Assembly (NCBI GenBank): GCA_041665505.1
Contig: JBAYIR010000001.1
Coordinates: forward strand, 147,108-211,107
DNA: 64,000 bases
Source: Patescibacteria group bacterium
GTDB taxonomy: Bacteria > Patescibacteriota > Patescibacteriia > UBA1558 > GWA2-36-10
Direction of reading: 5' to 3'
In this document: one piece after another, positions 1-64,000 of the stretch
How positions within the stretch are numbered: position 1 is the first letter of the stretch
Layout of the letters: every line of letters starts with the position of its first letter
Translations under genes and position numbers: made by a program
Notes under the pieces: model-generated
Told to the model about the DNA's origin: nothing
Seen by the model: only the letters and a program-made list of their open reading frames with translations
Databases searched by the model: none

Positions 1-2552
1 CACATGATAGTTGTCGTTTTGTTCCAGATTGGAAGTTTGAATGGGGAACTAACGATAGCTTATTAAGTTTAAACGGAGATTATATTGGTGAGCACAATGC
101 CACTGGTTGGTCCGATTTTGATTCTTTGACAGATGTAAATGGTCAGGCACAAGTAGAATTAAATTTAGAGGAATTACCAGGCAGGCTCTGGTTTAGAGAA
201 GTATTACCTACTGCTGACTATTTGCCATTTTCTTTTCCTCCAGGAAGTGCTCCCGGCAATAATGTCAGTGCTGAATTTTGGTGTAATAATGATGTTGTAA
301 ATTATGACAACGCTGAATGGATTGATGTCAGTGAAGACAATACATATTATTGTGTAGCTTTCAATGTTAATCTTTCAGAACAAGAGGAATGTTCTATAAA
401 AGATAGTCTTATTGTTAATGGTAGTTTTGAAGAGCCAGTAGTCACAAATAGTGATTTGTGGCAAAAAATGGGTTCAGTGCTAGCTTGGGTAATTGAAAAA
501 GTATCTGATAATTCAGCTACTACCTTAGAGCTTCACAAAGGTTGGAGTGGCAACGTAGCCTCTGATGGCTTACAATATTCCGAGCTTGATGGCGACCACT
601 CAACACGTGTCACGCAAAATGTAGCCACAGAAGCTGGCGCTCAATATAAATTATTTTGGTCATTTGCTCCTCGTCATGATGTTATAGCCGTTGGGGACAA
701 TCATCTTGCAGTAAAAGTAGATGGTAGTCAGGTAGCTACCAATGGTCCAGCTACTGGTAGTGCCCCTCTGGCTCAAAGTGATTGGACAAAGTCTAATTAT
801 ATATTTACTGCCAGTAGTACCAATACAGAAATAGCTTTTGAAGACATTGGTCCAAGCAATAGCTATGGTACTTATCTTGATGATGTCCGTTTGTGTAAGA
901 TAAAAGATGTAGAACCAACTCCAGCAGCTCCATGGTGCAGTGCTTTACTTGGTGCATTTAAAGCTTATTATGATGCCAACTCATCAGTTTATGGAATTTA
1001 TAATAATGTAATTGATTTAAATAATGATCAAGTAGTTGATTTATCAGATTTATCATTAGTAACTTCAATGCATTCTGAAGCTGATGATGATGTTTGTTAC
1101 GCTGAATTTGAAAATCCGACCAGTGAAACAAGAGAATTTTATTTTTCATGTGAAGATTCAAATGTCGGTTGGTGTAATGGTCTAGTACAAGGTGTTACAG
1201 ATTTTTATGGCCAGAATTATACAAATAATGATTTTGCGCCTAGATATGATTTAAATAATGATGGTGTAATCAATCTAAGTGATTTAGGTTTAGTGACAAC
1301 ACTTAATGCTAATAATGATCAAGTAGCTTGTTATTCATATTATGTGCCACCATTTTTGATGTGTCCTGATGAAAAACCATATTGTGGTGATGGAGTGGTC
1401 AATCAAGAAACAGAACAATGTGATGACGGTAATTTAGAAAATGGTGACGGTTGTAGCGCTAGTTGTCAAAATGAATATGATCCAAAACCATATTGTGGTG
1501 ATGGTGTTGTCAACCAAGAAATAGAACAATGTGATGGTAATGCTTCACAATCTTGTACTACCGTAGCTGGCTATGCTGGCACACAAAACTGTAATCTGCC
1601 TTCAGATGACGTTAAATTACAAAGTGTAGAACAAAGATATTGTGTCTGGAATTCATGTGTGACTGAAGAGCTCTGTGGTGACGGTATTCAAAATGGTCTA
1701 GAGCAGTGTGATGATGGTCCAAATGGGTCTAGCACTTGTAGTACTCAATGTGAAGTAATTCCAGAACCACCATGTGTGACTAACTGCGGTGGCGGCGGCG
1801 GTGGAGGAGGAGGGGGATCTTCTTTCTCTATTAAAGATTTAACATCAAATATTAGTTGTCAGGCTTCCAATATATCATGGAAAACAAGCAGATCTTCTGA
1901 TACTATGTTGGAGTTAGGCACGGAGAGCGGTGTTTATACTCAACATATAGATGAAAATGATAATACTTTAAATCATACTGTATCTTTAAAAAATTTATTA
2001 CCAAACACTACTTATTATTATAAAATAAGAGCTATTAATGGTTCTAGAGAATTAACAACTGTTGAGAAGACATTTAAAACTCCTCCAGTTGAACAGTGTG
2101 AAGAAGTTTTAGGTGAAAAGATTGAAGGCGAACCATTAATTTGCGATTTCTTAAGACCAAGTGGTTCTCATGGTGAAGATTCAGATCTACATGGTAGAAT
2201 GGAGTATTCAGATGGATCACTGTTGAGAGATGCTTGTGATCATAAAATGTCTGTTTATTTGATCAAAGACCAAAAGAAATGGCATGTACCTACTTGGCAA
2301 TATTTACATGATAATCACTTTGGTCAGAGGATTTACAATGTTCTGACTACAGTTTTAGACAAATTCCCAGATTGGGGTAAAGTTCTTGGTGTAAAAGAAT
2401 ATGCTGATGGTACATTACTACGCGGTCCAGATTTCAAAATTTATGTTTTAGAAAATGGTCATAAACAACATATTAAGAATTTAGAAGAATTAGCTAAATA
2501 TGCTGGACGAGAGATTATAAACGTTAGTGACGAAGTTATAAATAGATACTAA
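1..2552 (+). CDS. Large secreted/surface repeat protein, 5'-partial. Carries dockerin-like Ca-binding repeats, Myxococcus-type cysteine-rich repeats, a Gly11 run and an FN3-like segment.
   Basis: The frame is open from position 3 to the stop at 2550-2552; the ORF track begins at TTG 126 but no stop lies upstream, so the N-terminus is probably outside the window. Three DLNND(Q/G)V(V/I)(D/N)LSDL(S/G)LV repeats are present. Four CGDGxxNQ/EQCDDGN...GCS..C repeats are present. An 11-Gly run is encoded by GGCGGCGGCGGTGGAGGAGGAGGG at about 1787-1815. A rho-independent terminator follows the gene. Confidence 0.6.
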   Translation, partial: HDSCRFVPDWKFEWGTNDSLLSLNGDYIGEHNATGWSDFDSLTDVNGQAQVELNLEELPGRLWFREVLPTADYLPFSFPPGSAPGNNVSAEFWCNNDVVNYDNAEWIDVSEDNTYYCVAFNVNLSEQEECSIKDSLIVNGSFEEPVVTNSDLWQKMGSVLAWVIEKVSDNSATTLELHKGWSGNVASDGLQYSELDGDHSTRVTQNVATEAGAQYKLFWSFAPRHDVIAVGDNHLAVKVDGSQVATNGPATGSAPLAQSDWTKSNYIFTASSTNTEIAFEDIGPSNSYGTYLDDVRLCKIKDVEPTPAAPWCSALLGAFKAYYDANSSVYGIYNNVIDLNNDQVVDLSDLSLVTSMHSEADDDVCYAEFENPTSETREFYFSCEDSNVGWCNGLVQGVTDFYGQNYTNNDFAPRYDLNNDGVINLSDLGLVTTLNANNDQVACYSYYVPPFLMCPDEKPYCGDGVVNQETEQCDDGNLENGDGCSASCQNEYDPKPYCGDGVVNQEIEQCDGNASQSCTTVAGYAGTQNCNLPSDDVKLQSVEQRYCVWNSCVTEELCGDGIQNGLEQCDDGPNGSSTCSTQCEVIPEPPCVTNCGGGGGGGGGGSSFSIKDLTSNISCQASNISWKTSRSSDTMLELGTESGVYTQHIDENDNTLNHTVSLKNLLPNTTYYYKIRAINGSRELTTVEKTFKTPPVEQCEEVLGEKIEGEPLICDFLRPSGSHGEDSDLHGRMEYSDGSLLRDACDHKMSVYLIKDQKKWHVPTWQYLHDNHFGQRIYNVLTTVLDKFPDWGKVLGVKEYADGTLLRGPDFKIYVLENGHKQHIKNLEELAKYAGREIINVSDEVINRY

Positions 2553-2569
2553 TAAATATATTTTTATCG

Positions 2570-2600
2570 CCGCCCCCGCATTGTGCGGGGGCGGTTTTTG
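2570..2600 (+). terminator. Intrinsic terminator after the surface-protein gene
   Basis: An 11 bp GC-rich stem (CCGCCCCCGCA/TGCGGGGGCGG) with a 3-nt loop is followed by TTTTT. Confidence 0.75.
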
Positions 2601-2618
2601 TTTTATAATGTCTTTACT

Positions 2619-3476
2619 ATGCCAGAATTACCAGAAGTAGAAACAATCAGGCGAGGCTTAAGTGACAAAATTCTCAATAAAAAGATTGTCAGCGTGGAGA
2701 TAAAAAAACCCAAATTATTGAGAAATAAAGTGGCTAAGTTCAAGTCGCTTATTGATAAAAATAGTATTTTATCTATTGATAGAGTAGGCAAGCTTTTGAT
2801 ATTCAATTTGGCAGATAATAATTTTTTGTTGATTCATCTTAAGATGACTGGTCAATTGATCTATTCATTTAAAGATAATTTAATAGCTGGTGGACATAAT
2901 TTTCCAGCTACTACTGAACTACCCAATAAATATTCTCATATTATTTTTAATTTTATAGATGGTTCAACTTTATTTTTTAATGACATGCGGCAATTCGGTT
3001 ATTTGCAGATAGTGGATAATTTGGGGCAAGAATCAGCCAGAGCTAGATTTGGTTTAGAGCCAGGTAGAGCTGATTTTACCTGGAAAAATTTTAGGAGTAT
3101 AATAAAAAGTAAGAAAGGATTACTAAAAGTTTTGCTTTTGAATCAGCAGATTATAGCTGGAATTGGTAATATTTATGCCGATGAAATATGCTTTAGAGCC
3201 AAAGTATTACCTAGTCGCTCTGTAGATAGTTTATCGGATGATGAAATAAAAAAGCTTTATCAAGCCTGCCAAGTTATTATTAAAAAAGCTATAGACAAAA
3301 GAGGCACTACTTTTAGTGATTATCGGGATGCAGACAACAAAAAGGGGAATTTTGTCAGCTATCTCAAAGTCTATGGTCGTCAAAATCAGTTATGTTTAAT
3401 TTGTAAAAATACCAAGATTAAAAAAATAAAAATCGCTAGTCGGGGGACACATTTTTGTCCTAGTTGTCAAAAATAG
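2619..3476 (+). CDS. mutM: Formamidopyrimidine-DNA glycosylase (Fpg/MutM)
   Basis: The protein begins MPELPEVETIRRGL, the canonical Fpg N-terminus, and ends with a CxxC...CxxC zinc finger (CLICK...CPSCQK). The ORF-track start at 2583 is replaced by the ATG at 2619. Confidence 0.9.
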   Translation: MPELPEVETIRRGLSDKILNKKIVSVEIKKPKLLRNKVAKFKSLIDKNSILSIDRVGKLLIFNLADNNFLLIHLKMTGQLIYSFKDNLIAGGHNFPATTELPNKYSHIIFNFIDGSTLFFNDMRQFGYLQIVDNLGQESARARFGLEPGRADFTWKNFRSIIKSKKGLLKVLLLNQQIIAGIGNIYADEICFRAKVLPSRSVDSLSDDEIKKLYQACQVIIKKAIDKRGTTFSDYRDADNKKGNFVSYLKVYGRQNQLCLICKNTKIKKIKIASRGTHFCPSCQK

Positions 3477-3518
3477 TTTATTATTACTAATACTTAATAA
3501 AAATTAATTTTTAAGGGG

Positions 3519-4169
3519 ATGAAAAAAATAAAATTTTATGACATTTTTTCTCTGCTGATAATTTTTTCTGTAGCTGTATCAGCTTATTATTTTAATGGCT
3601 TATTGCCAGATATAGTGATTACTCACTGGGGTTATAATGGTCAGCCTGATGGCTGGGGGGATAAAAGTGTTTTGGTGGTTTTTGTGCCATTTTTAATTAT
3701 TGGTCTTTATCTTTTATTTAGATTTTTGCCAAAGATGGATCCCAAAAAAGAAAATTATCTGAGATTTGACTCAGCTTATCATGCTTTTAAATTGTTGATG
3801 GTAGCTTTTTTAGCTATAGTTTATTTTATTTCTATTTATAGTAATCTTGGCTATCAAATACCTATTTCTGATACTATGACTTGGTTGATGGGTACTTTGT
3901 TTATTGTGATTGGATTTTTGATAAAAAATGTCAAGCAAAATTGGTTTATGGGTATTCGCACGCCTTGGACATTATCAAATGAAGAGGTTTGGAAAAAGAC
4001 TCATTTACTAGCTCAAAAAGTTTTTGTGGTAGGTGGTCTGTTTTTTGTCTTTATGCCTTATGCTTCCCCTAGCTATGTACCGATAATTTTTATCTTTGTC
4101 TTGGTGATGATTATTGGTCTTAGCTATGGCTATTCATATTGGCTGTATAGAAAATTAGAGAAAAAATAG
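3519..4169 (+). CDS. SdpI/DUF1648-family membrane protein
   Basis: HWGYNGQPDGWGDK is a DUF1648-like motif and GIRTPWTLSNEEVWKKTH is an SdpI-like motif. The protein is polytopic and hydrophobic. Confidence 0.55.
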   Translation: MKKIKFYDIFSLLIIFSVAVSAYYFNGLLPDIVITHWGYNGQPDGWGDKSVLVVFVPFLIIGLYLLFRFLPKMDPKKENYLRFDSAYHAFKLLMVAFLAIVYFISIYSNLGYQIPISDTMTWLMGTLFIVIGFLIKNVKQNWFMGIRTPWTLSNEEVWKKTHLLAQKVFVVGGLFFVFMPYASPSYVPIIFIFVLVMIIGLSYGYSYWLYRKLEKK

Positions 4170-4251
4170 GGGATTGTTGGGTAATATAGATTTTTCCCGC
4201 CAGAGGCGGACAGGTAGCTAATATTAGATAAAATTTGTTGGTATTTATATA

Positions 4252-4280
4252 TTGACAAATTTTTTGTTATATGATATAAT
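4252..4280 (+). promoter_or_regulatory. Sigma-70-type promoter (TTGACA-17-TATAAT) driving the GC-rich cassette 1 ORF
   Basis: TTGACA lies at 4252-4257, followed by a 17-nt AT-rich spacer and TATAAT at 4275-4280. A 10-bp perfect hairpin in the 5' UTR (TGACCAATAC/GTATTGGTCA) lies at 4329-4354. The RBS GGAGGA sits 7 nt upstream of the ATG at 4409. Confidence 0.55.
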
Positions 4281-4408
4281 AATACGTTCACTACTAAGGT
4301 GGGCTAATTGTGTCTTGTGACCAATACGCCTTAGTATTGGTCATTGAAATAGAGTTTAGTCGAAACACACGCAAGAGAGTCACTCGATAGAGAAGAAGGA
4401 GGAAAGTC

Positions 4409-6622
4409 ATGTATTTGGACAACCAGCAAAGGCTGGGAGAGTTCGGACTCTACCTGGGAGACACCTGGGGATGGGTCTGGCCGGAAATGATCCTGCCCAT
4501 CTTCGCCGTGGCAATTCTGCTCGGCTGGTGGATGGCAGCACTTCGTGTCAAACGTTTGGGAACGGCTGCCTTCAAAGGACAGGGCGGCTTCTGGAACTTC
4601 GCCATCAAGCGGGCGGCTGGTTTGGTCGCCACTGGACTGTTCGGGCTCATCATCCTGGTCAGTGTCCAGTACTTCGGTCAGGAGCGAGTAGCCAAGCACC
4701 ACGACCTGTGGGCTTGGCAAATCAAGGAATTCATCCCCATGCTCAAGGGTGTGGCAGTCGGGGAAGACTCGACTGTTGTCGCGCTTGAAGCCGAGAAGTA
4801 CTACGTCGTTGGCGATGATGAAGAAATTCCCGAGGGCTACTCGCGTGAGTCCTGGGAGAAGTTCATCAATCGGCCGGTTGGTGCCATTGAAGGCACCTTG
4901 GGTCGGCATACCCAGCCTAGGACCTTTGGCAAGGAAAGGGTATATAGGGGTGGTCACCCGCGTTGGTGGGTGGATCCTATCTCCTTGTTTATCCTGCTGT
5001 TGCTCTTGACACAAGTCTTGGGCAAAAGTGGTAAGATTTGGCTCTTCGGTCGCTACATTTGGGGCGTGGTGGTGGTACTGTATCTGATACTGTACCTGAC
5101 ACTCCGTCCTTGGCTCCAAGGTCAGGTGGATTTTTGGAGCCTCACACTGGTCATAAATTTGCTCCAGCTGTGTGTGGTGGCTTTGGTACTGCCTCTGGCC
5201 TGCAGGAAGTTGGTGTGGATGTTGAAGAACAGGCAATGCGTGGTTACTATTGATCCGATCGAAAAGCAGCCCATGGCCTACACTGGGCAGATGTTTTTCG
5301 GTCTGGGGATTGGTACATTTATTGCCTTCACCAGCATTTTCTTCGTGCTCTTGCTTTTTCCTGCAGACATCATCAAGTTGGGTGGGTCCATCCGGACGCG
5401 CTTGATTTACTTGGTGCTGCAGGTGCTTGCCACTGGAGCTTTCTTCTTCTTGACCCAACTGGAGCGGGTTAAGCAGAAGATTATGATTGAGATTCCTCGG
5501 CGTGTCAGTTTGATCGCTGGTGGGATCTTGAGCATCCTGGCTTTTGCCTTGCCGGGTGTCTGGCTTTTCCTGTTCTTGCTGATTTTGATGATCTTGGTTT
5601 ATGAGCTTGGTGCTAATTATCAAGTGCCGATTGCTCATAAGCTGGTTATTGAAATCTTCAAGAAGGATCGCTATGATCCCTGGATTTTCCTCTGGCAGAA
5701 AGAGACCAACCGTATGGCCTCAACATATGGTTGTCTCAAGACTATGTTGAGGGAGGGGCTTCACATTACGCTGGTGGCGATGTGGGCTCCGTGGCTTAGG
5801 GTGTTTGTTTTCGTCGAGGAAATCCTCGAAGTTAACAAATACAAAGTGGATGAGCCTTTGGCTACCAGCAGTGTGCCCTGTAAATTCGAAACCGACGACC
5901 AAGGTCGTTTGATTGAGATTCTGACGGATGGGGAGGGTGTTTCTACTGGGCCGCCAGTGGAGTTTTTCGTGAGTCAACGCTTTGGGATGTACCACGATCC
6001 ACGGCTCTTCCTGCGTCTGTCGCTGGAAGATAGGCGTGATCCAACGGGGCTTCTGAAGCGCGATACTCAGAACCACTTGGCTCGTCTGACGCGCAAGCTT
6101 GGTATGAACCAAGCACTGATCGGAAGTTACTACACTTCCGAGGCCCATTTCTTCTTCTTTGACGGTCCGGGCACAGAGCCTATGACTTTTCCGCAGCTCC
6201 TGCGTCGTGGCTCTATGCGAGTTGTTGGTTTCTTGGAGATGAGCACAGAGCTTTCCGACGGCAATCCTCCTCCCGGCCTTGAGGCTTCCCAGATCGAGCT
6301 GGAGAAAGCTAAGATCGATCTGGAGACCGAGCGGTTGAGAGCGGAGATGGCTGTCATCAAGAAGAAGGCTGAAGGCACTGGCGCCAAGGAGATGATCGAA
6401 GAGATCGAAAAGGCTCTTCAGAAGGGAGCCTCTGCTTTGGCGGCGTCTGAATGGCTCCAGGTCATGGAGCTGGTCAAGAGTGATGCCGTCAAGTGGTTAC
6501 TGCCTTCTGGTCTGATTGACCGCTTGGGCGGTCTGGGTGATGTAGCTCGGCGGCTTGGGGTTAGTGCTCCGACGACGCCAGCTGCTCCGACCTCACCGCC
6601 GGCTCCGCCGGCTGGCGACTAA
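4409..6622 (+). CDS. Hypothetical polytopic membrane protein (about 9 TM helices) with a C-terminal coiled-coil soluble domain and a Pro/Ala-rich tail, in high-GC cassette 1
   Basis: The 737-aa ORF is about 55-60% GC by eye against a roughly 30% background. It has a strong RBS, and a hairpin plus T-run terminator lies downstream. Multiple hydrophobic helices are present, for example ILPIFAVAILLGWWMAAL and SLIAGGILSILAFALPGVWLFLFLLILMILV. The C-terminal region reads ...IELEKAKIDLETERLRAEMAVIKKKAEG... No family is recognised. Confidence 0.6.
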   Translation: MYLDNQQRLGEFGLYLGDTWGWVWPEMILPIFAVAILLGWWMAALRVKRLGTAAFKGQGGFWNFAIKRAAGLVATGLFGLIILVSVQYFGQERVAKHHDLWAWQIKEFIPMLKGVAVGEDSTVVALEAEKYYVVGDDEEIPEGYSRESWEKFINRPVGAIEGTLGRHTQPRTFGKERVYRGGHPRWWVDPISLFILLLLLTQVLGKSGKIWLFGRYIWGVVVVLYLILYLTLRPWLQGQVDFWSLTLVINLLQLCVVALVLPLACRKLVWMLKNRQCVVTIDPIEKQPMAYTGQMFFGLGIGTFIAFTSIFFVLLLFPADIIKLGGSIRTRLIYLVLQVLATGAFFFLTQLERVKQKIMIEIPRRVSLIAGGILSILAFALPGVWLFLFLLILMILVYELGANYQVPIAHKLVIEIFKKDRYDPWIFLWQKETNRMASTYGCLKTMLREGLHITLVAMWAPWLRVFVFVEEILEVNKYKVDEPLATSSVPCKFETDDQGRLIEILTDGEGVSTGPPVEFFVSQRFGMYHDPRLFLRLSLEDRRDPTGLLKRDTQNHLARLTRKLGMNQALIGSYYTSEAHFFFFDGPGTEPMTFPQLLRRGSMRVVGFLEMSTELSDGNPPPGLEASQIELEKAKIDLETERLRAEMAVIKKKAEGTGAKEMIEEIEKALQKGASALAASEWLQVMELVKSDAVKWLLPSGLIDRLGGLGDVARRLGVSAPTTPAAPTSPPAPPAGD

Positions 6623-6652
6623 ACATACTTCCCTCTCAGAGGGGAAACAACA

Positions 6653-6688
6653 CCGGGACGTTTGAAAGGGCGTCCCGGTTTTCTATTT
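6653..6688 (+). terminator. Intrinsic terminator of cassette 1
   Basis: An 8-bp stem CCGGGACG/CGTCCCGG with a 10-nt loop is followed by TTTTCTATTT. A small hairpin CCCTC-tca-GAGGG precedes it. Confidence 0.7.
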
Positions 6689-6711
6689 GCTAAAATCTGG
6701 ACTTATATTTA

Positions 6712-6745
6712 TCAATCAAAAAATCCGCTAGTTTAGCGGATTTAA
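6712..6745 (-). terminator. Intrinsic terminator of dus (overlaps its stop codon)
   Basis: On the minus strand, the hairpin AATCCGCTA-aac-TAGCGGATT is followed by TTTTTTG. The stop TAG lies inside the stem. Confidence 0.6.
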
Positions 6746-7714
6746 TATTTTCTCTACATCATCAGGATTGCTTACAGTCACTAGTTGTTTTCTTAGTTCA
6801 CTAGCATCAGGTCGGCCTTTGACATAAAATAATAAATGTTTTCTCATTTCTATAAAAGCTCTTTCATTTTTTGATTGCCATAGCAAGTGAGCGTGCCTGA
6901 TAGCTGTTTCTTTGATAGTCGGCCAAGTGACTTCTTGGTAGCTGCCTGTGTCAATATAGTCTCTTATCTGCTTAAAGAGCCAAGGACGACCGTATAGAGC
7001 CCGAGATAGGGCTATACCATCAGCTTGAGTATATTTAAGGTCTGTTACTACTGACTCTATAGTCTGAAAAGAGCCATTGATAAGATATATAGACTGGGGG
7101 AAAGTGGTTTTAAATTTTTGACCAGCCTCACGCAACATTTCCAAATCCACTGGACCAGTAAAAGGTACTTCGTAGCTTCGGCCATGCAGTATCAAAGCAG
7201 CTAGTGGCAAATCTGATAGAGCATCTATAAAATCAAAAATAGTAATGTCACCAGAGTCAGGCTGACCTTGAGTTTTTCGCAGGCTAATTCTAGTTTTGAC
7301 TGATACAGGTATATCTACAGCTTCTATAGTTTTGGTGACAATGTCTCTGACAGTTTTCATATCTCTCAGTAGACAAATACCCCCACCGTGGCCAGCTACT
7401 TTTTTGGCGGGGCAACCAAAATTTATATCAATACCAGCTACGCCAGTTTTGGCGACAATTTTAGCGGCCTGAGGGTAGAGATCTGCTTGTTTGCCAAATA
7501 TTTGGACTACTACTGGTTGTTCACTGGCTTGATACTCTAGCATCTGTATAGTTTTAGAACTAGCATGGCAAAGAGCATCCACCGAGACAAACTCAGTGTG
7601 GACTATGTCAGCTCCCCAAGACTTACATATTTGACGCCAAGCGCTATCAGTAATACCAGCCATAGGCGTCATAGATAGTATGGGTTTTTTTAGATTTTGC
7701 CAAAAGTTTTCCAT
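6728..7714 (-). CDS. dus: tRNA-dihydrouridine synthase (Dus family)
   Basis: MTPMAGITDSAWRQICKSWGADIVHTEFVSVDAL and the following FMN-binding TIM-barrel motifs are typical of DusB-like enzymes. Confidence 0.85.
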   Translation of the reverse strand: MENFWQNLKKPILSMTPMAGITDSAWRQICKSWGADIVHTEFVSVDALCHASSKTIQMLEYQASEQPVVVQIFGKQADLYPQAAKIVAKTGVAGIDINFGCPAKKVAGHGGGICLLRDMKTVRDIVTKTIEAVDIPVSVKTRISLRKTQGQPDSGDITIFDFIDALSDLPLAALILHGRSYEVPFTGPVDLEMLREAGQKFKTTFPQSIYLINGSFQTIESVVTDLKYTQADGIALSRALYGRPWLFKQIRDYIDTGSYQEVTWPTIKETAIRHAHLLWQSKNERAFIEMRKHLLFYVKGRPDASELRKQLVTVSNPDDVEKILNPLN

Positions 7715-7788
7715 TTGTATATTATAAATCCCATCCAGATTAATCTTTAGATGGGATAGTTATAGCAAAAATAATTGTTTTTATCAAA

Positions 7789-8712
7789 TCAGAGCCATTT
7801 TTTGTTGCGGAAAAATACTAAAAAGAACATAATAACAACCAAAATGAAACTCAACATAATATAAAAATCACCAGCTGAACCAATAAAAGGCATGTGTTTG
7901 GCGTTCATACCAAATATAGAAGATATCAAAGTAGCTGGAATCATCACTACAGATACTACAGTCAATGTCTTCATAATGTCATTTAAACGGTGAGATATTA
8001 GTGATTCATTGGTTTCTTGGAAAGTATTGATATTTTCTTTAAGGGTTTCCAAAATATCCCAAATGTCTTTAGTCCTATCTAAAATATTACTAAAGTAAAT
8101 ATTCATCATATCATGCATGAAAAATTTATTGTTGGCACTCATTAGTTTTTTGATGATAGTTTTATGCGCTTGCATAATACGACGAAAATCTACAATATTT
8201 CTTTTGGTATGGAGTATTTCTATTACTAGTTTTTTTTCTTCTCCTTTGAAAATTCTTTTTTCTATATCTTCAATTTCTTGAGTGATATGGTCTAGCATCG
8301 GCATGGTGTAGTTTTGCAAGCGGTGTAAAACTTCATAAAGTAAAAATACAGAATGGCCGTCCATCATAAATTTATCTCGGCTGTATTCATTGGTTTTTAG
8401 TTCATTGAAAAAGTTTTTTATAGTAGGTGTTCGGCCGTCAGATATGGTAATTAAGTATTTTGGTCCAATAAAAAAATCAACTTCACTAGATTCTATTTCC
8501 CGAGTCTCTCTATTGTAAGCGGGGAAAGTCAATATAAAAAATATATAGTGAGTATACTCACTGATTTGAGGCCTTTGGATTCTACCTAGGCAGTCTTCAA
8601 GATCTAGAGGATGAAAATCGTATTCTTTTTGTAGATATTCAATTTCTGCTCGGGTCGGTTTTTCGATATGCAACCAGAGTATTTTTTTTGTTTTTATTTT
8701 GTCTATTTTCAT
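7789..8712 (-). CDS. corA: Magnesium/cobalt transporter CorA
   Basis: The GMN signature (SIFGMNAKHMPF) is followed by two C-terminal TM helices. Confidence 0.85.
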   Translation of the reverse strand: MKIDKIKTKKILWLHIEKPTRAEIEYLQKEYDFHPLDLEDCLGRIQRPQISEYTHYIFFILTFPAYNRETREIESSEVDFFIGPKYLITISDGRTPTIKNFFNELKTNEYSRDKFMMDGHSVFLLYEVLHRLQNYTMPMLDHITQEIEDIEKRIFKGEEKKLVIEILHTKRNIVDFRRIMQAHKTIIKKLMSANNKFFMHDMMNIYFSNILDRTKDIWDILETLKENINTFQETNESLISHRLNDIMKTLTVVSVVMIPATLISSIFGMNAKHMPFIGSAGDFYIMLSFILVVIMFFLVFFRNKKWL

Positions 8713-8818
8713 TTTTTTATTTATCTTTATTATATTATAATACTTTTTTGTATCTTAGGCAAAAATAATTTTGGAAAAAAGATATAAATTATGTTATAAT
8801 TGTTTTACGCTTAATACT

Positions 8819-9226
8819 ATGAATAATCAATTTAGGCATAGAGCCTCAGCTAGCAAAGTAAATAATAATTGGAAAAGCCAAATTTGGAGCTCCAATATTT
8901 TTTCTATGTTACTGATAGTATTACTGATTATTTCTTTTGTGAAAGTGGGTAAAGAGATTATGCTGCGCTATGAGATAAAAAAGGAAATAAATACTCTAGA
9001 AGCACAATTACAAGATTTGGAAGCCAAGACATCTAAAATGGATAAGTTGATTTCTTATTTAAAAACAGATGAATATATTGAAAAGCAGGCTAGATTGGAG
9101 CTCAATCTTAGCAAACCAGGAGAAAAACAAATTAATTTGGTCAATTTAAATGACACAGCCAGCAGTGATTTGTCAGATGATCAAAGACCAAATGTAGAGA
9201 AATGGTTTAATTATTTTTTTAATTAA
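8819..9226 (+). CDS. ftsB: Septum formation initiator (FtsB/DivIC family)
   Basis: A single TM helix is followed by a coiled coil and the conserved YIEKQARLELNLSKPGEKQI motif. The ATG at 8819 is chosen over the TTG at 8771. A TATAAT at 8794-8799 lies just upstream. Confidence 0.55.
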   Translation: MNNQFRHRASASKVNNNWKSQIWSSNIFSMLLIVLLIISFVKVGKEIMLRYEIKKEINTLEAQLQDLEAKTSKMDKLISYLKTDEYIEKQARLELNLSKPGEKQINLVNLNDTASSDLSDDQRPNVEKWFNYFFN

Positions 9227-9230
9227 TTCT

Positions 9231-10175
9231 ATGAGTTTTAAAGATAGAAATATTATTAGGCAAATTAGCCAGATTTTTAATTTGGTCAAAAAAAATAATC
9301 GGATAAAAATAATTGGAGCAGTTATTTTGTTAATAGTTTTGTCTCAATGGTTGATGATAAAATTAGTTTATGCTCATAAATTGCCTCTCAGTTCATCAAT
9401 ATTTTTTGCTCAAGTTTATAATCTCAAAGCTGGCACTATAGAAGAGCAATCAGGAGAGCTTGATATTTATTTGAAAGATTTTTTGATTAATAAAAGATTT
9501 GCTGATAAATTATTGAAAGCTACCCCTACTATAGAGGATAGTGTTAAAGATACTGACGCTAGTGAGGAAGAGCTTTCAGGTCTAGTTTGGAGTAAGCTAG
9601 TCAAATTAGCTTGGTTAAATAAATTGGCCAAGGAAAATAATATAGAAGTAAGTTCAGAAGATATTGATGATTATATTAATGCAGTAGGTGGAGTAGATAA
9701 TGTAGAGACAATGCTTAAAAACCAAGGAACTTCTATTGATGAATATAAATATTTTTTAATAGAGCCAGACATATTAGAGAATAAGGTTTATAATCATTTA
9801 ATAACTAGTTTTACAGATCAAAAAGGAGTCCAAAAAATACAAGAAGTTTATAGTCTACTAGAAGCAGAAAATGGCCAGAACTGGGATGAAGTTGTCAAAC
9901 AATATGGTGAAAATGGGTCATTGTCAGATAATAGTTTTTGGTTGTCTGAAGAAGAATTGGTGGATATTTATGAGCCAATTAAAGATATAGAAGCAGGGGA
10001 GTTTAGCAAAATCGTTCAAGCTCCAGATGGTTATATTATTTGGCACTTAGATTCTATCTCTAGTGATGAGACTAAAGTAATGAGAGAAGTCAGGGGTTTG
10101 TTTGTTTATGCTCAGAGTATTGATGATTTTTTTGATGCTTATTTAGATAGTGTCAGTATAAAGAAAATATATTAA
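9231..10175 (+). CDS. Membrane-anchored PpiC-type peptidyl-prolyl isomerase-like protein (PrsA/SurA-like)
   Basis: An N-terminal TM helix is present. The C-terminal segment GEFSKIVQAPDGYIIWHL resembles a parvulin domain. Confidence 0.4.
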   Translation: MSFKDRNIIRQISQIFNLVKKNNRIKIIGAVILLIVLSQWLMIKLVYAHKLPLSSSIFFAQVYNLKAGTIEEQSGELDIYLKDFLINKRFADKLLKATPTIEDSVKDTDASEEELSGLVWSKLVKLAWLNKLAKENNIEVSSEDIDDYINAVGGVDNVETMLKNQGTSIDEYKYFLIEPDILENKVYNHLITSFTDQKGVQKIQEVYSLLEAENGQNWDEVVKQYGENGSLSDNSFWLSEEELVDIYEPIKDIEAGEFSKIVQAPDGYIIWHLDSISSDETKVMREVRGLFVYAQSIDDFFDAYLDSVSIKKIY

Positions 10176-10183
10176 ATTTTTTT

Positions 10184-10864
10184 ATGATAAAATTGATTGA
10201 TTTAAGCAAAGTCTATAATAAAAATGTGCAAGCTTTAAAAAATATAAATTTGCACATTAAACCAGGGGAATTTGTTTCTATTGTTGGACAAAGTGGTTCA
10301 GGAAAATCTACTCTGGTCAAATTAGTTATAGCTGAAGAAAGACCAAATGGGGGTAAAATTATTATTGGGGGCTGGGATATCATCAACATTAAAGATAGAG
10401 AAATCCCTACTCTCAGACGGCAATTAGGGGTTATTTTCCAGGATTTTAAATTATTACCAAAAAAAACTGTTTTTGAAAATGTGTCTTTTGCTATGGAGGC
10501 CTGTGGCTTTAAAGCCTCTGAAATAAAAAAAACATCTTCGCAGATAATTTCTTTGGTTGGCCTCAAAGGTAAAGAAGATCGTTATCCTCATCAATTATCT
10601 GGTGGAGAACAACAAAGAGTAGCTATTGCTAGGAGTCTAGTACACAAACCAAAACTTTTGGTGGCTGACGAGCCAACTGGTAATTTGGATTCTATCAATA
10701 CTAGAGAAATTATGGATTTATTAAAAAAAATAAATAATATGGGTACTACTATAGTGTTGGTAACTCACAATAAAGATGTAGTCAATGGTTTGCATGGTCG
10801 GGTTATCACTTTAGATAATGGCCAAATAATCAGTGATCAGTCACAAGGAAGGTATTTATTATAA
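10184..10864 (+). CDS. ftsE: Cell division ATP-binding protein FtsE
   Basis: Walker A (GQSGSGKST), the ABC signature ([15 protein letters not shown]) and Walker B ([12 protein letters not shown]) are present. The gene lies next to ftsX. Confidence 0.85.
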
Positions 10865-10868
10865 AATT

Positions 10869-11786
10869 ATGATAAATTTATTTAGAGTTTTTAAATTTGC
10901 CTTACAAGGATTTTTTAGAAATTTTTGGTTGTCGGTAGTAACAATAACCATAATGTTGATGGCGGTTTTGTCAGTGACATTGCTGATGTCTATGGACTAT
11001 ATCAAGGAGACTACTATTAAATCTGTAGAAAATCAGATTGATATTTTGGTAGAAATACGGCCAAATATTAGTCGAGAAGAAATAGAGAATTTTGTTTTAG
11101 AATTAGACGATTTGGATGAAGTAGATGATATAGTTATTATCAGCCCAGAGCAGAATAGAGAATTATTTTTACAAAATAATACAGATGAAAAAGTTAAAGA
11201 GGTTTTAAATGTCTATGCAGATAATGAAAATCCTTTTTCATATTCTTTGTCAGTCAAAGCTTATAAGCTCAGCCAATATTCAAACATTTTAAATTTTGTA
11301 AATCAGGAAAAATATTCCAATTTAATAGAAACTAGTGATATTGATACTCATGAAGAAATTATTAATAAGATAAATAGTATAGCGAATTTTTTAAATAAAT
11401 ATAGTTGGTACATTACCGGCATATTTTTATTAATTTCAGTGCTAGTCATTTTTAATACCATTAGAATCAGTATCTATACTCGTCGTGATGAAATCACAAT
11501 TATGAAATTGGTCGGTGCAGGCAATGCCTTTGTGAGGGTGCCATTTATTTTGGAAAGCATATTTTATGCTCTAACCGCTGTACTGATAGTAATAGCTATT
11601 TCTTATCCTTTAGTAAATCTAGTCCAGCCAGTTTTGAATAGCTATTTTCAAGGAGATCAGGTTATTAATTTAGTTAGTTACTTTAATAGTAATTTTGTAG
11701 AAATTTTTGTTTATCAACTTATTGTTTTGGTGGTTTTAAATGTAGTTAGTACCGCTATAGCAGTCAAAAGATATCTAAAAGTTTGA
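10869..11786 (+). CDS. ftsX: Cell division permease-like protein FtsX
   Basis: An N-terminal TM helix, an extracellular domain and three C-terminal TM helices are present. The gene sits immediately downstream of ftsE. The start is moved to the ATG at 10869. Confidence 0.7.
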   Translation: MINLFRVFKFALQGFFRNFWLSVVTITIMLMAVLSVTLLMSMDYIKETTIKSVENQIDILVEIRPNISREEIENFVLELDDLDEVDDIVIISPEQNRELFLQNNTDEKVKEVLNVYADNENPFSYSLSVKAYKLSQYSNILNFVNQEKYSNLIETSDIDTHEEIINKINSIANFLNKYSWYITGIFLLISVLVIFNTIRISIYTRRDEITIMKLVGAGNAFVRVPFILESIFYALTAVLIVIAISYPLVNLVQPVLNSYFQGDQVINLVSYFNSNFVEIFVYQLIVLVVLNVVSTAIAVKRYLKV

Positions 11787-11850
11787 TATATTTATATAAA
11801 TATAGTATCAAAAAAGACTGTTTAATAGACAGTCTTTTTTAGTAAATTAT

Positions 11851-12129
11851 TTATTCAGGTAGAACATCAATAAATTTTGTTTCTTTGAGCGAACCATCAA
11901 ATTTTAATTTTTTTAATTTTCTAAATTTGATAATACCAGATATTTTAGCAAATAGTGAATCATCCTTAGCTCGGCCTACATTTTTTCCAGCGTGAAATTT
12001 TGTGCCACGTTGACGTACCAAAATAGCACCGGCTTTTGCATGTTGACCAGCAAATAGTTTTACTCCTAGACGTTGACTTTGGGAGTCACGGCCTAAACTT
12101 GTGGAACCGCCCGCTTTCTTATGTGCCAT
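11851..12129 (-). CDS. rpmA: 50S ribosomal protein L27
   Basis: The protein begins [29 protein letters not shown]..., a canonical L27 sequence. Confidence 0.9.
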
Positions 12130-12229
12130 ATTTTTTAATTTATAATATTATAGTTTATTAAATCAGCTTTAGTCCGTTAAATCCCCTAAAAGTAGGTGAC
12201 TTTAAAAGAAAAGCATTTAACGGTGTAAA

Positions 12230-12263
12230 TAATAGCTAAAAAGTCAATATATGTCAAGCCCCG
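12230..12263 (-). promoter_or_regulatory. Candidate promoter (TTGACA-17-TATTAT) and structured leader upstream of rpmA
   Basis: On the minus strand, TTGACATATATTGACTTTTTAGCTATTAT is present. Downstream in the leader, a 9-bp inverted repeat CCGTTAAAT...ATTTAACGG lies at plus 12174-12222. Confidence 0.35.
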
Positions 12264-12543
12264 CCCCTTTTTCTCAATTTAATGAGAAAGCAGGCTAAAG
12301 AGGCGAGGAGTGATCATTTATATCAATAAACTTATTGATTTTATGGGATTTAGAACATTTTTAACTGAGTTTTTCGATAGATTAGACGAGGTGGATATTT
12401 AGTGTAGTTTATCTTTTCTGAGTATTTTTTTAGTAAATATTCTTCAAATAATTTTCGATATTTTATTCTAGTTTTTCTATTTATTTTAAACATAATATTT
12501 TTGTTAACGATCTAGAGTTAGCTAATCTAGGCTTGAAAAAATT

Positions 12544-13146
12544 TTATAGAAAAGTTCTCATTATTCCTTTGACTACGCCTTGAATAGCTGGATTTTTGGA
12601 ATAGATGGGTTTCATATTTTTATTAGCTGGCTGTAATCTAATACGGTCTTTTTCTCTATAATATTTTTTTAAAGTGGCATAAGTATTGTCTAATAAAGCT
12701 ACAACCACATCGCCATTTCTAGGATAAAAATTTCTCTCTACTATTACGTAGTCTCCATCAAGAATACCATCTTCTATCATTGATTCACCTTTGACTTTAA
12801 GGACAAAGCTGTTTTCGTCTCGGATCATATTTTGAGGCACAGCAATAGTCTCATGGGTTTCTATAGCTTCAATTGGTTCACCAGCAGTGATAAGGCCAGC
12901 TAGTGGTAATTCTATAGATCTACCAAAGCGATGCTGGCTAATTATTTCTAAAGAACGAGCGGCATTGTGAGAAGAGCTAATCACACCTTTATCTTCTAAA
13001 GCTTTGACATGCTCATGAATGGTAGCAGTGGAGGATAGACCAAAGTGTTCGGCTATTTCTCTATAGCTAGGGGCATATTCGTAACTTTGAATAAATTGAG
13101 TAATAAAATCCAATATTTGTTTTTGCTTCTTTGTTAAGTTTGGCAT
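12544..13146 (-). CDS. lexA: LexA repressor
   Basis: The protein begins MPNLTKKQKQILDFI..., which is the HTH region. The C-terminal S24 peptidase domain carries the Ala-Gly cleavage-site region (LPLAGLITAGEP), GESM (Ser) and KKYY (Lys). The start is set at the ATG at 13146 to give a 200-aa protein. Confidence 0.8.
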   Translation of the reverse strand: MPNLTKKQKQILDFITQFIQSYEYAPSYREIAEHFGLSSTATIHEHVKALEDKGVISSSHNAARSLEIISQHRFGRSIELPLAGLITAGEPIEAIETHETIAVPQNMIRDENSFVLKVKGESMIEDGILDGDYVIVERNFYPRNGDVVVALLDNTYATLKKYYREKDRIRLQPANKNMKPIYSKNPAIQGVVKGIMRTFL

Positions 13147-13285
13147 ATTTTTTTTCTTATTTCTTATATCTGTATTATATACCGAACAAAAACCGAACGT
13201 CAAGTATTTTATTGTGGATAAGTAAAAAACATTGCTAAAAATAGATATTATTGTTATCTTTAAGCATAATTTTAAGATTAAATAA

Positions 13286-13975
13286 ATGAGCAACGAATTA
13301 TTATTTATATTTTTTACATTATTTTTATTAAGTTTATCTCTTTTAGCTTTTAGGCTAGGCAAGGCTTATATATTTATTTTAGTAGCTCTCTATAGTCTTT
13401 TGATGAATATATTTGTATTGAAGCAGTTTACTTTATTTGGTTTAGCAGTGACTGGTGGCAATTCACTTTATGGGGCCTTATTTTTGTTGACAGATTTGCT
13501 GTCTGAACATTATAACGAACGTGAAGCTTTTAAAGCAGTTTTGGTAGGATTTGTAACTTCATTTATTTTTGTAGTATCTACTCAAATACTATTGGCTTAT
13601 TCGGTTAATGAATTTGATTTTGCTCAGGCACATTTAGTAGCTTTATTCTCCTTGTCTCCTCGTATATTATTTGCTTCAATGTTGGCTTATATTATTTCCC
13701 AAAGTTTTGATGTCTGGGCTTTTAATAAAATTCGTCGCTTAACTAATAATAGATTTTTATGGCTAAGAAATAATCTCTCTACATTTGTTGCTCAATTTAT
13801 AGATACTATAATTTTTACTGCGCTTGGTCTGACTGCTTTTAGTTTTTTGCCTTTTCCAGGAGTAATAGCTAGTGATTTGTTTTGGCCAGTAGTTATAGCT
13901 ACTTATATAATTAAAGTCTTAGTCGCTTTATTAGACACTCCTTTTTTGTACTGGAGCTACAAGATAAAAAAATAA
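13286..13975 (+). CDS. YhhQ/Vut_1-family membrane protein (putative queuosine-precursor transporter)
   Basis: The protein is polytopic with the segment SQSFDVWAFNKIRRLT. It is transcribed divergently from lexA. Confidence 0.45.
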   Translation: MSNELLFIFFTLFLLSLSLLAFRLGKAYIFILVALYSLLMNIFVLKQFTLFGLAVTGGNSLYGALFLLTDLLSEHYNEREAFKAVLVGFVTSFIFVVSTQILLAYSVNEFDFAQAHLVALFSLSPRILFASMLAYIISQSFDVWAFNKIRRLTNNRFLWLRNNLSTFVAQFIDTIIFTALGLTAFSFLPFPGVIASDLFWPVVIATYIIKVLVALLDTPFLYWSYKIKK

Positions 13976-14033
13976 TAATTATTTTATAATCAACTATTTA
14001 TTAGCTTTTGAGATATAATAGTAGATTTTTTTG

Positions 14034-14062
14034 TTGACAAAAAATTTCATAAACTATAAAGT
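14034..14062 (+). promoter_or_regulatory. Promoter of cassette 2 unit a (TTGACA ... TATAAA)
   Basis: TTGACA at 14034-14039 is followed 15-17 nt later by TATAAA/TAAAGT. The RBS GGAGGA lies ahead of the ATG at 14129. Confidence 0.45.
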
Positions 14063-14128
14063 ATTTTAGCGTCCCTAGGCTCTTGATTCCTTCCCGCGTG
14101 TGACTCTCACTGAACTGGAGGACTTAGC

Positions 14129-14596
14129 ATGAGCAACATCGTAGGTAGTCCCTTGTTGCAGCGCATTACTGGCTGCTCAACCGACATTGCCACCGCCGCT
14201 CAGCAGGCGGTGGAGAGCCTAATGAAGCATCTTCAAGTTGGCACTTTGGTGCCTGGAAGCTGGAAGCTCTACTGGGCGCCGGAGTACTACAAGGACCCCA
14301 AACTTGAGTACGCTAGTGTCTTTAAGGTAGAGATCATTCTGACCATTCAGGCTCAGGCGGGTAGCCTCCCGCCACAGGACTCGCGGCAGTGGTTCGTAAG
14401 CGAGATCATCGCCTCTGATGATCGTAGCGACAGAGCCATGATGGCCGCCGTGCAGCAGGCTACTGCTGTGATGGTCGAGCACGGCCTCAACGAGAATGAG
14501 TGTCAGAGTCTCATTCTCTGCTACACCAAGGACAACAAGGTCTACTGCTCCTTCTGGCTGTTCTACTACGCCGAGCAGGAAGTGGACTGTCACTGA
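14129..14596 (+). CDS. Hypothetical 155-aa protein (high-GC cassette 2)
   Basis: The ORF is GC-rich and has a GGAGGA RBS with a 7-nt spacer. It is followed by the terminator GGAGGCAGCAC-tgcg-GTGCTGCCTCC. No family is recognised. The antisense ORF 14219-14593 is judged spurious. Confidence 0.5.
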   Translation: MSNIVGSPLLQRITGCSTDIATAAQQAVESLMKHLQVGTLVPGSWKLYWAPEYYKDPKLEYASVFKVEIILTIQAQAGSLPPQDSRQWFVSEIIASDDRSDRAMMAAVQQATAVMVEHGLNENECQSLILCYTKDNKVYCSFWLFYYAEQEVDCH

Positions 14597-14623
14597 GTTT
14601 TGATCCCTCAGCGGATCGTTTTA

Positions 14624-14658
14624 GGAGGCAGCACTGCGGTGCTGCCTCCTGCCTTTTA
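14624..14658 (+). terminator. Intrinsic terminator of cassette 2 unit a
   Basis: An 11-bp stem with a 4-nt loop is followed by TGCCTTTTA. Confidence 0.65.
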
Positions 14659-14693
14659 CTTAATTTTAATTATAGTATTTTGTGTTTATTTAG

Positions 14694-14721
14694 TTGACAA
14701 AAAACTTATTTTAGGTTAATT
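14694..14721 (+). promoter_or_regulatory. Promoter of cassette 2 unit b (TTGACA-16-TTAATT)
   Basis: TTGACA lies at 14694-14699. The -10 element is weak. Confidence 0.35.
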
Positions 14722-14778
14722 TCTTTGGGCTTAGTGTTATTTCACAGTTGACTAGGACTCCAACGAAAGGATTCGAGC

Positions 14779-15093
14779 ATGTCCAAGCGTATGGTGGTTG
14801 TTCAACACAGCCATGTTATTGGAGTGTGTTCTGGTACCGTCAGAGTTGAGCGTCTGGAAAATGCTCAGACTGGCGTCCGTTTCAGGTTGAAGATTGGCAG
14901 TGAGCGTTCTGTCAGTAGCCCTGACATCGCAGAGCTGACCAGCTGTCTCAAAGACCAGGTCTTTGCTCGCCGTGTGAGCCAGGCTTTTACTATGGAGGCG
15001 CCGACTATTTCTTCTCTTCGACCAATGCTTCCCAAGTTCAAGGTGAAGTTCTTAGCCACGAAGGCTCGCCGTGACGAGGATCTGTTCGATTAA
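14779..15093 (+). CDS. Hypothetical 104-aa protein (high-GC cassette 2)
   Basis: The ORF is GC-rich with an AGGA RBS. No family is recognised. Confidence 0.45.
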   Translation: MSKRMVVVQHSHVIGVCSGTVRVERLENAQTGVRFRLKIGSERSVSSPDIAELTSCLKDQVFARRVSQAFTMEAPTISSLRPMLPKFKVKFLATKARRDEDLFD

Positions 15094-15115
15094 ATGTAAA
15101 AAATGGAGGAACTCC

Positions 15116-15343
15116 GTGCCTAAAATCAGCCTGGCCAAGGCTGATCCTATCCGTCAGCAGATACTATTGGTGGTTGAGTCTTGGCCCAAGGCAGAAGGCG
15201 AATGCAAGCCGAGCGCGGTTTGCTGTTTGGTCGCTGAAACTGGTGCGGCTAGCTATGGCGATTGCGCCCAGCAAGTGGCTATCCTTTTGCAACAAGGAGA
15301 ACTGAAAATAGAGCCTCAGCAAAGAGGGCTCTACGTTCCGTGA
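15116..15343 (+). CDS. Hypothetical 75-aa protein (high-GC cassette 2), GTG start
   Basis: A perfect GGAGGA lies 5 nt upstream of the GTG at 15116. The ORF-track start at 15071 would overlap the preceding ORF. The terminator follows immediately. Confidence 0.4.
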   Translation: MPKISLAKADPIRQQILLVVESWPKAEGECKPSAVCCLVAETGAASYGDCAQQVAILLQQGELKIEPQQRGLYVP

Positions 15344-15345
15344 GA

Positions 15346-15380
15346 GGGGCTTCGGGAAACCGAAGCCCCTTAACTTTTTT
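15346..15380 (+). terminator. Intrinsic terminator of cassette 2 unit b
   Basis: GGGGCTTCGG-gaaa-CCGAAGCCCC is followed by TTAACTTTTTT. Confidence 0.75.
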
Positions 15381-16662
15381 ATTGAATAGTTAAATAATAA
15401 TTTTCTTCGGGACTCAGGACAAATAGTCTTTCACCTTTTTTATCAAAGAGATAACTTTTTTTACGAGGGTTGTTGATAAGTTCTATATTATTTCTTTTGT
15501 CTCTACCATCTAATTCAGTCAAAGTAGTGCTATCATTTATTTCTGAGACAAAATAACTACCATTGGGATGCCAAAATACATCAGCTACTATATTAGAGGA
15601 TCTATCAATTAGATTTTGCCAGTCATTTTTATAATTAAAAAGTATTATTTCATGGCCATTGGTCATCAGTAGTCTTTCATCATGCAACTCTACTACCGTA
15701 ATTGGTATAGTAATTAAATCCTTAAAAATATTTTTGATATATAATTTTGAACCCAAAGTAAAGATAAGATAATTATCTTCCACTAGTAATATATCTAAAT
15801 TACCTAAATTGACATTATTTATTACTTGTTTTGTCTCTAGATTACTTTTATTCAGTTGTTCAACAAAATTATTTTTATTCAGAGTATATTGAATGATTAG
15901 CCAATTATCTTTGATAGCAAAATCATTTATAGGGTTTTTAATATTCAAAAGTTCATCAGCTTCACCAGTTGCTTGGTGTTTGTGTCTGTAGAGTTTACTA
16001 TCTTTAAGATAAAGCAAAGTATCGGTGCCATTTTCCCAAACAATTTTTTGTAGACCGATGATGGGTAAAGGGTCTAGTTGTTTTTGATCAATATTAAAGC
16101 TAAAATATTTTGTATCAGCTTGAACTATTATTTGTTGGTTATCTATAGACCAATCAATTAATTCATATTTTTGGTCTAGGGTAGTTATTTCAAAAACCTT
16201 GGCTTGTTCAATATCAGTAATTAATAAGCGTTTCTCATTATCTATAAAAGCATATTTATTTTTATCTTTATTGAGCAAAAATTTTTCACTGCCAGCACTT
16301 AAAATTGTTTTTGGTCTATTGTCTAAAAATAATACAATATCTTCGGCAAAAGTAGTTTCTCCAGAATAAATATCCAGTTCTTTGTTCCAAGTTACATAAT
16401 TATCTTTACTGACTTTTAACTTATGCGTGCCGGGGGGTATATTTACTACTTGAGTGGGAGTTTTGTTTTTATTTTTTTTGTCATTTACAAAAATTTCTGC
16501 ACCACGAGGGAAAGATTTGATATAAAAAGCGCCATTTTTTTTGAGATTACCAGTTTTAAAATCATACCTATAGCCCAAAGAATAGGTCGTTAGTAACGGT
16601 GCTAAAATAAAAAATAGTATAAAAAATATTGAAACAGTAATTTTTCTAAAGATTTTTTCCAT
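15379..16662 (-). CDS. PEGA-domain/beta-propeller-like envelope protein
   Basis: An N-terminal TM helix is present. A PEGA-like segment (FYIKSFPRGAEIFVNDKK...GTHKLKVSKDNYVTWNKELDIYSGETT) is followed by a repeat-rich C-terminal region. Confidence 0.55.
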   Translation of the reverse strand: MEKIFRKITVSIFFILFFILAPLLTTYSLGYRYDFKTGNLKKNGAFYIKSFPRGAEIFVNDKKNKNKTPTQVVNIPPGTHKLKVSKDNYVTWNKELDIYSGETTFAEDIVLFLDNRPKTILSAGSEKFLLNKDKNKYAFIDNEKRLLITDIEQAKVFEITTLDQKYELIDWSIDNQQIIVQADTKYFSFNIDQKQLDPLPIIGLQKIVWENGTDTLLYLKDSKLYRHKHQATGEADELLNIKNPINDFAIKDNWLIIQYTLNKNNFVEQLNKSNLETKQVINNVNLGNLDILLVEDNYLIFTLGSKLYIKNIFKDLITIPITVVELHDERLLMTNGHEIILFNYKNDWQNLIDRSSNIVADVFWHPNGSYFVSEINDSTTLTELDGRDKRNNIELINNPRKKSYLFDKKGERLFVLSPEENYYLTIQ

Positions 16663-16721
16663 CTTGTTATAAATTCAAATTTAGGGTATTATTTATATTA
16701 ATAATTCAATATTACTATACT

Positions 16722-18026
16722 ATGTCTAGCTTTATTATTCAAGGTGGAAACAGTTTACATGGTTCCATCAAAGTAGCTGGTTCCAAAAATGCCGCTACAC
16801 CAATAATTGCCGCTACTTTGCTCAGCAAAGAGGAAATTATCTTACATAATGTACCATTGATAGAGGACGTCAAAAAGATGCTCCAGATTTTGGTATCCAT
16901 GGGTTCAAAAGTTGTGTGGATGGACAGTAATAGTGTCAAAATTGATAATGCCAATTTAGACCCCAATCAAATGGATATGAAGTTAGTTTCAGCTATGAGG
17001 TCTTCTATTCTTTTGATGGGATCTTTGGTTGGTCGTTTTGGTAGATTAAATACCAAAGAGCCAGGTGGTTGTCAGATTGGTTCACGTTCACTAGATGCCC
17101 ATTTCATAGGTTTCAAAAAACTGGGGATTGATATTTTTAGAGATAAGGATAATGATAAATATTATACTTTAGAAAAAAAACATCCAGCTGAAGAAGAAAT
17201 AAATCTCAGTGAATTTTCTGTGACGGGCACAGAAAATATGATTTTAGCTTCAGTACTCAATCAGGGCAAGGTAAAAATTAATATTGCGGCTGCTGAACCA
17301 TCAGTTCAAGATTTATGTTGGTTTTTGGTTTCTTTGGGAGCGGAGATAGAAGGTATTGGCACTAACTTTTTGACTATTACTGGTGTCAACAAACTGCGTG
17401 GTGGCTCATATTATGTTATGCCTGATCCTATAGAAACGGGTACCTTTATATCTTTAGCGGGAGCTACTAAATCAGAATTTGTCATAGAAAATACAGCTCC
17501 AGAATTTCTGACTTTAGCTATTGAAAAATATAAAGAAGTCGGTCTAAAATTGGATATTGAATATTTGGATTTACAAGCCAACAAAAATTATAAATTAGCT
17601 AATATCAAAGTTAGTGGCAAGGTAGAGCTCAAGGCTATTAAAAAATTGCATGATATGCCTTATCCTGGTTTTGCGGCTGACTTAATCCAACCATTTACGG
17701 TGATGATGACTCAGGCTAAAGGTACATCACTAATTCATGACTGGATGTATGATGGTAGGCTAAAATATGTAGCTGAACTTCAGAAAATGGGAGCGGATAT
17801 AGTGGTTTCTGATCCACATCGTATTGTAGTTATCGGTTCAGCCCCTTTATTTGGTAAAGAAATTACTAGTTTTGATCTGCGAGCTGGAGCAACACTTATT
17901 ATTGCTGCTTTAGCTGCTTCAGGAGAATCTAAAGTTACTAATATTTATCAAGTAGATAGGGGCTATCAGGAATTAGATCTTCGTTTATCAAAAATGGGAG
18001 CTAAAATTAAAAGAGTAGAAGATTAG
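16722..18026 (+). CDS. murA: UDP-N-acetylglucosamine 1-carboxyvinyltransferase
   Basis: MSSFIIQGGNSLHGSIKVAGSKNAATPIIAATLL and MurA/EPSP-fold motifs throughout. Confidence 0.9.
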   Translation: MSSFIIQGGNSLHGSIKVAGSKNAATPIIAATLLSKEEIILHNVPLIEDVKKMLQILVSMGSKVVWMDSNSVKIDNANLDPNQMDMKLVSAMRSSILLMGSLVGRFGRLNTKEPGGCQIGSRSLDAHFIGFKKLGIDIFRDKDNDKYYTLEKKHPAEEEINLSEFSVTGTENMILASVLNQGKVKINIAAAEPSVQDLCWFLVSLGAEIEGIGTNFLTITGVNKLRGGSYYVMPDPIETGTFISLAGATKSEFVIENTAPEFLTLAIEKYKEVGLKLDIEYLDLQANKNYKLANIKVSGKVELKAIKKLHDMPYPGFAADLIQPFTVMMTQAKGTSLIHDWMYDGRLKYVAELQKMGADIVVSDPHRIVVIGSAPLFGKEITSFDLRAGATLIIAALAASGESKVTNIYQVDRGYQELDLRLSKMGAKIKRVED

Positions 18027-19295
18027 ATGGATCAGTTTAGTACTAACAATCAGCCAGTAGATAAAAATAAAAAATCTTGGTGGAAAAAAGCAGCTAAATT
18101 TTACGCCAGTATTTTTTTGTTAGCGATATTTTTTGTAATTGGTATAGTAGTAGGCATTCAATATAGTGAACCACAAGATTCTAAACAAGTATTAGATCAA
18201 ACTTCTCAAGAATTAAAAAATATATTTTCTAAACAAGATAATATAGACACAAGTTTGTTTGAAGAGGTTTGGAATGTATTGCACAACGAATATTTGGATA
18301 AAGCTAATATTAATGATCAGGATTTATTTTATGGGGCTATTTCCGGTATGGTAGATGCTTTAGGAGATCCTCATACTATGTTTTTTGATCCAAAATTGAC
18401 TAGAGAATTTACTCAAGAGCTAGAAGGTAGTTTTTCCGGTATTGGGGCAGAAATTGGCTTGCGTGACGGTTATTTGGTGGTTATAGCTGCTTTGGCTGGC
18501 ACTCCAGCTGAGCAGGCTGGGCTCAAATCAGGCGATAGAATTTTAGCGGTTGATGGTAAAGATATGGCTGGCATTAGTTCTAGTGAAGCAGTAACTTATA
18601 TCAGAGGAGAAAGAGGTACAGAAGTAATTTTGACTATACTGCCAAAGAATTCCGAAACATCCAAACAGCTTACTATAGTTAGAGAGAAGATTGATATCCC
18701 TAGTGTGGTTTACAAAACAGAAGATAATATTGCTATTATAGAAATTAGTAATTTCAATGACGATACAGATGAGCGTTTGGCCAAAGTTGCTCAGCAAATA
18801 ATCAATGATAATCCCAGTGGTGTGATTATTGATCTGAGAAATAATCCCGGTGGTTATCTATCTACAGCGGTAGAGGTGGCTAGCTATTGGTTGGAACCAG
18901 AGCAAGTAGTAGTCAGAGAGACTTTTTCTGATAAGCGTAAAGATCAAGATTATAAAGCACTTAAAAGAAATAGTTTAGCACATTTTAAAACAGTGGTATT
19001 GGTCAATGAAGGTTCAGCTTCAGCTTCAGAAATTTTGGCTGGTGCTTTGCAAGATTATAATCTGGCCCAGATTGTCGGTACGACGACTTTTGGTAAAGGC
19101 TCAGTCCAACAATTAATGGATTTAAAAGATAAATCTTCGGTTAAAATAACTGTAGCTAAATGGCTGACACCAAATGGTCGGACTATAGAAGGACAGGGTA
19201 TTGTGCCTGACCACAAGATAGATCTTAGTGTAGAGGATTATGAAAAAGAGTTAGACCCGCAGTTAAACAGAGCCAAAGAATTAATTTTTGAATAA
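18027..19295 (+). CDS. ctpA: Carboxy-terminal processing protease (S41, PDZ-containing)
   Basis: An N-terminal TM helix, a PDZ domain (GLKSGDRILAVDGKDMAG) and an S41 core (LVNEGSASASEILAGALQD) are present. Confidence 0.85.
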   Translation: MDQFSTNNQPVDKNKKSWWKKAAKFYASIFLLAIFFVIGIVVGIQYSEPQDSKQVLDQTSQELKNIFSKQDNIDTSLFEEVWNVLHNEYLDKANINDQDLFYGAISGMVDALGDPHTMFFDPKLTREFTQELEGSFSGIGAEIGLRDGYLVVIAALAGTPAEQAGLKSGDRILAVDGKDMAGISSSEAVTYIRGERGTEVILTILPKNSETSKQLTIVREKIDIPSVVYKTEDNIAIIEISNFNDDTDERLAKVAQQIINDNPSGVIIDLRNNPGGYLSTAVEVASYWLEPEQVVVRETFSDKRKDQDYKALKRNSLAHFKTVVLVNEGSASASEILAGALQDYNLAQIVGTTTFGKGSVQQLMDLKDKSSVKITVAKWLTPNGRTIEGQGIVPDHKIDLSVEDYEKELDPQLNRAKELIFE

Positions 19296-19296
19296 T

Positions 19297-19746
19297 ATGA
19301 AAGTAATACTTACTGAAAATATAAAATCATTAGGTAATAAAGGAGACATTAAAGATGTTTCTGATGGCTATGCTATTAATTTTTTAATTCCTCAAGGAAA
19401 AGTAGTATTGGCTAGCCCAGAAAATATAGCTAGTTGGCAGGCAGAAAAAAATAGAGACGTGGCCAAAGTAGAAGCTAGACAAGATGAATACCATAAAATA
19501 ATTCATACTCTAAATAAACAAAGTTTATTTTTTGTGGCCAAAGTATCTGAAAAAAATACTCTCTTTAAGGGAATATCAATTAGTGATATAATAGCCGAGG
19601 TAAAGAATAAATTTAATTTAGATATTTCTGATCATTGGTTTGTTAAAGCTAGCTTACTCAAAGAATTAGGCAGACATAGTGTATTTTTAAGACTACCAAA
19701 CAATCATTTGATTAGCTTTTTTGTTAATATCGGTCCAGCTAAATAA
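19297..19746 (+). CDS. rplI: 50S ribosomal protein L9
   Basis: The protein begins MKVILTENIKSLGNKGDIKDVSDGYAINFLIPQGKVV. The start is moved to the ATG at 19297. Confidence 0.85.
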   Translation: MKVILTENIKSLGNKGDIKDVSDGYAINFLIPQGKVVLASPENIASWQAEKNRDVAKVEARQDEYHKIIHTLNKQSLFFVAKVSEKNTLFKGISISDIIAEVKNKFNLDISDHWFVKASLLKELGRHSVFLRLPNNHLISFFVNIGPAK

Positions 19747-19761
19747 TATATAAATAATATC

Positions 19762-21369
19762 ATGGCTAAAACCAAATACATTTTTATAACCGGCGGTGTA
19801 TGCTCAGGATTAGGCAAGGGAATTGCCTCTGCTTCTATCGGAGCAATACTGAAATCAGCCGGTTATTCTGTTTTTACTAGTAAATTGGATCCTTATCTCA
19901 ATATTGATCCAGGTACTATGAGTCCTTATCAGCACGGAGAAGTATTTGTGACAGATGATGGTACAGAAACAGATTTAGATTTGGGTCATTATGAGAGATT
20001 TATTGATACCAATCTTTCTAAGCTGTCCAATCTAACTACTGGTAGAGTTTATGACAAAGTTTTAAAAGGTGAAAGAACAGGAGCTTATCTTGGTAAGACT
20101 ATTCAAATTGTGCCCCATATTACCAATGAAATAAAAGCTTATATCCATAAGGCAGCTACAGAATCAAAGGCAGATTTTCTTTTGACAGAAATAGGCGGGA
20201 CAGTTGGCGATATAGAAGGTGAGCCGTTTTTGGAAGCACTAAGACAGTTTCATAATGAAATGGGAGATGAAAATGTCATGTTTGTGCATTTGACACTTTT
20301 GCCATATCTTTCCGCTTCTCGGGAATTAAAAACCAAACCAACTCAGATGTCGGTGCGAGAATTGCATAGACGAGGTATTCAGCCAGATATCATACTAGCT
20401 CGTTCTGATTTAAAGATTGAAAAAGAAGAGCTAAACAAAATTGCCATGTTTGCCGATGTTAACCCCAAGGCAGTTATTCCTGCTTTGACGGTTAGCAGTA
20501 TTTATGAAGTGCCATTGCTTTATGAAAAAAATAGTCATATTTCAGATATTATTTTTGATAAATTAAAATTACCAAAGAGAAAACCTAAATTAGAAGAATG
20601 GGAAGCTTTGGTTAAAAAAATTAAAACCACTAGCAAAAAATTACCAATTGCCTTGGTTGGCAAATACAATGAAAATATTGACGCTTATATCAGTGTAGTA
20701 GAAGCCTTAAAAGCCGCTTGCTATCACAATGGAGTAAAGCTTGATTTGGTTTGGATACATTCTGGAAAATTGGAAAAAGGTGATAAAAAAGAATTGGCTA
20801 AATTGAAAAAAGCAGCTGGTATTGTTGTGCCAGGTGGTTTTGGTAGTCGAGGAGTGGAAGGTAAAATTATGGCGGCCAAATATGCCAGAGAAAACAAAAA
20901 ACCATATTTGGGTCTTTGTTTGGGCATGCAGGTAGCCACCATTGAATTTGCTCGTCATATTTTGGGTACCAAAGAGGTCAATTCAACTGAGTTTGATAAA
21001 AATACCAAAAATCCAGTAATTCACTTTTTACCTGGTCATAGTGATGAAGAAGACAAGGGTGGCACACTGAGGTTGGGCGCTTATCCTTGTGTTTTGGAAA
21101 AAGATTCTCTGAGCTACAAAGCTTATGGTGTGAATAAAATTTCTGAGCGTCATAGACATAGATATGAATTCAATAATGATTATTTAGAAGTTTTGGCCAA
21201 AGGCGGTATGCGTTTTGCCGGATTTTCACCAGATAAAAAATTGGTAGAAATAATAGAATTAAAAGATCACCCTTATTTTGTAGCTTCTCAATTTCATCCA
21301 GAGTTTAAGAGTAGACCACTAAGACCGCATCCATTATTTCGAGATTTTATCAAAGCAGCTTTGAAATAA
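19762..21369 (+). CDS. pyrG: CTP synthase
   Basis: MAKTKYIFITGGVCSGLGKGI... The GATase domain carries GLCLGMQ. Confidence 0.95.
   Translation: MAKTKYIFITGGVCSGLGKGIASASIGAILKSAGYSVFTSKLDPYLNIDPGTMSPYQHGEVFVTDDGTETDLDLGHYERFIDTNLSKLSNLTTGRVYDKVLKGERTGAYLGKTIQIVPHITNEIKAYIHKAATESKADFLLTEIGGTVGDIEGEPFLEALRQFHNEMGDENVMFVHLTLLPYLSASRELKTKPTQMSVRELHRRGIQPDIILARSDLKIEKEELNKIAMFADVNPKAVIPALTVSSIYEVPLLYEKNSHISDIIFDKLKLPKRKPKLEEWEALVKKIKTTSKKLPIALVGKYNENIDAYISVVEALKAACYHNGVKLDLVWIHSGKLEKGDKKELAKLKKAAGIVVPGGFGSRGVEGKIMAAKYARENKKPYLGLCLGMQVATIEFARHILGTKEVNSTEFDKNTKNPVIHFLPGHSDEEDKGGTLRLGAYPCVLEKDSLSYKAYGVNKISERHRHRYEFNNDYLEVLAKGGMRFAGFSPDKKLVEIIELKDHPYFVASQFHPEFKSRPLRPHPLFRDFIKAALK
21343..21369 (+). repeat. 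Direct repeat copy 1 (pyrG last 8 codons plus stop)
   Basis: GATTTTATCAAAGCAGCTTTGAAATAA. It is 24/27 identical to 21989-22015. Confidence 0.7.
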
Positions 21370-21373
21370 GTCT

Positions 21374-21988
21374 ATGAAAAATTTCAGAAATCAAGTAGGT
21401 CACGGCGAAGTTATCCAAATGCTTATAGTATCAGCAATAATAGGATCTATTTTTATAGCGGGCACTTATTTGTGGCAAGAAGTAAAAAATCAAAAATACA
21501 TAAATGAATTGATAGCCAAAATTGATAATATTTCCAAGATTATAGAAGTAGAAGAGATGAAAGATGAAGGTTATCAGTTGTTAGATAATGTATGTAATAC
21601 TGATCAATGTCTTTTTATTCATCCAAAGTATAATAACGTTTATGGTGTCGGCTATTTAACTGGTTATTATACTGAGTATTTAGATAAATTTTTTGGAGAT
21701 GAAAAATCTTGTGATTCCTTTACTATCACTGACGGAAATCAAGAGCTAATAAGTACAGTTATTGATATGGTAGATTCCGGAAATGCAATTTATCATAAAA
21801 ACGAGCTAGGTCAACCAATTATTAATTTTTCCTTAACACATTTGAGTGAAGATCAAAAAAATATTTTTTTAAATTCCACTGAAGATAATCCGGTCGAAGT
21901 CATTGTGTCAAAAACATACGACGAAAGGGCACCTTATTATCTTTGCTTTACTCAAATGGATATAATATCTATAAGAGAACCAAGATAA
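21374..21988 (+). CDS. Hypothetical membrane-anchored protein (204 aa)
   Basis: An N-terminal hydrophobic helix (MLIVSAIIGSIFIAGTYLW) is present. No family is recognised. The gene is flanked by the 27-bp duplication of the pyrG 3' end. Confidence 0.5.
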   Translation: MKNFRNQVGHGEVIQMLIVSAIIGSIFIAGTYLWQEVKNQKYINELIAKIDNISKIIEVEEMKDEGYQLLDNVCNTDQCLFIHPKYNNVYGVGYLTGYYTEYLDKFFGDEKSCDSFTITDGNQELISTVIDMVDSGNAIYHKNELGQPIINFSLTHLSEDQKNIFLNSTEDNPVEVIVSKTYDERAPYYLCFTQMDIISIREPR

Positions 21989-22015
21989 AAATTTCATTAA
22001 AGCAGCTTTAAAATA
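21989..22015 (+). repeat. Direct repeat copy 2 (relic pyrG 3' end, reads NFIKAALK*)
   Basis: AATTTCATTAAAGCAGCTTTAAAATAA lies immediately after the 204-aa ORF stop. The terminator hairpin follows at 22022-22044. Confidence 0.7.
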
Positions 22016-22021
22016 AATTAA

Positions 22022-22044
22022 ACACTCCGAAAGGGGTGTTTTTT
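22022..22044 (+). terminator. Intrinsic terminator (probably the ancestral pyrG terminator)
   Basis: ACACTCC-gaaa-GGGGTGT is followed by TTTTT. Confidence 0.65.
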
Positions 22045-22115
22045 ATGGTATATTGTATATTTGTTAGTAGTCGTAGTATAATTATTACTATAATAATTAA
22101 ATTAAGGAGGTAAAT

Positions 22116-22883
22116 ATGTCAGAGGAATTACTTAATAACAAATGGGCTTGGAAAAATCCAGCCAACATTATGAAAATATTGGCTTTACTACTTTTGGCAG
22201 TAGTAATTTTGGCAGCAATTTTTAGAGAGCGTTTTGTTACTCCACCAATGTGGCAGGTATCAGTTGTTGGTAGAGGAGAGGTAGCTTATACACCTGATAT
22301 TGCCAAAGTAAATATTGGCGTTCAGGTAGATAAAGCTGCGGCCGCTGATGCTGCTTTAAAGCGTCTTAATGAGACTGTGGACAAAACTATAGAGGCTATT
22401 AGCAAATTGGGTATAGATAAAAAAGATATTCAAACCCAGAATTATTCGCTATATCCAGAATATAATTATATAGAAAATAATTCATCCATTGCTGGTTATA
22501 GTGCCAATCAAGGTCTGACTATAACTATTAGAAATATTTCTGAAGAAGCAGATTTGGTTAGCAAAGTCATAGGTGCTGCTACTTCAGCTGGGGCTAATCA
22601 GATAAATAATGTCAGTTTTGAAGCTTCTAATTTGGAAACATTAAAACAAGAAGCTAGAATAAAAGCTATTGCTGATGCTAAAAGCAAAGCAGTTCAACTT
22701 TCTTCAGCTGTTGGCATTAAACTGGATAAGATAGTTGGTTGGTGGGAAAATTTTGTTCAATCACCTGACACCTATTATCCTTATTATGATGGCAAAGGCG
22801 GAGCTGGTGCTGATCAAGCTAATATACCGAGTGGAGGATATACTTTGATTGTTGATATGAATTTAAGCTATCAAATTAAATAA
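22116..22883 (+). CDS. SIMPL-domain protein (DUF541/BP26-like)
   Basis: An N-terminal TM helix is present. The segments TPDIAKVNIGVQV...ALKRLNETVDKTIEAISKLGIDKKDIQTQNYSLYPEY are typical of the SIMPL family. An RBS AAGGAGG precedes the gene. Confidence 0.7.
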   Translation: MSEELLNNKWAWKNPANIMKILALLLLAVVILAAIFRERFVTPPMWQVSVVGRGEVAYTPDIAKVNIGVQVDKAAAADAALKRLNETVDKTIEAISKLGIDKKDIQTQNYSLYPEYNYIENNSSIAGYSANQGLTITIRNISEEADLVSKVIGAATSAGANQINNVSFEASNLETLKQEARIKAIADAKSKAVQLSSAVGIKLDKIVGWWENFVQSPDTYYPYYDGKGGAGADQANIPSGGYTLIVDMNLSYQIK

Positions 22884-22889
22884 CAAAAA

Positions 22890-22926
22890 AGACCCTAGTT
22901 GCTAGAAAGCAGTTAGGGTCTTTTTG
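22890..22926 (+). terminator. Intrinsic terminator after the SIMPL gene
   Basis: AGACCCTA...TAGGGTCT stem is followed by TTTTG. Confidence 0.6.
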
Positions 22927-22946
22927 TTTGTTTAAAAATATTTAGC

Positions 22947-23867
22947 TTAGATTTTTTTGGGGAAAATAACTGATAAAATCATAGACGAACACAGAGCAAA
23001 CATAATTATACCAAAAGAAATTAAAGATGATATATGGACTCCAAATATTCCGGAGAGCATTTTTATGCCAATAAATAATAAGATAAAAGCTAAGCCTTTT
23101 TGTAGATGATGAAAACGATGTAAAATATTTTCAATTAAAAAGAATAGAGCCCTTAGTCCCATAATAGCAAAAATGTTGGAGGTAAAAACAATAAATAGAT
23201 TTTGGGAAATGGAGAATACCGCTGGGATAGAGTCAACAGCAAAGATTATATCAGTGGCTTCTATAAGTAGCATCACTAAAAACAAAGATGTAAACATAAA
23301 TTTACCATTTTCACGACAGAAAAATTTGCCGTTATGATGGTTGACACTAAAAGGTAGATGTTTACGAGCCAATTTTATAATTTTATTATTATTAAAATCA
23401 ACATGCTCTTCTTTTTTATCGCGTAATAATTTGAAACCAGTGTAGAGTAATATAGCGCCAAAGATATACAAGACCCAATAAAATTGGTGAATAATATAAG
23501 CACCAACCCCAATAAAAATTGCTCGAAAAATTATCGCCCCCATAATACCCCAAAATAAAACTCGGTGGTGGTATTTTTCTTCTAATTTAAAATAATTAAA
23601 AATCAGCATTATTACAAAAAGATTATCCACTGATAACATTTTTTCGGTTACATAAGCGCTCATAAATTGGGCAGCCATTTCTTGGCCCATATATAAGAAT
23701 ATTAAGAAACCAAAGATAATAGAAATTGCTATCCAAAAAAGTGATTGACTGAGAGCGGCTTTAAATTCTACCCTGTGACTTTTTCTATTAAAATAACCAA
23801 GGTCAATGATTAGAAAAATAATAATCACTGCCCCAAAAAGAATAAATAATTTTGTTTGGATGTCCAT
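22947..23867 (-). CDS. TerC-family integral membrane protein
   Basis: The conserved SVDNLFV motif is present and the protein is polytopic. Confidence 0.7.
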   Translation of the reverse strand: MDIQTKLFILFGAVIIIFLIIDLGYFNRKSHRVEFKAALSQSLFWIAISIIFGFLIFLYMGQEMAAQFMSAYVTEKMLSVDNLFVIMLIFNYFKLEEKYHHRVLFWGIMGAIIFRAIFIGVGAYIIHQFYWVLYIFGAILLYTGFKLLRDKKEEHVDFNNNKIIKLARKHLPFSVNHHNGKFFCRENGKFMFTSLFLVMLLIEATDIIFAVDSIPAVFSISQNLFIVFTSNIFAIMGLRALFFLIENILHRFHHLQKGLAFILLFIGIKMLSGIFGVHISSLISFGIIMFALCSSMILSVIFPKKI

Positions 23868-24091
23868 AATAATAATTTTTTGTTAGGTGTTATATTTAAA
23901 AGTATAAATAAAAACCGGTCAGACCGGTTATAATTAATGTTGGCTCATAGCTTGAAAGCGCTTTTTAATAAAGACCTACCGCTTTTTTGCTCCTCAACAT
24001 TCAAGGTTTAATTATAATAACAAATAAGCAATTAGTGCGCAAGTATAAAATAAGTGTAGCGTGGCTCACGTGTAAGGATGTGATATGAAAG

Positions 24092-24781
24092 TTAAAAAAG
24101 TGCTTCTATTATTTCAAGGGCTTTTCTATTTGGCTGGTCAGTAATAATTTTTTTAGCATCGGTAATCGTCATCCATTTTGTGTTATGGAATTCTTTGGAG
24201 TCAACATTAAAATTGACACCGTCGGTTTCCATTCCATACCAAATATCGTAATGAGTCTTACAGGGCTGCACTTTATTTTCAATAGGAGTAATTGTGAGTA
24301 AAAATGGTAGTGGCAACTCTGAAAAATGATTCCTTACTCCAAGTTCTTCATCTATCTCTCGATTTAGTGTTTCCAAAAGTTCTTCACCTTTATCAATGTG
24401 TCCGCCGGGTGAAAGCCAAAGACCAGATTTTTTGTGATGAACAATAAAAACTTGTTTAGTCTTGGGGTTGTAAGGCAAAAAGTACGCGCAGAAATGAGTT
24501 TGTGGATTTTCATCTCTTGTGAAAACGCCTGCTTCTAATCTTTTTAAAAAACTTAAATGAGTCTGTTTGCTATCACAAATTGGGAGATTTATGATTTTTG
24601 TTATTTGGTCGTATAGCATATTTTTTAACTTATTATAATTTAAGTATACCAAAAAATCGCCTTTAGGGCGATTTTTTAGATGTTGGCTCCCCTTCGTGGA
24701 AGAGTTCAGAACTCTTAACTGGGTTAGCATTAAAAGCGAACTTGAATTTAGTGGCATATTAAATCTTTTTACTGTGCCCAT
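24092..24781 (-). CDS. Nudix hydrolase
   Basis: A perfect Nudix box is present: GHIDKGE-x7-REIDEELGV. Confidence 0.75.
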   Translation of the reverse strand: MGTVKRFNMPLNSSSLLMLTQLRVLNSSTKGSQHLKNRPKGDFLVYLNYNKLKNMLYDQITKIINLPICDSKQTHLSFLKRLEAGVFTRDENPQTHFCAYFLPYNPKTKQVFIVHHKKSGLWLSPGGHIDKGEELLETLNREIDEELGVRNHFSELPLPFLLTITPIENKVQPCKTHYDIWYGMETDGVNFNVDSKEFHNTKWMTITDAKKIITDQPNRKALEIIEALF

Positions 24782-25335
24782 AACCTCTCGGTAAAATCAG
24801 ATAATTTTTCTGATAATGGCTCAATTCTTTTTAACCCATTCTTTATGATTGTTGGAGTTATTTTTAACTTTCTGAAATTTATCAGGCCATCAATTTTATT
24901 TGTTTTTACACTAACTCTTACATAACCATCTTTATCAAGAGTATACCATTTGGCGTGTGCTATTTTATTTCTCAAGACACATAAGTTATCAAGTTTATTT
25001 CTAAATTCTTTAATTTGAAGCAATTTTTGTTCTTTTCTCTTCTCCGCACAACATACTAATGGATAAACCAAATCATAGAAAAGTTCAATTTTTGATGAAA
25101 AATCTAAATTTTTTAATACCGCATATCCAGTGTCGTGTGAACCGTGACCCAATAATTCGGCAATTTCAATATCAAGTGTATGTTCGAGATTGCTGAATTC
25201 TATTAGGAATTTACCGATAAGAGGTGCATACTTATCTCTTTTTTTATACATCAAATCTTCATCAATATAATCATATTGGTCCAATCTTTCCAATTTTGTT
25301 TCTAAATCATTTTTGGGCTTAGCTCTTTTTTTCAT
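24769..25335 (-). CDS. HEPN-like protein (Rx4H motif), possible Abi/RNase
   Basis: The C-terminal LRNKIAHAKW matches the HEPN Rx4-6H signature. The gene overlaps the Nudix gene by 13 nt, so the two are co-transcribed. Confidence 0.4.
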   Translation of the reverse strand: MKKRAKPKNDLETKLERLDQYDYIDEDLMYKKRDKYAPLIGKFLIEFSNLEHTLDIEIAELLGHGSHDTGYAVLKNLDFSSKIELFYDLVYPLVCCAEKRKEQKLLQIKEFRNKLDNLCVLRNKIAHAKWYTLDKDGYVRVSVKTNKIDGLINFRKLKITPTIIKNGLKRIEPLSEKLSDFTERLWAQ

Positions 25336-25395
25336 AAGTGGCTTAATTTATTGTATTTTAACATAACTTAGTGTAAAGTAAAGTAAATTAGTAAT

Positions 25396-26667
25396 ATGAC
25401 TGTGCAGAAAAAAGAAACGTTTAAATACGAAGAAAAATCATACTATAAGCCTTTTGATTATATAAATAAAGACCTTGATTTGCTATTTATACTTATTTTC
25501 ATTGAAGAATTCAAGAGACAGAATAACGAACTTAACTTTGGCAATTTCTTTAAGGGTAATTACTGGGACATTGACCAAGTCAACGACGAGGTTATGGATA
25601 CAAATGATTATCAATCTGTGTCCGATATGGTACTTGAACAAGCCCTCTTCATCTTTGAGGATATAAGAATAGGTAAAATTATTGAAGTTGGCATTGATAA
25701 TACTGATGAATCTATTAAAGATTTACTTGTTGAAGTTGCAAAAATAGGGCCAGAGAATGCCAAAAAAGATGCACCAAACTATTATTATCCTTTTGAACAA
25801 CTATTTTTTATCGCTAACCAAGAACGAGAGGTAAGGCTAAAACAATTAGAACAAAATCCCGATTTAGATATAGGGATATTCTTAAAAGATAAAAGCGTCT
25901 TTTTCACTAAAGAGCACGGCTATTTCCGCGCCCTCCAACCTTTCATTATTGATATTCCGACACATATATTGATTAGGGTTAAATATAACGCAACAAAAAT
26001 AAAAGAAATTGAAAAAGAAATTTTTGATTATTTAGAAGATTTTTCTAATGATAAATATATAGAAAAATTGCCTCGCTATCAGGAAAAAAGATTGTATTTT
26101 GCTCAACAAATTGAAAATTTTTATCGTTATGTGAGCCGATTAAATTTAATTGGCGATACTATAAATATACCTTTTACCATTCTTAATGAGAGTGGTTTTG
26201 AAACAGTAAAAATACTTAGATTTTTAGAATTAAAAGAAGTTATAAAGATAAGATGGTCTGATGAAGGTTCTTGGAAGGTTCAATTTACTAAACTACCAAT
26301 TACTCCAGAAAGTTTATTGGGTATAAAATCAGAAAATGCTAAAACTTATACCAGTCTTAAGTCTGGCTTAGCTTATGATGAAACTAGCTCCACATTAACT
26401 ATTGGCGAATATAATATAAAAATAAATGGTCCAGACCAAAAAGATTTTATTAGAATTATTTTTAAGAATCAAAAAGAACTTAATAAAGAGTGGTTTTTTT
26501 CAGAAATTTGCGAGATATTTGACCCTGCGATGGATAATAATGATAAGAAGTTCTATAATGCGTCCTATCAGGTCAATCTAAAAATTGCTCAAAAAACTCT
26601 AATAAAAGATTTCCTATTAACAACAAAACATAGTGTTAGGGTTAATCCAAAATATATAAACAGCTAA
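25396..26667 (+). CDS. Hypothetical protein (423 aa)
   Basis: The ORF is long and AT-rich with no recognised family. A terminator hairpin plus TTTTTT lies at about 26686-26720. Confidence 0.5.
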   Translation: MTVQKKETFKYEEKSYYKPFDYINKDLDLLFILIFIEEFKRQNNELNFGNFFKGNYWDIDQVNDEVMDTNDYQSVSDMVLEQALFIFEDIRIGKIIEVGIDNTDESIKDLLVEVAKIGPENAKKDAPNYYYPFEQLFFIANQEREVRLKQLEQNPDLDIGIFLKDKSVFFTKEHGYFRALQPFIIDIPTHILIRVKYNATKIKEIEKEIFDYLEDFSNDKYIEKLPRYQEKRLYFAQQIENFYRYVSRLNLIGDTINIPFTILNESGFETVKILRFLELKEVIKIRWSDEGSWKVQFTKLPITPESLLGIKSENAKTYTSLKSGLAYDETSSTLTIGEYNIKINGPDQKDFIRIIFKNQKELNKEWFFSEICEIFDPAMDNNDKKFYNASYQVNLKIAQKTLIKDFLLTTKHSVRVNPKYINS

Positions 26668-26886
26668 GCCAACTTAGACCATTGATTTGATAACCTGTAG
26701 GTATAACAACCTACGGGTTTTTTATGCAGGAAATTGGCACAGACAAAAATATAGATACAAATCTTAAAATTAAAGACCTTCCTCTTGAGGATGGGCAGAA
26801 TTTGGTTAATGTTTTTGTTTGGCTTATCCAAGAAGATAAGAAGCAAAACCCTGAATTTTATCAATTTAATAAGCAAGAATAAATAT

Positions 26887-27999
26887 ATGATTGACACAAT
26901 ATGCCTTTTAATTCCTAAAGAAAATATGATTTATCTCTCGGGAGTAGCTACTTGGGAACTTTATTCTAAAACCGACCAATACGAAAAATATGTACGTAAT
27001 CCTAGTAAAGCAGAAAAAGAGACTGGTAAATACTTTCCTAGACTAACTGGGTACAAAAGACGCTACTCCCAAGATGCGAATGTTCGTATAGAATTTTCGG
27101 CTCCTAAGCTACTATACTTAAACAACTTGGATGAATTAGAAGATAAGGATTTTCCGAAAATAATTGAGGTCTTACAAGAAAGATTGGAAACTATGGGAGT
27201 AAGGGTTTTTAAGGTTATTCTTGAAAATGCCTGCGTAAGTTCAGTTCATTTTTCAAAAAATATCTTACTTCAAGACGGCTATACGTCAAATCATTTAATA
27301 TCAGAAATGAGTAAAATTGACCTCCGTAAAAACTTTGATTTTGCCAAAACTAGATTTATGAATGATGGTCAGAGCCTCTATGCTCATACAACTGCTCACC
27401 AATTTGTTATTTATGACAAAATAGCCGACCTCAACAAAGACAAAAAACGAGCAATTGATAAGGAACAAACAGGTTATCAAAGAAGTCTATTTGATGAGCT
27501 AAAAAAGGAAACGCAAGAAATAATACGTTTTGAAATCAGAATAAACCACAAACAAAAATTAAATAAACTTCTTGAGAGTTTTGGTTATAGGAAAAATCCA
27601 GTTTTTAAACAAGTATTTAATTCGGAAATGAGCCAGAAAATCGTTACCGATTATTGGGTAAAGCTTATTAAAAAAAGAAATCTTGGTATTTTTTCAATAT
27701 CATTGAGCCTAAAGGATGCCCTGCAAACATTATTTTTAGCAGATAAAACACTAAAACCTAAGCAAGCGGTTTATTTACTAGGACTTTTTATGCTAGCTAG
27801 AGATGAAAATGGTATACGACAACTACGGACTATCGTTTCAAAAAGGGCACGTGATAGGACTTGGTATCGTATAGCAAATGATATGCAACTGGCTAGTGAG
27901 TTAATCACTAAAAATAAAATTAGAGATTGGGTCACACAAATCGATAAAAATTTAGAAAATTATAAACCCTATAAAAGAAAAGATTATGAAAATAAATAA
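26887..27999 (+). CDS. Hypothetical protein, possibly a replication-initiation (Rep_trans-like) protein of the mobile element
   Basis: The start is moved to the ATG at 26887 (MIDTICLLIPKE...). The family assignment is weak and by eye only. Confidence 0.45.
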   Translation: MIDTICLLIPKENMIYLSGVATWELYSKTDQYEKYVRNPSKAEKETGKYFPRLTGYKRRYSQDANVRIEFSAPKLLYLNNLDELEDKDFPKIIEVLQERLETMGVRVFKVILENACVSSVHFSKNILLQDGYTSNHLISEMSKIDLRKNFDFAKTRFMNDGQSLYAHTTAHQFVIYDKIADLNKDKKRAIDKEQTGYQRSLFDELKKETQEIIRFEIRINHKQKLNKLLESFGYRKNPVFKQVFNSEMSQKIVTDYWVKLIKKRNLGIFSISLSLKDALQTLFLADKTLKPKQAVYLLGLFMLARDENGIRQLRTIVSKRARDRTWYRIANDMQLASELITKNKIRDWVTQIDKNLENYKPYKRKDYENK

Positions 28000-28180
28000 A
28001 AATAAGATTAGCACTATTGAGCGGTTTCAGAAAGGTATGAGATTATCCCTCAAGCAGTATTATAAACAAGCTTTTTCTGAACGAGTTAAGAAAGGTTTGA
28101 TGGTAAAAAATAAGAAAAAATTATCCACTTTTGATTAAGTTGCAATGTAAAGCAGAGTAAAGTATAATGAACACAACAAT

Positions 28181-28699
28181 ATGTTGGTAGATAGCATACA
28201 AAAATACATATCATTGTATGATGCTGAAAGATATTTGTTTGAAGTTCTTGGTCCAAAGATAAGGGAGAACGGCTACATAACTTTCAAAGATTTTTATGAT
28301 ATATGTATGTGGAAATCAGCTAGGCAGAAACAAAATTATTTAAAGAATAAAGATGTAGTTGAAGAGATTACAAGAAAAGCATTGAATCAGAGTGATGAGA
28401 TTGATAGAATAAATACTTTACGTCAATTAAAAGGTGTTGAGATAAAAACAGCATCAGCAATTTTAACAATCATTTTTCCAGAGAAATATGCCGTTATGGA
28501 TGAGAGGTGCTTGGATATATTGATAGATTATGGTTTTCGGATTAGCAAATATCCGACTATTAAAACTTGGATACAATACATAGGAATAATGAGAAGTTTG
28601 GCCAAAGAAAATAATGTTAGCCCTAGAGAATTAGATATGGCCTTTTTTGCAATACATAGGGAAAAGTTAGAAAAGGCAAATTTTAAAAACTTATATTAG
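28181..28699 (+). CDS. Hypothetical protein (172 aa)
   Basis: The ORF has typical composition and sits within the element gene block. Confidence 0.45.
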   Translation: MLVDSIQKYISLYDAERYLFEVLGPKIRENGYITFKDFYDICMWKSARQKQNYLKNKDVVEEITRKALNQSDEIDRINTLRQLKGVEIKTASAILTIIFPEKYAVMDERCLDILIDYGFRISKYPTIKTWIQYIGIMRSLAKENNVSPRELDMAFFAIHREKLEKANFKNLY

Positions 28700-28705
28700 T
28701 AAATT

Positions 28706-28888
28706 ATGATAGCAAAAGAAAAAGATTTTTATAAAGCAGAAGACTTGGCCCGAGTATTAGAGGTAAACATTATGACAATTTACCGATATATAAAAGCAGG
28801 TCGACTAAAAGCATACAAAATAGGCCGTGAGTTTCGGATTGATAAAGCTGATTTTCAATCTTTCTTAAAAAAAGTTAGTACAAAATAG
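28706..28888 (+). CDS. Excisionase/MerR-like helix-turn-helix DNA-binding protein
   Basis: MTIYRYIKAGRLKAYKIGREFRI is a motif of the Xis-type HTH_17 family. Confidence 0.55.
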   Translation: MIAKEKDFYKAEDLARVLEVNIMTIYRYIKAGRLKAYKIGREFRIDKADFQSFLKKVSTK

Positions 28889-28890
28889 TT

Positions 28891-30678
28891 ATGACCGAAA
28901 GAGAATTATTACAACAAAAGGAGAACCATATTCTCAAACTTGAAAAAGAAATTGAGAAATGGAAAAAAGCAGTTAAAACTCAAAGATATGGTTTAGTATG
29001 GCTTGATGTGCCCGAAGCGTTTGAAGATGATGTTGAGAACAAATTGCCAATTCTTGAGGAAGTACCTAAAAAAGCTATAAAAAGTATAGACGAAAAACCT
29101 ACACATTTACTCATTGAGGGAGATAACTATCACGCACTTACTTGTTTGAATTACACACACAAAGGAAAGATAGATGTTATTTATATAGACCCACCATACA
29201 ACACGGGTTCGGATGGTTTTAGATATAAAGATAAAAGGATATTAGACCAATATCCCGATGGTACTGAAGTACCAAAAGACCATCCTTTTAGGCATAGCTA
29301 CTGGTTGTCTTTTATGAGTAAAAGATTGGAACTCGCAAAAAGTTTATTAAAAGATACTGGAACTATATTTATTTCAATTAACGAAGACGAATTCGCACAA
29401 CTAAAGTTACTTTGTGACAGAATTTTTGGTCTAGAAAATTATTTGACAATGTTTACTATTAAAGTACGGCACGAGGAGCGTATTCTCAAGGGGGATAAAG
29501 ATTTTCACGAGGTGGTTGAATATCTTTTATTGTACAGAAATTCATCTAACTATAAAACTATAAAAAAAATATATGATAATACTTCTCTAGATGAATATGT
29601 ATATCAGATTATTGAAAAAATAAAAAAACCTAAATCAGTTAAGCTTGGAAATAAAATAGTTGAGTATTTTGAACCATCGCAATATGAAATAAAAAAAGTT
29701 CCAGCAAGTGCAGATAATTTGAAAAAAATAAACATTCGGGGTTCTTTGAAAGAAGGAAATAGTAGTGGCAGATTTTATATGAATTATATCGCTTCTAGGG
29801 GCACTAAGGGAGTGTTGTATAAAGTGCCTAATATGGGAGCGGATAAGTTTGGTTATAGGTATTTTTTGATACCAGCTAAGGAAAATAGATTAAATGGAGA
29901 TTATTTTCAAGGCGTGCCTTTAGATATACAAGATACCAAAGAAGTGCCATATCCTAACTATTTTGACCTTGAAAAAGAGTTTAATAATGTTGGATATGAG
30001 GGAGGTGTTAATTTTGGAGGTGGAAAGAAACCTATAGATTTCCTTAGGCATTTTATTAACATTGGCTCTTTAAATAAAGATGCAATCATATTAGATTTTT
30101 TTGCTGGTTCAGGAAGTACAGGGCACGCAGTTATGCAGATGAATGAAGATGATGAAGGTCATAGGCAGTTCATTTTAGTCACAAATAATAATGAAATTGT
30201 AAAAGATAAAGTTTACCACCCAATGTCTGAAGCGTGTCTACCAAGAATAAAGAATGTGATTAAGGGTTATGATAAAAATCCAAGTTTGGGAAATTCAATC
30301 AAATACTATAAAACTTCTTTTGTTGGTAAACATAACATTCTTGATGCGGATGATAAGGATAAAATACAACTTGCTCATCACGCAGGCGAAATGCTTGCAA
30401 TAGCTGAAAATACCTTAGAGCAAATAAAGAAAAACGACTATTGGCAGATATTTGAAAATACAAACAGAATGACAGCTATATATTTCCGAGAAGAACAAGA
30501 TAGACTTGATGAATTTGTGAAAGAAGTTTTAGCACTCAAAAAACCAGTAACGGTGTATATGTTTAGTTGGGAAGAAAAGGTTGAAATTATCGATTTTGAA
30601 GACATTCACAACATAAGCCTAAAAACTATACCTCAGCCAATTCTTGAAATATATAAGCAGATATATAACATTATTTAG
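28891..30678 (+). CDS. mod: Type III R-M DNA methyltransferase (Mod, N6-adenine/N4-cytosine beta-class)
   Basis: The DPPYNTGSD motif (motif IV) precedes FFAGSGSTGHA (motif I), the circularly permuted order typical of Mod. The gene is followed by a Res helicase gene. Confidence 0.8.
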   Translation: MTERELLQQKENHILKLEKEIEKWKKAVKTQRYGLVWLDVPEAFEDDVENKLPILEEVPKKAIKSIDEKPTHLLIEGDNYHALTCLNYTHKGKIDVIYIDPPYNTGSDGFRYKDKRILDQYPDGTEVPKDHPFRHSYWLSFMSKRLELAKSLLKDTGTIFISINEDEFAQLKLLCDRIFGLENYLTMFTIKVRHEERILKGDKDFHEVVEYLLLYRNSSNYKTIKKIYDNTSLDEYVYQIIEKIKKPKSVKLGNKIVEYFEPSQYEIKKVPASADNLKKINIRGSLKEGNSSGRFYMNYIASRGTKGVLYKVPNMGADKFGYRYFLIPAKENRLNGDYFQGVPLDIQDTKEVPYPNYFDLEKEFNNVGYEGGVNFGGGKKPIDFLRHFINIGSLNKDAIILDFFAGSGSTGHAVMQMNEDDEGHRQFILVTNNNEIVKDKVYHPMSEACLPRIKNVIKGYDKNPSLGNSIKYYKTSFVGKHNILDADDKDKIQLAHHAGEMLAIAENTLEQIKKNDYWQIFENTNRMTAIYFREEQDRLDEFVKEVLALKKPVTVYMFSWEEKVEIIDFEDIHNISLKTIPQPILEIYKQIYNII

Positions 30679-30679
30679 T

Positions 30680-33055
30680 ATGAAAAACTTTAACCCATTA
30701 CAATTTCAAAAAACTGCCGTAGAAAATCTTACAGATATATTTATTTCGGTATGGAAGCAACAAGGCAGGCAATTGCCCATTGTTTTGAAATCACCAACTG
30801 GAAGTGGTAAAACGTTTATAACATCACTTTTTGTTCGTGGCCTTAACCATTTACCACAATGGAAAGAAGATAAGGCATTTATTTGGATTACTTTTAGTGA
30901 TGATTTGGCTATGCAGAGCAAAGGAAAATTTCTTGAGTATTTTGAAAATATGCTTGAAAATAGAACTTTAACTGTTGCAGATATAAATCAAGGCAAACTT
31001 TATCCAAATGATATTTTATTCTTGAACTGGCAAAAAGTAATAGCAAAAAATGCAGAGACAAGATTAATTCGTCGTCCAGAAGATGAGGAATGGGCAAAAG
31101 AAACTGGTAAGTACTTTGAAGATGTGATTGAACAAACTCAAGCAGATGGTAGACAAATCATTTTAATTATTGATGAAGCTCATAAAAATAAAGATACAAA
31201 ACTAGCAAAGGACATTATTGATAAAATTGACCCTAAAGTAATTCTTCACATTACAGCAACACCAAATGAAGCGGACGAGCTAAATTCTCGCCGTCTTGGT
31301 AGTTATTATGAAGTTCCAAGAAAAGAGGTAGTTGAGCAAGGGCTAATCAAAGAAGCGATTGTCACTCAAACAGAAGAAGATTTTCAGGGTATGTCAGGCA
31401 AAGACCTTGATGAAATTCTTCTTGAAAATGGAATAAATAAACGAGAAGAGTTAAAAGCCGAATTTAGTGCACTTGGAAAAAATATAAATCCCTTGATGTT
31501 GATACAGATACCAAATGATGATAGTAAACTAATTGAAAAAGGTGAACAAACAAAGGAAGAAATTGTTATAGATTATCTTATTAAGATGAAAGTGCCTAAA
31601 CATAAAATTGCCAAATGGTCTAAGGGACAAGATAAACCAAAAGGACTAGAAGACAATGATGATGAACACGATTTTCTTATTTTTAAACAAACTGCTGGTA
31701 CTGGTTGGGATTGTCCTCGTGCATCTGTACTTGTGATGTTTAGAGAAATACAATCAAATACTTTTTATACTCAAACGGTTGGACGTATTTTGAGAATGCC
31801 AGAACCTCAAGCTAGGGAAGATTATAAAAATAATCCTAATCTTCGCTTGGGTTATTTATATACAAATTATAAACGTAAGGAAGTGGTTATACCAGACCAA
31901 AATCCTGCAAATAAACCACTAACAGAAACTGCCCATCGGAAAAATGGTATAAATAATATAGAGTTATCTTCAGATTATATCTCTCGTTTGGACTACGGTG
32001 ATATTCGCGTATCATCAAAATTTCAAGAGGTATTTAAAACAGAGCTTAATAAACATTTTGGAATTACAAGTAGTGATATTTTAGGTAAAGCTGAAATAAA
32101 GTTAAAAAAAGCAGGCTTAGACCTGACAGATACTTTAGTAAATGAAGTTATAGCCAATGCTCGTTTTGAGGATTACGACAATCTCGCCTTTGATTTTAAA
32201 AAGAAAGGTAGCGATGTTTCTCTTGAAATGTCGGTAAGTGATATTGAAAAAACTTTTAATTATCTTTGTTACCAAATTTTAAAAGAACAAGAAGATAGTA
32301 AGGCTAAATACTCAAATGTTGCTCGTTCTTGGTCGGTGCTAAAACAAGCACTTCGTGTTTGGTTTAAAACTGTTTTAAAAGATGACCATATTTATTGGTA
32401 TAAGATATTTATTAAAGATGTTCGTAAGGGTGCAGAAAGTAAATTTCGTCCAGCAATAACAAAAGCACTTAGAGCTTATAAACCAATATCAGACAGTTTG
32501 CTTGTTGAAAAGAAAAGGAAAGTGGAAGAAAAAGAGTCATATATTTTTACCATACAGAATGAGTATCAATACCCAGAAGATTATAAGATTGTGCCTCAAA
32601 AATTATGTGTCTTAGATAAATTTTATTTACCCGAAGATTATAATGGGCGTAAAAATGAAATTGCTTTTGTTGAGTATCTAGAAAAGAAGAAAGGGAAGAT
32701 TGATTGGTGGTTCAAAAACGGCAATCAAGGTAAAAAATATCTTGGTATTAAATATACAAACTCATCCACAAAAGAAGAAGACTTGTTTTACCCTGATTGG
32801 ATTATTAGTTTTTCAGATGGTCGTATAGGTATTTTTGATACAAAAAAGGGTAATACATTGTTCGATTTTGGAACACCAGAAAAGGCAGATGCACTACAAA
32901 AAAAACTTAGGGTATTTGGCAAAAAGTTTATAGGTGGCATTGCCTACCAAGAAGGAGTTATTTGGTATTACAATGACAGTCCAAAATACTCTTTTAAGGA
33001 AGGAGAATCAGTAAATGACAATAAGCAATGGAAGCCTTTTGAAGATTTATTTTAA
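30680..33055 (+). CDS. res: Type III restriction enzyme Res subunit (SF2 helicase/nuclease)
   Basis: Walker A (PTGSGKT) and a DEAH box (IIDEAHKN) are present. The protein is large and lies downstream of mod. The start is moved to the ATG at 30680. Confidence 0.75.
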   Translation: MKNFNPLQFQKTAVENLTDIFISVWKQQGRQLPIVLKSPTGSGKTFITSLFVRGLNHLPQWKEDKAFIWITFSDDLAMQSKGKFLEYFENMLENRTLTVADINQGKLYPNDILFLNWQKVIAKNAETRLIRRPEDEEWAKETGKYFEDVIEQTQADGRQIILIIDEAHKNKDTKLAKDIIDKIDPKVILHITATPNEADELNSRRLGSYYEVPRKEVVEQGLIKEAIVTQTEEDFQGMSGKDLDEILLENGINKREELKAEFSALGKNINPLMLIQIPNDDSKLIEKGEQTKEEIVIDYLIKMKVPKHKIAKWSKGQDKPKGLEDNDDEHDFLIFKQTAGTGWDCPRASVLVMFREIQSNTFYTQTVGRILRMPEPQAREDYKNNPNLRLGYLYTNYKRKEVVIPDQNPANKPLTETAHRKNGINNIELSSDYISRLDYGDIRVSSKFQEVFKTELNKHFGITSSDILGKAEIKLKKAGLDLTDTLVNEVIANARFEDYDNLAFDFKKKGSDVSLEMSVSDIEKTFNYLCYQILKEQEDSKAKYSNVARSWSVLKQALRVWFKTVLKDDHIYWYKIFIKDVRKGAESKFRPAITKALRAYKPISDSLLVEKKRKVEEKESYIFTIQNEYQYPEDYKIVPQKLCVLDKFYLPEDYNGRKNEIAFVEYLEKKKGKIDWWFKNGNQGKKYLGIKYTNSSTKEEDLFYPDWIISFSDGRIGIFDTKKGNTLFDFGTPEKADALQKKLRVFGKKFIGGIAYQEGVIWYYNDSPKYSFKEGESVNDNKQWKPFEDLF

Positions 33056-33058
33056 TTT

Positions 33059-34654
33059 ATGAAAGCAATAAATGTCTCAAGAGTATCAACCGAAGAACAA
33101 AAAGAAGCTGGTAATTCTTTGCCTGCTCAGATTGAACGTGTAGACGCTTATTGTAAGAGAAAAGATTTTGAAGTTATTAAATCTTTTAGTTTTGATGAAA
33201 GTGCTTATAAAGATAAGCGAGATGAGTTTGATAAACTACTTGAGTATGTTCAAAAAATAGCCACAAAGGAAAAGGTGGCTGTTTGTTTTGATAAAGTAGA
33301 CAGACTTTCAAGAAGTGTATTTGATAAGAGAGTTGCCGTATTTTATCAAATGGCTTTAGAAGATAAAATAGAGTTGCATTTTGTTTCAGACAATCAAATC
33401 ATAAACGGAAAATTATCGGCAACAGAAAAAAGTGGATTTGGTATGAGCCTTGTAATGGCTAGTTACTATTCAAATGCAATAAGTGATAATGTTAAGAGAG
33501 CATTTGAGCAAAAAAGACGTAATGGAGAATGGACAGGGCAAGTACGCTTAGGGTATTTAAACGTTAGTTTAGACCAAGCAAAAAGATTACGCAAAGACAT
33601 TATCATAGACCCAGACAAAGGGCATCTTATACAGAAAATGTTTGAACTCTATGCTACTGACCAATACTCTTTGAAAACCTTGCAAATTAAAATTAGTGAG
33701 CTTGGTTTGAGAACTCGCTATGGAAATAAACTTTCATTAAGTGGCATAGAAAAAATCATTAAGGACAGTTTTTATTGTGGTATTGCTATGTCAACAAAGT
33801 ATGGTTCTTATGCCCATAAATATCCTCGTTTAATATCAAGAGAACTCTTTGATAAGTGCCAACAGATACGCACCAAACGCAATAAAATGCCCTATAAGGC
33901 ACACTCTAAGGACTTTATGCTAAAAGGCCTGTTAAGATGTAATAATTGTGGTTGTTTAATGAGCCCTCAAAAACAGACTAAGAAAAGTGGACTTGAATTT
34001 ATCTATTATACTTGTACGAATGCCAAAGGTATATGCAAAAAAATATATATACCAGAAAAAGACCTTTTAAAACCAATCTATGATGTTTTAGAAAGATTTG
34101 AGAGTATAAGTGAGGAAGTACAGAATGGTCTTGTTGAGGAATTACGCAAATGTACCGAAATAGAAGTAGTATTTCATAAGGCACAAATAAATCGTATTCG
34201 AACAGATTATGATAATTTAAAAGCGAAGCAAAATAGACTTCTTGATGCATTTTTAGACCAGAGTATTACTAAGGACATCTATGACAAGAAACATCAAGAG
34301 TATCAAGACCAAATACAAACTTTAGAAATTGAAATGTCTGAACATCAGAAAGCAGATTTTGATTACAAAACTACTGTCGCTACAGTCATTTCCGTAGCAC
34401 GCAGAGCAAAAACTATATTTGAAAATAGTTCTGAAGTTGCTGGAAAAAGAACATTTTTGAGTTACATACTTCAGAACCCGATTGTAACAGGTAGAATACT
34501 TACCTTTGACCTCAAAAAACCCTTTGATTTAGTGCTAAGTCTTGCTGATAACCAAAGAAAAAAGACTATCGTTTCTGATAGTCATCTTTCTTGGCTCGGG
34601 GACAGGGATTCGAACCCCGGTTGGCTGGACCAAAACCAGCTGTCCTACCACTAG
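33059..34654 (+). CDS. Large serine recombinase (integrase)
   Basis: The N-terminal resolvase domain carries the catalytic Ser (NVSRVSTEEQ). A recombinase domain, a zinc ribbon (CNNCGC...YYTC) and a coiled coil follow. The last roughly 63 nt overlap the tRNA-Gln on the opposite strand. Confidence 0.85.
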   Translation: MKAINVSRVSTEEQKEAGNSLPAQIERVDAYCKRKDFEVIKSFSFDESAYKDKRDEFDKLLEYVQKIATKEKVAVCFDKVDRLSRSVFDKRVAVFYQMALEDKIELHFVSDNQIINGKLSATEKSGFGMSLVMASYYSNAISDNVKRAFEQKRRNGEWTGQVRLGYLNVSLDQAKRLRKDIIIDPDKGHLIQKMFELYATDQYSLKTLQIKISELGLRTRYGNKLSLSGIEKIIKDSFYCGIAMSTKYGSYAHKYPRLISRELFDKCQQIRTKRNKMPYKAHSKDFMLKGLLRCNNCGCLMSPQKQTKKSGLEFIYYTCTNAKGICKKIYIPEKDLLKPIYDVLERFESISEEVQNGLVEELRKCTEIEVVFHKAQINRIRTDYDNLKAKQNRLLDAFLDQSITKDIYDKKHQEYQDQIQTLEIEMSEHQKADFDYKTTVATVISVARRAKTIFENSSEVAGKRTFLSYILQNPIVTGRILTFDLKKPFDLVLSLADNQRKKTIVSDSHLSWLGDRDSNPGWLDQNQLSYH

Positions 34655-34665
34655 ACGATCCCCGA
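34592..34665 (-). tRNA. tRNA-Gln (anticodon UUG)
   Basis: The minus-strand read is TCGGGGATCGTCTAGTGGTAGGACAGCTGGTTTTGGTCCAGCCAACCGGGGTTCGAATCCCTGTCCCCGAGCCA. It has a 7-bp acceptor stem (U1-A72), an anticodon stem GCTGG/CCAGC with loop TTTTGGT, a T-loop TTCGAAT, discriminator G and an encoded CCA. Confidence 0.8.
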
Positions 34666-34795
34666 ATATTGTATAAAACAAAAAAATTATAGTATATATT
34701 TAATTTTTAGTCAATGGAAAGAGGACCCCGAGACGCTATGTAGCATCATGTATTCGGGGCCCCCTTGTCGGTCAGCTGGTTGTCCTAGCTAGTAG

Positions 34796-35029
34796 CTAGT
34801 CCAGCCAGCTATCGCCGGTCGGATCGCAGCAGTTGTCTTCCATCATGATCTGCCAGATGCAGATCCAACCGAAGCGGTTGAAGCCGAACTCGAGTGCCAG
34901 GTCGCATCCCCAGGGCATGAGCCCACCGGCGTGGGCAGTCCGGGGCACCGTGGCGATACCCAGAGCCGTGATCAGGGTAATGGTCGCGAGGACCCTCCCG
35001 ATCTTCTTTTTCAGGCTTTTCGGAAACAT
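34796..35029 (-). CDS. Small secreted Cys/Trp-rich peptide precursor (77 aa; predicted 43-aa mature peptide)
   Basis: A Sec-type signal peptide (MFPKSLKKKIGRVLATITLITALGIATVPRTAHA|GG) is present. The mature part GGLMPWGCDLALEFGFNRFGWICIWQIMMEDNCCDPTGDSWLD contains 4 Cys. An RBS-like GAGGG lies 5 nt upstream. The gene sits in high-GC cassette 3. Confidence 0.45.
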   Translation of the reverse strand: MFPKSLKKKIGRVLATITLITALGIATVPRTAHAGGLMPWGCDLALEFGFNRFGWICIWQIMMEDNCCDPTGDSWLD

Positions 35030-35110
35030 GGTTTCCCTCTCTGTGGGGTGTGGTGTTGTGGCTGTTTACCACAACAAGTTAGCCGGAGTCTTATCCTCCT
35101 CTCTGGTAAA

Positions 35111-35776
35111 CTATTTGAAGTCTACCTTGACACGGTGATCTTCCACCACCAGTTTGTCTGTGGTGGTTACCCTCAAAACCTCCATGCCGAAGTAGGAGCT
35201 TGGTAGCCTCACCAGAACCACGTTAGGCAGGTCGGGTGAAGCACCTTTGTTGAACTTGTTGTCCATTCTGACTGGACCATCGCGGGTGTCTTTCCAATCA
35301 TCGGACGGACGATGTTTCTTGATGCAGATGATGCCGATATCCGGTACCTGGATTTCGCTGCCATCACCACCTCTGATGGTAAAGATCAATGCTCCAACCT
35401 CGTTGAAGAGTAGGTCAACTTGGTCAGGAATATACACACCAAGCCTGTAGACTATGACCTGCTCGCGTGCCAATGTGGCACTCAATTTGAGACTGGGTAT
35501 CTCATCGACCATGATTTCAAGCTGCTCTTTGATAAACTCTACCCGTTCTTCTCGTTGTAGTCTACGACCTCTTTGCCTTTCTTCTATTTGGATGGCCGTG
35601 CCAAGTTGAGGTTTCAGGTTATCGATGGGCCTGCTCCAGCTTTCATTGTAGCCAGAGAAGATCAGGACACCATCAGGAGTCTGGTTGATAGGAACGAAGT
35701 TGGCCTTGGCTTGTGCAACTGTGCTAGCGAGTAGCATCAGGCCGAGACACGCGAGAAACATGAATGTGTTTCGCAT
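35111..35776 (-). CDS. Hypothetical secreted protein (221 aa, Sec signal)
   Basis: The signal peptide MRNTFMFLACLGLMLLASTVAQA is present. The ORF is GC-rich. Its start overlaps the upstream stop (TAATG), so it is translationally coupled to the lipoprotein gene. Confidence 0.55.
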   Translation of the reverse strand: MRNTFMFLACLGLMLLASTVAQAKANFVPINQTPDGVLIFSGYNESWSRPIDNLKPQLGTAIQIEERQRGRRLQREERVEFIKEQLEIMVDEIPSLKLSATLAREQVIVYRLGVYIPDQVDLLFNEVGALIFTIRGGDGSEIQVPDIGIICIKKHRPSDDWKDTRDGPVRMDNKFNKGASPDLPNVVLVRLPSSYFGMEVLRVTTTDKLVVEDHRVKVDFK

Positions 35777-36057
35777 TAGCGATTACCTCTCTGCGGGTTA
35801 GGGTTCTTCGCATCCAGATTCTTGGTGTTGAAGACCGAGTTCTGGACTCTTGCTTCTGCATCAGCAATAGCTTCGCAACGCCAGGTGCCGTCTTTGTTGA
35901 CACACCGGTAGCTCTTACCATCTACAACGAAGACCTTGGTACTGTCAGGGATGACAGTGGTGTCACGAAACTGTGGGTGGTAGCTGTAACCACAACCAGT
36001 GATTAAGACCAGCATCAGGATGACGCCGATCAATTTGACGACGATTTTTTCAAACAT
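35776..36057 (-). CDS. Hypothetical lipoprotein (93 aa)
   Basis: A lipobox LITGC follows the hydrophobic N-terminus. A strong RBS AAGGAGG lies 6 nt upstream of the ATG. The gene is first in the operon. Confidence 0.55.
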   Translation of the reverse strand: MFEKIVVKLIGVILMLVLITGCGYSYHPQFRDTTVIPDSTKVFVVDGKSYRCVNKDGTWRCEAIADAEARVQNSVFNTKNLDAKNPNPQRGNR

Positions 36058-36139
36058 GCGGCGCCTCCTTAGTGGCGTTTTGCTTGGCGTTTTGCTCTTA
36101 CTGCGATTCGTGTTGTTAGAGAACTGTTATGCTAATTTC

Positions 36140-36190
36140 ATTATACATAAAATAACACTTAATTCAAGTATATTTCTTTATTTTTGTCAA
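36140..36190 (-). promoter_or_regulatory. Promoter region for the lipoprotein operon (minus strand): TTGACA, then TTGAAT-16-TATAAT
   Basis: On the minus strand, TTGACAAAAATAAAGAAATATACTTGAATTAAGTGTTATTTTATGTATAAT is present. A roughly 75-nt leader contains the tandem 11-bp repeat GCAAAACGCCA x2. Confidence 0.45.
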
Positions 36191-36202
36191 TAGATAAGTT
36201 AT

Positions 36203-36285
36203 GAAAATAAAGGTGGGGCTCGTCACACAACTGGGGGGAGTGTTGAAGTGACGAGCCCCGGTCTGCCCTCTAGGGGCAGTTTTTT
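36203..36285. terminator. Bidirectional intrinsic terminator between the two cassette-3 transcription units
   Basis: A 12-bp stem GGGGCTCGTCAC...GTGACGAGCCCC (36215-36259) is followed on the minus strand by ACCTTTATTTTC. On the plus strand, CTGCCC-tctag-GGGCAG is followed by TTTTTT (36263-36285). Confidence 0.6.
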
Positions 36286-36334
36286 GGTAGCTCTATACAG
36301 CTACGCAAGAGAAGACAATAAGACTAGTGTCTGG

Positions 36335-36400
36335 CTACTTCCTGAGCCACCAGAACAGATCCAGGAGCGCCAGCCCCATGAAGATCACTTCGTAATGCAT
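36335..36400 (-). CDS. Putative 21-aa hydrophobic micro-protein (MHYEVIFMGLALLDLFWWLRK)
   Basis: A perfect SD AAGGAGGTG lies 5 nt upstream of the ATG. One predicted TM helix. It sits between the receiver-like gene and the terminator. It is not in the ORF track because it is under 60 aa. Confidence 0.3.
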   Translation of the reverse strand: MHYEVIFMGLALLDLFWWLRK

Positions 36401-36449
36401 TATGCCACCTCCTTTCATACAATGGGAGTCTCACCCCCCAGTTGTATGA

Positions 36450-36854
36450 TCAGTGGTTGGCCATGCTCAACTGGTGAACGTAGTCAACCAGACGACCGAC
36501 ATTGAGCGGTTTGGGCATACAGAAGACCCCATACTCGCTCATCAGCCGTTCGATCTTGGTGTTGGGGTAGCGGTGGCTCATAGCCAGGGTGGTGATGTGC
36601 ACGCCAGCAGAGGTGAGAATCTCCATGAACCTCTCACTGTCGACATCCAGACACTCGATGATGATCACGTCAGGCAGAGGATCCCAGTTCAGCATCTTGC
36701 GGATCACCTTCGTGGTGTCGAGTTGAGCTCTGTAGATCTGGCCGTCAACCTGCTCGATGTTGGTCAGGACTTCATGTCCTTCGGACTCCAGGCCAAAGGC
36801 CATGGTCATGGCCGTATCCGGGTCGCTGTCGAAGATGAAAACGCGCTTCTTCAT
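36450..36854 (-). CDS. Stand-alone CheY-like receiver (REC) domain protein, atypical
   Basis: The N-terminal acidic pair is VFIFDSDPD. A KP motif (FCMPKPL) and a Thr (HITTLA) occupy the expected positions. The phospho-acceptor position appears to be Glu in DVIIIE (alignment by eye). An RBS AGGAG is present. The plus-strand ORF 36453-36872 is judged an antisense artefact. Confidence 0.4.
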   Translation of the reverse strand: MKKRVFIFDSDPDTAMTMAFGLESEGHEVLTNIEQVDGQIYRAQLDTTKVIRKMLNWDPLPDVIIIECLDVDSERFMEILTSAGVHITTLAMSHRYPNTKIERLMSEYGVFCMPKPLNVGRLVDYVHQLSMANH

Positions 36855-36875
36855 GGTTTTGCTCCTAGCTGAAGT

Positions 36876-36943
36876 GTCGGTTACGCTACTGGCTCAGGAT
36901 TGTCCAAGCGTCCAAATACAGACAATCCGTCTTCGCCTCACTC
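36876..36943 (+). repeat. Cassette-3 direct repeat copy A (about 67 bp, internal 7-bp dyad GATTGTC-N16-GACAATC)
   Basis: GTCGGTTACGCTACTGGCTCAGGATTGTCCAAGCGTCCAAATACAGACAATCCGTCTTCGCCTCACT. It lies 22 nt 5' of the REC gene start when read on the minus strand. Confidence 0.7.
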
Positions 36944-36974
36944 AGTCTCTCCTGTGTCGCCGATGAAGCTGATT

Positions 36975-37145
36975 TCAGTCAGACAGGCCTTTCTGTAGGG
37001 CTTTGGCCAGTTCATCTTCGTTCAGGTGACGCGTCGCAAACCTGACCTGCCGATACAATACCTTGGTATCGTAGTCCAGGTTTTCGTTGAGCCGGGCAAT
37101 GTGCTCTTGCACAATCTTGATATTCCGCCGGTGTTGGGGGCTCAT
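36975..37145 (-). CDS. Hypothetical 56-aa protein (MSPQHRRNIKIVQEHIARLNENLDYDTKVLYRQVRFATRHLNEDELAKALQKGLSD)
   Basis: An RBS AGGGAG lies 11 nt upstream of the ATG. The ORF-track start at 37178 is rejected. It is preceded by repeat copy B and an extended -10 (TGTTATACT). Confidence 0.35.
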   Translation of the reverse strand: MSPQHRRNIKIVQEHIARLNENLDYDTKVLYRQVRFATRHLNEDELAKALQKGLSD

Positions 37146-37223
37146 AGTATTCACACTCCCTGTTTTTGGGTAACACAAAACACCTCAAAGAGGCGTTTTG
37201 GCTAAGTATAACACAGCAAAAGT

Positions 37224-37290
37224 GCCGGTTACGCTACTAGCTCCAGATTGTCCAAGCGTCCAGATACAGACAATCCTTCTTCGCCTCACT
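37224..37290 (+). repeat. Cassette-3 direct repeat copy B
   Basis: GCCGGTTACGCTACTAGCTCCAGATTGTCCAAGCGTCCAGATACAGACAATCCTTCTTCGCCTCACT. It is about 90% identical to copy A. Confidence 0.7.
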
Positions 37291-37387
37291 GCTTCTCTTA
37301 TTTTGGTAAAGAACTTAGTTTACAAAAAAATACCCTTTCAGGCATTTCTGTAAATTAAGCTCTCAATATTGAGATTTATTACGCAAT

Positions 37388-37454
37388 GCCGGTTACGCTA
37401 CTAGCTCCAGATTGTCCAAGCGTCCAGATACAGACAATCCTTCAAAGCCTCATT
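37388..37454 (+). repeat. Cassette-3 direct repeat copy C
   Basis: It is identical to copy B over the first 54 nt (GCCGGTTACGC...GACAATCCTTC), and the tail then diverges. It lies just downstream (on the minus strand) of the ZIP gene stop and a TTGACA motif at 37505-37510. Confidence 0.7.
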
Positions 37455-37514
37455 GAATGATATTTATTGTAAATTATTAATACCCTACCACATAATTTTT
37501 ATTTTGTCAAGACC

Positions 37515-38303
37515 TTAAGCATGAATATCTCCAAAAGTCATGAATTTATTGACAGAATATATCAAAATCAAGCCAATAATAAACCATACTACTTGGGATT
37601 TATAGTGCTTATTTTTTTCATTATGAAGATGTGGCATTATATCGCTCATAGCAATATACAAGAAACTACCAGCGGCAATAGTGGTTAATATCAGTTGAGT
37701 ATAATCATTTTGAGCATAAAAATAAGTAAGTATACCGCCTATGACAGCCATGAGAGCAGAGGCTAAATTCCAAAATAGAGCTTTGATTTTAGTATAACCA
37801 GCATAAAGTAATAAACTAAAATCACCAATTTCTTGTGGTATTTCATGTAAGACAATAGCTAAAGTAGCTAAAACACCTAGTTGAACGTCCAACATAAAAG
37901 AAGCAGCAATCGCCATACCATCTATTAGATTATGCAAACCATCACCTATTAAGATATTAATGCCCATGGGATGGACACATTTTTCATCATGTTGGTGTTC
38001 TTCATGATCTTGCTGATGACGGCAGTTGTGCCAATGTAAATATTTTTCTGTAAAAAAGAAAAAAACTATTGAGCCGAGCATCCAAACAGAAAATATTTGG
38101 AAATCAAAACCTTCATGTATTGATTCTTCAACTATTTCTGGCAACATATGAAAAAATACATTACCTAGTAAGACAGCCGCAGCTAGTGAAACAGTGGCTT
38201 CCATTATTTTTTGAGAATATTTTCTTTTGAAAAAAAGGCTAATGCCTATCAGGGAAAGTAAGCTGACAGCTAAGGTGGCAATAATAATATAAGTAAGTAT
38301 CAT
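37515..38303 (-). CDS. zupT: ZIP-family zinc transporter (ZupT-like)
   Basis: The HEIPQEIGDF motif is present. His-rich loops (HQQDHEEHQHDEKCVH) and 7-8 TM helices are present. The gene is immediately downstream of a Fur-family regulator gene. Confidence 0.8.
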   Translation of the reverse strand: MILTYIIIATLAVSLLSLIGISLFFKRKYSQKIMEATVSLAAAVLLGNVFFHMLPEIVEESIHEGFDFQIFSVWMLGSIVFFFFTEKYLHWHNCRHQQDHEEHQHDEKCVHPMGINILIGDGLHNLIDGMAIAASFMLDVQLGVLATLAIVLHEIPQEIGDFSLLLYAGYTKIKALFWNLASALMAVIGGILTYFYAQNDYTQLILTTIAAGSFLYIAMSDIMPHLHNEKNKHYKSQVVWFIIGLILIYSVNKFMTFGDIHA

Positions 38304-38307
38304 ATTT

Positions 38308-38691
38308 TTATTTACATTTATTACACAAGCCGGCTAATTGGACTTGATGTTTTATTAATTTAAAATTATTTGGTAAATCAATTTTTAGTTGGCAGGGAAT
38401 ACAGAATATTTTTTGGCATTTTTGGCAAAGTAGGTGATGGTGGTGAGTAGAGGAGAGGTGGTAGATTTTTTCTTGCCGGGCGGTATTGATAGTATCTTCA
38501 TTGATTAGCCCAGCCAAGGAAAAACGTTCTAGTATTCTATAAATGGAAACTAAGTTTATTTTTTTATTTAAGCCGGAGAAAATATCTTTAGCGGAGAGAG
38601 GGCGACTGTTATTTTTTAGAGCTTGAAAAACCGAAATATTAGCTTTGGTTATTTTTAGGCCAGCTTTTTTTATTAGCTCTTTTTCATTCAT
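38308..38691 (-). CDS. zur: Fur-family metalloregulator, probably Zur
   Basis: A DNA-binding winged helix is present. The protein has a Fur-family metal-binding cluster with two CxxC pairs (HHHHLLCQKCQKIFCIPCQ and C-terminal CNKC). It is co-oriented with the ZIP transporter gene. Confidence 0.75.
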   Translation of the reverse strand: MNEKELIKKAGLKITKANISVFQALKNNSRPLSAKDIFSGLNKKINLVSIYRILERFSLAGLINEDTINTARQEKIYHLSSTHHHHLLCQKCQKIFCIPCQLKIDLPNNFKLIKHQVQLAGLCNKCK

Positions 38692-38800
38692 GTTGCTAGT
38701 TTAACATAATATTTTTATTAAAGCAAGTCATTTGCCTTTATATAATTTTTATGTTATATTTTAGATTGAAAAAATTGCTTATTTATGGTATATTAGAGCT

Positions 38801-40408
38801 ATGAAAATATCTGATGAAATCATTCTACTTTATAAAAAATTAGAACAGATTTATAAAAAAAAGGAGCTTTTGGCTCAAGAAGAAAATTTAATAGAAGTTG
38901 AAGAAATTGCTAGCCATTTTTCAGCCCTCTATGAAAAACTTAGAAATACTGTTGATTTTAAAGAGATTCATCTCCTCAGGCGTTTTGCTATTGAGAGAAA
39001 TTTGAAACGTCGTTTTATTATGGAGACTCTCAAACCAAATATTGCTCAGGCTTTGGTAGAAGATTTGGTCCGCTCTCGTTATTTACCAAATAAAATCATA
39101 CCTGAATATAGAATTGGCCAAATAGAAAAGATTATTGAAAAATACAATGATTTATTTCTGTTGATGAATGATCTCTATCATGGTGATGAGATCAAAGAAT
39201 ATTTTGATTGGTTGATTGGTGTGGAAGCTTGTGAAATAGATATTTTACTTAATCCAGAAGATATTGATGATGCGGTCATCGAGACTATGTATCAGATTAC
39301 CAAACCACGCGTCAAACTCAAAGGCGATGATGATCCAAATATCAGAGAAAAGAATCTACAATTATATATTTCTATTCATAAAGCTATAGTTAAATCAGAT
39401 GATACCATTATATCATTTCATCTTTTGAATTTATTTTATGATGAGTGGCTAAATGCCGACGCCGATACTATCAAGGTGATGGCTAGTCATTTGCCAGCCA
39501 TTTATAAAAATATTCAGTATCATGTTAAGCACCCTTACCAACGTCGAATACTTAAGTCAATCAAAAAACCAATAGTTACTTTTAAGATTCTTCACGAATT
39601 GATTTTGGAACATGGTAGTAATATGAAAGAACTCTTGGCCAATCCAGACAAATTGGAGTCGGAAGCCAAAATATTGATTAATAGAAAATATAAAAGCATT
39701 AGAAATAGGATATCTCGTGCTTCAGTCAGAGCTATTATTTATATTTTTATTACCAAAGCAATGTTGGCATTACTTTTGGAATTTCCATATGAAATGTATG
39801 TGGTAAAAGAAATAAATTATACCAACTTAGGTATCAATATATTATTTCCACCTTTATTGATGTTTTTAGTCACTTTGACTATCAAACCGCTGGGTGATAA
39901 AAATACTGAATTGATATTAGATAGTTTGCATAATGTGGTTTATAATCAGCCAGAGAAATCTATTTTGTGTCAGTTAAAAACTAAATATAATAAAAATCTT
40001 AGTTATCAAGTATTTTATTATTTTATGTATACAGTTCTTTATATTGTAGTTTTTGGAGCGATTGTATATTTCCTTAGACGTTTGAATTTTAATTTACTAA
40101 GTGGAGGAATATTTTTATTTTTCTTGACAGCGGTTAGTTTCTTTTCCATCCGTATTAGATCAACCGCTAAAGAATTGATGGTAGAGAATAAAAAAGAAGG
40201 TGTTTTATCGTTTTTTATAAACTTTTTTGCTCTGCCGATTGTTTCCGCTGGACGTTGGATGTCCACTAAATTTAAGAGTATTAATCTTTTCGCTTTTATT
40301 ATGGATTATATAATTGAAGCGCCTTTCAAACTTTTTGTAGCGGCTTTTGAGGATTGGCTGGGTTTTATGAAAGAGAAAAAAGACGAAGTTTTTCATGAGG
40401 ACCAATAA
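38801..40408 (+). CDS. Hypothetical membrane protein (535 aa; C-terminal TM helices)
   Basis: The ORF is long with typical composition. No family is recognised. Confidence 0.5.
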   Translation: MKISDEIILLYKKLEQIYKKKELLAQEENLIEVEEIASHFSALYEKLRNTVDFKEIHLLRRFAIERNLKRRFIMETLKPNIAQALVEDLVRSRYLPNKIIPEYRIGQIEKIIEKYNDLFLLMNDLYHGDEIKEYFDWLIGVEACEIDILLNPEDIDDAVIETMYQITKPRVKLKGDDDPNIREKNLQLYISIHKAIVKSDDTIISFHLLNLFYDEWLNADADTIKVMASHLPAIYKNIQYHVKHPYQRRILKSIKKPIVTFKILHELILEHGSNMKELLANPDKLESEAKILINRKYKSIRNRISRASVRAIIYIFITKAMLALLLEFPYEMYVVKEINYTNLGINILFPPLLMFLVTLTIKPLGDKNTELILDSLHNVVYNQPEKSILCQLKTKYNKNLSYQVFYYFMYTVLYIVVFGAIVYFLRRLNFNLLSGGIFLFFLTAVSFFSIRIRSTAKELMVENKKEGVLSFFINFFALPIVSAGRWMSTKFKSINLFAFIMDYIIEAPFKLFVAAFEDWLGFMKEKKDEVFHEDQ

Positions 40409-40868
40409 TAATTTTTATATTATCGCTCACAATATACGCAGTCTATATAATATTGGTACTATTTTTAGAACAGCTGATGCCCTGGGAGTAGATACTGTAT
40501 TTTTAACTGGCTACAGCGGCCAGCCTCCTAGAAAAGAAATTTCCAAAGTAGCTTTAGGAGCAGAAGAGACTGTCAATTGGCAGTATTATAAAAGCTTGAC
40601 TTATTTAGTAAGAAAATTAAAAAAAGAAGGCCTTAGGATTATAGCTTTGGAAACTGGAGAGACTGCTATAAATTATTTAGATTTCAAAGCCAAATTTCCC
40701 CTGGCACTTTTGCTTGGTAACGAAGTACGAGGTGTATCTAAAGCAATGCTAAAACAAGTAGATGCCACCATTTCTTTGCCTATGAATGGCATCAAAGAAT
40801 CTCTTAATGTGGGAGTAGCTATGGCGGTAGCTGGTTATCATATTATAAAATTTAGAGACATTAGCTAA
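40395..40868 (+). CDS. SpoU/TrmH-family RNA 2'-O-methyltransferase (TrmL-like)
   Basis: SPOUT motifs are present: LLLGNEVRGVS and SLNVGVAMAVAGYHI. Confidence 0.75.
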   Translation: MRTNNNFYIIAHNIRSLYNIGTIFRTADALGVDTVFLTGYSGQPPRKEISKVALGAEETVNWQYYKSLTYLVRKLKKEGLRIIALETGETAINYLDFKAKFPLALLLGNEVRGVSKAMLKQVDATISLPMNGIKESLNVGVAMAVAGYHIIKFRDIS

Positions 40869-40916
40869 TTGTCTTTATTTTTGTTATAATATAATTAAAT
40901 AATTAAAATAAATTTC

Positions 40917-41144
40917 ATGTCTTTACACAAAGTAGTAGAATTAATTTTTACTTTAGTAATGCTCCTTTTTTTGGCAGTAATTGTTTTAGGAATTTTAGTG
41001 GCTATTACTATTGTTCAACAATTAGCTATTTTTGATGTTGGTATTAAAGGGCAAATGTTTTTTGTCGGAGGGATGTTTACTATTTTCCTTTACATCACCA
41101 AAATGATAATGGATAAGGTCAAAGAATATAATCGTTATATTTAA
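40917..41144 (+). CDS. Small hypothetical membrane protein (75 aa)
   Basis: Two hydrophobic helices. No homology is recognised. Confidence 0.3.
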   Translation: MSLHKVVELIFTLVMLLFLAVIVLGILVAITIVQQLAIFDVGIKGQMFFVGGMFTIFLYITKMIMDKVKEYNRYI

Positions 41145-41152
41145 AAACAAAA

Positions 41153-42142
41153 ATGTTGAAAAATAAAATTACCACTATTGGCGGGGCAACTCGTGATATT
41201 ATGTTTTATACGGATGATATGTTGATTATAGATAATAAGAATGATTTGCTTCGTCAAAAATTAATTGCTTTTGAATACGGCGCCAAAGTTTATAGCCAAG
41301 AAGTATATTTTGTTTATGGTGGGGGTGGCATGAATGTAGCCGTAGGTTTAGCATCTCTAGGTATTAAGACACAGGCAATTTTGTCTATTGGTGATGACTT
41401 GGTTGGTAAAGATTTACTGAGCTATCTTAAAAGTAAAAAAGTTTCTACCAATCTAGTACAGATTCAAAAAAAATTAAAAACAGGCACTTCATCGGTTATT
41501 AATGTTGGCAAATTTAAAGAGCATGTTATTTTTGCTTATCGTGGTGCTAATACTAAAATTGATCTCGGTCCAGCAGTCATCAAAAAAATAAATACCCCCT
41601 GGCTTTATTTGACTTCTTTGTCTGGTAATTTTAAGTCGGGCTTAAATAGATTATTTGAGCATAGTCAGAAAAAAAATATAAAAGTTGTTTGGAATCCGGG
41701 TACTGATCAATTAAAATTAGGTTTAAGAGGCTTGGCTAAATACATGAAGCAGACTGCTGTTTTTGATGTCAATCGTGATGAGGCCTTAGAGCTGGTGATG
41801 AGTGTCCAAGGCAAAGCCACTAAAGATAATATTAATAGTCTTTTGAAATTTTTACATCACTATGGTCAAAAATTAACAGTTATAACTGATGGCCACAAGG
41901 GAGCTTATATTTATGATGGACAAAAAATATATTTTAGAGCCGCTTTAAAGAAAAAAGGTATCAATACTACAGGAGCTGGTGATTCATTTGGTTCAGGACT
42001 GACAGCGGGTATTATAAAATATAATTGGAATTTGGAAAAAGCTCTAAAGTTGGGGATTATAAATAGTAATTCAGTAATTATGAAAATTGGTGCTCAAGAA
42101 GGCTTATTAACTTCTAGAGATTTGAACAAACATAATTTATAG
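41153..42142 (+). CDS. PfkB-family carbohydrate kinase (ribokinase-like)
   Basis: GGGGMNVAVGLASLG and the C-terminal TTGAGDSFGSG (the anion hole/DTxGAGD motif) are present. Confidence 0.75.
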   Translation: MLKNKITTIGGATRDIMFYTDDMLIIDNKNDLLRQKLIAFEYGAKVYSQEVYFVYGGGGMNVAVGLASLGIKTQAILSIGDDLVGKDLLSYLKSKKVSTNLVQIQKKLKTGTSSVINVGKFKEHVIFAYRGANTKIDLGPAVIKKINTPWLYLTSLSGNFKSGLNRLFEHSQKKNIKVVWNPGTDQLKLGLRGLAKYMKQTAVFDVNRDEALELVMSVQGKATKDNINSLLKFLHHYGQKLTVITDGHKGAYIYDGQKIYFRAALKKKGINTTGAGDSFGSGLTAGIIKYNWNLEKALKLGIINSNSVIMKIGAQEGLLTSRDLNKHNL

Positions 42143-42144
42143 TT

Positions 42145-42375
42145 ATGAATTTTATAAAAAAAGCTTTAGCCAAAACAATTGAAGAATGGGGTAATGAAAA
42201 TATTCCCGTTGTAGAAGATGATTTTGAACCACATTGGATAACAAAATATCTTGATAGTAGATCTCCAGACTATAATTCTATACTATTATATACAATTGTT
42301 CTGGGGAGTATAATAATTGTTGTGTTATTGATTTTATTTATCATAAAATTTGTTAAGAGTAAAAAGAAATCTTAA
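42145..42375 (+). CDS. Small hypothetical membrane protein (76 aa)
   Basis: One C-terminal TM helix. No homology is recognised. Confidence 0.3.
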   Translation: MNFIKKALAKTIEEWGNENIPVVEDDFEPHWITKYLDSRSPDYNSILLYTIVLGSIIIVVLLILFIIKFVKSKKKS

Positions 42376-42376
42376 T

Positions 42377-42943
42377 ATGAAAAAAGTTAAAGCAGAAATA
42401 TCAGCTAGACATTTGCATATTTCCAGAGCCCATCTCGACAAGCTCTTTGGTCGTGGCTATCAGCTGAAAGCTATCAAAGAATTATCTCAACCAGGTGAGT
42501 TTGCCGCCAGTGACAGAGTAGAAGTTAAGGGGCCTAAAGGAACTTTGACTATGCGTATTGTGGGTCCAGTCAGGGCTCAAACTCAAATAGAGTTGGCTTT
42601 GACTGATGCTAGAATTTTAGGAGTCAAACCTGAATTTCGTATTTCTGGTGATCTCAAAGATTCTCCGGGCGGCGTGACCTTAAAAGGTCCCAAGGGCAGC
42701 GTCAAACTGCTAAGCGGTATAATAATACCTAAACGTCATCTTCATATTTCCGTAGAAGAGGCCAAAAAATGGAAAATAAAAAATGGCCAAAAGCTCAAAG
42801 CAACAGTCAAAGGTCCTCGAGCTATGGAGATTAGAGAAATTACTGCTCGGGTTGGTAATTACTCTACTAGTATTCATTTAGATACTGATGAGGCTAATGC
42901 CGCTGGGCTACTTAGCTGTGGCATAATAGATTTAGAAATATAA
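42377..42943 (+). CDS. PduL-type phosphate acyltransferase (phosphotransacetylase-like)
   Basis: Two internal repeats each carry RHLHIS (ISARHLHISRAH and IPKRHLHISVEE), characteristic of PduL/PTAC. The gene is adjacent to ackA. The start is moved to the ATG at 42377. Confidence 0.6.
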   Translation: MKKVKAEISARHLHISRAHLDKLFGRGYQLKAIKELSQPGEFAASDRVEVKGPKGTLTMRIVGPVRAQTQIELALTDARILGVKPEFRISGDLKDSPGGVTLKGPKGSVKLLSGIIIPKRHLHISVEEAKKWKIKNGQKLKATVKGPRAMEIREITARVGNYSTSIHLDTDEANAAGLLSCGIIDLEI

Positions 42944-42973
42944 TGATAGAATATAATAATTAATTTCTAGCGG

Positions 42974-44131
42974 GTGAAAAAACATTTATTAGTCTTAAAT
43001 AATGGCAGTAGCAGTTTAAAATTTGCTGTTTTTGAATTGGCCAATTTATCAGGTCTTAGACAGAAAAAAATATCTAAGCAAGTTTTAAGCGGCTCTATAT
43101 GTTTACAAGGTGATAAAAGTGTTTTGATTTATAATAACAAAAAAATAAATCATCAAGCTCCTTATAGTTTGAAAAATTGGTGGCATTATATTTATGAGTT
43201 AATAAAAGATTTTGATATACAATATGTAGGTTTTAGAATGGTTCACGGCGGAGAAGAATTTACAGACACTACTATAGTCAATATTTCTTTTTTGAAAAAT
43301 ATCAAAAAATATAATAAGCTAGCTCCACTTCATAATCCCAATGCTTTGGAATTAATGCATTTAGTAAAAGATACTTGGCCTCGTGTTCAAATAGCAGTTA
43401 ATTTTGACACAGCTTGGCATCACAGTTTACCAGAGGCGGTTTATCTTTATTCTTTACCTATTGATTATTATAAAAAATATCAAATTAGAAAATATGGCTT
43501 TCATGGTCTTAGTCATGAAGCAGCCACAAATTATGCCGCCAAGGTTTTGAATAAAAAAGTAGATAAATTAAAATTAATAACTTGTCATTTGGGCTCAGGC
43601 GGCAGTATCACTTGGTATCTAGACGGTCAAGTCAAAGATACTAGTATGGGTTTTTCGCCCAATGAAGGTTTGACTATGTCTACTCGTAGTGGAGATTTGC
43701 CACCTAGCGTAGTATTTTATTTGGCCAGCGAGGCAAAGATGTCTTTGTCTAATATTAGCGAACTTTTAAATAAAAAATCCGGTCTACTAGGTCTAGCTGG
43801 TTTAGCTGATTTAAGAGATATATTATTGGCTAGCGGCTACAAAGTAGCTGGCTATAAAAATATTTTAAAATTTACTAAAGACCAAAGGCAGGCTGCTAAG
43901 TTGGCTTTGGATATTTATATTTATGATATTCGTCGCTATATAGCCTCTTATCTAGCGATGAGTAAAAAATTAGATGCCATTGTTTTTACTGGGCCAGTAG
44001 CTGCTAATAATACTATTAGGTCTATGATTATGAAAAATTTGCAAAAACCCAAAGGAACAAAGATATTATTGGCTCCCGAAGGTGAAATAATTAATATAGC
44101 TGAGAAAACAATAAAATGTCTGAGCAAATAA
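42974..44131 (+). CDS. ackA: Acetate kinase
   Basis: LVLNNGSSSLKFAVFE is the N-terminal ASKHA motif. Acetokinase signatures are found throughout. Confidence 0.85.
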   Translation: MKKHLLVLNNGSSSLKFAVFELANLSGLRQKKISKQVLSGSICLQGDKSVLIYNNKKINHQAPYSLKNWWHYIYELIKDFDIQYVGFRMVHGGEEFTDTTIVNISFLKNIKKYNKLAPLHNPNALELMHLVKDTWPRVQIAVNFDTAWHHSLPEAVYLYSLPIDYYKKYQIRKYGFHGLSHEAATNYAAKVLNKKVDKLKLITCHLGSGGSITWYLDGQVKDTSMGFSPNEGLTMSTRSGDLPPSVVFYLASEAKMSLSNISELLNKKSGLLGLAGLADLRDILLASGYKVAGYKNILKFTKDQRQAAKLALDIYIYDIRRYIASYLAMSKKLDAIVFTGPVAANNTIRSMIMKNLQKPKGTKILLAPEGEIINIAEKTIKCLSK

Positions 44132-44529
44132 TAAAATTAGCCCAAGCTGAGGACCAAATTATAAACAATTTGGTCAATACAGAAAATAAATTAAATGAGC
44201 TCAACCAAGAAGTGGGAGTAATTTTAAATGATTACAAAACTACCAATCAGCCAGAGGTGTCTTTTTTTAATTTTGATAATCCATTTTTTCTTTTAATCTT
44301 AGCTGGTCTTTTTCTATTGGCCTTTGCTTTGTGGTTTCTTAAACAGGAATTGAAACACTCCAAAACAAAAAAAACTAAAATAATAGCAGAGGTAAAGGAA
44401 AAAATAGAGATTAAAACTGTTCCGGAAATAAAAGTTAAAACATCTGAAGTAGAAAAAGTAAAAACCGAGCCGCTCAAAGAAACGCCTCGAAAAAAAGGCC
44501 GTACTATAAAAGTCATTAAGATAAAATAG
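44116..44529 (+). CDS. Hypothetical membrane protein with Lys-rich C-terminus
   Basis: The ORF is hydrophobic in the middle. No family is recognised. Confidence 0.4.
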   Translation: MSEQIIKLAQAEDQIINNLVNTENKLNELNQEVGVILNDYKTTNQPEVSFFNFDNPFFLLILAGLFLLAFALWFLKQELKHSKTKKTKIIAEVKEKIEIKTVPEIKVKTSEVEKVKTEPLKETPRKKGRTIKVIKIK

Positions 44530-44582
44530 GCCTGTTTGTCAAAACATAGTAATTACTGATACAATATTATCACGTTAAATAC

Positions 44583-46295
44583 GTGATTTTATTTTCTATG
44601 TCATATATTTGGAGATTACCTCAAAAGCCTAGTCAGGAATTTATAGATAAATTTCCAGAATTACATCCGATTGTAGTTCAATTATTGTTTAATAGAAATC
44701 TTAAAACTCAAAATGAGATTGATGAATTTTTGAGTCCTGATTATAGTAAAGACGTCCATGATCCTCATCTGTTTAAGGATATGGAGAAGGCTTGCCAGAG
44801 GATATATAAAGCTATTAGAGAACAAGAACTTATTACTGTCTATGGAGACTATGATGCTGATGGAGTTAGCTCATCGGTTATACTTCGCTCTGTGCTCAAA
44901 GATTTAGGAGCTCAGGTGGAAGTATATTTGCCTCATCGGGAAAAAGAAGGCTATGGCCTCAATAAAAAAGCGGTTGAAGAATTGGCGGGTAAAACTAAAG
45001 TGATTATTACTTGCGATTGTGGTATTAGTAATTTGGAGGAGGTAGATTTGGCCAATCAAAAAGGCATAGATGTTATTATTACTGATCATCATACTATTCC
45101 CGATACTTTGCCCAAGGCTTTAGCTATCATCCATCCGCAAGTTAAAGGAGAAATGTATCCTTTTAAATATTTGGCTGGTGGTGGAGTAGCTTTTAAATTA
45201 GCTCAAGCTTTGCTGTCTCATGTTAAAAATGATTTATCTGATAAAGAAAAAGAAGGTAGTGAAAAATGGCTCTTAGATATGGTAGCCTTATCCACGGTGG
45301 CTGATATGGTGCCACTACTAGGAGAAAATAGGACACTACTCAAATATGGTATGCTAGTTTTGAAAAAAACTCGCCGTTTGGGCATGAAAAAATTAATAGA
45401 GGTAGCTAATTTAGAAATTGATAAAATTGATACTAGAGCTATTGGTTTTTCTTTGGCACCTAGAGTTAATGCGGCTGGACGAATGGATCATGCTAATTTA
45501 GCATATTATTTAATGATTGAAGAAGATGAGGCTAAGGCTACAAAACTAGCTCAAGAGCTTAATCAATCAAATTTAGATAGGCAAAAATTGACTGAGCGTA
45601 TTGTACGTGAGGCCAAAGCGCAGACTATAGATGAAAATGATCCTTTACTAGTTTTTTATGACCCCAGCTGGTCGTCTGGTTTGACAGGCTTGGTAGCTGG
45701 CAGATTAGCTCGTGATTATGCTCGACCAGTGTTTGTGATGACCAAGGTGGAAAACAACATTGTTGGTTCTGGTCGCAGTATTCCAGAGTTTAATATTATT
45801 GAGGCGTTGCAAGCTCATGAAGATTTGTTGATAAAATATGGTGGACATCCTCAGGCTTGTGGTTTTTCTATGGATCCAGAGAAAAGAGAAACTTTTGTTC
45901 AGATTATGAAAGAGTTGGCGACTCAAAAATTGCAAGGCGTAGAATTTCAAAGTAAATTAGATATAGAATTAATGATAGATTTTGAAGATATATCATGGGA
46001 TTTGGTGGATTTATAGGAAAGATTCCGTCCTTATGGTCAGATGAATCCAGAACCATTATTTATATCTAGTGGTTTAGCAATTACTAGTATTCGTCAGGTG
46101 GGAAATGACGGCAAACATTTAAAATTGGAAGTTTCCAAAGGCAATAAGAAAAAAGGAGCTATTGCTTTTGGTCTGGGTAATGTGAAATTAGAATTGGGGG
46201 ATAAAATTGATATCGTGTATAATTTGAGTATTAATCAATGGAATGGTAATCGGGAAATTCAATTAATGATTAAAGATATAAAAAAGAATGGCTAG
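44583..46295 (+). pseudogene. recJ: recJ (ssDNA-specific 5'-3' exonuclease) interrupted by a single in-frame TAG at 46014-46016
   Basis: DHH motifs are present (VYGDYDADGVSS and ITDHHTIP), followed by DHHA1. After the TAG, the same frame continues with RPYGQMNPEPLF (the RecJ FGxGNPxPxF motif) and an OB-like tail that ends at 46295. Confidence 0.7.
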
Positions 46296-46683
46296 ACTTT
46301 TTACAGATGGTGGAGCTAGGGGTAACCCAGGCCCAGCCGCTATTGGTGGTGTGATATATGATGGGAAAAATAAAATAGCCGATTTTTCTCAATATATTGG
46401 TCAGACGACCAATAATCAAGCAGAATATCAAGCTTTGCTGAAAGGCTTAGATTTAGCTTTATCAAATAATATACAAAATTTGGAATGTTTTTTGGATAGT
46501 GAGTTGGTGGTTAAACAAATGAATAAAGAATATAAAGTTAAAGACAAAGAATTAGCTAAAATATTTGTTAAAGTTTATAATCTTAGTTTGAAATTTAAAA
46601 AAATTAGTTTTAGTCATATCCGAAGAGAATATAACAAAGAAGCAGATGCTTTGGTCAATAAAGCTTTAGACGCTAGACTTTAG
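46288..46683 (+). CDS. rnhA: Ribonuclease HI
   Basis: MARLFTDGGARGNPGPAAIGGVIYDG... The catalytic DEDD residues are in place. Confidence 0.85.
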   Translation: MARLFTDGGARGNPGPAAIGGVIYDGKNKIADFSQYIGQTTNNQAEYQALLKGLDLALSNNIQNLECFLDSELVVKQMNKEYKVKDKELAKIFVKVYNLSLKFKKISFSHIRREYNKEADALVNKALDARL

Positions 46684-46716
46684 TTATTTATATCAATTAT
46701 ATTAACAGGTTTCTGA

Positions 46717-46745
46717 TTGACAGAAAGCTGTTTTTTATTTATAGT
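46717..46745 (+). promoter_or_regulatory. Promoter of high-GC cassette 4 (TTGACA-17-TATAGT)
   Basis: TTGACA lies at 46717-46722 and TATAGT at 46740-46745. A hairpin in the 5' UTR (GAGAGAC-tgag-GTCTCTC) lies at 46782-46799. Confidence 0.55.
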
Positions 46746-46823
46746 AATCAAATTCGGATTTTTGTCCGGCCTTGTTCACTGGAGAGACTGAGGTCTCTCA
46801 AAACCATAGAAAGGAAGCCTAGG

Positions 46824-47042
46824 ATGGAATTTGGTCTCAAAGGTACTGGTTGGTATTTGATCTGCGATCAAGTACCGAAAGATGGCGGAGAGGGGGCTAG
46901 CAATCTCTTCTATCGCTTGAGTGTTCCGGTCGGGAGTAGTCAGTTGCGCTATGAGAAAGTAGCGCAACACGAAGCTCGTCGGATTTTGACCACACAAGCG
47001 GACCTGATCAAGGGTTATGTTGCCTGGATCACCACTCTGTAA
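46824..47042 (+). CDS. Hypothetical 72-aa protein (high-GC cassette 4)
   Basis: An RBS AAAGGAAG is present. The ORF is GC-rich. No family is recognised. Confidence 0.45.
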   Translation: MEFGLKGTGWYLICDQVPKDGGEGASNLFYRLSVPVGSSQLRYEKVAQHEARRILTTQADLIKGYVAWITTL

Positions 47043-47059
47043 CGCAGGAGGCTTGCTCT

Positions 47060-47260
47060 ATGGAACAGCTCTGGAAGGGCGCTTACATTGGTGCTAAGTG
47101 CCCCTATGAGGATTGTTCTGGTTTTGTGGGAGCTCATGATCCTGGTGGCTCTGAGCCGCATCAGCTTCGCTGTAGCGCGGAGCCCGAACACATGACCGAG
47201 ATCTCGGCCGACCGCTACTCCCAGCTTCAGCTGGAAGCTCGGTCTAGGGCCGAGGCCTAA
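47060..47260 (+). CDS. Hypothetical 66-aa protein with a Cys/His cluster (high-GC cassette 4)
   Basis: An RBS AGGAGG lies 8 nt upstream. The protein carries CPYEDC...H...C...H, which may bind metal. Confidence 0.45.
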   Translation: MEQLWKGAYIGAKCPYEDCSGFVGAHDPGGSEPHQLRCSAEPEHMTEISADRYSQLQLEARSRAEA

Positions 47261-47290
47261 GTCGTCCCATCAGGGATAAAGGCATTTTGG

Positions 47291-47330
47291 CCGCCGCCAC
47301 GTCAGACGTGGCGGCGGTTCTTTTATTTTA
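47291..47330 (+). terminator. Intrinsic terminator of cassette 4
   Basis: An 11-bp GC stem CCGCCGCCACG/CGTGGCGGCGG is followed by TTCTTTTATTTT. Confidence 0.8.
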
Positions 47331-47374
47331 CTTATGGGTTGATTTTTAGTCTCAAAAATGGTATTTTATATGTA

Positions 47375-48376
47375 ATGTCACAGGTATATAAGTGGCCTAT
47401 TTATGGTCATAAAAAGCAGTTAGAATTTTTACAAGAAACTATTAGTCAAGACAAATTGGCTAATACTTATTTATTTTATGGTCCAGCTGGTTTGGGTAAG
47501 AAAACAATTGTGGATTATTTTGTTAAAAGTACTTTTTGTCTTGATGATAAAGTCAGACCTTGTGAAAAATGTGAACATTGTCAGATGATAAATCGTGGTA
47601 TTTTTTTGGATATTTATAAGGTCGGACATAGAGAAGATTTGAGCGTGGATAATATTCGGAATTTTTTACATAAAATAGCTATGTCCAATTTTAGCGGGCA
47701 TAGAAAAATAGCTATTGTCTACGGGGCAGAAGCCATTAATCTTTTTAGTGCCAATGCTTTGCTAAAAACTTTAGAAGAGCCGCCAGCTAATACTACTATT
47801 ATATTGATTGCCAATTCGGTTGTTAATTTGCCAGCTACTATTATGTCTAGAGCCCAACTTATAAAGTTTAAGGCTTTAACTAAAACGGATATGACGGCAT
47901 GGTTAAAAAATTATGATTTTTCAGCCAAAGAAAAAGAAACAATAATTAATCTTTCTTTTGGTCGCCCGGGTTTGGCTTTAAAACTGATGTCCGATAATAT
48001 GGAACAATTCAAAAAAAATTCCAATTTTATACTCAAGATGTTAGCGGGTGGAACTTTTTATTATATGCAGGCGCTTGATAAGTGGTTTGCTATATTAAAA
48101 AAAGAATATCCAGCTTATAAATTGTATGAGCTAGGTAATTTAACCAAAGAATATTTAGACTTGCTGGAACTATTTTTGAGAGATATTTTATGGACCAAAC
48201 TTAATCGGTCTATAATTAATGAAATTTACGATCAAGAAATAAAGGAATTAGCTAAAAGTTTAGATAAACAAAGTTTAATAGATAATTTGTTGTCACTAAA
48301 TAAAGCTAAAGAGAAATTAAATTATAATATATCACCACAGTTAGTGTGGGAAAATTTATTTTTAAGTATTAAATAA
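47375..48376 (+). CDS. holB: DNA polymerase III delta' subunit
   Basis: YLFYGPAGLGKKT is the Walker A motif. SANALLKTLEEPP follows. The start is moved to the ATG at 47375. Confidence 0.8.
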   Translation: MSQVYKWPIYGHKKQLEFLQETISQDKLANTYLFYGPAGLGKKTIVDYFVKSTFCLDDKVRPCEKCEHCQMINRGIFLDIYKVGHREDLSVDNIRNFLHKIAMSNFSGHRKIAIVYGAEAINLFSANALLKTLEEPPANTTIILIANSVVNLPATIMSRAQLIKFKALTKTDMTAWLKNYDFSAKEKETIINLSFGRPGLALKLMSDNMEQFKKNSNFILKMLAGGTFYYMQALDKWFAILKKEYPAYKLYELGNLTKEYLDLLELFLRDILWTKLNRSIINEIYDQEIKELAKSLDKQSLIDNLLSLNKAKEKLNYNISPQLVWENLFLSIK

Positions 48377-48380
48377 AAAT

Positions 48381-49709
48381 ATGCCAAAACAAAAATTATC
48401 AGTTTTACTTCTTATCTTGCCATTATTTTTATCAGGTTGTATTAGCTTGTCTAATAAATCAAAAGGACCAGCCGCAGAACTGACCGGTGGATTTTTTAGA
48501 AGTGATAATTTAGGAGCCACTTGGAGTAAAATGAATACCATTTATACATTAGGTAACCAAGTAGCTACTTTTGATGCCTCCAGTGTGACGGTTATGACTT
48601 ATGATCCTTTGGATGACAGCGCTATTTATTTGGGTACTTTGCATGATGGTATATTTTATAGCTATGATTATGGTGAAGGCTGGACCAGAACTTTAGCAGG
48701 CTTAGGCACAGTCAATGATATCGCGGTTGACCCAGAGGTGAATTGCACTATTTTTGCCGCCGTACACAATGCTATTTATAAAACTACTGATTGTTCACGC
48801 TCTTGGGATAAAGTTTATTTTGAACCCAGTCCAGGCATATATATTTCTTCTTTAGCTATTAGTTATTATGATAATAATATAGTTTTTGCTGGTACTTCAA
48901 AAGGATCACTTTTGCGTAGTGAGGATTATGGGGCTAGTTGGGACGCTAGCAAGCGTTTTGAAGATAATGTCAAAAATATTTTTGTCGTTGAAGATGAAGC
49001 TAGTCGAGTAGTTTATTCTGTCACAGAAAATTTGGGTATTTTTAGAAGCCCAGATGATGGTCTAACTTGGAAAAATCTTTTAGATTATCGTGTCGATAGA
49101 ACGGAAGTAGATGAAGATATAACATTTAAAGAATTTCTAGCCGCTAGAGAAGCAGAAAAATTTTTGTTGACTTGCCAGCTTTTAACCAGGGAAGAAAGTG
49201 CGGAGATTATTCAAGGTGTTGATGATGCTACTAGACAAAATGAACTATTAAAAAGTGCTCAAGAAGAAAAAAATAGGCAAACTTGTGAAGCTTTGACTAC
49301 GCAAGAAATAAGAAATTTTGAAATTGAAAGTAAATATTTGAAGTTAGCTCAAGTGAGAGGAGCAGCCACAGTGATCACAGCTAGCTTGGATAGGAGTGTG
49401 GCTGATGCGCTTATTTATGCCAACAACGGCTCTATTTATAGGTTAATAGAAGATAAATATGGACCAATGTGGAAGCAAATAAAACTATTAACACCACCAA
49501 ATAGCTATGAAGCCATTTTCTCAGTTTTAGTCAATCCAAAAAATACTAATGAACTATTTTATGGCACCTCAGCTGCTCTTTATCATTCAATAGACAATGG
49601 TGCTAATTGGAGTATTAGTGATTTACCAACCAATCATAGCGCCCGTTCCTTGTCTTTTTCTAGGGATAATAGATTTTTATATCTCGGGGCTTATCAAATT
49701 CAACAATAA
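48381..49709 (+). CDS. BNR/Asp-box repeat lipoprotein (Ycf48/sialidase-like beta-propeller)
   Basis: A lipobox LSGC is present. Several S-x-D-x-G-x-(T/S)-W repeats follow: YSYDYGEGWTR, SEDYGASWD, SPDDGLTWKN and SIDNGANWS. Confidence 0.6.
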   Translation: MPKQKLSVLLLILPLFLSGCISLSNKSKGPAAELTGGFFRSDNLGATWSKMNTIYTLGNQVATFDASSVTVMTYDPLDDSAIYLGTLHDGIFYSYDYGEGWTRTLAGLGTVNDIAVDPEVNCTIFAAVHNAIYKTTDCSRSWDKVYFEPSPGIYISSLAISYYDNNIVFAGTSKGSLLRSEDYGASWDASKRFEDNVKNIFVVEDEASRVVYSVTENLGIFRSPDDGLTWKNLLDYRVDRTEVDEDITFKEFLAAREAEKFLLTCQLLTREESAEIIQGVDDATRQNELLKSAQEEKNRQTCEALTTQEIRNFEIESKYLKLAQVRGAATVITASLDRSVADALIYANNGSIYRLIEDKYGPMWKQIKLLTPPNSYEAIFSVLVNPKNTNELFYGTSAALYHSIDNGANWSISDLPTNHSARSLSFSRDNRFLYLGAYQIQQ

Positions 49710-49725
49710 AGATAACTATAAGCAT

Positions 49726-50280
49726 ATGAATAATTTAATAGAAAATCATCTCAGTCAATTTGAAAAAACAATTAGTTTTTTTCAAGAAGATATTTCTTCT
49801 CTTAGGACAGGTAGGATATCACCAGCTTTAGTAGAAAATATACTAGTGGAGAGCTATGGTACTAGCTCTGAGCTTTTGCAATTAGCGTCTATTACTACTC
49901 CTGAACCACAAAGTATAATCATCAAACCTTGGGATAGAAGTATTTTGGCTAATATAGAAAAAGCTTTAAATAAAGCTGATTTAAACGTTAATCCAATAGT
50001 TGATGGGGATTTAGTTCGATTAAATTTTCCATCACTGACTGAGGAATCTCGCAAGGAATTAGTAAAAATTTTACATAGAAAAGCTGAGGAGTCTCGGGTT
50101 ACTTTAAAAAATAATCGTGAAAAAGTGAAAGAGACAATTATCTCTATGGAAAAAACTAAACAAATTTCGGAAGATGAAAAATTTAATGCTTTAAAAGACT
50201 TAGATGAGTTAATTAAGCAATACAATGAAAAAATAAAACAGATTAGTGATAATAAAGAAAAAGAAATAATGACAATTTAA
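49726..50280 (+). CDS. frr: Ribosome recycling factor
   Basis: LRTGRISPALVENILVESYG and the rest of the RRF fold are present. The start is moved to the ATG at 49726. The ORF-track 5' extension overlaps the upstream gene. Confidence 0.9.
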   Translation: MNNLIENHLSQFEKTISFFQEDISSLRTGRISPALVENILVESYGTSSELLQLASITTPEPQSIIIKPWDRSILANIEKALNKADLNVNPIVDGDLVRLNFPSLTEESRKELVKILHRKAEESRVTLKNNREKVKETIISMEKTKQISEDEKFNALKDLDELIKQYNEKIKQISDNKEKEIMTI

Positions 50281-50283
50281 TTT

Positions 50284-51393
50284 ATGGAAACAGCTATTAT
50301 ATTTATTTTAATTTTAGGCCTTTTGGTCCTAGTCCATGAACTAGGACACTTTGTTAGCGCTGTAAAATTAGGGGTTGATGTCGAGGAATTTGCCATTGGT
50401 TTTCCACCCAAGATCTTTGCTTGGAAAAGAAAGGGGATTAAATATTCTATTAATTGGATACCAATGGGTGGTTTTGTAAAAATAAAAGGTGAACAAGGTG
50501 AAGGTCTTGATGATCCTAGAAGTTTCATTAATCAGCCAGCTTGGAAAAAATTGATTATAGTGTCAGCTGGGGTCTTGATGAATTTTGTTTTAGCTTTTGT
50601 TTTGTTATCAGTGGTGTTTATGCTTGGTTTTCCTCAAGAGCTTAGTAAGGATATGGGAGATAAAAATATCCGGGATAAAAATGTGGTTATTTTACAAGTG
50701 GCCAAAGGAAGCCCAGCTAATAAAGTTGGTTTAGAAATTGGGGATAAAATATTAGAGGTCAACGGGCAGTCTTTTGATAATTATGAAGAAGTTTATGCCC
50801 AATTGGAGTTTTTAAGAGGAGAAAATATAGAGTTGTCAGTCTTAAAAACCGATAATCAAAAAATGACTTACAATCTAAAACATGAAAAATTAGAAGGATA
50901 TGATGAGTCGATGTTGGGAGTAGGTATTAGTGAGACGGGAATTGTAGATTATGGGTTTTTTGGTAGTATTAGCCAAGGATTTAAAGTAACTATTTCTATG
51001 ATAACTGGTATTATTAAGGCTCTTTATCATTTGATTGCTGATCTTATCACCAGAGGCAAATTGGCTGAGGGTTTTGGTGGGCCGCTAGCTGTAGCTGCAG
51101 TAACTGGTGATGTTGTAAAACTTGGTTTTATAAATATTGTTTATTTTGCCGCTATACTGTCTATAAATTTAGGAGTGATAAATTTTTTCCCATTTCCAGC
51201 TTTAGATGGTGGACGGGCCATGTTTATTTTAGCTCAAGCTGCTACTCGTAAAAAATTAAATGAAAAAGTGGAAGCTTGGATACATAATAGTGGTTTTATT
51301 ATTTTAGTAACTATTCTAATAGCCGTGACCTTAAGGGATTTTAAAATTTATGGACCTAGTATTTGGACAGCTATCAAATCTTGGTTTATATAA
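50284..51393 (+). CDS. rseP: Site-2 (RIP) zinc metalloprotease RseP
   Basis: The HELGHF zincin motif is in TM1. A PDZ domain and a C-terminal LDGG motif are present. Confidence 0.85.
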   Translation: METAIIFILILGLLVLVHELGHFVSAVKLGVDVEEFAIGFPPKIFAWKRKGIKYSINWIPMGGFVKIKGEQGEGLDDPRSFINQPAWKKLIIVSAGVLMNFVLAFVLLSVVFMLGFPQELSKDMGDKNIRDKNVVILQVAKGSPANKVGLEIGDKILEVNGQSFDNYEEVYAQLEFLRGENIELSVLKTDNQKMTYNLKHEKLEGYDESMLGVGISETGIVDYGFFGSISQGFKVTISMITGIIKALYHLIADLITRGKLAEGFGGPLAVAAVTGDVVKLGFINIVYFAAILSINLGVINFFPFPALDGGRAMFILAQAATRKKLNEKVEAWIHNSGFIILVTILIAVTLRDFKIYGPSIWTAIKSWFI

Positions 51394-51417
51394 TTAATAA
51401 AGTAAATTTCTAACTGG

Positions 51418-51702
51418 ATGAAATTTTTAATAAACAATAATAAATATAATATATTAGCTTTAACTAGACAAATTGGCTATCACCCGCATAAAAATAAGCA
51501 GAGTTTTTCCAGACGTTTGGACAGTGGCGAATTTCCTCGTTTACATGTCTATATTAAAGAGCTAGACGACGCTTGGGAATTTTCTTTGCATCTTGATCAA
51601 AAAGGCGCTTGCTATGATGGCCAAACTGCTCATAATGGGGATTATGATGGCGAAATTTTAGAGGCAGAAAAAAATCGCATTAGCAATTTATTAAAAGATT
51701 AA
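51418..51702 (+). CDS. Hypothetical protein (94 aa)
   Basis: A short ORF between rseP and proS. No family is recognised. Confidence 0.35.
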
Positions 51703-51704
51703 AT

Positions 51705-53168
51705 ATGAATAACAACAATAAAATCACAGCTAGATCAGAAGATTATTCTAAGTGGTATCTGGATGTTATAGAAGCAGCTGATTTGGCGGAATATGGTCCA
51801 GTTAAGGGTACGATGATCATCAAACCATATGGTTATGCTATTTGGGAGAATATTAAAAATGCTCTAGATAAAAAAATAAAATCTACTGGACATCAAAATA
51901 TGTATTTCCCTTTGTTAATTCCCAAATCTTTTTTTAATAAAGAAGCGTCACATGTTGAGGGTTTCGCCAAAGAGTGTGCAGTAGTTACTCATTATAGATT
52001 AAAAAATGATGGGCAGGGTAATATTGTAGTAGATGAGAGTGCTAAACTAGAAGAGGAATTAATTATACGCCCCACTTCAGAAACTATTATCAATAATAGT
52101 TTCGCACAGTGGGTAAAATCTTGGCGTGATTTGCCAGTTTTGATAAATCAATGGGCCAATGTCATGCGTTGGGAGATGCGCACTAGGCCATTTTTACGTA
52201 CTTCAGAATTTTTATGGCAGGAAGGTCATACCTGTCATATTAGTAAATCAGAAGCTGAAAAGGAAGCCAAAAAAATGCTTAGAGTCTATGTAGATTTGGT
52301 GAAAAATAAATTAGCTATGGATGTAGTATCGGGAAAAAAATCAGACAGTGAAAAATTTGCTGGCGCTCTACATACTTATACTATTGAGGCTATGATGCAA
52401 GACGGCAAAGCTCTCCAATCAGGTACATCTCATAATTTAGGTCAAAATTTTGCCAAAGCTTTTGATATTAAATTTTTGGATAAAGAAAATAATTTTCAAT
52501 ATGTTTGGCAAACTAGCTGGGGAATGAGCACTCGTATTATAGGAGGATTAATAATGACTCATAGTGATGACAAAGGTTTGGTTTTGCCTCCAGAGATAGC
52601 TCCTATTAAAGTAGTTGTGATTCCTATTTTGAAAGAAAAAGAAGATAATACTGAAGTTTTAAATTTTGTCAAAAAATTAAAATTAGGAGTTAGAGAGTCA
52701 GAGATTGATACTAGAAATAATATCAGTACCGGAGTTAAATATAATGAGTGGGAGAAAAAAGGTGTACCGATTAGATTAGAGGTTGGTCAAAGAGAAATGG
52801 ATAATAATTCTGTGATGTTGGTGTGTCGACATAATAGTAGTAAGACTTTGGTAAAAATTAATGATTTAGCCAAAACTATCAAGCACGAATTAAAAGACAT
52901 GCAAGCAGAACTTTATCAAAAAGCTTTAGATTTTAGAATTCAACATACCAAAACTGTAGATACTTGGGAAGAATTTGTCAAAGAAATTGATAATAATAAT
53001 TTTGTTTTGGCTCATTGGGATGGCACAGCGGAGACAGAAAATAAAATTAAAGAAGAAACTAAGGGTACTATACGATGTTTGCCATTTGATCAAAAAATCG
53101 AAAAAGGATTCTGTGTTTATAGCAAAAAACCATCAAAACAAAGAGTTTTATTTGCTAAAGCTTATTAA
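51705..53168 (+). CDS. proS: Prolyl-tRNA synthetase (archaeal/eukaryote-like class II type)
   Basis: The protein begins ...[36 protein letters not shown]... and has class II motifs. Confidence 0.9.
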
Positions 53169-53234
53169 AATTTGTATTTGCAAAATTTCTTCAAAAATGG
53201 TAAGACAAGGGGGTATAATTAATAGCTACAGATA

Positions 53235-54287
53235 ATGTTTAAAGGACTTTTTAAAAATTTTTCCAAAGATATTGGTATTGACCTAGGCACGGCCAATATT
53301 TTGGTTTATGTCAAAGATCAGGGTATTGTGATTAATGAGCCTTCTATTGTGGCTATTAACAATCGTACAGAAAAAATTGTGGCTGTGGGTGATGATGCTA
53401 AGGTGATGCTTGGAAAAACTCCTCAGCATATTACAGTTACTAGACCATTAGTTGATGGTATTATCTCTGATTTTGAAGTAACAGAAAAAATGATTAAGCA
53501 TTTTATTGAAAAAGTGCATAAAGAATCATTTACTTTTATGCCTCGGCCTAGAGTAGTGGTTGGTATTCCTTTGGATGTGACTGAAGTAGAAAGAAAAGCC
53601 GTAGAGGACTCTGTGATGGGAGCTGGCGCTTCAGAAGTACTACTAATAGAAGAACCAATGGCGGCAGCGATTGGCGCTGGTTTGCCAATTCAAGAAGCTT
53701 CAGGATCTATGATTGTAGATATTGGTGGTGGCACTACAGAAATTGCTGTAATATCGCTCGGTGGTGTGGTATCTTGGAAATCACTCAAATTGGCCGGCGA
53801 TAAACTCAATGAAGCTATTATCCAATATGCTCGAGATAAATTTAATTTACTTTTAGGAGAACATAGTGCGGAAAAGATAAAAATACAAATAGCTTCTATT
53901 ATTCCGGGTGATAAACCAGTAAAAGCTATTATTCGTGGGCGTGATCTTTTGACTGGTTTGCCCAAAGAGGTCCAAATAACAGACGCTAATATTAGGGAGG
54001 CTATTACTAAACCGATAAAATTGATTATAGAAAATATAAAAACCACTATTGAAAATACGCCACCAGAATTAGTAGCTGATCTTTATGAAAGAGGCATGGT
54101 TTTAACTGGTGGTGGAGCCTTGATTAAAGGCTTGGATGTTTTGATAGCTCAAGAAACTAAAATGCCAGTGCATATTACTGATGAACCGCTAACAGCCGTA
54201 GTCAGAGGCACCGGTAAAGTATTAGATGATTTAGAAAATTTAAGAGAGATATTACTTCCTTCTACCAAAGATTTAGGATTAAGCTAG
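53235..54287 (+). CDS. mreB: Rod shape-determining protein MreB
   Basis: DIGIDLGTANILVYV... and actin-fold phosphate motifs are present. Confidence 0.9.
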   Translation: MFKGLFKNFSKDIGIDLGTANILVYVKDQGIVINEPSIVAINNRTEKIVAVGDDAKVMLGKTPQHITVTRPLVDGIISDFEVTEKMIKHFIEKVHKESFTFMPRPRVVVGIPLDVTEVERKAVEDSVMGAGASEVLLIEEPMAAAIGAGLPIQEASGSMIVDIGGGTTEIAVISLGGVVSWKSLKLAGDKLNEAIIQYARDKFNLLLGEHSAEKIKIQIASIIPGDKPVKAIIRGRDLLTGLPKEVQITDANIREAITKPIKLIIENIKTTIENTPPELVADLYERGMVLTGGGALIKGLDVLIAQETKMPVHITDEPLTAVVRGTGKVLDDLENLREILLPSTKDLGLS

Positions 54288-54299
54288 ATAAGATAGCTG

Positions 54300-55040
54300 A
54301 TGTTAAGAGAAAATTTAAAACTTTTTTTACTTTTTATTAGTATAATTATTTTGTTTGTATTGTTTAAAAACGGACAAATTTTTGATTTGGGTATAATTTT
54401 TAGGCATAGTTTCACACCTAATAAATTTGATACTAAATTACTGCAGCCGCCAGATGATATAGAAGAGGCTTACAAAAATCTTTTGGTAGAGAATAATAAA
54501 CTCAAAGAGCTAGAACAAGAAAATAACGATTTACATCAATTATTGGATTTGAAAAATAAAAATGAATATAGTCTAGCGGTGGTTAATGTCTTGAGTCGTG
54601 ATCCAGCTAATCGCAATATATTAATAATAGATGGGGGCCGTGATAAAAATATAGTTAGTGGCCAAGCCGTAGTAGTTAGTAGCGGTATTATTATAGCTAA
54701 AGTGATAGAGGTAGGTATTGATTCATCTAAAATTCGTCTGTTGACAGATAATTTTTCAAAATTAGCTGTTAAAGTCGGTGATGATAGAAATGTTTCTGGT
54801 ATACTCTCTGGCTCCTTAGGTTTAGTAATGGATCTTAGTTTTATTCCTCAAGAGCAAGAGATAAAAAAAGATGATATTGTAGTCAGTGCTGATATTGATC
54901 CAAAAATTCCACCAGGTTTGGTAGTTGGTAAAATAGAAAATATTGATTTTTCGCAAGAAGAACTTTTTAAAAAAGCTTCTGTTTTACCATTAATTAATTA
55001 TGAAGCTCTAGATACTTTAGCAGTAATTACAATTTTATGA
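54300..55040 (+). CDS. mreC: Rod shape-determining protein MreC
   Basis: TM helix plus coiled coil (LVENNKLKELEQENNDLHQLLDL), then a beta domain. Its position is the canonical mreB-mreC-mreD order. Confidence 0.6.
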   Translation: MLRENLKLFLLFISIIILFVLFKNGQIFDLGIIFRHSFTPNKFDTKLLQPPDDIEEAYKNLLVENNKLKELEQENNDLHQLLDLKNKNEYSLAVVNVLSRDPANRNILIIDGGRDKNIVSGQAVVVSSGIIIAKVIEVGIDSSKIRLLTDNFSKLAVKVGDDRNVSGILSGSLGLVMDLSFIPQEQEIKKDDIVVSADIDPKIPPGLVVGKIENIDFSQEELFKKASVLPLINYEALDTLAVITIL

Positions 55041-55537
55041 GGTATTTATACCTGATATTAATTTTCCTTATAGCTAGTTTTTTATTCTTGCTTCTCAATT
55101 TATATAATAATGGTTGGCAATTACTGCAACCATTTTTAGTCGCCATGTTGTTGGTTTATTTTAATTATAAAAAAGAGTGGGTGCACTATGTGTTTGCTAC
55201 CTTAGCTGGTTTTTTCGTAGATTCATTTACTGGGGTTTTTGGCTTACACGCCATGATATTTGTAATAATTATTTTTATATTAAGTGGTCTACAAACAACT
55301 ATTTTAACTTCTAAAAATATTTTGGCCATAATGTTACTTACTTTATTTTCTTTTATTCTGTTTTGGTTGTTATTTTGGGCTAGTGATTTAATTTTTAATT
55401 TAGACCTTTATACTTTTGATAATACTTTAATAATCCCTACGGCCAAGATGGCAGGCATTGATATATTATTATTTATATTTTGGCATCTTATTTATTATAA
55501 TTTTTGGTTGAAGAAGCATGAAAAACAATCCTTTTAA
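55037..55537 (+). CDS. mreD: Rod shape-determining protein MreD
   Basis: A small polytopic membrane protein placed between mreC and the PBP2 gene. Confidence 0.45.
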   Translation: MRYLYLILIFLIASFLFLLLNLYNNGWQLLQPFLVAMLLVYFNYKKEWVHYVFATLAGFFVDSFTGVFGLHAMIFVIIIFILSGLQTTILTSKNILAIMLLTLFSFILFWLLFWASDLIFNLDLYTFDNTLIIPTAKMAGIDILLFIFWHLIYYNFWLKKHEKQSF

Positions 55538-57422
55538 AATCCAAGAAGGTCAAATACGCGACTCCAATATTGGTGATTTTATTAAACAAAAAAAGAGTGG
55601 TGATTATTTAGATTTTGGTTTGGTAGCCAAAACTCAGCAATTAGGTAGATTTTTTGAGGATAGGAAAATAAGGGGTTTATTTTTTCTTTTTGCCTTTTTT
55701 TTGATGGTATTATTTAGTCGATCTTTTTATTTACAGGCTGTTAAAGGTAGTTATTTTAGAAACGTAGCCGAAGGTAATCGTATTAGATCAGATGTTATTA
55801 AAGCTAATCGAGGTTTGATGTATGATCGTTTTGGTGGGTTACTAGTAAAAAATATTTCTTATTTTTTTCTTTACGTTGACACTACTATATTGCCAACAGA
55901 TGAATTATTAAAACAAGATTTGTTTAACAAATTGGCTAATATTTTAGAAATTCCCAAAGTGGAGTTAGAAGGAAGAATTTTTAATGAGCAGACTAGTTTG
56001 GGTAAGGTATTGGTGTATGAAAATTTGCCTTATGAGTTGGCTATGAAATTAATAATTTTTTCAGAAAATCAGCCTAGTATTAATGTGGCCTACGAGCCTC
56101 GCAGACAATATTTCACCAATTTGGGTATGGGGCATTCATTGGGTTATTTAGGGGTTATAACTGAAGAAGATATAAAAAATAGAAAATATAATTATCATGA
56201 TAGGATTGGTAAGACCGGCTTGGAATTTATATATGAAGATATTCTTAAAGGTCAAGATGGTGTCAGACAAGTTGAAGTAGATGCTTTATTTAGAGAGAAA
56301 AATATTTTATCTATGGTTGAGCCGGTAGATGGTTCAGATCTGGTTTTGACTATAGACGCCAAAGCCCAAGAAAAATTGTTTAGTATTATGCAGAAAAATG
56401 CCGAGCAACATGATAAAAAAAAGATGTCGGCGGTAGTACTTGATGCCAAAGATGGTGGAGTATTAGCTATGGTTAGCTTGCCAAACTATGATAATAATAT
56501 GTTTACTACAGTTTTAAATAAAGATGAATATAAAAATATTATCGAGGATGAGGATTTACCATTACTTAATAGAGTTATATCGGGGACTTACCCTATGGGT
56601 TCGGTATTTAAACTAGTAATGGCTTCGGCTGCTTTAGAAGAAAAAATTATTGATACTAATTTTACAGTCAATAGTACTGGAGGGGTACAAGTCGGGGCTA
56701 ATTTTTTCCCAGATTGGCGTCCAGGTGGACACGGTCTGACCAATATATATTGGGCCCTAGCTGATTCGGTTAACACATTTTTTTATTCTATTGGTGGTGG
56801 TAATAATCAATGGTTAAATTTGGGCCTAGGAGCTGATAAAATTGTAGAATATGCTAAAAAATTTGGTCTAGGAGAGCCAACAGATATTGATTTACCTGCC
56901 GAAGCCAAGGGTTTCCTTCCTTCTAAGGAGTGGAAAGAAAGTACTTTTGGTGAAAGATGGTATTTGGGGGATACTTATAACTTATCTATTGGACAGGGAT
57001 TTTTGTTAGCTACACCACTGCAAGCGGCCACACTGATGTCTTATTTCGCTAATAATGGTCAAGTTTATACTCCTCATTTTATTAAAGAAACAAAAAATGG
57101 GGATAGGGTAGATATTTACCAGCCAAGACCACTTTTGACTAATGTCGTATCATCTGATAATTTAAATATTGTCAGGAGGGGACTGCGTATGACAATCACC
57201 GATGGTACAGCTAAGAGTCTACAGTCAGTAGCAGTCGATGTAGCCGGAAAAACTGGTACGGCTCAGTTTAATAAAAATAAAACGCCACATTCGTGGATGG
57301 CCGCCTTTGCTCCTTATGAAGATGCTAAGATTGTAACAGCCGTGATAGTAGAAGAGGGTGGGGATATTGGTTTGGCGGTCACTATTACTAGAGAGTTTAT
57401 GGAGTGGTATTTTTCTCAATAA
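55518..57422 (+). CDS. mrdA: Penicillin-binding protein 2 (elongasome transpeptidase)
   Basis: An N-terminal TM helix, a dimerisation domain and transpeptidase motifs are present: SVFK (SxxK), SVN (SxN) and KTGTA. Confidence 0.85.
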   Translation: MKNNPFKIQEGQIRDSNIGDFIKQKKSGDYLDFGLVAKTQQLGRFFEDRKIRGLFFLFAFFLMVLFSRSFYLQAVKGSYFRNVAEGNRIRSDVIKANRGLMYDRFGGLLVKNISYFFLYVDTTILPTDELLKQDLFNKLANILEIPKVELEGRIFNEQTSLGKVLVYENLPYELAMKLIIFSENQPSINVAYEPRRQYFTNLGMGHSLGYLGVITEEDIKNRKYNYHDRIGKTGLEFIYEDILKGQDGVRQVEVDALFREKNILSMVEPVDGSDLVLTIDAKAQEKLFSIMQKNAEQHDKKKMSAVVLDAKDGGVLAMVSLPNYDNNMFTTVLNKDEYKNIIEDEDLPLLNRVISGTYPMGSVFKLVMASAALEEKIIDTNFTVNSTGGVQVGANFFPDWRPGGHGLTNIYWALADSVNTFFYSIGGGNNQWLNLGLGADKIVEYAKKFGLGEPTDIDLPAEAKGFLPSKEWKESTFGERWYLGDTYNLSIGQGFLLATPLQAATLMSYFANNGQVYTPHFIKETKNGDRVDIYQPRPLLTNVVSSDNLNIVRRGLRMTITDGTAKSLQSVAVDVAGKTGTAQFNKNKTPHSWMAAFAPYEDAKIVTAVIVEEGGDIGLAVTITREFMEWYFSQ

Positions 57423-57464
57423 TCTGGTAAGATTTAATTTGCTAATAATTTTGAATAAAAACAA

Positions 57465-57929
57465 TTGGTTATGGATAATAAAGTTTTAACTAATGAGGGT
57501 CTAAGTAAACTCAAAGATGAATTAGAGCATCTGAAGAATGAAAAAAGACCTCAAGTATCTGAGCGAATAAAATCAGCCAAGGAATTGGGTGATTTATCAG
57601 AAAATGCTGAATATCAAGAAGCTAAAGAAGAACAATCTTTTGTCGAAGGTCGTATTTTAGAATTGGAATATTTAATTAAGACATCTTCTATAGTTGAGAA
57701 AGGTAAAAATAATGGTAAAGTACAGGTTGGTTGCCAAGTAAAAATTGATAAGGATGGTCAGATTATGTCTTTTACTATTGTTGGTAGCACCGAGGCTGAC
57801 CCAGCTCAAGGTAAAATTTCATTGGAGTCACCATTTGGTGACGCTTTAATGGGTAAATCAGTCAATGATGAAGTAGAAATAAATTTACCTAGTGGCAAAA
57901 TAAAATGTAGGATTTTAGAAATTCAATAA
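57465..57929 (+). CDS. greA: Transcription elongation factor GreA
   Basis: An N-terminal coiled coil carries the acidic tip (DLSENAEYQEAKEEQ). A C-terminal FKBP-like domain follows. Confidence 0.85.
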   Translation: MVMDNKVLTNEGLSKLKDELEHLKNEKRPQVSERIKSAKELGDLSENAEYQEAKEEQSFVEGRILELEYLIKTSSIVEKGKNNGKVQVGCQVKIDKDGQIMSFTIVGSTEADPAQGKISLESPFGDALMGKSVNDEVEINLPSGKIKCRILEIQ

Positions 57930-57935
57930 GTAAAA

Positions 57936-58949
57936 ATGTTTATAAAGAAAATCGGGATAGATTTGGGGACTACTTATACTTTGGTCTATATTCCAAAGAG
58001 AGGTATTGTCATTCATGAGCCATCAGTAGTGGCTATTTCTGTTTTGGATAAAAAAGTTTTAGCGGTCGGTGATGAAGCCAAAGAAATGATTGGTCGTACT
58101 CCTGATTCTATTATTGCTGTCAGACCACTCAAAGATGGTGTCATTGCTGATTATCGCACTACTGAAAGCATGCTCAAATATTTTATAAACAAAGCCGTTG
58201 GTGGTATGAAAATATTCCGTCCAGAGGTTATGATTGCTGTGCCAGCTGGTATTACTTCTACTGAAAGAAGAGCGGTAATAGATGCTACTTTAAATGCTGG
58301 AGCCAAAGCGGCTTATATCATCAAAGAGCCTATTGCAGCGGCTATTGGAGCTGATATACCTATTGGCTCTCCTTCTGGGCATATGATTGTTGATATGGGT
58401 GGTGGTACTAGTGAAATTGCTGTTATTTCATTAGGAGGGATAGTAGCTAATACTTCTGTGAGAATTGGTGGAAATAAATATGATACGGCCATTGCTGAAT
58501 ATATAAAGAAAAAATATAATATGGCTATTGGAGAGCGCACGGCTGAAGAAGTAAAAATTAAAATTGGTAGTGCGCAATTTTTACCCAAAGAAGAAAGATT
58601 GAGTATGGATATTAAGGGAAGGGATATGATTTCAGGTTTGCCACGCACTATTAAAGTGACCTCAGATGATGTCACAGAAGCTCTACAAAACGAATTACAA
58701 GGTCTAATTGCCGCTGTAAAGTCTGTCCTTTATCAAACACCGCCTGAACTTTCAGCTGATATTATGGATAAGGGAATGGTTTTATCAGGTGGTACATCAC
58801 TCTTAAGAAATATGGATAGATTATTAAGTCAGGCTACGGGGGTACCAGCTTATGTAGCTGATGATGCCTTACTTTGTGTAGCTCGTGGCACAGGGATTGC
58901 TTTGGAAAATTTGGAATCATATAAGCGCAGTATATTATCGGCTAAATAA
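57936..58949 (+). CDS. MreB/Mbl paralogue
   Basis: GIDLGTTYTLVYIPKRGIVIHEPSVVAI... The protein is about 50% identical by eye to the MreB at 53235. Confidence 0.85.
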   Translation: MFIKKIGIDLGTTYTLVYIPKRGIVIHEPSVVAISVLDKKVLAVGDEAKEMIGRTPDSIIAVRPLKDGVIADYRTTESMLKYFINKAVGGMKIFRPEVMIAVPAGITSTERRAVIDATLNAGAKAAYIIKEPIAAAIGADIPIGSPSGHMIVDMGGGTSEIAVISLGGIVANTSVRIGGNKYDTAIAEYIKKKYNMAIGERTAEEVKIKIGSAQFLPKEERLSMDIKGRDMISGLPRTIKVTSDDVTEALQNELQGLIAAVKSVLYQTPPELSADIMDKGMVLSGGTSLLRNMDRLLSQATGVPAYVADDALLCVARGTGIALENLESYKRSILSAK

Positions 58950-58956
58950 TAAGGCG

Positions 58957-60054
58957 ATGAAAACAGTCGGATTAGAGGTTACTCGGGCTAATAAAAATTA
59001 TAAAACTGGTACAGAGTGGTATGCTTGGCATCTACTCCAAGAATTTAAAAAATTAGACAAAACTAATAATTTTGTAATTTATTATAATAAAAATTTAGCC
59101 GGTGATCTTAAAGATGTGCCGGATAATTTTTATTTGAAATCTTTACCTTGGCCTTTTAAGAAATTTTGGACGCATCTTAGATTGGCTTGGGAATTGACTA
59201 TTAGACCAGTAGATAAATTTTTTGCCACTAATGCTTTACCTATTTTTGGTCGAGGAGAGACAATAGTTACAATTCATGATTTGGGCTTTTATAAAAATCC
59301 AGGGCTTTATCATCCTTTAGAAAGGATTTATCAAAAATTGTCTCATCAATTAGCTATCTGGCGAGCTGATAAGATTATTACTATTTCTGAGACTACTAAA
59401 CAGGATATTATTAGATATTTCCCTAGAGCCAAGAATAAAATAAAAGTAATTTATTTGGGTTATGATCATTCTTCTTTTCAGCCGATAAAATCTGAAGATA
59501 AAAAAATATTTATTGACCAACATGAATATCCAGATAAATTTTTATTATATATTGGTCGTTTGGAGAATAAAAAAAATGTTTTAAACTTAATCAAGGCTTA
59601 TCAAAAAACTAGCCGTCAGTGGCCACTAATTTTGGCTGGTCGCCCAGGCAATTATGGCTACAAGGAAATAGAGGACTTAGCTAAAAGTCCAGACTTGATA
59701 AGTGATCTAATATTGCTAGGTTATGTTAGTCAGAACAATTATCCAAAATTAATGGCTTCAGCCACTGCCTTTGTATTTCCTTCTAAGTTTGAGGGATTCG
59801 GCTTGCCAGTTTTGGAAGCTATGGCTTCTGGCGTGCCAGTAGTTTGTTCTAATATTCCCGCTTTAAAGGAAGTAGCTCAAGATGCAGCTTTATATTTTGA
59901 TCCAGATAATATTGAAGATATAGCTGAAAAAATAGAAAAGATTTTTATTGATCAAGAAGAGAGGAGTAGATTAATTGATAAAGGTTTGATAAGAGCTAAA
60001 GATTTTTCTTGGACCAAGGCAGCAAAAGAGACTTTGAAATATATTTTAGAATAA
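58957..60054 (+). CDS. Glycosyltransferase family 1 (GT4)
   Basis: EGFGLPVLEAMASGVPVV is the EX7E region. The start is moved to the ATG at 58957. Confidence 0.75.
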   Translation: MKTVGLEVTRANKNYKTGTEWYAWHLLQEFKKLDKTNNFVIYYNKNLAGDLKDVPDNFYLKSLPWPFKKFWTHLRLAWELTIRPVDKFFATNALPIFGRGETIVTIHDLGFYKNPGLYHPLERIYQKLSHQLAIWRADKIITISETTKQDIIRYFPRAKNKIKVIYLGYDHSSFQPIKSEDKKIFIDQHEYPDKFLLYIGRLENKKNVLNLIKAYQKTSRQWPLILAGRPGNYGYKEIEDLAKSPDLISDLILLGYVSQNNYPKLMASATAFVFPSKFEGFGLPVLEAMASGVPVVCSNIPALKEVAQDAALYFDPDNIEDIAEKIEKIFIDQEERSRLIDKGLIRAKDFSWTKAAKETLKYILE

Positions 60055-60062
60055 TACAAAAA

Positions 60063-60452
60063 GGCCTAAATAGACCTCATAAGCCGAATTCTGTATTTCA
60101 GCAAATACTGAAATGATGATCATCTATCTAGGATTACAATCACTTGTAACCTCAAGCAGCCTACCCGTCCCCGAAGGGACCTATTTGGCCTTTCACCAGA
60201 TAGAAGTTTACCTCTTTCTACATGTCACCATGTAAACGTGTCGACTGATTATTCGACATTTTCACCCTTACCCATTCGACTCAGCCTTGCGGCTTTGCTC
60301 AGGGAGGAATATTCTCTGTTGCACTTGTCCTAACCTCAAACTCGCATTGAGGCTGGTTGGCGTTACCAACTATCTTTTTTATGGTGTTCGGACTTTCCTC
60401 TACCTATAGCTTTACGCTAAAGGTAGCAATCATCTCAGTCTATTTAGACCTT
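60063..60452 (-). ncRNA. rnpB: RNase P RNA (bacterial type A)
   Basis: The minus strand contains GGTAGAGGAAAGTCCGAACACCA (the P4 5' strand), AGTGCAACAGAGAAT, GGGTAAGGGTGAAAATG, GGGTAGGCTGCTTGAGG and ACAGAATTCGGCTTATGAGG (the P4 3' strand). The P1 stem is GGTCTAAATAGAC/GTCTATTTAGGCC. A TTGACA promoter lies upstream and a T-run at the 3' end. Confidence 0.9.
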
Positions 60453-60546
60453 GTGTCTATTGTGTAACAGATTTTATCAATTTTGTCAAGGAAAATAAGT
60501 AATAGATGTTTACTAAATATAAGGCAAATGATATTATATTTATACT

Positions 60547-61935
60547 ATGAAAAAAGCTAATTTTATTGTAAATATTGCTTTGGTGCCAATTGATTTTGCA
60601 ACAGTATTTTTGGCTGTTTTGTCAGCCTATTTTTTGAGATTTTCAGAGTCTATAGCTGAAATAAGGCCAGTTTTTTTTGAAATGCCTTTAAATGAATTTA
60701 TAAGTTTGACATTTAAAGTAGCCTTTTTAGCCATAGTAGTTTTTGCTTTTAGTGGCTTCTATGCCATGCGAGATAAAAAATTAGCTAGAGAATTACCAAA
60801 AATTATTAATGGTGTTTCTACTTTAGGTATTATAATAGTTTTGGCTATTTTTTGGCAAAGAGAATTATTTTCATCTCGTTTTATTATAATTTCTGCTTGG
60901 CTAATTGCTATTATTTATTTATTTATAATTAGAATAATAGTTTTTAGTATCAGAAATTATTTTTTAAAAAAAGGCTATGGTCTTTCTAAAGTGATAGTTT
61001 TGGGTAATCAGGCTAGTCGGAAAATAATAATTGATACTTATAAAAAAAATCCGCAAATTGGATTAAAAACAGTCGCCGAGTTTGATACTTTAGATGATTT
61101 AGAAAATTCTAGTGAAATAATAAGTCAGATAAATAACAAAAAAGTTGATAATATCATACAAACTGATTCTGCTATTGATAAAGATCAAGCTCTAAATTTA
61201 TTGACCTATTGTCAAGAAAATCATCTGGACTTAAAATATGTGGCTAGTCTTTTCCAGACGCAGAGTTTGCATTTGAATATAAATTCTGTGGCTGGCATTC
61301 CAATTGTAGAAATACAAGGCACCCCGCTAGATGGTTGGCGTAGAGTGTATAAAAAAATATTTGATTTATTAATAACTATTTTATTAATAACTATTTTATC
61401 ACCAGTATTTATTATTACTGCTATAGCCATTAAATTAAATTCTCCTGGTCCAATTTTTGTAAAATTAGCTAGAGTTGGTGCTAAAGGTAGAATTTTCAAA
61501 ATGTATAAATTTCGTTCTATGGTCAAAGATGCTCACATCATGAAACCAGAAATTATGCAGTATAATGAAAGAGTAGATGGGCCACTTTTTAAAATGAAAA
61601 ACGATCCTCGGGTCACTAAAATTGGTAAATTTATTCGTCGCACAAGCTTGGATGAGCTACCACAACTCTTTAATGTTTTAGGCGGTACTATGAGCTTGGT
61701 TGGCCCCAGACCACATGAACCAGAAGAAGTAGATAAATATCAAAGAGGCTATAAAAAGTTATTGTCCATTAAACCAGGTATTACTGGTATGGCTCAAGTC
61801 TCAGGTCGGGCCAATCTGGTTTTTGCTGAAGAGGCGAAATTGGATATTTTCTATATTGAAAATTGGTCAATGTTGCTTGATTTGATTATTCTATTAAAAA
61901 CACCAATAGCTATTATCAAGGGCGATCAAGGATAA
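60547..61935 (+). CDS. Undecaprenyl-phosphate sugar phosphotransferase (WbaP/CpsE-like bacterial sugar transferase)
   Basis: N-terminal TM helices are present. The C-terminal bacterial sugar-transferase domain carries [21 protein letters not shown] and [12 protein letters not shown]. Confidence 0.85.
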
Positions 61936-61990
61936 TATTGACCACATGGTAGTGGGTGAGGGTGAAAAATAATTATTAATTTTTAATGGG

Positions 61991-63073
61991 GTGAAAAAAA
62001 TTGCTTTTGCTCATGACCATTTATTTCAGATTGGTGGCGCGGAAAAAGTTTTAGTAGCTTTAGCTAGCTTAGATCCGCAAGCACCTATTTTTACTTTGAT
62101 TAATGATTCTAAGATTAGCAGGAAAATATTAAAGCAGGAAAATATTGTTAGTTCTTATTTACAAAAAATTCCTGGTATTAGTAAGTTTTTTAAGTATTTT
62201 TTAGTATTAATGCCCAGAATTTGGGAGCGTACTGATCTCAGCGATTATAACTTAGTAATATCTTCATCTTCGGCTTTTGTTAAAGGAGTCAAAACTGGCC
62301 ATAATAACAAACATATTTGTTATTGTCATGCACCGACTAGATATTTATGGGACGATAAAGAAGAATATTTTGGCAATTTACCAGAAGGAAAGTTATTAAA
62401 AAGATTTTTGCCTAAAGTATTAAATCGTTTACAAACTTGGGATTTTTCTAAAGCGCAAGAGGTAAATTATTTTATAGCCAATTCCAATTTTATAGCTAAA
62501 AAAATAAAAAAGCATTACAAAAAAGAGGCTATAGTTATTCATCCACCAATTAGAGTAGCTGATTTTCACCTGTCCAGTGACTTGGGGGATTATTATTTAA
62601 TAGTTTCTCGTCTCAGGCCTTACAAAAGAGTAGACTTAGCTGTGGCCGCTTTTAACAATTTGAAATTGCCACTTAAGATTATTGGTAATGGTTCGGAGTT
62701 TAAAAAATTAAAGAAGATGGCCAATTCCAATATAGAATTTTTAGGTGAGTTGTCAGATCAGCAAAGGAATTATTATTTATCACGTTGTCAGGCTTTTATT
62801 TATCCTCAGATTGAGGATTTTGGTATATCAGCTTTAGAAGCTATGGCCTCTGGCCGTCCAGTTATAGCCTATGGTCAAGGTGGCGCTTTGGAGACAGTGA
62901 TAGCCAATAAAACCGGAGTATTTTTTGAAGAGCAGACTTGGGAATCACTGGCCCATAAGATATTAAGATTTGATGCTAAGAAATTTAATCCTATAATTAT
63001 TAGAGAACATGCAAAAAATTTTGATGAAGCCAAATTTAAACGCAAAATTCTTGATTTTATAGAGACCTTATGA
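61991..63073 (+). CDS. Glycosyltransferase family 1 (GT4)
   Basis: EDFGISALEAMASGRPVIAYGQGG. Confidence 0.75.
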   Translation: MKKIAFAHDHLFQIGGAEKVLVALASLDPQAPIFTLINDSKISRKILKQENIVSSYLQKIPGISKFFKYFLVLMPRIWERTDLSDYNLVISSSSAFVKGVKTGHNNKHICYCHAPTRYLWDDKEEYFGNLPEGKLLKRFLPKVLNRLQTWDFSKAQEVNYFIANSNFIAKKIKKHYKKEAIVIHPPIRVADFHLSSDLGDYYLIVSRLRPYKRVDLAVAAFNNLKLPLKIIGNGSEFKKLKKMANSNIEFLGELSDQQRNYYLSRCQAFIYPQIEDFGISALEAMASGRPVIAYGQGGALETVIANKTGVFFEEQTWESLAHKILRFDAKKFNPIIIREHAKNFDEAKFKRKILDFIETL

Positions 63074-64000
63074 ATATTGGGATAGACATCAGAGCTTTAG
63101 GGAATAAAAAATTGACTGGCATTGGTAAATATATTTTTTATGCCATCAATAATCTTTTAGAATTGGACAAGGAAAATAAATATTTTTTATTTAGTGCCGG
63201 TTTTAAAAAAGAGCCTTATTTTAATTTAGATTTTAATAAAGCTAATGTCAGTCATTCTCATATTTCAATTCCTAATAAGTTATTAAATTTAAATTTACTG
63301 ACGGGTTTTGGTCAAAATTTTTATCAAAAATTTTTTAAAGACATAGATATTTTTTGGATGCCAAATATAAATTTTTGTAATTTACCAAAAGATTATCCCA
63401 TGATTTTGACGGTACATGATTTGTCATTTCTCCACAGTAGAGAATTTTATTCTCTTAAGAGAAGGCGTTGGCATAAATTGGTTAATGTTGCTAAATTAGT
63501 TAAATCAGCTAATAAAATCATAGCTGTTTCTGAAAATACTAAGAGAGACTTAATTAGATTTTTCCCTTCAGCTGAAGATAAAATACATATTATAAATCCA
63601 GGTGTCCATTCGGTGCCGATGAATAGAGAGCGAGCTAGAGAGCTCTTGTCAAAATTTGATCTGCCGGAGAAATTTTTTATATATCTTGGTACATTAGAAC
63701 CACGTAAAAATATAGCTAGTATTATTAAGGCTTTTGATAAATATCATCATGACTATCCAGATGTGCATTTGGTAATTGTTGGTAAGAAAGGCTGGGTATA
63801 TAATAATTTGCTTGAACAGATAAAACTAAGACCATTTATCCATTATCTAGATTATGTAGAAAGTCCAGCTAAAGATGCTCTTTATTTTATGAGTTTAGGC
63901 CTTATTTGGCCATCATTTTATGAAGGTTTTGGTTTTCCACCAATGGAAGCCATTGCTTATCAAATACCAGTGATAGTTAGTTATAAAACATCTTTACCAG
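63070..64000 (+). CDS. Glycosyltransferase family 1, 3'-partial (runs off window)
   Basis: The ATG at 63070 overlaps the upstream stop (ATGA). The protein begins MNIGIDIRALGNKKLTGIGKYIFY... and carries EGFGFPPMEAIAYQIPVIVS. It is absent from the ORF track because no stop lies inside the window. Confidence 0.6.
   Translation, partial: MNIGIDIRALGNKKLTGIGKYIFYAINNLLELDKENKYFLFSAGFKKEPYFNLDFNKANVSHSHISIPNKLLNLNLLTGFGQNFYQKFFKDIDIFWMPNINFCNLPKDYPMILTVHDLSFLHSREFYSLKRRRWHKLVNVAKLVKSANKIIAVSENTKRDLIRFFPSAEDKIHIINPGVHSVPMNRERARELLSKFDLPEKFFIYLGTLEPRKNIASIIKAFDKYHHDYPDVHLVIVGKKGWVYNNLLEQIKLRPFIHYLDYVESPAKDALYFMSLGLIWPSFYEGFGFPPMEAIAYQIPVIVSYKTSLP

Follow-up and report, generated by a model that had tools for sequence, protein, structure and literature searches.

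The locus considered here raises the question of why the gene of a large serine recombinase (LSR, integrase) should run on into a tRNA gene encoded on the opposite strand. In the window, that is, the whole stretch of 64,000 nucleotides of patescibacterial DNA that was analyzed, the recombinase open reading frame overlaps tRNA-Gln(UUG) over bases 34592-34654 (63 nt), as the initial annotation had stated, and its last residues are indeed translated tRNA: the C-terminus is the one quoted there (...SHLSWLGDRDSNPGWLDQNQLSYH*), residues 1-513 are element-encoded, residues 514-531 are purely antisense tRNA, and the TGG codon of W512 is the reverse complement of the encoded tRNA CCA. The same annotation had proposed an integrated element of roughly 10 kb at the 3' region of tRNA-Gln, a proposal that is borne out by 7-bp repeats, by an attP that is continuous in a related contig (L084) and by circular siblings. 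The features that define the recombinase, the attachment sites and the tRNA are the following.

24654-24677, minus strand: displaced host terminator of tRNA-Gln (hairpin and U-run), just outside attL, in the host flank (B arm)
24683-24689, plus strand: attL core TTGGCTC, identical to the attR core
24684-24794, plus strand: detached native C-terminal tail of the integrase, WLPFVEEFRTLNWVSIKSELEFSGILNLFTVPITSR*, made up of the P' arm of attP and the rest of the tail
33059-34654, plus strand: large serine recombinase (integrase), 531 aa, with Resolvase, Recombinase and Zn_ribbon_recom domains
34564-34583, minus strand: replacement terminator-like hairpin and U-run, found by a terminator scan inside the integrase 3' coding sequence
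34591-34597, plus strand: attR core TTGGCTC, whose reverse complement GAGCCAA is tRNA positions 71-76 plus one base
34592-34665, minus strand: host tRNA-Gln(UUG), intact, the B' arm of the attachment site
34686-34714, minus strand: promoter-like site of the tRNA (TTGACT, 17 nt, TATAAT; 11 of 12 matches)

The reading favored here, to which a probability of about 0.9 is given, is that bases 24690-34597 (9,908 bp) constitute a small mobile element, here integrated, that also has a free circular form, carries attP within its recombinase gene and targets the 3' tip of a tRNA gene. Both of its ends bear the 7-bp direct repeat TTGGCTC. The left end could be located because the last ~35 codons of the recombinase, in the form that the free element has, sit detached at that position, and attP therefore lies inside the recombinase gene. 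Of the two places at which a search for attachment sites had been suggested, the one at the right contains the attR core, while the left site is found at 24683-24689 and not at 24.0-24.1 kb; since this shifts the left end rightwards by about 0.6 kb from the earlier guess, the Nudix gene (24092-24619) falls outside the element, and only the other member of the HEPN-like and Nudix pair that had been assigned to it, the HEPN-like gene with its weak matches, remains inside. A GC-rich block next to the element was also considered as part of it and rejected, given that it lies beyond attR and the tRNA promoter and varies independently between strains.

When the sequence to the left of attR, the core and the sequence to the right of attL are joined in silico, the product aligns unbroken to contig L084 (87% identity over 149 nt), with no interruption at the junction, and L084 continues from there into the left-end genes. 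This contig, from another sample, encodes a recombinase that is 90% identical to the present one, 547 aa long and with its tail attached (the attP form). The predicted attP junction reads …CATCTTTC-TTGGCTC-CCCTTCGTGGAAGAG… and the predicted attB junction …GATTTTTTAGATG-TTGGCTC-GGGGACAGGG…. Family-wide, the minimal core is GCTC(C), which corresponds to the end of the acceptor stem, the discriminator G and the first C of CCA; automatic core finding fell into the wrong register at about 8 loci, which were read by eye. The dyad symmetry of the attP arms is weak, too weak to place the 2-bp central crossover within the core.

The recombinase itself has the architecture expected of its class, with Pfam matches to Resolvase (PF00239, E = 8.6e-19, residues 7-158), Recombinase (PF07508, E = 1.4e-14) and Zn_ribbon_recom (PF13408, E = 2.9e-9), best NCBIfam matches to CcrB, XisF and CcrC, and a serine motif R8-V-S10-T in which R8 and S10 are invariant in an alignment of 41 sequences; in the AF2 model of a homologue (P0017), residues 367-456 form long helices. 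Among the 120 best homologues the conserved body stops at ...SPNWL, after which the proteins go on either as antisense-tRNA peptides, derived from several tRNAs, or as a shared non-tRNA tail, LPxVDxFRTxNW.... The detached copy of this tail was recognized by a regular expression and by a tail HMM (E = 1.5e-13), and the corresponding segment is contiguous with the recombinase body in L084. Across the family, matches to the tail-remnant HMM occur on the strand of the recombinase only, 5.4-11.2 kb upstream of its end. All of the 22 tail segments that can be aligned without gaps are free of stops, 20 of them detached at attL and two (L083 and L084) still attached to the gene, and their variation is greatest at the third codon position (entropy of 0.88, 0.58 and 1.41 at the first, second and third position). 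Judged from its sequence, the detached tail is conserved at the protein level. In the AF2 model of a full-length integrase the native tail has a pLDDT below 50, so the model gives no structural clue to its role.

In the proposed mechanism, attP falls within the final ~110 nt of the recombinase gene, and the enzyme would swap strands between this site and the extreme 3' tip of the host tRNA gene. Integration would thereby send the last 34 native residues of the 547-aa free form to the far end of the element; with the native tail cut off in this way, the integrated gene ends in 18 antisense-tRNA residues. Excision would restore the full-length recombinase gene. The tRNA sequence would be kept, its native terminator would be moved some 10 kb away, and a hairpin and U-run of the element would take the place of that terminator. 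Both hairpins are stable when the minus strand is folded as RNA: the displaced terminator has a folding energy of -17.8 kcal/mol (z = -4.0, equalled by 0 of 200 shuffles) and the replacement, 8 nt past the tRNA's 3' end, one of -20.5 kcal/mol (z = -6.0). The tRNA-Gln(UUG) is the only tRNA that ARAGORN finds in the window and scores 58.8 bits with the Rfam tRNA model, against a threshold of 29; according to both programs it is complete after integration, encoded CCA included. A pseudo-tRNA, or the same gene block in the absence of a recombinase, had been named in advance as evidence against an integrated element, and neither was encountered, the tRNA being intact. The suggestion that the element supplies the tRNA's 3' end holds in part: because the crossover takes place at the very 3' tip (acceptor end, discriminator and CCA), the body of the tRNA is host DNA, and the element contributes at most the CCA, the trailer and the replacement terminator hairpin.

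Relatives occur in no fewer than 280 species-level genomes, almost all from Patescibacteria. Of 80 loci examined in other genomes, 51 have a tRNA that abuts the 3' end of the recombinase gene from the opposite strand (42 tRNA-Asn, 5 tRNA-Gln, 2 tRNA-Asp and 2 tRNA-His), and since such a proportion of related loci shows an equal abutment, the overlap in the window is not due to chance. The elements measure 5-11 kb and share a backbone consisting of a rolling-circle-Rep-like protein, an excisionase-type HTH protein and the recombinase, with backbone proteins ~70-80% identical between distant CPR lineages. Beside the recombinase there is a cargo slot that is almost always occupied by restriction-modification (R-M) genes, of unrelated types, and is sometimes without cargo. 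Full-text literature searches, which covered openly accessible papers, returned no published description of this element family, and a family of serine integrases that target a tRNA tip and carry attP in their own gene thus appears to be undescribed, as far as we could find. The genes that the present member carries to the left of the recombinase are listed below.

24769-25335, minus strand: accessory gene, 188 aa, weakly HEPN-like, variable across the family (3 of 80 loci)
25396-26667, plus strand: 423-aa protein, semi-conserved, just upstream of the Rep-like gene
26887-27999, plus strand: conserved backbone gene, Rep-like, 370 aa from the likely start MIDTICLL
28181-28699, plus strand: accessory gene, 172 aa, weakly HhH DNA glycosylase-like
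28706-28888, plus strand: HTH_17/excisionase-family DNA-binding protein, 60 aa, conserved backbone
28891-30678, plus strand: cargo, type III R-M methyltransferase Mod (N6_N4_Mtase E = 5e-30; PADLOC MTase_III E = 6e-63)
30680-33055, plus strand: cargo, type III R-M restriction subunit Res, a helicase-nuclease (ResIII E = 1e-18; PADLOC REase_III E = 2e-13)

The type III R-M pair, the Xis-like HTH gene and the low GC content are all as previously described. The HTH, cargo and recombinase genes form one co-directional, tightly packed block, in which res starts 2 nt past the end of mod and is followed, after a gap of 3 nt, by the recombinase gene; for Res, the mechanical open reading frame begins at a TTG at 30644 and the public gene call is 791 aa. 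The R-M cargo may both defend the host and stabilize the element. The 60-aa HTH protein (HTH_17 E = 2.6e-12; TIGR01764 'excise' E = 5.5e-12; excisionase PHROGs), whose gene is present at 62 of 80 loci, is a candidate for the recombination directionality (excision) factor or for a regulator of the operon. Among the accessory genes, the 188-aa protein matches HEPN_RiboL-PSP weakly (E = 0.026), as it does the HEPN region of Cas13c, and the 172-aa protein matches Ogg-HhH (E = 6e-4) and N-glycosylase/DNA lyase (E = 7e-9, under the curated cutoff), its gene not having been found at the other loci examined. The 423-aa protein has no match in Pfam, PHROG, NCBIfam or PDB; full-length homologues occur at 9 loci and its C-terminal ~100 aa alone at 10 others.

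The gene that had been called possibly Rep-like proves to be a conserved backbone gene (63 of 80 loci, 47-81% identity) with a predicted fold that resembles rolling-circle Rep proteins, while searches of Pfam, PDB sequences and PDB folds gave no match to support the name. Its AF2 model (pTM 0.70) finds viral models in BFVD by Foldseek with a probability of 1.00 and E values of 1e-9 to 2.5e-6, at TM-scores of only 0.3-0.5, and these matches include an Inoviridae 'Replication-associated protein G2P'; one homologue carries the automatic UniRef name 'Replication initiation protein'. The protein has an invariant 'IYDK', which we take to resemble the active-site motif of rolling-circle replication proteins. 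On the strength of the modeled fold, the 370-aa protein is probably a rolling-circle replication initiator, and it would presumably replicate the free circle. The non-coding stretch at 28000-28180, just past its gene, is conserved and is a candidate location for the origin. It has no relatives in viral contigs or plasmid records, and no open reading frame of the element contains a Pfam domain of a relaxase, a coupling protein or a type IV secretion system.

Free forms are on record for other members of the family. Two contigs from different samples (L081 and L082) are exact rotations of one 9,406-bp circle, with 0 mismatches, which carries a full-length recombinase gene and no tRNA. Several family contigs begin exactly 127 nt ahead of the point at which the attL core ends, or break off at the core beside the recombinase gene, and such breaks, which are expected where an assembly graph branches, suggest the coexistence of occupied and empty or circular forms. 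An empty tRNA-Gln site in related genomes, which had been proposed as a check, did not turn up in the available collections: neither the predicted attB (36 nt) nor the tRNA-Gln sequence (72 nt) has an exact match in JGI metagenome contigs, and exact-protein look-ups of the flanking ZIP and TerC returned nothing beyond the source contig, a similar contig with the site occupied and one of 4.5 kb that stops short of the tRNA. The homologues of the Nudix protein, 60-78% identical across CPR, lie in unrelated neighborhoods and are therefore of no use as a synteny anchor for an empty site.

These results bear on whether the element is still mobile. It could be a fossil, a former integrative element now fixed in the chromosome and immobile, in which the extension of the recombinase frame into the tRNA is simply a decaying gene end; consistent with this, neither an empty site nor a circle was found for this exact element, circles having been seen in siblings only, a second assembly shows the same integrated arrangement, and the integrated recombinase is without its native tail. 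Decay is nevertheless hard to reconcile with a recombinase gene that has no frameshift or internal stop and keeps the family-invariant residues, with two 7-bp cores that are still identical, and with a detached tail that remains an open frame of 36 codons closely matching the tails of live attP forms; moreover, the 90%-identical recombinase in another sample is in the attP form, and the contigs of other members break at the junctions, suggesting mixed populations. A fossil is thus unlikely. More doubtful still is a prophage, for instance a filamentous inovirus-like phage or a phage satellite, in place of a plasmid-like element. By fold, the 370-aa protein is best matched by Rep (G2P)-like proteins of Inoviridae, the size of 5-11 kb is within the inovirus range, and inoviruses have been reported in CPR bacteria (PMC6813254). 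Against these resemblances, neither a morphogenesis ATPase (Zot/pI) nor a coat or other virion family was found among the element proteins with Pfam and PHROGs, no member of the recombinase family occurs among 2.9 million viral contigs of IMG/VR, a tblastn search of 50,697 phage records with the Rep-like protein gave no match, and the coding capacity is taken up mostly by Rep, HTH, R-M and recombinase genes.

Two further explanations would alter the meaning of the overlap itself, and both are very improbable. The tRNA could be borne by the element, as in some phages, with the true attachment sites elsewhere, and it is the case that the recombinase frame spans nearly the whole tRNA, so that an intact frame would need the tRNA to travel along; yet the contigs of the free form (L081, L083 and L084) are devoid of tRNA, close relatives of the recombinase abut at least four tRNA species, the native continuation of the gene lies 9.9 kb to the left, and the promoter-like site of the tRNA is outside the element. 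The recombinase could also serve to regulate the R-M operon, as a phase-variation invertase for example, instead of being the integrase of the element, and stand next to the tRNA by chance. Some R-M loci are under recombinase control, and the present gene runs in the same direction as mod and res and nearly adjoins them; however, it has the full architecture of a large serine recombinase, zinc ribbon included, unlike a small invertase, no inverted repeats flank mod or res, the same recombinase is found beside unrelated R-M types or none, and the attL, attR and attP evidence accounts fully for the locus.

If the element is a mobile one of the kind favored here, the position of attP inside the integrase coding sequence means that integration alters the C-terminus of the integrase, and the form of the enzyme then depends on the state of integration. 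We infer that the exchange of tails may change the activity of the recombinase or its direction. A more speculative proposal, advanced here only tentatively, is that the exchange constitutes a built-in sensor of state for a serine integrase: the 547-aa enzyme of the free circle would possess a conserved tail that is needed for, or tunes, integration between attP and attB (or the stability of the enzyme), and the integrated copy would produce a tail-less enzyme with a meaningless antisense end and a different directionality or activity. Were this so, it would be a new way to control direction in large serine recombinases, and the phylum-wide family that targets tRNA tips would be the main vehicle by which R-M systems spread among CPR bacteria.

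The CPR, or Patescibacteria, account for a large part of the diversity of bacteria; their genomes are tiny and for the most part without CRISPR, and genetic manipulation of these organisms is very difficult. A compact element family with a different R-M system in each cargo slot offers a concrete mechanism for the movement of defence and methylation systems through this group, and a serine integrase whose attB is short, nearly universal and placed where tRNA-Asn or tRNA-Gln ends is a candidate tool for site-specific insertion in its members.

It remains to compare this element with known systems. The large serine integrases of phages and islands (phiC31, Bxb1, A118, SPbeta SprA and SCCmec CcrB) share with the present enzyme the Resolvase and Recombinase domains, the zinc ribbon and the long coiled-coil helices. 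Such integrases use short att sites with a very short core of identity, and they integrate in one direction, excision normally requiring a separate directionality factor. The present recombinase is at most 27% identical to the characterized phage integrases, and its target is the 3' tip of a tRNA gene in place of a protein-coding gene or an intergenic site; serine integration and the targeting of a tRNA gene with regeneration of the tRNA, two features that are usually separate, are joined here. We know of no characterized serine integrase with attP inside its own coding sequence, and literature searches found none. The placement of attP within the integrase gene, a tRNA target and the partition of the gene by integration are features of the SSV1-type (fusellovirus) integrases. 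All three are shared by the present recombinase, with the difference that the SSV1-type enzymes are archaeal tyrosine recombinases whose gene is split into two substantial fragments, while the present gene loses no more than its last ~35 codons and keeps the catalytic and DNA-binding domains together in one reading frame. A change of the C-terminus by integration was reportedly described by Broussard et al. in 2013 for the mycobacteriophages BPs and Brujita, in which attP is said to lie in the 3' end of a gene and the alteration to act as a switch. The likeness to the present element lies in an attP in the 3' end of a gene and in a protein C-terminus that is changed through integration; in those phages it is the repressor that is remodeled, by a tyrosine integrase, and here it is the serine integrase itself.

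With regard to tRNA islands of the tyrosine-integrase type, one account describes the use of the 3' part of the tRNA as the site, the regeneration of the tRNA and a bounding direct repeat, and, for Islander, attributes integration into tDNA to tyrosine integrases (PMC4383910). P4-like and Islander/TIGER islands resemble the present element in their integration at a tRNA 3' end, in the integrase gene that adjoins the tRNA, in the regeneration of the tRNA and in the direct repeat; they differ from it in that the recombinase here is a serine recombinase, the block of identity is only 4-7 bp, and this block is at the tip of the tRNA (~71-76) and not in the T-arm or the anticodon region. A parallel in overall plan may be drawn with the actinomycete integrative elements (AICEs) of the pSAM2 type, which are described as elements of ~10 kb that are integrated at a tRNA or exist as a free circle and that carry a rolling-circle Rep and xis- and int-type genes (PMC2440964). 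Size, the alternation between a tRNA-integrated form and a free circle, and the Rep-, xis- and int-type genes are common to both. AICEs, however, have tyrosine integrases and a Tra (FtsK-like) transfer gene, no transfer gene being recognizable here, and the present family is set apart from them by a cargo that almost always consists of R-M genes and by its hosts, the CPR bacteria.

The tRNA-Gln(UUG) gene, the sole tRNA that ARAGORN identifies in the window (58.8 bits with the Rfam tRNA model, threshold 29), is overlapped on the opposite strand by an ORF of 531 aa. The Resolvase, Recombinase and Zn_ribbon_recom domains of this ORF identify it as a large serine recombinase (LSR), and by its domain architecture it is a bona fide one. 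When the DNA is read directly, the TGG codon of W512 is the reverse complement of the CCA encoded by the tRNA gene, L513 (CTC) spans the discriminator G and the acceptor-stem end, and residues 514-531 are encoded by antisense tRNA, up to the C-terminus ...SHLSWLGDRDSNPGWLDQNQLSYH*. The 63-nt overlap described in the initial annotation, with the same C-terminus, is therefore borne out by ARAGORN, Rfam and the DNA itself.

The family of this enzyme explains how such an end may arise. A homology search returned 1,613 proteins at E ≤ 1e-10, and the C-termini of the best 120 (67-79% identity; from Patescibacteria/CPR-type metagenomes) were compared. In all of these 120 the conserved body stops at ...ASPFNLVLELADSPNWL, and beyond it they fall into two classes. 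The majority end in the 3' halves of several tRNAs translated antisense (for example RGQDSNLRPID, RERDSNPRPIG, PGSDSNRRPIG and GDLDSNQD..LSYH) or stop after NWLRG, and the minority carry a common non-tRNA tail, LP(L/F)VD(K/A)FRTxNWxxIKxELQFSGI..., or related VEDVRT/VDDFRT variants. The two classes suggest an attachment site within the 3' end of the recombinase gene, the proteins with this native tail representing the unintegrated form.

A pattern search of the six frames of the window located the native tail frame, WLPFVEEFRTLNWVSIKSELEFSGILNLFTVPITSR*, far from the LSR, with E = 1.5e-13 against a profile made from native tails. The exact sequence TTGGCTC is common to both junctions, which delimits an element of 9,908 bp with the following features at and around its ends:

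24092-24619 (-), likely extent of a Nudix gene, outside the element
Just left of attL, tRNA strand (-), hairpin followed by a U-run (-17.8 kcal/mol, z = -4.0)
24683-24689, attL core TTGGCTC
24684-24794 (+), open frame of the detached native tail
33059-34654 (+), LSR
34564-34583, second hairpin and U-run, 8 nt beyond the tRNA-Gln end at attR (z = -6.0)
34591-34597, attR core TTGGCTC
34592-34665 (-), tRNA-Gln(UUG)

The hairpin left of attL is most simply the original tRNA-Gln terminator, now some 10 kb away, and the attR-side hairpin, encoded within the LSR 3' coding sequence, would end the tRNA-Gln transcript when the element is integrated. The locus is real, and the interpretation in the initial annotation is essentially correct: the roughly 10-kb element at the tRNA-Gln 3' region stands, its core lying at the tRNA end, and so does its type III restriction-modification (R-M) content, but the Nudix gene that had been listed with it lies beyond attL. 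Likewise, the att repeats expected at both ends exist as a direct core, but the left copy is not at 24.0-24.1 kb. The Nudix gene (-) has homologues 60-78% identical in many CPR lineages, in non-syntenic contexts and repeatedly a short way downstream of a tRNA gene, Leu(TAG) and Ser(GGA) in addition to the Gln of the window (7762-8531 in contigs L087/L088; 7411-8528 in L089/L090), and it may itself have been left behind by, or be carried as cargo of, other elements that target tRNA genes.

The attP form is seen in P0241, a homologue in the 90%-identity cluster of the window LSR, which has 547 aa, precisely 513 + 34. Its contig, L084, has the native tail attached to the LSR and runs from there into homologues of the left-end genes of the window, among them the Rep-like gene, which is 93% identical in its DNA. 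An attP pieced together from the left attR side, the core and the right attL side of the window's element matches L084 in one unbroken alignment, with 87% identity over 149 nt and 24 identical nt across the junction, which is proof, at the sequence level, that the two junction halves belong together. A sibling element, that of the homologue P0117, is represented in two samples by separately assembled contigs of 9,436 bp whose ends overlap by 30 nt; the two are exact rotations of each other (0 mismatches over 9,406 bp) and so represent a free circle. No tRNA is present on any free-form contig. The empty tRNA-Gln site of the window's element, which the initial annotation had proposed to look for, was not found when the exact predicted attB and the tRNA-Gln were compared with JGI metagenome contigs and the flanking host genes were looked up, nor did these collections hold a circular copy of this exact element.

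The detached tail itself bears the marks of selection. Twenty-two tail segments, 20 detached at attL and two attached to the gene (L083, L084), align without gaps, and all of them stay open for 24 codons or more. The first nine codons also serve as the P' arm of attP; past these, the variation falls mainly at third positions (entropies of 0.88, 0.58 and 1.41 at positions 1, 2 and 3). The open frames and the third-position bias indicate purifying selection at the protein level on a tail separated from its gene, and the only sensible account of this is that the elements are regularly excised with a full-length integrase. In the AF2 model of a full-length LSR homologue the tail has pLDDT < 50.

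In a scan that took one genome per species, 280 genomes had a relative, nearly all of them Patescibacteria; the few other labels may be mis-binned contigs. In 51 of the 80 loci fetched for detailed comparison an opposite-strand tRNA abuts the LSR 3' end (42 Asn(GTT), 5 Gln, 2 Asp and 2 His). A further 15 or so have a rightly placed antisense T-loop motif, some of them being called as intron-containing tRNAs under relaxed settings; seven have native tails, and the remaining loci are contig ends. Just downstream of the LSR, L015, L026, L034, L053, L059 and others keep this motif with no default ARAGORN tRNA, and intron-permitting settings give tRNA-like genes with 40-100 nt inserts, so intron-containing tRNA genes may also be usable as targets. 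Tail remnants match in about 35 loci, only on the LSR's own strand and 5.4-11.2 kb upstream of its end. Two remnants precede a single LSR in L012 (4550, 5446), L033 (3755, 4531) and L035 (3051, 3732), and L021 has one at 3272 upstream of an LSR with its tail still intact at 11510, which suggests tandem or successive integrations at one tRNA.

The family-wide attL/attR core is GCTC(C), which covers the final bases of the acceptor stem, the discriminator G and the initial C of CCA. In loci whose host tRNA gene lacks an encoded CCA (e.g., L011), direct reading shows that the element's P arm provides it. L081 has an attP reading GCTA and contig L004 ends in ...GGCT, a hint that the crossover dinucleotide inside GCTC is GC or CT. 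Contigs L001 and L018 start exactly 127 nt before the attL core end, and L004 and L007 break off at the core beside the LSR; from these breaks we infer assembly-graph branches, in populations mixing occupied, empty or circular forms.

Gene conservation, assessed by tblastn of the window element's proteins against the 80 loci, is highest for the 370/404-aa protein (63 loci, 47-81% identity) and the 60-aa HTH_17 protein (62), followed by the 423-aa protein (19), mod (17), res (11) and the 188-aa protein (3); the 172-aa protein has no match in these loci. Between the HTH gene and the LSR is a slot of 0-3 closely packed, co-directional genes, among which R-M predominates: a Pfam census of 106 slot proteins counted N6_N4 methylase (22), C5 methylase (13), ResIII (13) and D12 methylase (7), with further enzymes of HindIII, HpaII, HaeII, BpuJI, Mrr and Eco57I type. 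In the free circles the systems are MmeI-like and Tsp45I-type, and in the window the cargo is the type III system already recognised in the initial annotation, here confirmed by PADLOC (Mod, MTase_III, E = 6e-63; Res, REase_III, E = 2e-13). The gaps between HTH, mod, res and LSR are 2, 1 and 3 nt (res start from the public gene call), and the four genes probably constitute a single operon. The locus belongs to a large and apparently undescribed family of integrative elements that carry R-M systems, extend across the CPR and have an unusual integrase/att arrangement; no published description was found in the openly searchable full-text literature.

The nature of the element depends on its backbone. 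Searches of Pfam, NCBIfam, PHROG, PADLOC and the PDB (by sequence and Foldseek) gave no match for the 370-aa protein. Its AF2 model (pTM 0.70) does match predicted viral proteins (probability 1.00, E = 1e-9 to 2.5e-6, TM 0.3-0.5), the named matches including Inoviridae 'Replication-associated protein G2P' and 'GST REP', and UniRef labels one homologue 'Replication initiation protein'. On these grounds it is treated, with moderate confidence, as a probable rolling-circle replication initiator. Such viral resemblances would suit a prophage; the element has no morphogenesis ATPase or coat gene, its family is absent from IMG/VR, and nothing in PLSDB or INPHARED matches the Rep-like protein, so that a small integrative plasmid-like element is preferred.

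Taken together, these comparisons show a circular element whose attP, inside the LSR gene, recombines with the tip of a tRNA gene. Integration preserves the tRNA sequence, substitutes an element-encoded terminator for the original one and moves the last ~34 LSR codons to the far end of the element. The integrated, tail-less LSR may differ from the full-length enzyme in activity or direction, the conserved excisionase-family HTH protein could be a directionality factor or operon regulator, and the Rep-like protein would replicate the free circle. That R-M systems penalise loss of their carrier is the established 'selfish R-M' idea, and here the cargo would protect the host and penalise element loss. 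The element presumably spreads between cells; no transfer genes were recognised in it.

On the host side, the strong promoter-like site of tRNA-Gln (TTGACT, 17 nt, TATAAT) lies outside the element, and at this promoter stops a ~2.7-kb GC-rich block (34720-37300; ~50% GC in a 32% GC genome), likewise outside it, of small secreted or lipoprotein-like proteins without Pfam matches. The block is headed by three c-di-GMP-II riboswitch aptamers (RF01786; 36866-37461 (-), within 600 nt; 65-72 bits, threshold 53.5), two in tandem upstream of a 67-aa ORF (36975-37178) and one 12 nt upstream of a 134-aa ORF (36450-36854). A contig from another sample (L092; JGI 3300037810, Ga0376277_0075593), compared with window 36200-39006, shows 99.9% identity from Fur through ZIP to the first riboswitch (39006-37306), then diverges and shares just 251 nt of the block, which indicates that this riboswitch-controlled island is strain-variable within one species. 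Two more ~50% GC islands, without a convincing Rfam match, lie at 4000-7000 (a multi-pass membrane protein of 737 aa, 4409-6622, without a Pfam match, and a long overlapping antisense ORF) and 14000-15100 (a 155-aa ORF, 14129-14596, with no match). The bacterial class A RNase P RNA at 60064-60445 (-) is full length (218.5 bits) and ordinary.

Among known systems, the LSR shares no more than 27% identity with characterised phage integrases and no more than 34% with any protein of the phage collection. Its closest relatives there (32-34% over 96% of the query) are in INPHARED MT837677.1 (6,409 bp) and MT836653.1 (9,264 bp), unannotated 'Bacteriophage sp.' contigs from human faeces with sizes near these elements, which may be distant cousins of the family and not phages. 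The element is functionally like the tRNA islands of tyrosine integrases, but has a serine enzyme and a core of 4-7 bp at the extreme tRNA 3' end. The attP-inside-int arrangement resembles that of SSV1-type archaeal viruses, in which, however, a tyrosine recombinase gene is divided into two substantial fragments. In mycobacteriophage integration-dependent immunity a C-terminus is also remodelled on integration, although there the remodelled gene is the repressor and here the LSR. Finally, pSAM2-type actinomycete elements likewise alternate between a tRNA-integrated state and a rolling-circle-replicated circle of ~10 kb, but their integrase is of the tyrosine type and they carry a transfer gene.

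Follow-up and report, generated by a model that had tools for sequence, protein, structure and literature searches.

The high-GC island at ~34,720-37,300 of the window (the 64-kb stretch of DNA that was analysed) is probably a c-di-GMP-controlled module of a Patescibacteria (CPR) bacterium, comprising riboswitches, a receiver, a micro-ORF within a structured RNA and a trio of exported proteins, with c-di-GMP predicted to turn expression OFF. One mRNA leader and operon (unit one) carries three class-II c-di-GMP aptamers, in the order tandem aptamers C and B (each with its own intrinsic terminator), a 56-aa gene, aptamer A, the receiver gene, the micro-ORF RNA and a terminator. Downstream of it, a second operon with a promoter of its own (unit two) carries the genes of the trio: a lipoprotein, a 221-aa secreted protein translationally coupled to it and a four-Cys peptide that is also secreted. 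All features lie on the minus strand. The first-pass annotation had described a system-like, multi-gene minus-strand cassette of high GC content; the GC figures bore this out, all six minus-strand ORFs were found in place, and these ORFs are the genes.

GC content was 47-57% in the island (locally up to 70%) against ~32% for the window, and GC3 was 0.56-0.86 in island genes against 0.24-0.30 in host genes. CTP synthase was 86-89% identical to that of Patescibacteria MAGs; judged by sequence, the host is an ultra-small Patescibacteria (CPR) bacterium. The island is flanked by tRNA-Gln (34592-34665, its promoter recovered by a promoter consensus scan), a large serine recombinase and Fur-family/ZIP genes. 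The site of the module, which is variable, has a conserved host gene of 535 aa on one side and tRNA-Gln on the other, and in the window the zur-zupT pair comes after the 535-aa gene. No GGDEF, EAL or HD-GYP genes were found in the 64-kb window, where the sole GG[DE]EF motif was inside acetate kinase.

Three repeats of ~84 nt, at 36866-36948 (A), 37214-37297 (B) and 37378-37461 (C), matched the c-di-GMP-II riboswitch family (Rfam RF01786) with E=1e-12 to 4e-14 and scores of 65-72 bits (gathering threshold 53.5 bits). Of the tandem pair, aptamer C comes first and scored 71.7 bits (E=3.8e-14, full model 1-84) and 101.8 bits with our own model R1; aptamer B, the second, scored 65.2 bits (R1, 94.7 bits) and aptamer A 66.7 bits. 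As in known members, the full-length model was matched above the gathering score, and P1, P1b, P2 and the pseudoknot were all present. Among eight aptamers compared, 89% of cells were paired, compensatory changes were found in 14 of 29 pairs, none of 500 shuffles reached the observed values, and all seven pseudoknot pairs were intact. In the internal-loop 'UGA' the consensus U was replaced by A in aptamers B and A, which was counted against the best explanation. Some relatives had 20-60-nt insertions in the P2 loop. By sequence the repeats are class-II c-di-GMP riboswitch aptamers, predicted to bind c-di-GMP. The repeated cis-elements noted at first were thus real repeats but not anonymous ones, and the regulatory input of the module is therefore defined. 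Tandem c-di-GMP-II doublets and triplets are known, two complete riboswitches in series, each with a terminator, forming a 'pseudo-cooperative' arrangement (Sherlock et al. 2022, PMC9481103). The present case differs in its host, which is not a Clostridium relative; in the regulated genes (a stand-alone receiver and uncharacterised proteins, not surface-anchor proteins); in the third aptamer, which lies inside the operon past an ORF; and in the predicted OFF polarity.

Expression platforms were taken from minimum-free-energy folds. The platform of C (37311-37362) is a long AT-rich hairpin, whose top (37324-37347) forms a AAAUGCCU/GGGUAUUU stem followed by U7, an intrinsic terminator; this type was also present in L003, L089, L090 and L095. 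The platform of B (37171-37213) holds a conserved UGUUAUACU segment, a terminator (AAAACGCCUC-UUU-GAGGUGUUUU, 37177-37199) and a U-rich tail. TGTTATACT (37205-37213), which had been taken for an extended -10, sits between P1 and this terminator, and relatives conserve it in that position; it is therefore more likely to act as RNA than as a promoter, and probably belongs to the riboswitch platform. The 5' arm of the B terminator (CGCCUC) and the aptamer segment GAGGCG are complementary and covary among loci (GAGGCG:CGCCUC, GAGACG:CGUCUC, GAGACAGU:AUUGUCUC and UGAGGC:GCCUCA). In folds of five riboswitches the antiterminator formed when transcripts were stopped before the terminator 3' arm. Cognate pairings averaged -8.7 kcal/mol against -6.6 kcal/mol for non-cognate ones (53 of 20,000 random assignments did as well); in the C-type platform the antiterminator was weak (-7.1 and -2.6 kcal/mol). 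From this covariation an antiterminator is predicted, so that c-di-GMP would turn expression OFF. In the B type, the 5' aptamer segment GAGGCG would pair with the terminator 5' arm when no ligand is present; bound c-di-GMP would lock it into P1 and transcription would terminate, hence the assignment as OFF switches. Two such switches in series would sharpen the response.

The candidate promoter of unit one (37482-37510) was read from the sequence as TTGACA (37505-37510), a 17-nt spacer and TGgTAGGGT. The proposed TTGACA was there, but its -10 hexamer is weak, because of which the promoter was not recovered by the consensus scan; its equivalent in L003 is TTGACA-17-TAATAT. The 56-aa helical protein (36975-37145, SD GGGAG) had no family or PDB match; homologues (38-55% identity) were found in the same position in L003, L005, L006 and L007. 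The 134-aa protein at 36450-36854 had been called an atypical CheY-like receiver, and its family profile gave a full-length match to PDB receivers (E=5e-10). The window receiver alone was below Pfam significance; Response_reg was matched by 8 of 22 family members, and the family had 11 representatives among 1.84 billion proteins. The profile aligned across the entire fold of CheY, Spo0F, DivK and aspartate-less receivers, with the acidic residue after beta1, Ser/Thr after beta4 and Lys-Pro after beta5 present (D9-S10-D11, S93 and K115-P116 in the alignment). Unlike CheY, Spo0F and DivK, the family has a ~13-residue insertion between beta2 and beta3, is restricted to few Patescibacteria and carries Glu67 in place of the phospho-acceptor. 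By its sequence this is a single-domain, aspartate-less receiver, and no kinase gene was found near it. Its activity would be set by abundance, not phosphorylation, and low c-di-GMP would raise the level of a constitutively 'active-like' protein. In C. difficile cmrRST, a c-di-GMP riboswitch that is switched ON by ligand lies upstream of response regulators, one of which, CmrT, is aspartate-less (Glu at the phospho-acceptor site, D-x-D replacing DD), with activity thought to depend on expression level (PMC12548384). The likeness lies in a leader c-di-GMP riboswitch over response-regulator genes and in the Glu-type receiver; L005 and L006 also pair one Glu-type with one Asp-type receiver. In contrast to cmrRST, the receivers here lack a DNA-binding output domain, neither a kinase gene nor an invertible switch is present, the predicted polarity is not ON, and no sequence relationship is detectable beyond the receiver fold.

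A structured RNA element (36203-36449), for which no Rfam match was found, surrounds the micro-ORF. Its order is a pre-ORF hairpin, SD AGGAGG, the ORF, a stop-codon hairpin, anti-SD CUCUU, H2, a hairpin at 36263-36279 and a large terminator hairpin, T (36215-36259), with CCUUUAUUUUC after it. The consensus fold has an SD:anti-SD helix and compensatory changes in H2 and T. Fold z-scores of the element were -6.3 and -3.7; hairpins 36215-36259 and 36263-36279 gave z=-6.3, in agreement with the terminator proposed at 36203-36285. The T loop and the pre-ORF segment CAUACAACUGGGGGG are complementary, with a cognate mean of -21.9 kcal/mol against -14.8 kcal/mol for non-cognate pairings (2 of 720 permutations were as good). 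The 21-aa product MHYEVIFMGLALLDLFWWLRK (36335-36400), listed at first as a hydrophobic peptide with a perfect SD, is a conserved micro-protein: L089 and L095, with two copies each, and L091 all keep its C-terminus (LIDLFWWLRK in the window, L(I/L)DLFWWLRK* overall) despite synonymous codon changes. Type I toxin mRNAs (ldr/rdl, hok/sok, fst) and attenuators (trpL, tnaC) likewise hold a tiny strong-SD ORF in a conserved RNA structure, with an SD:anti-SD helix, 5'-3' long-range pairing, tandem Trp codons near the stop and a terminator directly after it; by this likeness a toxin or attenuator role is putative. The differences are that no antisense RNA was found here and that the last 10-13 peptide residues are conserved, beyond the regulatory codons.

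The promoter placed at 36140-36190 for unit two was recovered by the scan as TTGAAT-16-TATAAT in an AT-rich stretch (36140-36167). Its region aligned in L004-L008, and the motif was also present in L091 and L095. The 93-aa lipoprotein precursor (35776-36057) has the lipobox LITG|C, and G21-C22 and a Cys52/Cys61 pair were invariant in an alignment of seven loci. Its gene is translationally coupled by a TAATG overlap to that of the 221-aa Sec-exported protein (35111-35776, cleavage motif VAQA|KA), a family with 9 members among 5.8 billion proteins and a predicted structure of pLDDT 47-48. The 77-aa precursor (34796-35029) has a Sec signal (cleavage motif AHA|GG) and a mature peptide of 43 aa with four conserved Cys and a C-terminal NCCDPxGDxW (alignment of eight loci). 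A GC-rich hairpin (34717-34769, -36.4 kcal/mol, z=-4.9) lies at the 3' end of unit two, immediately before the tRNA-Gln promoter. dN/dS was 0.11-0.20 for the lipoprotein, 0.14-0.26 for the 221-aa protein and 0.11-0.51 for the precursor, which by these sequence estimates places the trio under purifying selection (0.1-0.5). The lipobox, cleavage motifs and gene overlap noted beforehand were thus seen again, and the three genes, whose families are very small, co-occur in relatives. The cell surface, where c-di-GMP signalling usually has its output, is the most likely place of action of the trio; its link to c-di-GMP in the window is indirect, because a strong terminator and then a separate promoter lie upstream of it.

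Related loci (L003-L008 and L089-L096) were compared. In about ten, riboswitch(es) and receiver occupied this same position upstream of tRNA-Gln, and an upstream aptamer was found at 11 of 11 receiver loci checked. The trio accompanied the receiver in the window, L003, L005, L006, L007, L090/L094 and L095, with a variant form in L091, so that the co-occurrence looked for among relatives was found. L089, with receiver and riboswitches, was the sole locus with enough sequence that lacked the trio. In L090/L094 a third riboswitch and terminator lie between the receiver gene and the trio, in the slot of the micro-ORF, which suggests a gating role: the micro-ORF/RNA unit (or the riboswitch in L090) would gate read-through into the exported-protein operon.

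Other readings were weighed against this model. With the same riboswitch identity, the tandem could switch ON as in Clostridioides difficile, so that at high c-di-GMP the receiver and, via read-through, also the surface proteins would be induced as part of a programme of sessile life or attachment. Adhesion factors are usually promoted by c-di-GMP. The 3' P1 strand of aptamer A ends on the first base of the receiver SD AGGAG (36862-36866), and in silico the accessibility of this SD rose from 0.43-0.66 with the RNA folding freely to 0.87-1.0 with aptamer A enforced, which points weakly away from OFF polarity. The cmrRST riboswitch activates transcription once ligand is bound (PMC12548384). However, the terminators do not overlap the 3' strands of the aptamers (the gap in B is 15 nt), and complementarity to the aptamer, which covaries, is found in the 5' arm of the terminator and not in its 3' arm, an OFF-switch design; ON polarity was judged rather unlikely. 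Somewhat more room is left for the micro-ORF unit (36203-36449) being a selfish element in its own right, type I toxin-antitoxin-like or phage-derived, with no regulatory part in the module, a possible but doubtful reading. The peptide is hydrophobic, of 20-22 aa, ends in WWLRK and has a strong SD. Type I toxin mRNAs are translationally locked, and the predicted SD:anti-SD helix and long-range pairing resemble them. The unit occurs in tandem in L089 and L095, as ldr/rdl repeats do in E. coli, where LdrA ends in SWWRNRK*, and the peptide is also encoded in three GC-rich viral contigs, beside primase and RecT genes and without a riboswitch. Against this, the Ldr likeness is confined to the C-terminal motif, the peptide has Asp/Glu and only ~15 hydrophobic residues, the promoter scan found no antisense promoter or sRNA, and in CPR loci the unit always follows the receiver gene and precedes the genes of the exported proteins, a slot filled by riboswitch and terminator in L090/L094.

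Unit two had also been read as a secreted peptide toxin or bacteriocin with an immunity lipoprotein, regulated by unit one. A small Sec-signal peptide with conserved cysteines, its gene duplicated in L095, adjoins a lipoprotein gene in a variable, mosaic locus, and lipoproteins are known as immunity proteins for lantibiotics. Most bacteriocins are cationic, however, and the mature peptide, with 7 Asp/Glu and 1 Arg (net charge ~-6), is strongly anionic. Maturation, ABC-export and modification genes were absent from every locus, no member of the trio had a match in Pfam, NCBIfam, PADLOC or PHROGs, diversifying selection was not seen, and the conserved partner is an exported protein of 221 aa instead of a membrane immunity protein. 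The toxin reading is therefore improbable; the alternative of an 'envelope signalling module' came nearer to the evidence, as a vaguer claim. Very unlikely, finally, is an origin of the island as cargo of an integrative element (the serine recombinase gene runs into tRNA-Gln) or as an assembly chimera of a GC-rich organism. The GC3 contrast (0.56-0.86 against 0.25 in host genes), the adjoining tRNA and recombinase, and short GC-rich contigs bearing the module alone speak for it. But the tRNA 3' end was not duplicated in the window, and the recombinase, named at first as a neighbour of the module, is part of a different, low-GC element that lies 3' of the tRNA, with the island 5' of it. The same syntenic site is occupied in L089, L091 and L094, which lack the recombinase. 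Junctions were reproduced in independent assemblies, and contigs end within the repeated aptamers, not at GC boundaries. In SRR6484324 an independent assembly was 100% identical to the window across 34593-37252, and the island-tRNA junction is therefore not an assembly artefact.

GC content rose from about 32% (the window mean) to 47-57% over positions ~34,720-37,300, with peaks of 70%; rRNA as a source of the high GC was rejected, as Rfam detected none. The island is bordered by tRNA-Gln (34592-34665, minus strand) on one side and by genes for a ZIP transporter and a Fur-family protein on the other. Its six minus-strand ORFs were recovered at exactly the positions assigned in the first-pass annotation. 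GC at third codon positions (GC3) was 0.56-0.86 in these ORFs and 0.24-0.30 in eight surrounding host genes. Pairwise dN/dS against the window was 0.11-0.51 for the trio of a 93-aa lipoprotein, a predicted exported protein of 221 aa and the 77-aa precursor of a four-Cys peptide, which marks these as functional minus-strand genes. The GC3 pattern, dN/dS and amino-acid conservation all favoured the minus-strand ORFs as the real genes, as had been proposed, and the alternative ORFs on the plus strand (139 aa, 101 aa and others) were rejected. An independent assembly (run SRR6484324) was 100% identical to the window over 34593-37252, so neither the island nor its junction to the AT-rich tRNA promoter is an artefact. 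That assembly ended inside one repeat and at the tRNA end, and the repeated elements are points where assemblers break. The CTP synthase of the window was 86-89% identical to those of four Patescibacteria MAGs and ~62% identical to those of Peribacteria, which identifies the host as a CPR bacterium.

The three direct repeats of ~84 nt, previously listed as repeated cis-elements, are real, but their identity had been missed: Rfam assigned them to class-II c-di-GMP riboswitches. Assignment to RF01786 required a covariance-model score of at least the Rfam gathering score (53.5 bits) over the full model. All three repeats, each on the minus strand, aligned over model positions 1-84, with scores of 71.7 bits for aptamer C (37378-37461), 66.7 bits for aptamer A (36866-36948) and 65.2 bits for aptamer B (37214-37297). 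Variant riboswitch families of the same clan scored lower on A, B and C, and no other Rfam family accounted for the region. Aptamers B and A carry a U to A change at one conserved internal-loop position. Covariation was assessed in eight aptamers (A, B, C and five from related loci). In P1, P1b and P2, 89% of base-pair cells were standard pairs, and 14 of 29 pairs had changed on both sides. None of 500 shuffled controls reached the observed pairing and compensatory-change values, and sliding the 3' partners reduced pairing to 30-40%. In the pseudoknot, GGACGCU of the P2 loop pairs with AGCGU..CC of the 3' single strand. The Rfam consensus has GGGCAC/GUGC..CC at this place, but complementarity is retained; all seven pairs were formed in 8/8 aptamers, and because they are invariant the pseudoknot shows no covariation within this set. 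From these features the predicted ligand of A, B and C is c-di-GMP. Tandem c-di-GMP-II riboswitches are already known (PMC9481103). Integron attC or other recombination sites (RYYYAAC...GTTRRRY) were rejected as an identity for the repeats, since the ends of the repeats lack complementarity to one another in that order and the riboswitch model accounts for the repeats. Several relatives have an extra 20-60-nt hairpin inserted in the P2 loop of the second aptamer of the tandem pair (L003 8452-8595; L089 9758-9886; L090 1729-1834; L007 1-101), and these insertions put some aptamers under the gathering score.

The hairpins 3' of C and B have the features of intrinsic terminators. The one after C (37324-37347, minus strand) is a stem with U7 topping a long AT-rich hairpin, and the one after B (37177-37199, minus strand) reads AAAACGCCUC-UUU-GAGGUGUUUU. 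Minimum-energy folds were computed for transcripts cut just before the terminator 3' arm. In these, a 5' segment of the aptamer paired with the terminator 5' arm: GAGGCG with CGCCUC in B, GAGACAGU with AUUGUCUC in L003 and L007, UGAGGC with GCCUCA in L090, and GAGACG with CGUCUC in L095. Over nine riboswitches, cognate pairings averaged -8.7 kcal/mol against -6.6 for non-cognate ones, and 53 of 20,000 random assignments matched the cognate energy. Such a covarying antiterminator points to an OFF-switch design, with good support for B-type platforms and weak support for C-type ones. In the ligand-free state the antiterminator would form and transcription would continue; with c-di-GMP bound, the aptamer segment would be held in P1 and the terminator would form. 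The one characterised example consulted, the riboswitch of C. difficile cmrRST, acts instead as an ON switch (PMC12548384). The 3' end of aptamer A coincides with the first SD base of the receiver gene, and enforcing its fold in silico made the SD somewhat more accessible. The motif TGTTATACT, annotated at first as an extended -10, lies between P1 and the terminator of B and is conserved there in relatives, in which it pairs with GUAACC of the aptamer in the ligand-free fold. It is probably an RNA element rather than a promoter.

The 134-aa receiver of the window alone had no Pfam match, and PF00072 was matched individually by 8 of the 22 family members. A profile of all 22 matched 151 PDB receiver domains full-length (best E=5e-10), which bears out the proposed atypical CheY-like receiver. 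Glu67 (IIIECLDVD) aligned with the phospho-acceptor Asp of PhoP ('LIVLD') at the end of beta3, in place of the canonical Asp. Other receiver hallmarks are kept: D9-S10-D11 after beta1, S93 after beta4 (Thr in relatives) and K115-P116 after beta5. Some distant members of the family keep Asp. Given Glu67 at the phospho-acceptor site, the window protein is an aspartate-less single-domain receiver, not a canonical phospho-receiver. No kinase gene was found near it. The family is small, with 11 representatives in a set of 1.84 billion proteins and 7 clusters in one of 5.8 billion, and a metagenome scan with the receiver alignment returned only two loci. Aspartate-less receivers are a known kind; in C. 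difficile cmrRST, a c-di-GMP riboswitch lies ahead of two response regulators, and CmrT has Glu at the phospho-acceptor site with a D-G-D motif and is thought to be controlled via its expression level (PMC12548384). This is the nearest precedent, with riboswitch and aspartate-less receiver common to both, whereas the receivers here are stand-alone. An Hpt role for the 56-aa protein was rejected, since no His is invariant in it.

The lipobox of the 93-aa protein (I-T-G-C) conforms to [LVI][ASTVI][GAS]C, and G21-C22 is invariant in seven homologues, in agreement with its annotation as a lipoprotein; two further cysteines are also invariant. Three features were taken to define a Sec-type signal: an n-region with basic residues, a 15-16-residue hydrophobic h-region and cleavage at an AXA motif. 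Judged by eye, such motifs are kept in the alignments of the 221-aa protein (MR...VAQA/KA), in which the C-terminal half is conserved, and of the 77-aa precursor (K-rich...AHA/GG). The mature peptide of ~43 residues contains four conserved Cys and the motif NCCDPxGDxW. None of the trio resembled anything in Pfam, NCBIfam, PHROGs, PADLOC or the PDB. Nothing significant was found for all six products and the accessory proteins of relatives in Pfam, PHROGs, PADLOC and NCBIfam, nor in PDB profile searches with the 221-, 93-, 77- and 56-aa families (best E=0.016, on a signal/TM segment). AlphaFold2 models of the 221-aa protein had a mean pLDDT of 46.8 (full length, 7 sequences) and 48.0 (mature part, 9 sequences). 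Nine members of the 221-aa family were found in 5.8 billion proteins. GTDB representative genomes contained no relative, probably because binning loses short GC-rich contigs.

A four-Cys peptide encoded with a lipoprotein could be read as a bacteriocin with its immunity protein, and the first-pass annotation had offered a toxin with immunity. This reading is not favoured: a class II or Sec-dependent bacteriocin would be a cationic amphiphilic peptide, but the mature peptide is strongly anionic (7 Asp/Glu vs 1 Arg), no transporter or immunity family was detected, and export and maturation genes are absent beside the peptide gene. By analogy with other c-di-GMP outputs, the default expectation is that the trio acts at the cell surface.

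About a dozen related loci were recovered. At least one aptamer precedes every receiver gene for which upstream DNA was available, and receiver and trio are linked wherever contigs are long enough, except in L089. This upholds the description of the locus as a system-like module; overall the initial observation was confirmed and its interpretation was partly right, the decisive riboswitches having been missed. L003 (a 99% relative) has the synteny of the window and two aptamers. The trio is present in L007 and L004; L007 also has 55-aa and 141-aa genes, and its contig begins inside an aptamer with a P2 insertion. The contigs of L005 and L006 begin inside an aptamer. Two receivers follow, first of the Glu type and then of the Asp type, with a 58-65-aa protein encoded between them; next come genes for a 235-aa lipoprotein and a 64-aa membrane protein, a promoter and the trio. 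L089, from a Komeilibacteria MAG, lacks the trio: Fur-Zip is followed by two aptamers, the receiver, a pair of micro-ORF units, a lipoprotein of 235 aa and tRNA-Gln. In L090 and L094, the latter on a contig of 860 kb, Zip is followed by an aptamer pair, the receiver, a third aptamer that has its own terminator, a promoter and a diverged trio, in an island of only 33-43% GC. L091 and L092 combine a single aptamer with the receiver and one micro-ORF unit. They further encode a protein of 340 aa, a lipoprotein of 208 aa that may be related to the 221-aa family (61% probability) and a Cys peptide of 65 aa, and include the tRNA. In L095, whose whole contig is 52% GC, the components are two aptamers, a receiver of the Asp type, a pair of micro-ORF units, genes for a 94-aa lipoprotein and a 228-aa protein, and a duplicated Cys-peptide gene. 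In L096 a single aptamer accompanies a receiver of the Asp type.

Alternative cargo was noted at some of these loci. In the 235-aa lipoproteins (L005 1227-1934, L006 1368-2066, L089 10942-11649) the C-terminal tail is hydrophobic and rich in Cys in L005/L006 but rich in Gly/Ala in L089, and each lipoprotein is followed by a 64-78-aa membrane protein. A secreted 340-443-aa protein with a faint DUF5128 (six-bladed propeller) signal adjoins the module in L090 (4036-5250, minus strand), L091 (6746-7768) and L095 (3157-4488, minus strand); its copies are 26-30% identical and it has no counterpart in the window. A gene for a 535-aa multi-pass membrane protein (window 38801-40408), with no Pfam or NCBIfam match, is kept beside the locus in all relatives (L003, L089, L091, L094).

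The DNA of L003 is 94-97% identical to the window outside 37303-36450, and the receiver inside this block is only 32% identical. In the corresponding block of L003 (8443-9328), aptamers B and A, the small protein between them and the receiver are all replaced by a version with 32-52% amino-acid identity. The replacement extends from just downstream of the expression platform of aptamer C (37303) to the receiver stop codon, which indicates a recombinational swap; conserved RNA elements may have served as recombination anchors. Judging from this mosaic comparison, the codon-usage gap, the 52% GC contig of L095 and the lower-GC version in L090 and L094, the module seems to be passed by recombination between Patescibacteria lineages that differ in GC, arriving at a hot spot beside tRNA-Gln. 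The 531-aa large serine recombinase nearby was considered as the integrase of the island and rejected, as it lies on the wrong (3') side of the tRNA and the module persists in relatives that lack it. It belongs to a separate low-GC integrative element (~25100-34654) with an N6/N4 DNA methylase, a ResIII/SNF2 helicase and an HTH_17 protein. The last 21 codons of the recombinase are antisense to the 3' part of tRNA-Gln, and no second copy of the tRNA 3' end was found within the window.

The 21-aa ORF (36335-36400, minus strand) had been put forward as genuine, and this holds: L089, L091 and L095 also contain one or two units that end ...L(I/L)DLFWWLRK* and have strong SDs, located between the receiver gene and the downstream genes. 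Their codons differ synonymously (Arg AGG/CGC/CGT; Leu CTC/CTG/TTG/TTA). The motif was absent elsewhere in the window and from ~90 other loci compared. The surrounding RNA is structurally conserved: AGGAG of the SD forms a helix with the anti-SD CUCYU, a hairpin spans the stop codon, and there are compensatory changes in both hairpin H2 and the large terminator hairpin T. The segment directly 5' of the SD is complementary to the T loop (15 nt in the window: CAUACAACUGGGGGG with CCCCCCAGUUGUGUG). These partners co-vary between units (cognate mean -21.9 kcal/mol vs -14.8 non-cognate), and 2 of 720 permutations matched the cognate energy. Rfam held no corresponding family, and a literature search on the peptide motifs returned no papers. 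A DNA-pattern scan located the micro-ORF in three GC-rich viral contigs without riboswitches, and the aptamer pattern had no match in the viral contigs scanned. These IMG/VR contigs (56-64% GC) carry it, as ...(V/L)IDLFWWLRK*, in early regions beside DNA primase or RecT/Bet-like genes (L097 7777-7843; L099 ~6840-6897; L100 2680-~2745), each copy being followed by a GC-rich hairpin.

The micro-ORF unit could be a translation-coupled gate on read-through, as suggested by L090 and L094, which have a riboswitch and terminator in its slot. It could also be a type I-toxin-like element: the peptide is small and hydrophobic, the fold resembles that of a locked mRNA, and E. coli LdrA likewise ends ...WWRNRK*. 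Against the toxin-like reading, no antisense RNA or antisense promoter was found, the only hint of one being a plus-strand terminator-like hairpin at 36263-36279. Whether gate or toxin, the family may be one that CPR bacteria share with phages infecting GC-rich hosts.

Much of bacterial diversity belongs to the Patescibacteria. To our knowledge, almost nothing is known of their surface regulation or control of host attachment, and targeted searches of the paper library consulted yielded no account of c-di-GMP signalling in these bacteria. The locus may represent a circuit in which riboswitches, not kinases, set the dose of phosphorylation-independent receivers controlling lineage-specific surface or secreted proteins. 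Its bearers are ultra-small and probably episymbiotic; if their reduced genomes lack diguanylate cyclases of their own, the circuit might read host-cell c-di-GMP. Scans of the window for GGDEF, EAL, HD-GYP and PilZ motifs gave only a chance GGEEF in acetate kinase. That the locus is a self-contained Patescibacteria c-di-GMP circuit, and its micro-ORF an undescribed class of RNA gate or a new type I toxin family, is considered improbable. What is new is the combination, in CPR, of riboswitch and aspartate-less receiver with stand-alone receivers, private, predicted exported proteins and a structured micro-ORF element, which extends the pairing of C. difficile cmrRST to stand-alone receivers. 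The tandem riboswitches provide a named predicted ligand and a testable regulatory logic for otherwise unannotatable genes, namely the receiver family and three exported-protein families of about ten known members each. They are also candidate natural riboswitch parts for CPR genomes that could serve as expression tools, and the micro-ORF RNA element is a separate lead, into phage genomes.

Two more GC-rich islands are present in the window, at 4000-7000 and 14000-15100 (49-55% GC, GC3 0.54-0.72). Neither contains a c-di-GMP-II aptamer or a WWLRK micro-ORF, and their ORFans had no Pfam, PHROGs or PADLOC match. The products are a 737-aa multi-pass membrane ORFan (4409-6622) in one and 155-aa and 104-aa ORFans in the other.

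Follow-up and report, generated by a model that had tools for sequence, protein, structure and literature searches.

Tandem arrangements of class II c-di-GMP riboswitches have been described before, as 59 doublets and 9 triplets, most of which precede a gene for a surface-anchor protein in Paraclostridium (Sherlock et al. 2022, PMC9481103); those with separate expression platforms are described there as pseudo-cooperative, with an expected response that is more digital. In C. difficile the CmrRST response-regulator system is under the control of a class II riboswitch (PMC11477304), and Bc3-5 of Bacillus thuringiensis is a triple-tandem c-di-GMP-I riboswitch (PMC4759541). No natural riboswitch or c-di-GMP riboswitch in Patescibacteria/CPR is reported in the literature searched. 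The locus described here belongs to a Patescibacteria (Komeilibacteria-like) genome of about 32 mol% G+C, and its three direct repeats are, judged from their sequence, paralogous minus-strand aptamers of the class II c-di-GMP riboswitch (Table 1). We think it likely that they form three c-di-GMP-II riboswitches, of which C and B act as serial OFF switches on a regulator operon and A as an added checkpoint.

As in the Paraclostridium tandems, the leader holds more than one complete riboswitch of a single class, each with a platform of its own, but only two are strictly tandem here, with the third lying inside the operon before the second gene; the targets are a pseudo-receiver and small proteins rather than an adhesin, and the lineage differs. 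With the C. difficile class II riboswitches it has in common the aptamer class, the use of transcription termination and, in the case of cmrRST, placement on a response-regulator operon, although CmrR and CmrT bind DNA and are partnered by a kinase, whereas the protein encoded here is a stand-alone Glu-type receiver fold with no kinase gene nearby. Bc3-5 is alike in having three similar c-di-GMP riboswitches that control one locus, but it is of class I (GEMM-I), which is not homologous to class II, and all three of its members lie in a single 5′ UTR (PMC4759541). The Rfam family itself (RF01786, clan CL00127) has the same helices, pseudoknot, conserved nucleotides and 5′ leader with expression platform; the departures are the Patescibacteria/CPR host, an extra hairpin in the P2 loop of some aptamers of the relatives, and the pseudoknot, which is ACGC (loop)/GCGU in the window where the Rfam consensus has GCAC/GUGC, the two differing by a double compensatory change.

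Table 1. Features of the riboswitch locus and of the adjoining module (window coordinates)
Feature	Position	Strand	Description and basis
Leader promoter, sigma-70 type (predicted)	37482..37510	-	TTGACA (37510..37505), 17 nt, TGgTAGGGT (-10 at 37487..37482); sequence reading
Aptamer C (predicted), first in leader	37378..37461	-	RF01786 c-di-GMP-II, 71.7 bits, model positions 1-84 of 84
Intrinsic terminator T1 (predicted), after aptamer C	37324..37347	-	AAAUGCCU-GAAA-GGGUAUUU then U run; hairpin in MFE fold
Aptamer B (predicted), second, tandem, 164 nt after C	37214..37297	-	RF01786, 65.2 bits, model positions 1-84 of 84
Intrinsic terminator T2 (predicted), after aptamer B	37172..37199	-	AAAACGCCUC-UUU-GAGGUGUUUU-GUGUU; hairpin in MFE fold
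56-aa ORF	36975..37145	-	MSPQHRRNIKIVQEHIARLNENLDYDTKVLYRQ...; SD GGGAG at 37160..37156; ORF list
Aptamer A (predicted), third, intra-operonic, 348 nt after B	36866..36948	-	RF01786, 66.7 bits, model positions 1-84 of 84
134-aa stand-alone receiver-fold (CheY-like) protein	36450..36854	-	Profile and AF2/Foldseek
Putative 21-aa ORF	36335..36400	-	MHYEVIFMGLALLDLFWWLRK; SD AAGGAGG; sequence reading
Strong terminator-like hairpin T3	36203..36259	-	12-bp GC-rich stem GGGGCUCGUCAC/GUGACGAGCCCC then ACCUUUAUUUUC
Downstream module of island	34796..36167	-	Own AT-rich promoter TTGAAT-16-TATAAT (36167..36140)

A repeat search of the window (the whole 64-kb stretch of DNA that was analysed) returned a direct-repeat family of three copies at 36867-36950, 37215-37298 and 37379-37462, close to the limits of the aptamers in Table 1, with start-to-start spacings of 348 and 164 nt, exactly as a preliminary description of this DNA had it. 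The repeat length of 67 nt given in that description is too short, the full aptamer including P1 occupying about 84 nt, and its claim of more than 90 % identity over a 55-nt core holds for B against C (55/55) but not for A against either of them (49/55, 89 %). An ‘18-nt tail’ attributed to A and B had been written with 14 letters, and the stretch that the two have in common is only TCTTCGCCTCACT (13 nt). The dyad GATTGTC-N16-GACAATC is indeed present in the window three times and no more, one in each copy, and a 20-nt repeat motif searched with up to 3 mismatches matches only the three repeat sites, with 0 matches expected from 100 shuffles. The positions at which aptamer A differs from B and C are unpaired or are changes from G-C to G-U.

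All three copies exceed the curated gathering score of RF01786 (53.5 bits) and none is truncated. The dyad is the P2 stem of the riboswitch aptamer, and the P1, P1a and P2 helices, the pseudoknot from the loop to the 3′ strand, the G.A/A.G kink-turn signature and the AACCG core are kept in each copy. In an alignment of 17 homologous aptamers, 85 % of the cells are paired, as against 62.6 % in shuffles (0/500 shuffles as high), and the differences among copies and relatives are compensatory. P2 (8 bp) is 94.8 % paired with double changes in 8/8 pairs, P1a (3 bp) 98 %, and the pseudoknot, in which the P2 loop pairs with the strand 5′ of AACCG, 100 %, three of its four pairs showing compensatory changes; the inner pairs of P1 covary and the outer P1 is only 68.6 % paired overall. 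When the register is slid by 1 to 3 columns, pairing drops to 30–45 %. The alignment does not vary at G11, A12, C15, G19, A20, G55, A56, G57, A60, U62, A68, A69, C70, C71 and C74, and each of the three copies has these nucleotides; G19 A20 / G55 A56 and the AGU...AACCG nucleotides are those that form the kink-turn and the ligand pocket in the published crystal structure of the class II aptamer. P1 is completely different between A, B and C with pairing kept in each, and we propose that each P1 has changed to suit its own expression platform. The three P2 stems are identical although P2 is free to covary, which points to an apparently recent duplication or gene conversion.

The first option in the preliminary description was that a dimeric regulator binds the repeats as DNA operators, recognizing the 7-bp dyad with its 16-nt spacer, a reading that finds some encouragement in the dyad, which is perfect in each copy and close to a promoter and to gene starts, and in the receiver-like protein and small protein encoded alongside. 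In the relatives, however, this sequence is replaced by GGAUUGUC/GACAAUCU, GAACUGUC/GACAGUUU, CAACUAUC/GAUAGUCG or AAUCAUC/GAUGAUU with the base-pairing retained, which marks an RNA helix rather than a site recognized in DNA. The operator reading is rejected on this covariation: the dyad is one stem of a full-length covariance-model match, the conservation spans 84 nt and runs well past it to include the pseudoknot partner, and the 134-aa receiver-like protein is a single domain without a DNA-binding domain, so that operators seem to us scarcely credible. The second option, a conserved 5′-leader RNA stem-loop on the minus strand, was the correct one. The element was not recognized in that description as a c-di-GMP-II riboswitch.

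A mobile or selfish element (MITE or REP) could also be supposed, or duplicates that have decayed and lost their function, since near-identical copies lie in an island of atypical mol% G+C that adjoins a tRNA gene and a serine recombinase gene, and the 3′ motif is found on more than 120 metagenome contigs. The same repeat at many unrelated loci was what the preliminary description had named as its refutation, but these matches are independent c-di-GMP-II aptamers that share the conserved 3′ motif and not copies of a mobile element; they have different, covarying stems and come from genomes of 25–72 mol% G+C. Within the 64 kb there are only three copies, all in one leader/operon, with no terminal inverted repeats and no target duplications, and each has a diverged but still-pairing P1 and an expression platform of its own. 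The MITE/REP reading is rejected, and we rate this whole class of explanation as very improbable; the conclusion of the preliminary description that the repeats are not a CRISPR array, an attC site or a generic MITE is upheld. Three matches to the 3′ motif on viral contigs are not aptamer-like.

Another possibility is that the c-di-GMP-II fold is tuned here to a different ligand (another cyclic or linear dinucleotide), as in variant families of the Rfam clan. Clan CL00127 holds such families, and lower-scoring overlapping clan matches are seen here too; class II aptamers are reportedly less selective than those of class I (PMC11477304); and a GGDEF/HD-GYP scan of the six-frame translation found no diguanylate cyclase motif in the 64-kb window, only a chance GGEEF in acetate kinase. 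Against this, canonical RF01786 is the best-scoring member of the clan for all three copies, and, leaving aside the covarying pseudoknot, every highly conserved nucleotide of the consensus is kept, GAG, AGU and AACCG included. We consider a change of ligand improbable.

The predicted leader promoter begins directly after the stop codon of a Zip transporter gene; the TTGACA that copy C had been noted to follow on the minus strand does lie there and serves as its −35 element, and the weak −10 is missed by a simple promoter scan. The same arrangement (TTGACA-N17-TAnnnT plus the TG extension) is present upstream of the first aptamer in the related loci L003, L189, L171, L148 and L212. C with T1 and B with T2 make up two apparently complete riboswitches in one leader, 164 nt apart, and a promoter scan gave no convincing promoter between them. 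The ‘extended −10’ that had been placed directly beside copy B exists (TGTTATACT) but is located 3′ of the aptamer, between aptamer B and the terminator, and is without a convincing −35. The earlier statement that each copy stands 5′ of a transcription unit is only partly right, C and B being tandem in a single leader and A internal to the operon. Tandems of the C+T1/B+T2 type are also found in L003, L189, L171 and L214.

The 5′ arm of T1 (AAUGCC, 37346..37341) is the complement of GGCAUU at 37390..37385, in the 3′ portion of aptamer C, and in the predicted fold of a transcript ending before the T1 3′ arm it pairs with CGGCAU of the aptamer; the duplex is of only 6 bp and is no better than those of shuffled arms, which do as well in 65/200 cases. 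This arrangement is conserved in L003 and L189. Similarly, the T2 5′ arm CGCCUC (37195..37190) is complementary to, and in the fold of the correspondingly shortened transcript is predicted to pair with, GAGGCG (37287..37282) in the 5′ part of aptamer B, again over 6 bp and no better than with shuffled arms, which do as well in 32/200. Across the window and its relatives the complementarity between arm and aptamer covaries (GAGGCG/CGCCUC, GAGACG/CGUCUC, GAGACA/UGUCUC, GUGAGGCA/UGCCUCAC and UUGAGACG/CGUCUCAA), and in transcripts that end before the terminator 3′ arm the 5′ arm pairs with an aptamer segment in 12/12 riboswitches of the lineage, B and C included. In four relatives this pairing beats that of shuffled arms, with 0–3 of 200 shuffles as good.

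These observations suggest a mechanism in which, without ligand, a segment of the aptamer (GAGGCG in B, GGCAUU in C) would pair with the 5′ arm of the terminator as an antiterminator, while an aptamer locked by c-di-GMP would sequester that segment, allow the terminator to form and stop transcription. C and B would then be two c-di-GMP OFF switches in series, as we infer from the sequences, and might give a tighter and steeper (‘pseudo-cooperative’) shut-off of the operon as c-di-GMP rises. Terminators form regardless in full-length MFE folds, so the OFF logic draws mainly on the stronger relatives and on co-transcriptional reasoning. Nor is OFF the default expectation, because all of the characterized C. 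difficile class II transcriptional switches are ON (PMC11477304) whereas the architecture here predicts OFF; together with the weakness of the antiterminator duplexes of B and C themselves, this lends something to the view that the riboswitches are genuine but that the tandem pair are ON switches, in which ligand promotes read-through. Both arms of each terminator, however, lie outside the aptamer, 20–45 nt downstream, so that a folded aptamer could not prevent the terminator from forming; the sole alternative partners of the 5′ arms are the aptamer segments that ligand would sequester (12/12 folds), and these pairings covary in the relatives. We consider ON switching unlikely, if appreciably less so than the other alternatives, and favour serial OFF switches.

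Copy A is placed differently, the 3′ strand of its P1 ending 1 nt before the SD AGGAG (36866..36862) of the receiver-like gene. No terminator was found after aptamer A, and adjacency to the SD is the only coupling detected; pairing by which aptamer A might sequester the SD is not above chance (149/500 shuffles as good). Since its P1 abuts the SD, copy A could serve as a third, gene-specific checkpoint on the receiver-like gene, acting most likely at translation initiation. Were A to be an ON switch preceded by two OFF switches, expression of the receiver-like gene would be confined to intermediate c-di-GMP, in the manner of a band-pass filter.

The operon proposed to be under this control encodes the 56-aa protein, the Glu-type pseudo-receiver and the 21-aa peptide. 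The 56-aa protein is small and conserved and always adjoins receiver-like genes, with homologues in L003, L004, L006 and L007 that share 9 invariant positions; it has no Pfam, PHROG or PADLOC family, and Pfam, PHROGs and PADLOC scans of the proteins of the GC-rich island likewise return no family. The 134-aa protein as a single sequence has no Pfam match, Response_reg included, but its family profile matches the PhoP and PhoB receiver domains in the PDB (E=7e-11), and its AF2 model (pLDDT 93.5, pTM 0.88) finds almost exclusively receiver domains among the top 50 Foldseek matches to the PDB (TM 0.65–0.84), the very best of them being receiver domains without exception (TM 0.73–0.8), so that the label ‘REC’ given to it earlier is borne out, though Pfam alone misses it. 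The phospho-acceptor position is occupied by Glu (PDVIIIECL), which the profile alignment sets opposite Asp53 of PhoP; across the family the residue is Glu in most members and Asp in a few. A Glu opposite the acceptor Asp suggests a receiver-fold protein that probably works without phosphorylation and is not a canonical response regulator. The 21-aa peptide is conserved in L171 (MSMEHFLLALAVIDLFWWLRK) as the end of ORF 7907-8158. The T3 region folds with −39.9 kcal/mol (z = −8.0), and T3 is the probable end of the riboswitch-controlled unit.

The riboswitches lead an island of about 50 mol% G+C that adjoins tRNA-Gln. Its downstream module encodes three exported or lipoprotein-like ORFs (93, 221 and 77 aa) and ends beside tRNA-Gln (34592-34665); the riboswitches could control this module only if transcription ran on through T3 or if the receiver-like protein acted on it. 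For the 221-aa protein the AF2 model is too poor to use (pLDDT 46.8), and a protein search of genome, metagenome and viral contigs found no loci of its family. No att-like direct repeats were found around tRNA-Gln and the recombinase gene, and Rfam E-value scans gave no riboswitch in the other two GC-rich cassettes (3900-7000 and 13800-15600). Relatives were collected through exact-protein look-ups and the repeat DNA motif, and these related Patescibacteria loci (L003, L004, L006, L007, L148, L171, L189 and L212-L214) have 1–3 aptamers in the corresponding place before receiver-like genes; the second and third of these carry an extra hairpin of 25–60 nt in the P2 loop.

This is an ordinary riboswitch family in an unusual host, and tandem c-di-GMP-II riboswitches have already been published; as nothing here goes beyond known riboswitch families and tandem architectures, the value of the finding lies mainly in annotation and in leads for follow-up. 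The class II design of the locus has predicted OFF logic, unlike the characterized C. difficile switches, and is conserved together with a Glu-type pseudo-receiver family. A wider proposal, which we consider unlikely, is that the clade has an RNA-only readout of c-di-GMP in which 1–3 class II riboswitches gate a phosphorylation-independent pseudo-receiver/small-protein module at the head of an island that encodes secreted and surface proteins, is hypervariable and GC-rich and adjoins a tRNA gene. Patescibacteria of this clade are probably episymbionts, and if the organism is without diguanylate cyclases of its own, the c-di-GMP that the riboswitches sense could be imported from the host cell. 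Little is understood of regulation in Patescibacteria, and the conversion of an unexplained repeat into an annotated regulatory element provides a testable handle on signalling in an uncultured, genome-reduced lineage.

The three direct repeats of the preliminary description were recovered by a repeat search as one family (36867-36950, 37215-37298 and 37379-37462) whose members start 348 and 164 nt apart, as had been claimed, but conservation extends over about 84 nt rather than 67 nt. Within the proposed 55-nt core, copies B and C agree at 55 of 55 positions and copy A matches them at 49. Each of the three copies contains one dyad GATTGTC-N16-GACAATC, which is found nowhere else in the window, and a 20-nt repeat motif allowed up to three mismatches matches these three sites only (none in 100 shuffles). 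When the entire window was scanned with Rfam at curated thresholds, five matches were found, three of which coincide exactly with the repeats on the minus strand and belong to the c-di-GMP-II riboswitch family (gathering score 53.5). The model match identifies the dyad as the P2 stem and its 16-nt spacer as the P2 loop. The pseudoknot pairs loop ACGC with GCGU immediately 5' of the conserved AACCG, a double compensatory change from the Rfam consensus GCAC/GUGC. The six core differences of copy A fall at unpaired variable sites or turn G-U into G-C, and the P1 stems are wholly different among the copies, with pairing nonetheless kept.

An alignment of 17 aptamers (A, B, C and 14 from relatives and unrelated metagenome contigs) was used to count pairs in four helices. 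Of all cells, 85 % are paired; column shuffles give 62.6 % (none of 500 as high), and shifting the register by 1-3 columns lowers pairing to 30-45 %. In P2, pairing reaches 94.8 % and each of the eight pairs shows double changes; P1a reaches 98 %. Pairing of the pseudoknot is complete (100 %), and three of its four pairs show compensatory changes. A, B and C all have the family's invariant nucleotides (G19 A20 / G55 A56, AGU and AACC). Given the Rfam matches, helix pairing and covariation, and invariant nucleotides, every family feature that is testable in silico is found here, and the three repeats are almost certainly c-di-GMP-II aptamers.

Features of the riboswitch island, its flanks and related loci (window positions unless a locus is named)
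Feature	Position	Strand	Remarks
Predicted promoter, TTGACA-17 nt-TGgTAGGGT	TTGACA 37510..37505	-	After stop codon of Zip transporter gene
Aptamer C, c-di-GMP-II riboswitch (RF01786)	37461..37378	-	71.7 bits, model 1-84 of 84
Predicted terminator T1	37347..37324	-	Between aptamers C and B
Aptamer B, c-di-GMP-II riboswitch (RF01786)	37297..37214	-	65.2 bits, model 1-84 of 84
Predicted terminator T2	37199..37172	-	After aptamer B
56-aa ORF	37145..36975	-	Between T2 and aptamer A
Aptamer A, c-di-GMP-II riboswitch (RF01786)	36948..36866	-	66.7 bits, model 1-84 of 84
SD AGGAG of 134-aa gene	36866..36862	-	Begins 1 nt past end of P1 of A
134-aa gene	36854..36450	-	Downstream of aptamer A
Conserved 21-aa ORF	After 134-aa gene, before T3	-	...DLFWWLRK, also in L171
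Predicted terminator T3, very stable hairpin with U-rich tail	36259..36203	-	-39.9 kcal/mol, z = -8
AT-rich promoter	36167..36140	-	Heads exported/lipoprotein-like ORFs of 93, 221 and 77 aa
tRNA-Gln	34592-34665		Adjoins end of 93/221/77-aa module
Large serine recombinase gene	33059 to ~34591		Resolvase, Recombinase, Zn-ribbon domains; other side of tRNA-Gln
Type III restriction-modification pair (PADLOC)	Mod 28891-30678, Res 30644-33055		Other side of tRNA-Gln
RNase P RNA, bacterial class A	60064-60445	-	218.5 bits; ordinary housekeeping gene
Hairpin-bearing aptamer	L003 6452-6595
Hairpin-bearing aptamer	L004 1-110
Hairpin-bearing aptamer	L189 ~95-190
Hairpin-bearing aptamers	L171 ~7400-7490 and 8320-8415
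Hairpin-bearing aptamer	L148 ~8000-8085

The order of these elements on the minus strand places C and B in tandem in a single leader and A within the operon. In five related loci, a promoter-like arrangement of the same TTGACA/TGgTAGGGT type precedes the first aptamer. The sequence that separates the receiver-like gene from the secreted-protein module (36196-36455, minus strand) is strongly structured (MFE -104.7 kcal/mol, z = -5.3) and contains a 16-nt inverted repeat (36223-36238 / 36434-36449), which could pair the region just after the stop codon of the receiver-like gene with T3 (its loop and 3' arm) and could serve as an attenuator-like control of read-through.

Since neither arm of T1 or T2 lies within an aptamer, a folded aptamer would be unable to block termination. 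Aptamer B contains, in its 5' part, GAGGCG, the complement of the T2 5' arm CGCCUC; aptamer C contains, in its 3' part, GGCAUU, the complement of the T1 5' arm AAUGCC. This complementarity covaries in related loci, as GAGACG/CGUCUC and AGUGAGGC/GCCUCACU in L171, GAGACA/UGUCUC in L003, GUGAGGCA/UGCCUCAC twice in L148 and UUGAGACG/CGUCUCAA in L214. When transcripts were folded after truncation right before the terminator 3' arm, the co-transcriptional decision point, the 5' arm paired, in 12 of 12 riboswitches, with an aptamer segment that would be sequestered in the ligand-bound fold. Without ligand, the RNA would thus form an antiterminator from this segment and the terminator 5' arm; binding of c-di-GMP would sequester the segment and release the terminator. 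We consider it reasonably likely that C/T1 and B/T2 are transcriptional OFF switches, and two in series would be expected to act in the pseudo-cooperative manner described for tandem riboswitches that each have their own expression platform (PMC9481103). However, the competing duplexes of the window's own B and C are only 6 bp long and do not outperform shuffled arms (32/200 and 65/200), the terminators form regardless in full-length MFE folds, and in C. difficile the class II riboswitches that have been characterised act as ON switches (PMC11477304). Copy A is likely, from its position alone, to act in translational control of either sign; pairing of the SD with an alternative partner was not significant (equalled in 149 of 500 shuffles).

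The 134-aa protein has no Pfam match as a single sequence, and its homologues form only 11 clusters among 1.8 billion representative proteins. The family profile matches the receiver domains of PhoP and PhoB over its full length (E=7e-11), and the AF2 model (pLDDT 93.5) has only receiver domains as its best PDB matches (TM 0.73-0.8). The earlier REC call therefore holds for the fold but not for the defining catalytic residue, since the phospho-acceptor Asp aligns with Glu (PDVIIIEC); together these point to a stand-alone receiver-fold protein, which probably does not need phosphorylation to act. The 56-aa protein is a member of a small conserved family found invariably alongside receiver-like genes. 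The island proteins have no matches among Pfam, PHROG and PADLOC families, protein-based scans for loci of the 221-aa family were negative, and the structure model of the 221-aa protein is too poor for use. This exported protein (35111-35776) is 88 % identical to its L004 counterpart (1511-2176) within a DNA segment that is 94 % identical, which suggests that many substitutions are non-synonymous; the island's secreted proteins could be under relaxed or diversifying selection. No diguanylate cyclase motif was found across the window.

Islands of this type also lie beside the tRNA in relatives and have one to three c-di-GMP-II aptamers before receiver-like genes: three in L171, two each in L148, L189 and L214, and one in L212 (GCA_028718865.1). 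L003 and L004 have an equivalent of C and a second aptamer enlarged by a 60-nt hairpin; they lack a third aptamer and have divergent alleles of the regulator genes, and their downstream modules are 97 % and 94 % identical to that of the window. Contigs L006 and L007 start within an aptamer, followed by two Response_reg genes. That A, B and C share identical P2 stems therefore reflects recent duplication or gene conversion within a family of modular, often exchanged leaders. In the second and third aptamers of relatives, the P2 loop is enlarged by an extra hairpin of 25-60 nt, which lies directly 3' of the pseudoknot strand. Most of these aptamers score below the Rfam gathering threshold (that of L003 has 57.9 bits) and so would be overlooked by standard annotation. 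Tandem aptamers 178 nt apart also occur in unrelated GC-rich organisms (metagenome contigs L145 606-867 and L204 1053-1314, 68-69 % GC), and many single aptamers with the same 3' motif on soil contigs of 53-64 % GC. The cargo in L148 (3455-6891, minus strand) differs, comprising secreted proteins of 974 aa, with a Por/T9SS-like C-terminal tail, and 318 aa and two small Cys-rich secreted peptides; at its head, c-di-GMP-II aptamers and a receiver-like gene are again present. The cargo is modular and the regulatory head conserved.

PyrG of the window is 86-89 % identical to that of MAGs labelled Patescibacteria group, Candidatus Komeilibacteria and Candidatus Parcubacteria. The riboswitch island (~34700-37480) has about 50 % GC in a genome of about 32 %. 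Its junctions are real, since independent assemblies agree with the window (L001 and L002 are 100 % identical, and L003, a 45.9-kb contig, has the same Fur-Zip synteny). It is one of three GC-rich cassettes (~50-58 %), the others encoding proteins of 737 aa (4400-6620) and of 155, 104 and 90 aa (~14000-15400); the ORFs of all three match no Pfam, PHROG or PADLOC family, and only the third has riboswitches. Relatives down to 53 % protein identity (L003-L008) retain high GC, so the islands have not drifted toward host composition. The restriction-modification and recombinase stretch (28891-34591) has host-like GC, and no att-like direct repeats were found near the tRNA-Gln or recombinase gene.

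Tandem and triplet c-di-GMP-II aptamers are already published (59 doublets and 9 triplets; PMC9481103), as is coupling to a response-regulator operon, cmrRST (PMC11477304), so that neither aptamer class, arrangement nor coupling is without precedent, and the identification will not surprise a riboswitch specialist. Relative to the literature searched, the host lineage, the OFF logic predicted for class II, the intra-operonic third copy and the conserved tie to Glu-type pseudo-receivers heading a GC-rich island appear to be new, and the riboswitch identification provides a useful annotation and a good starting point for experiments.
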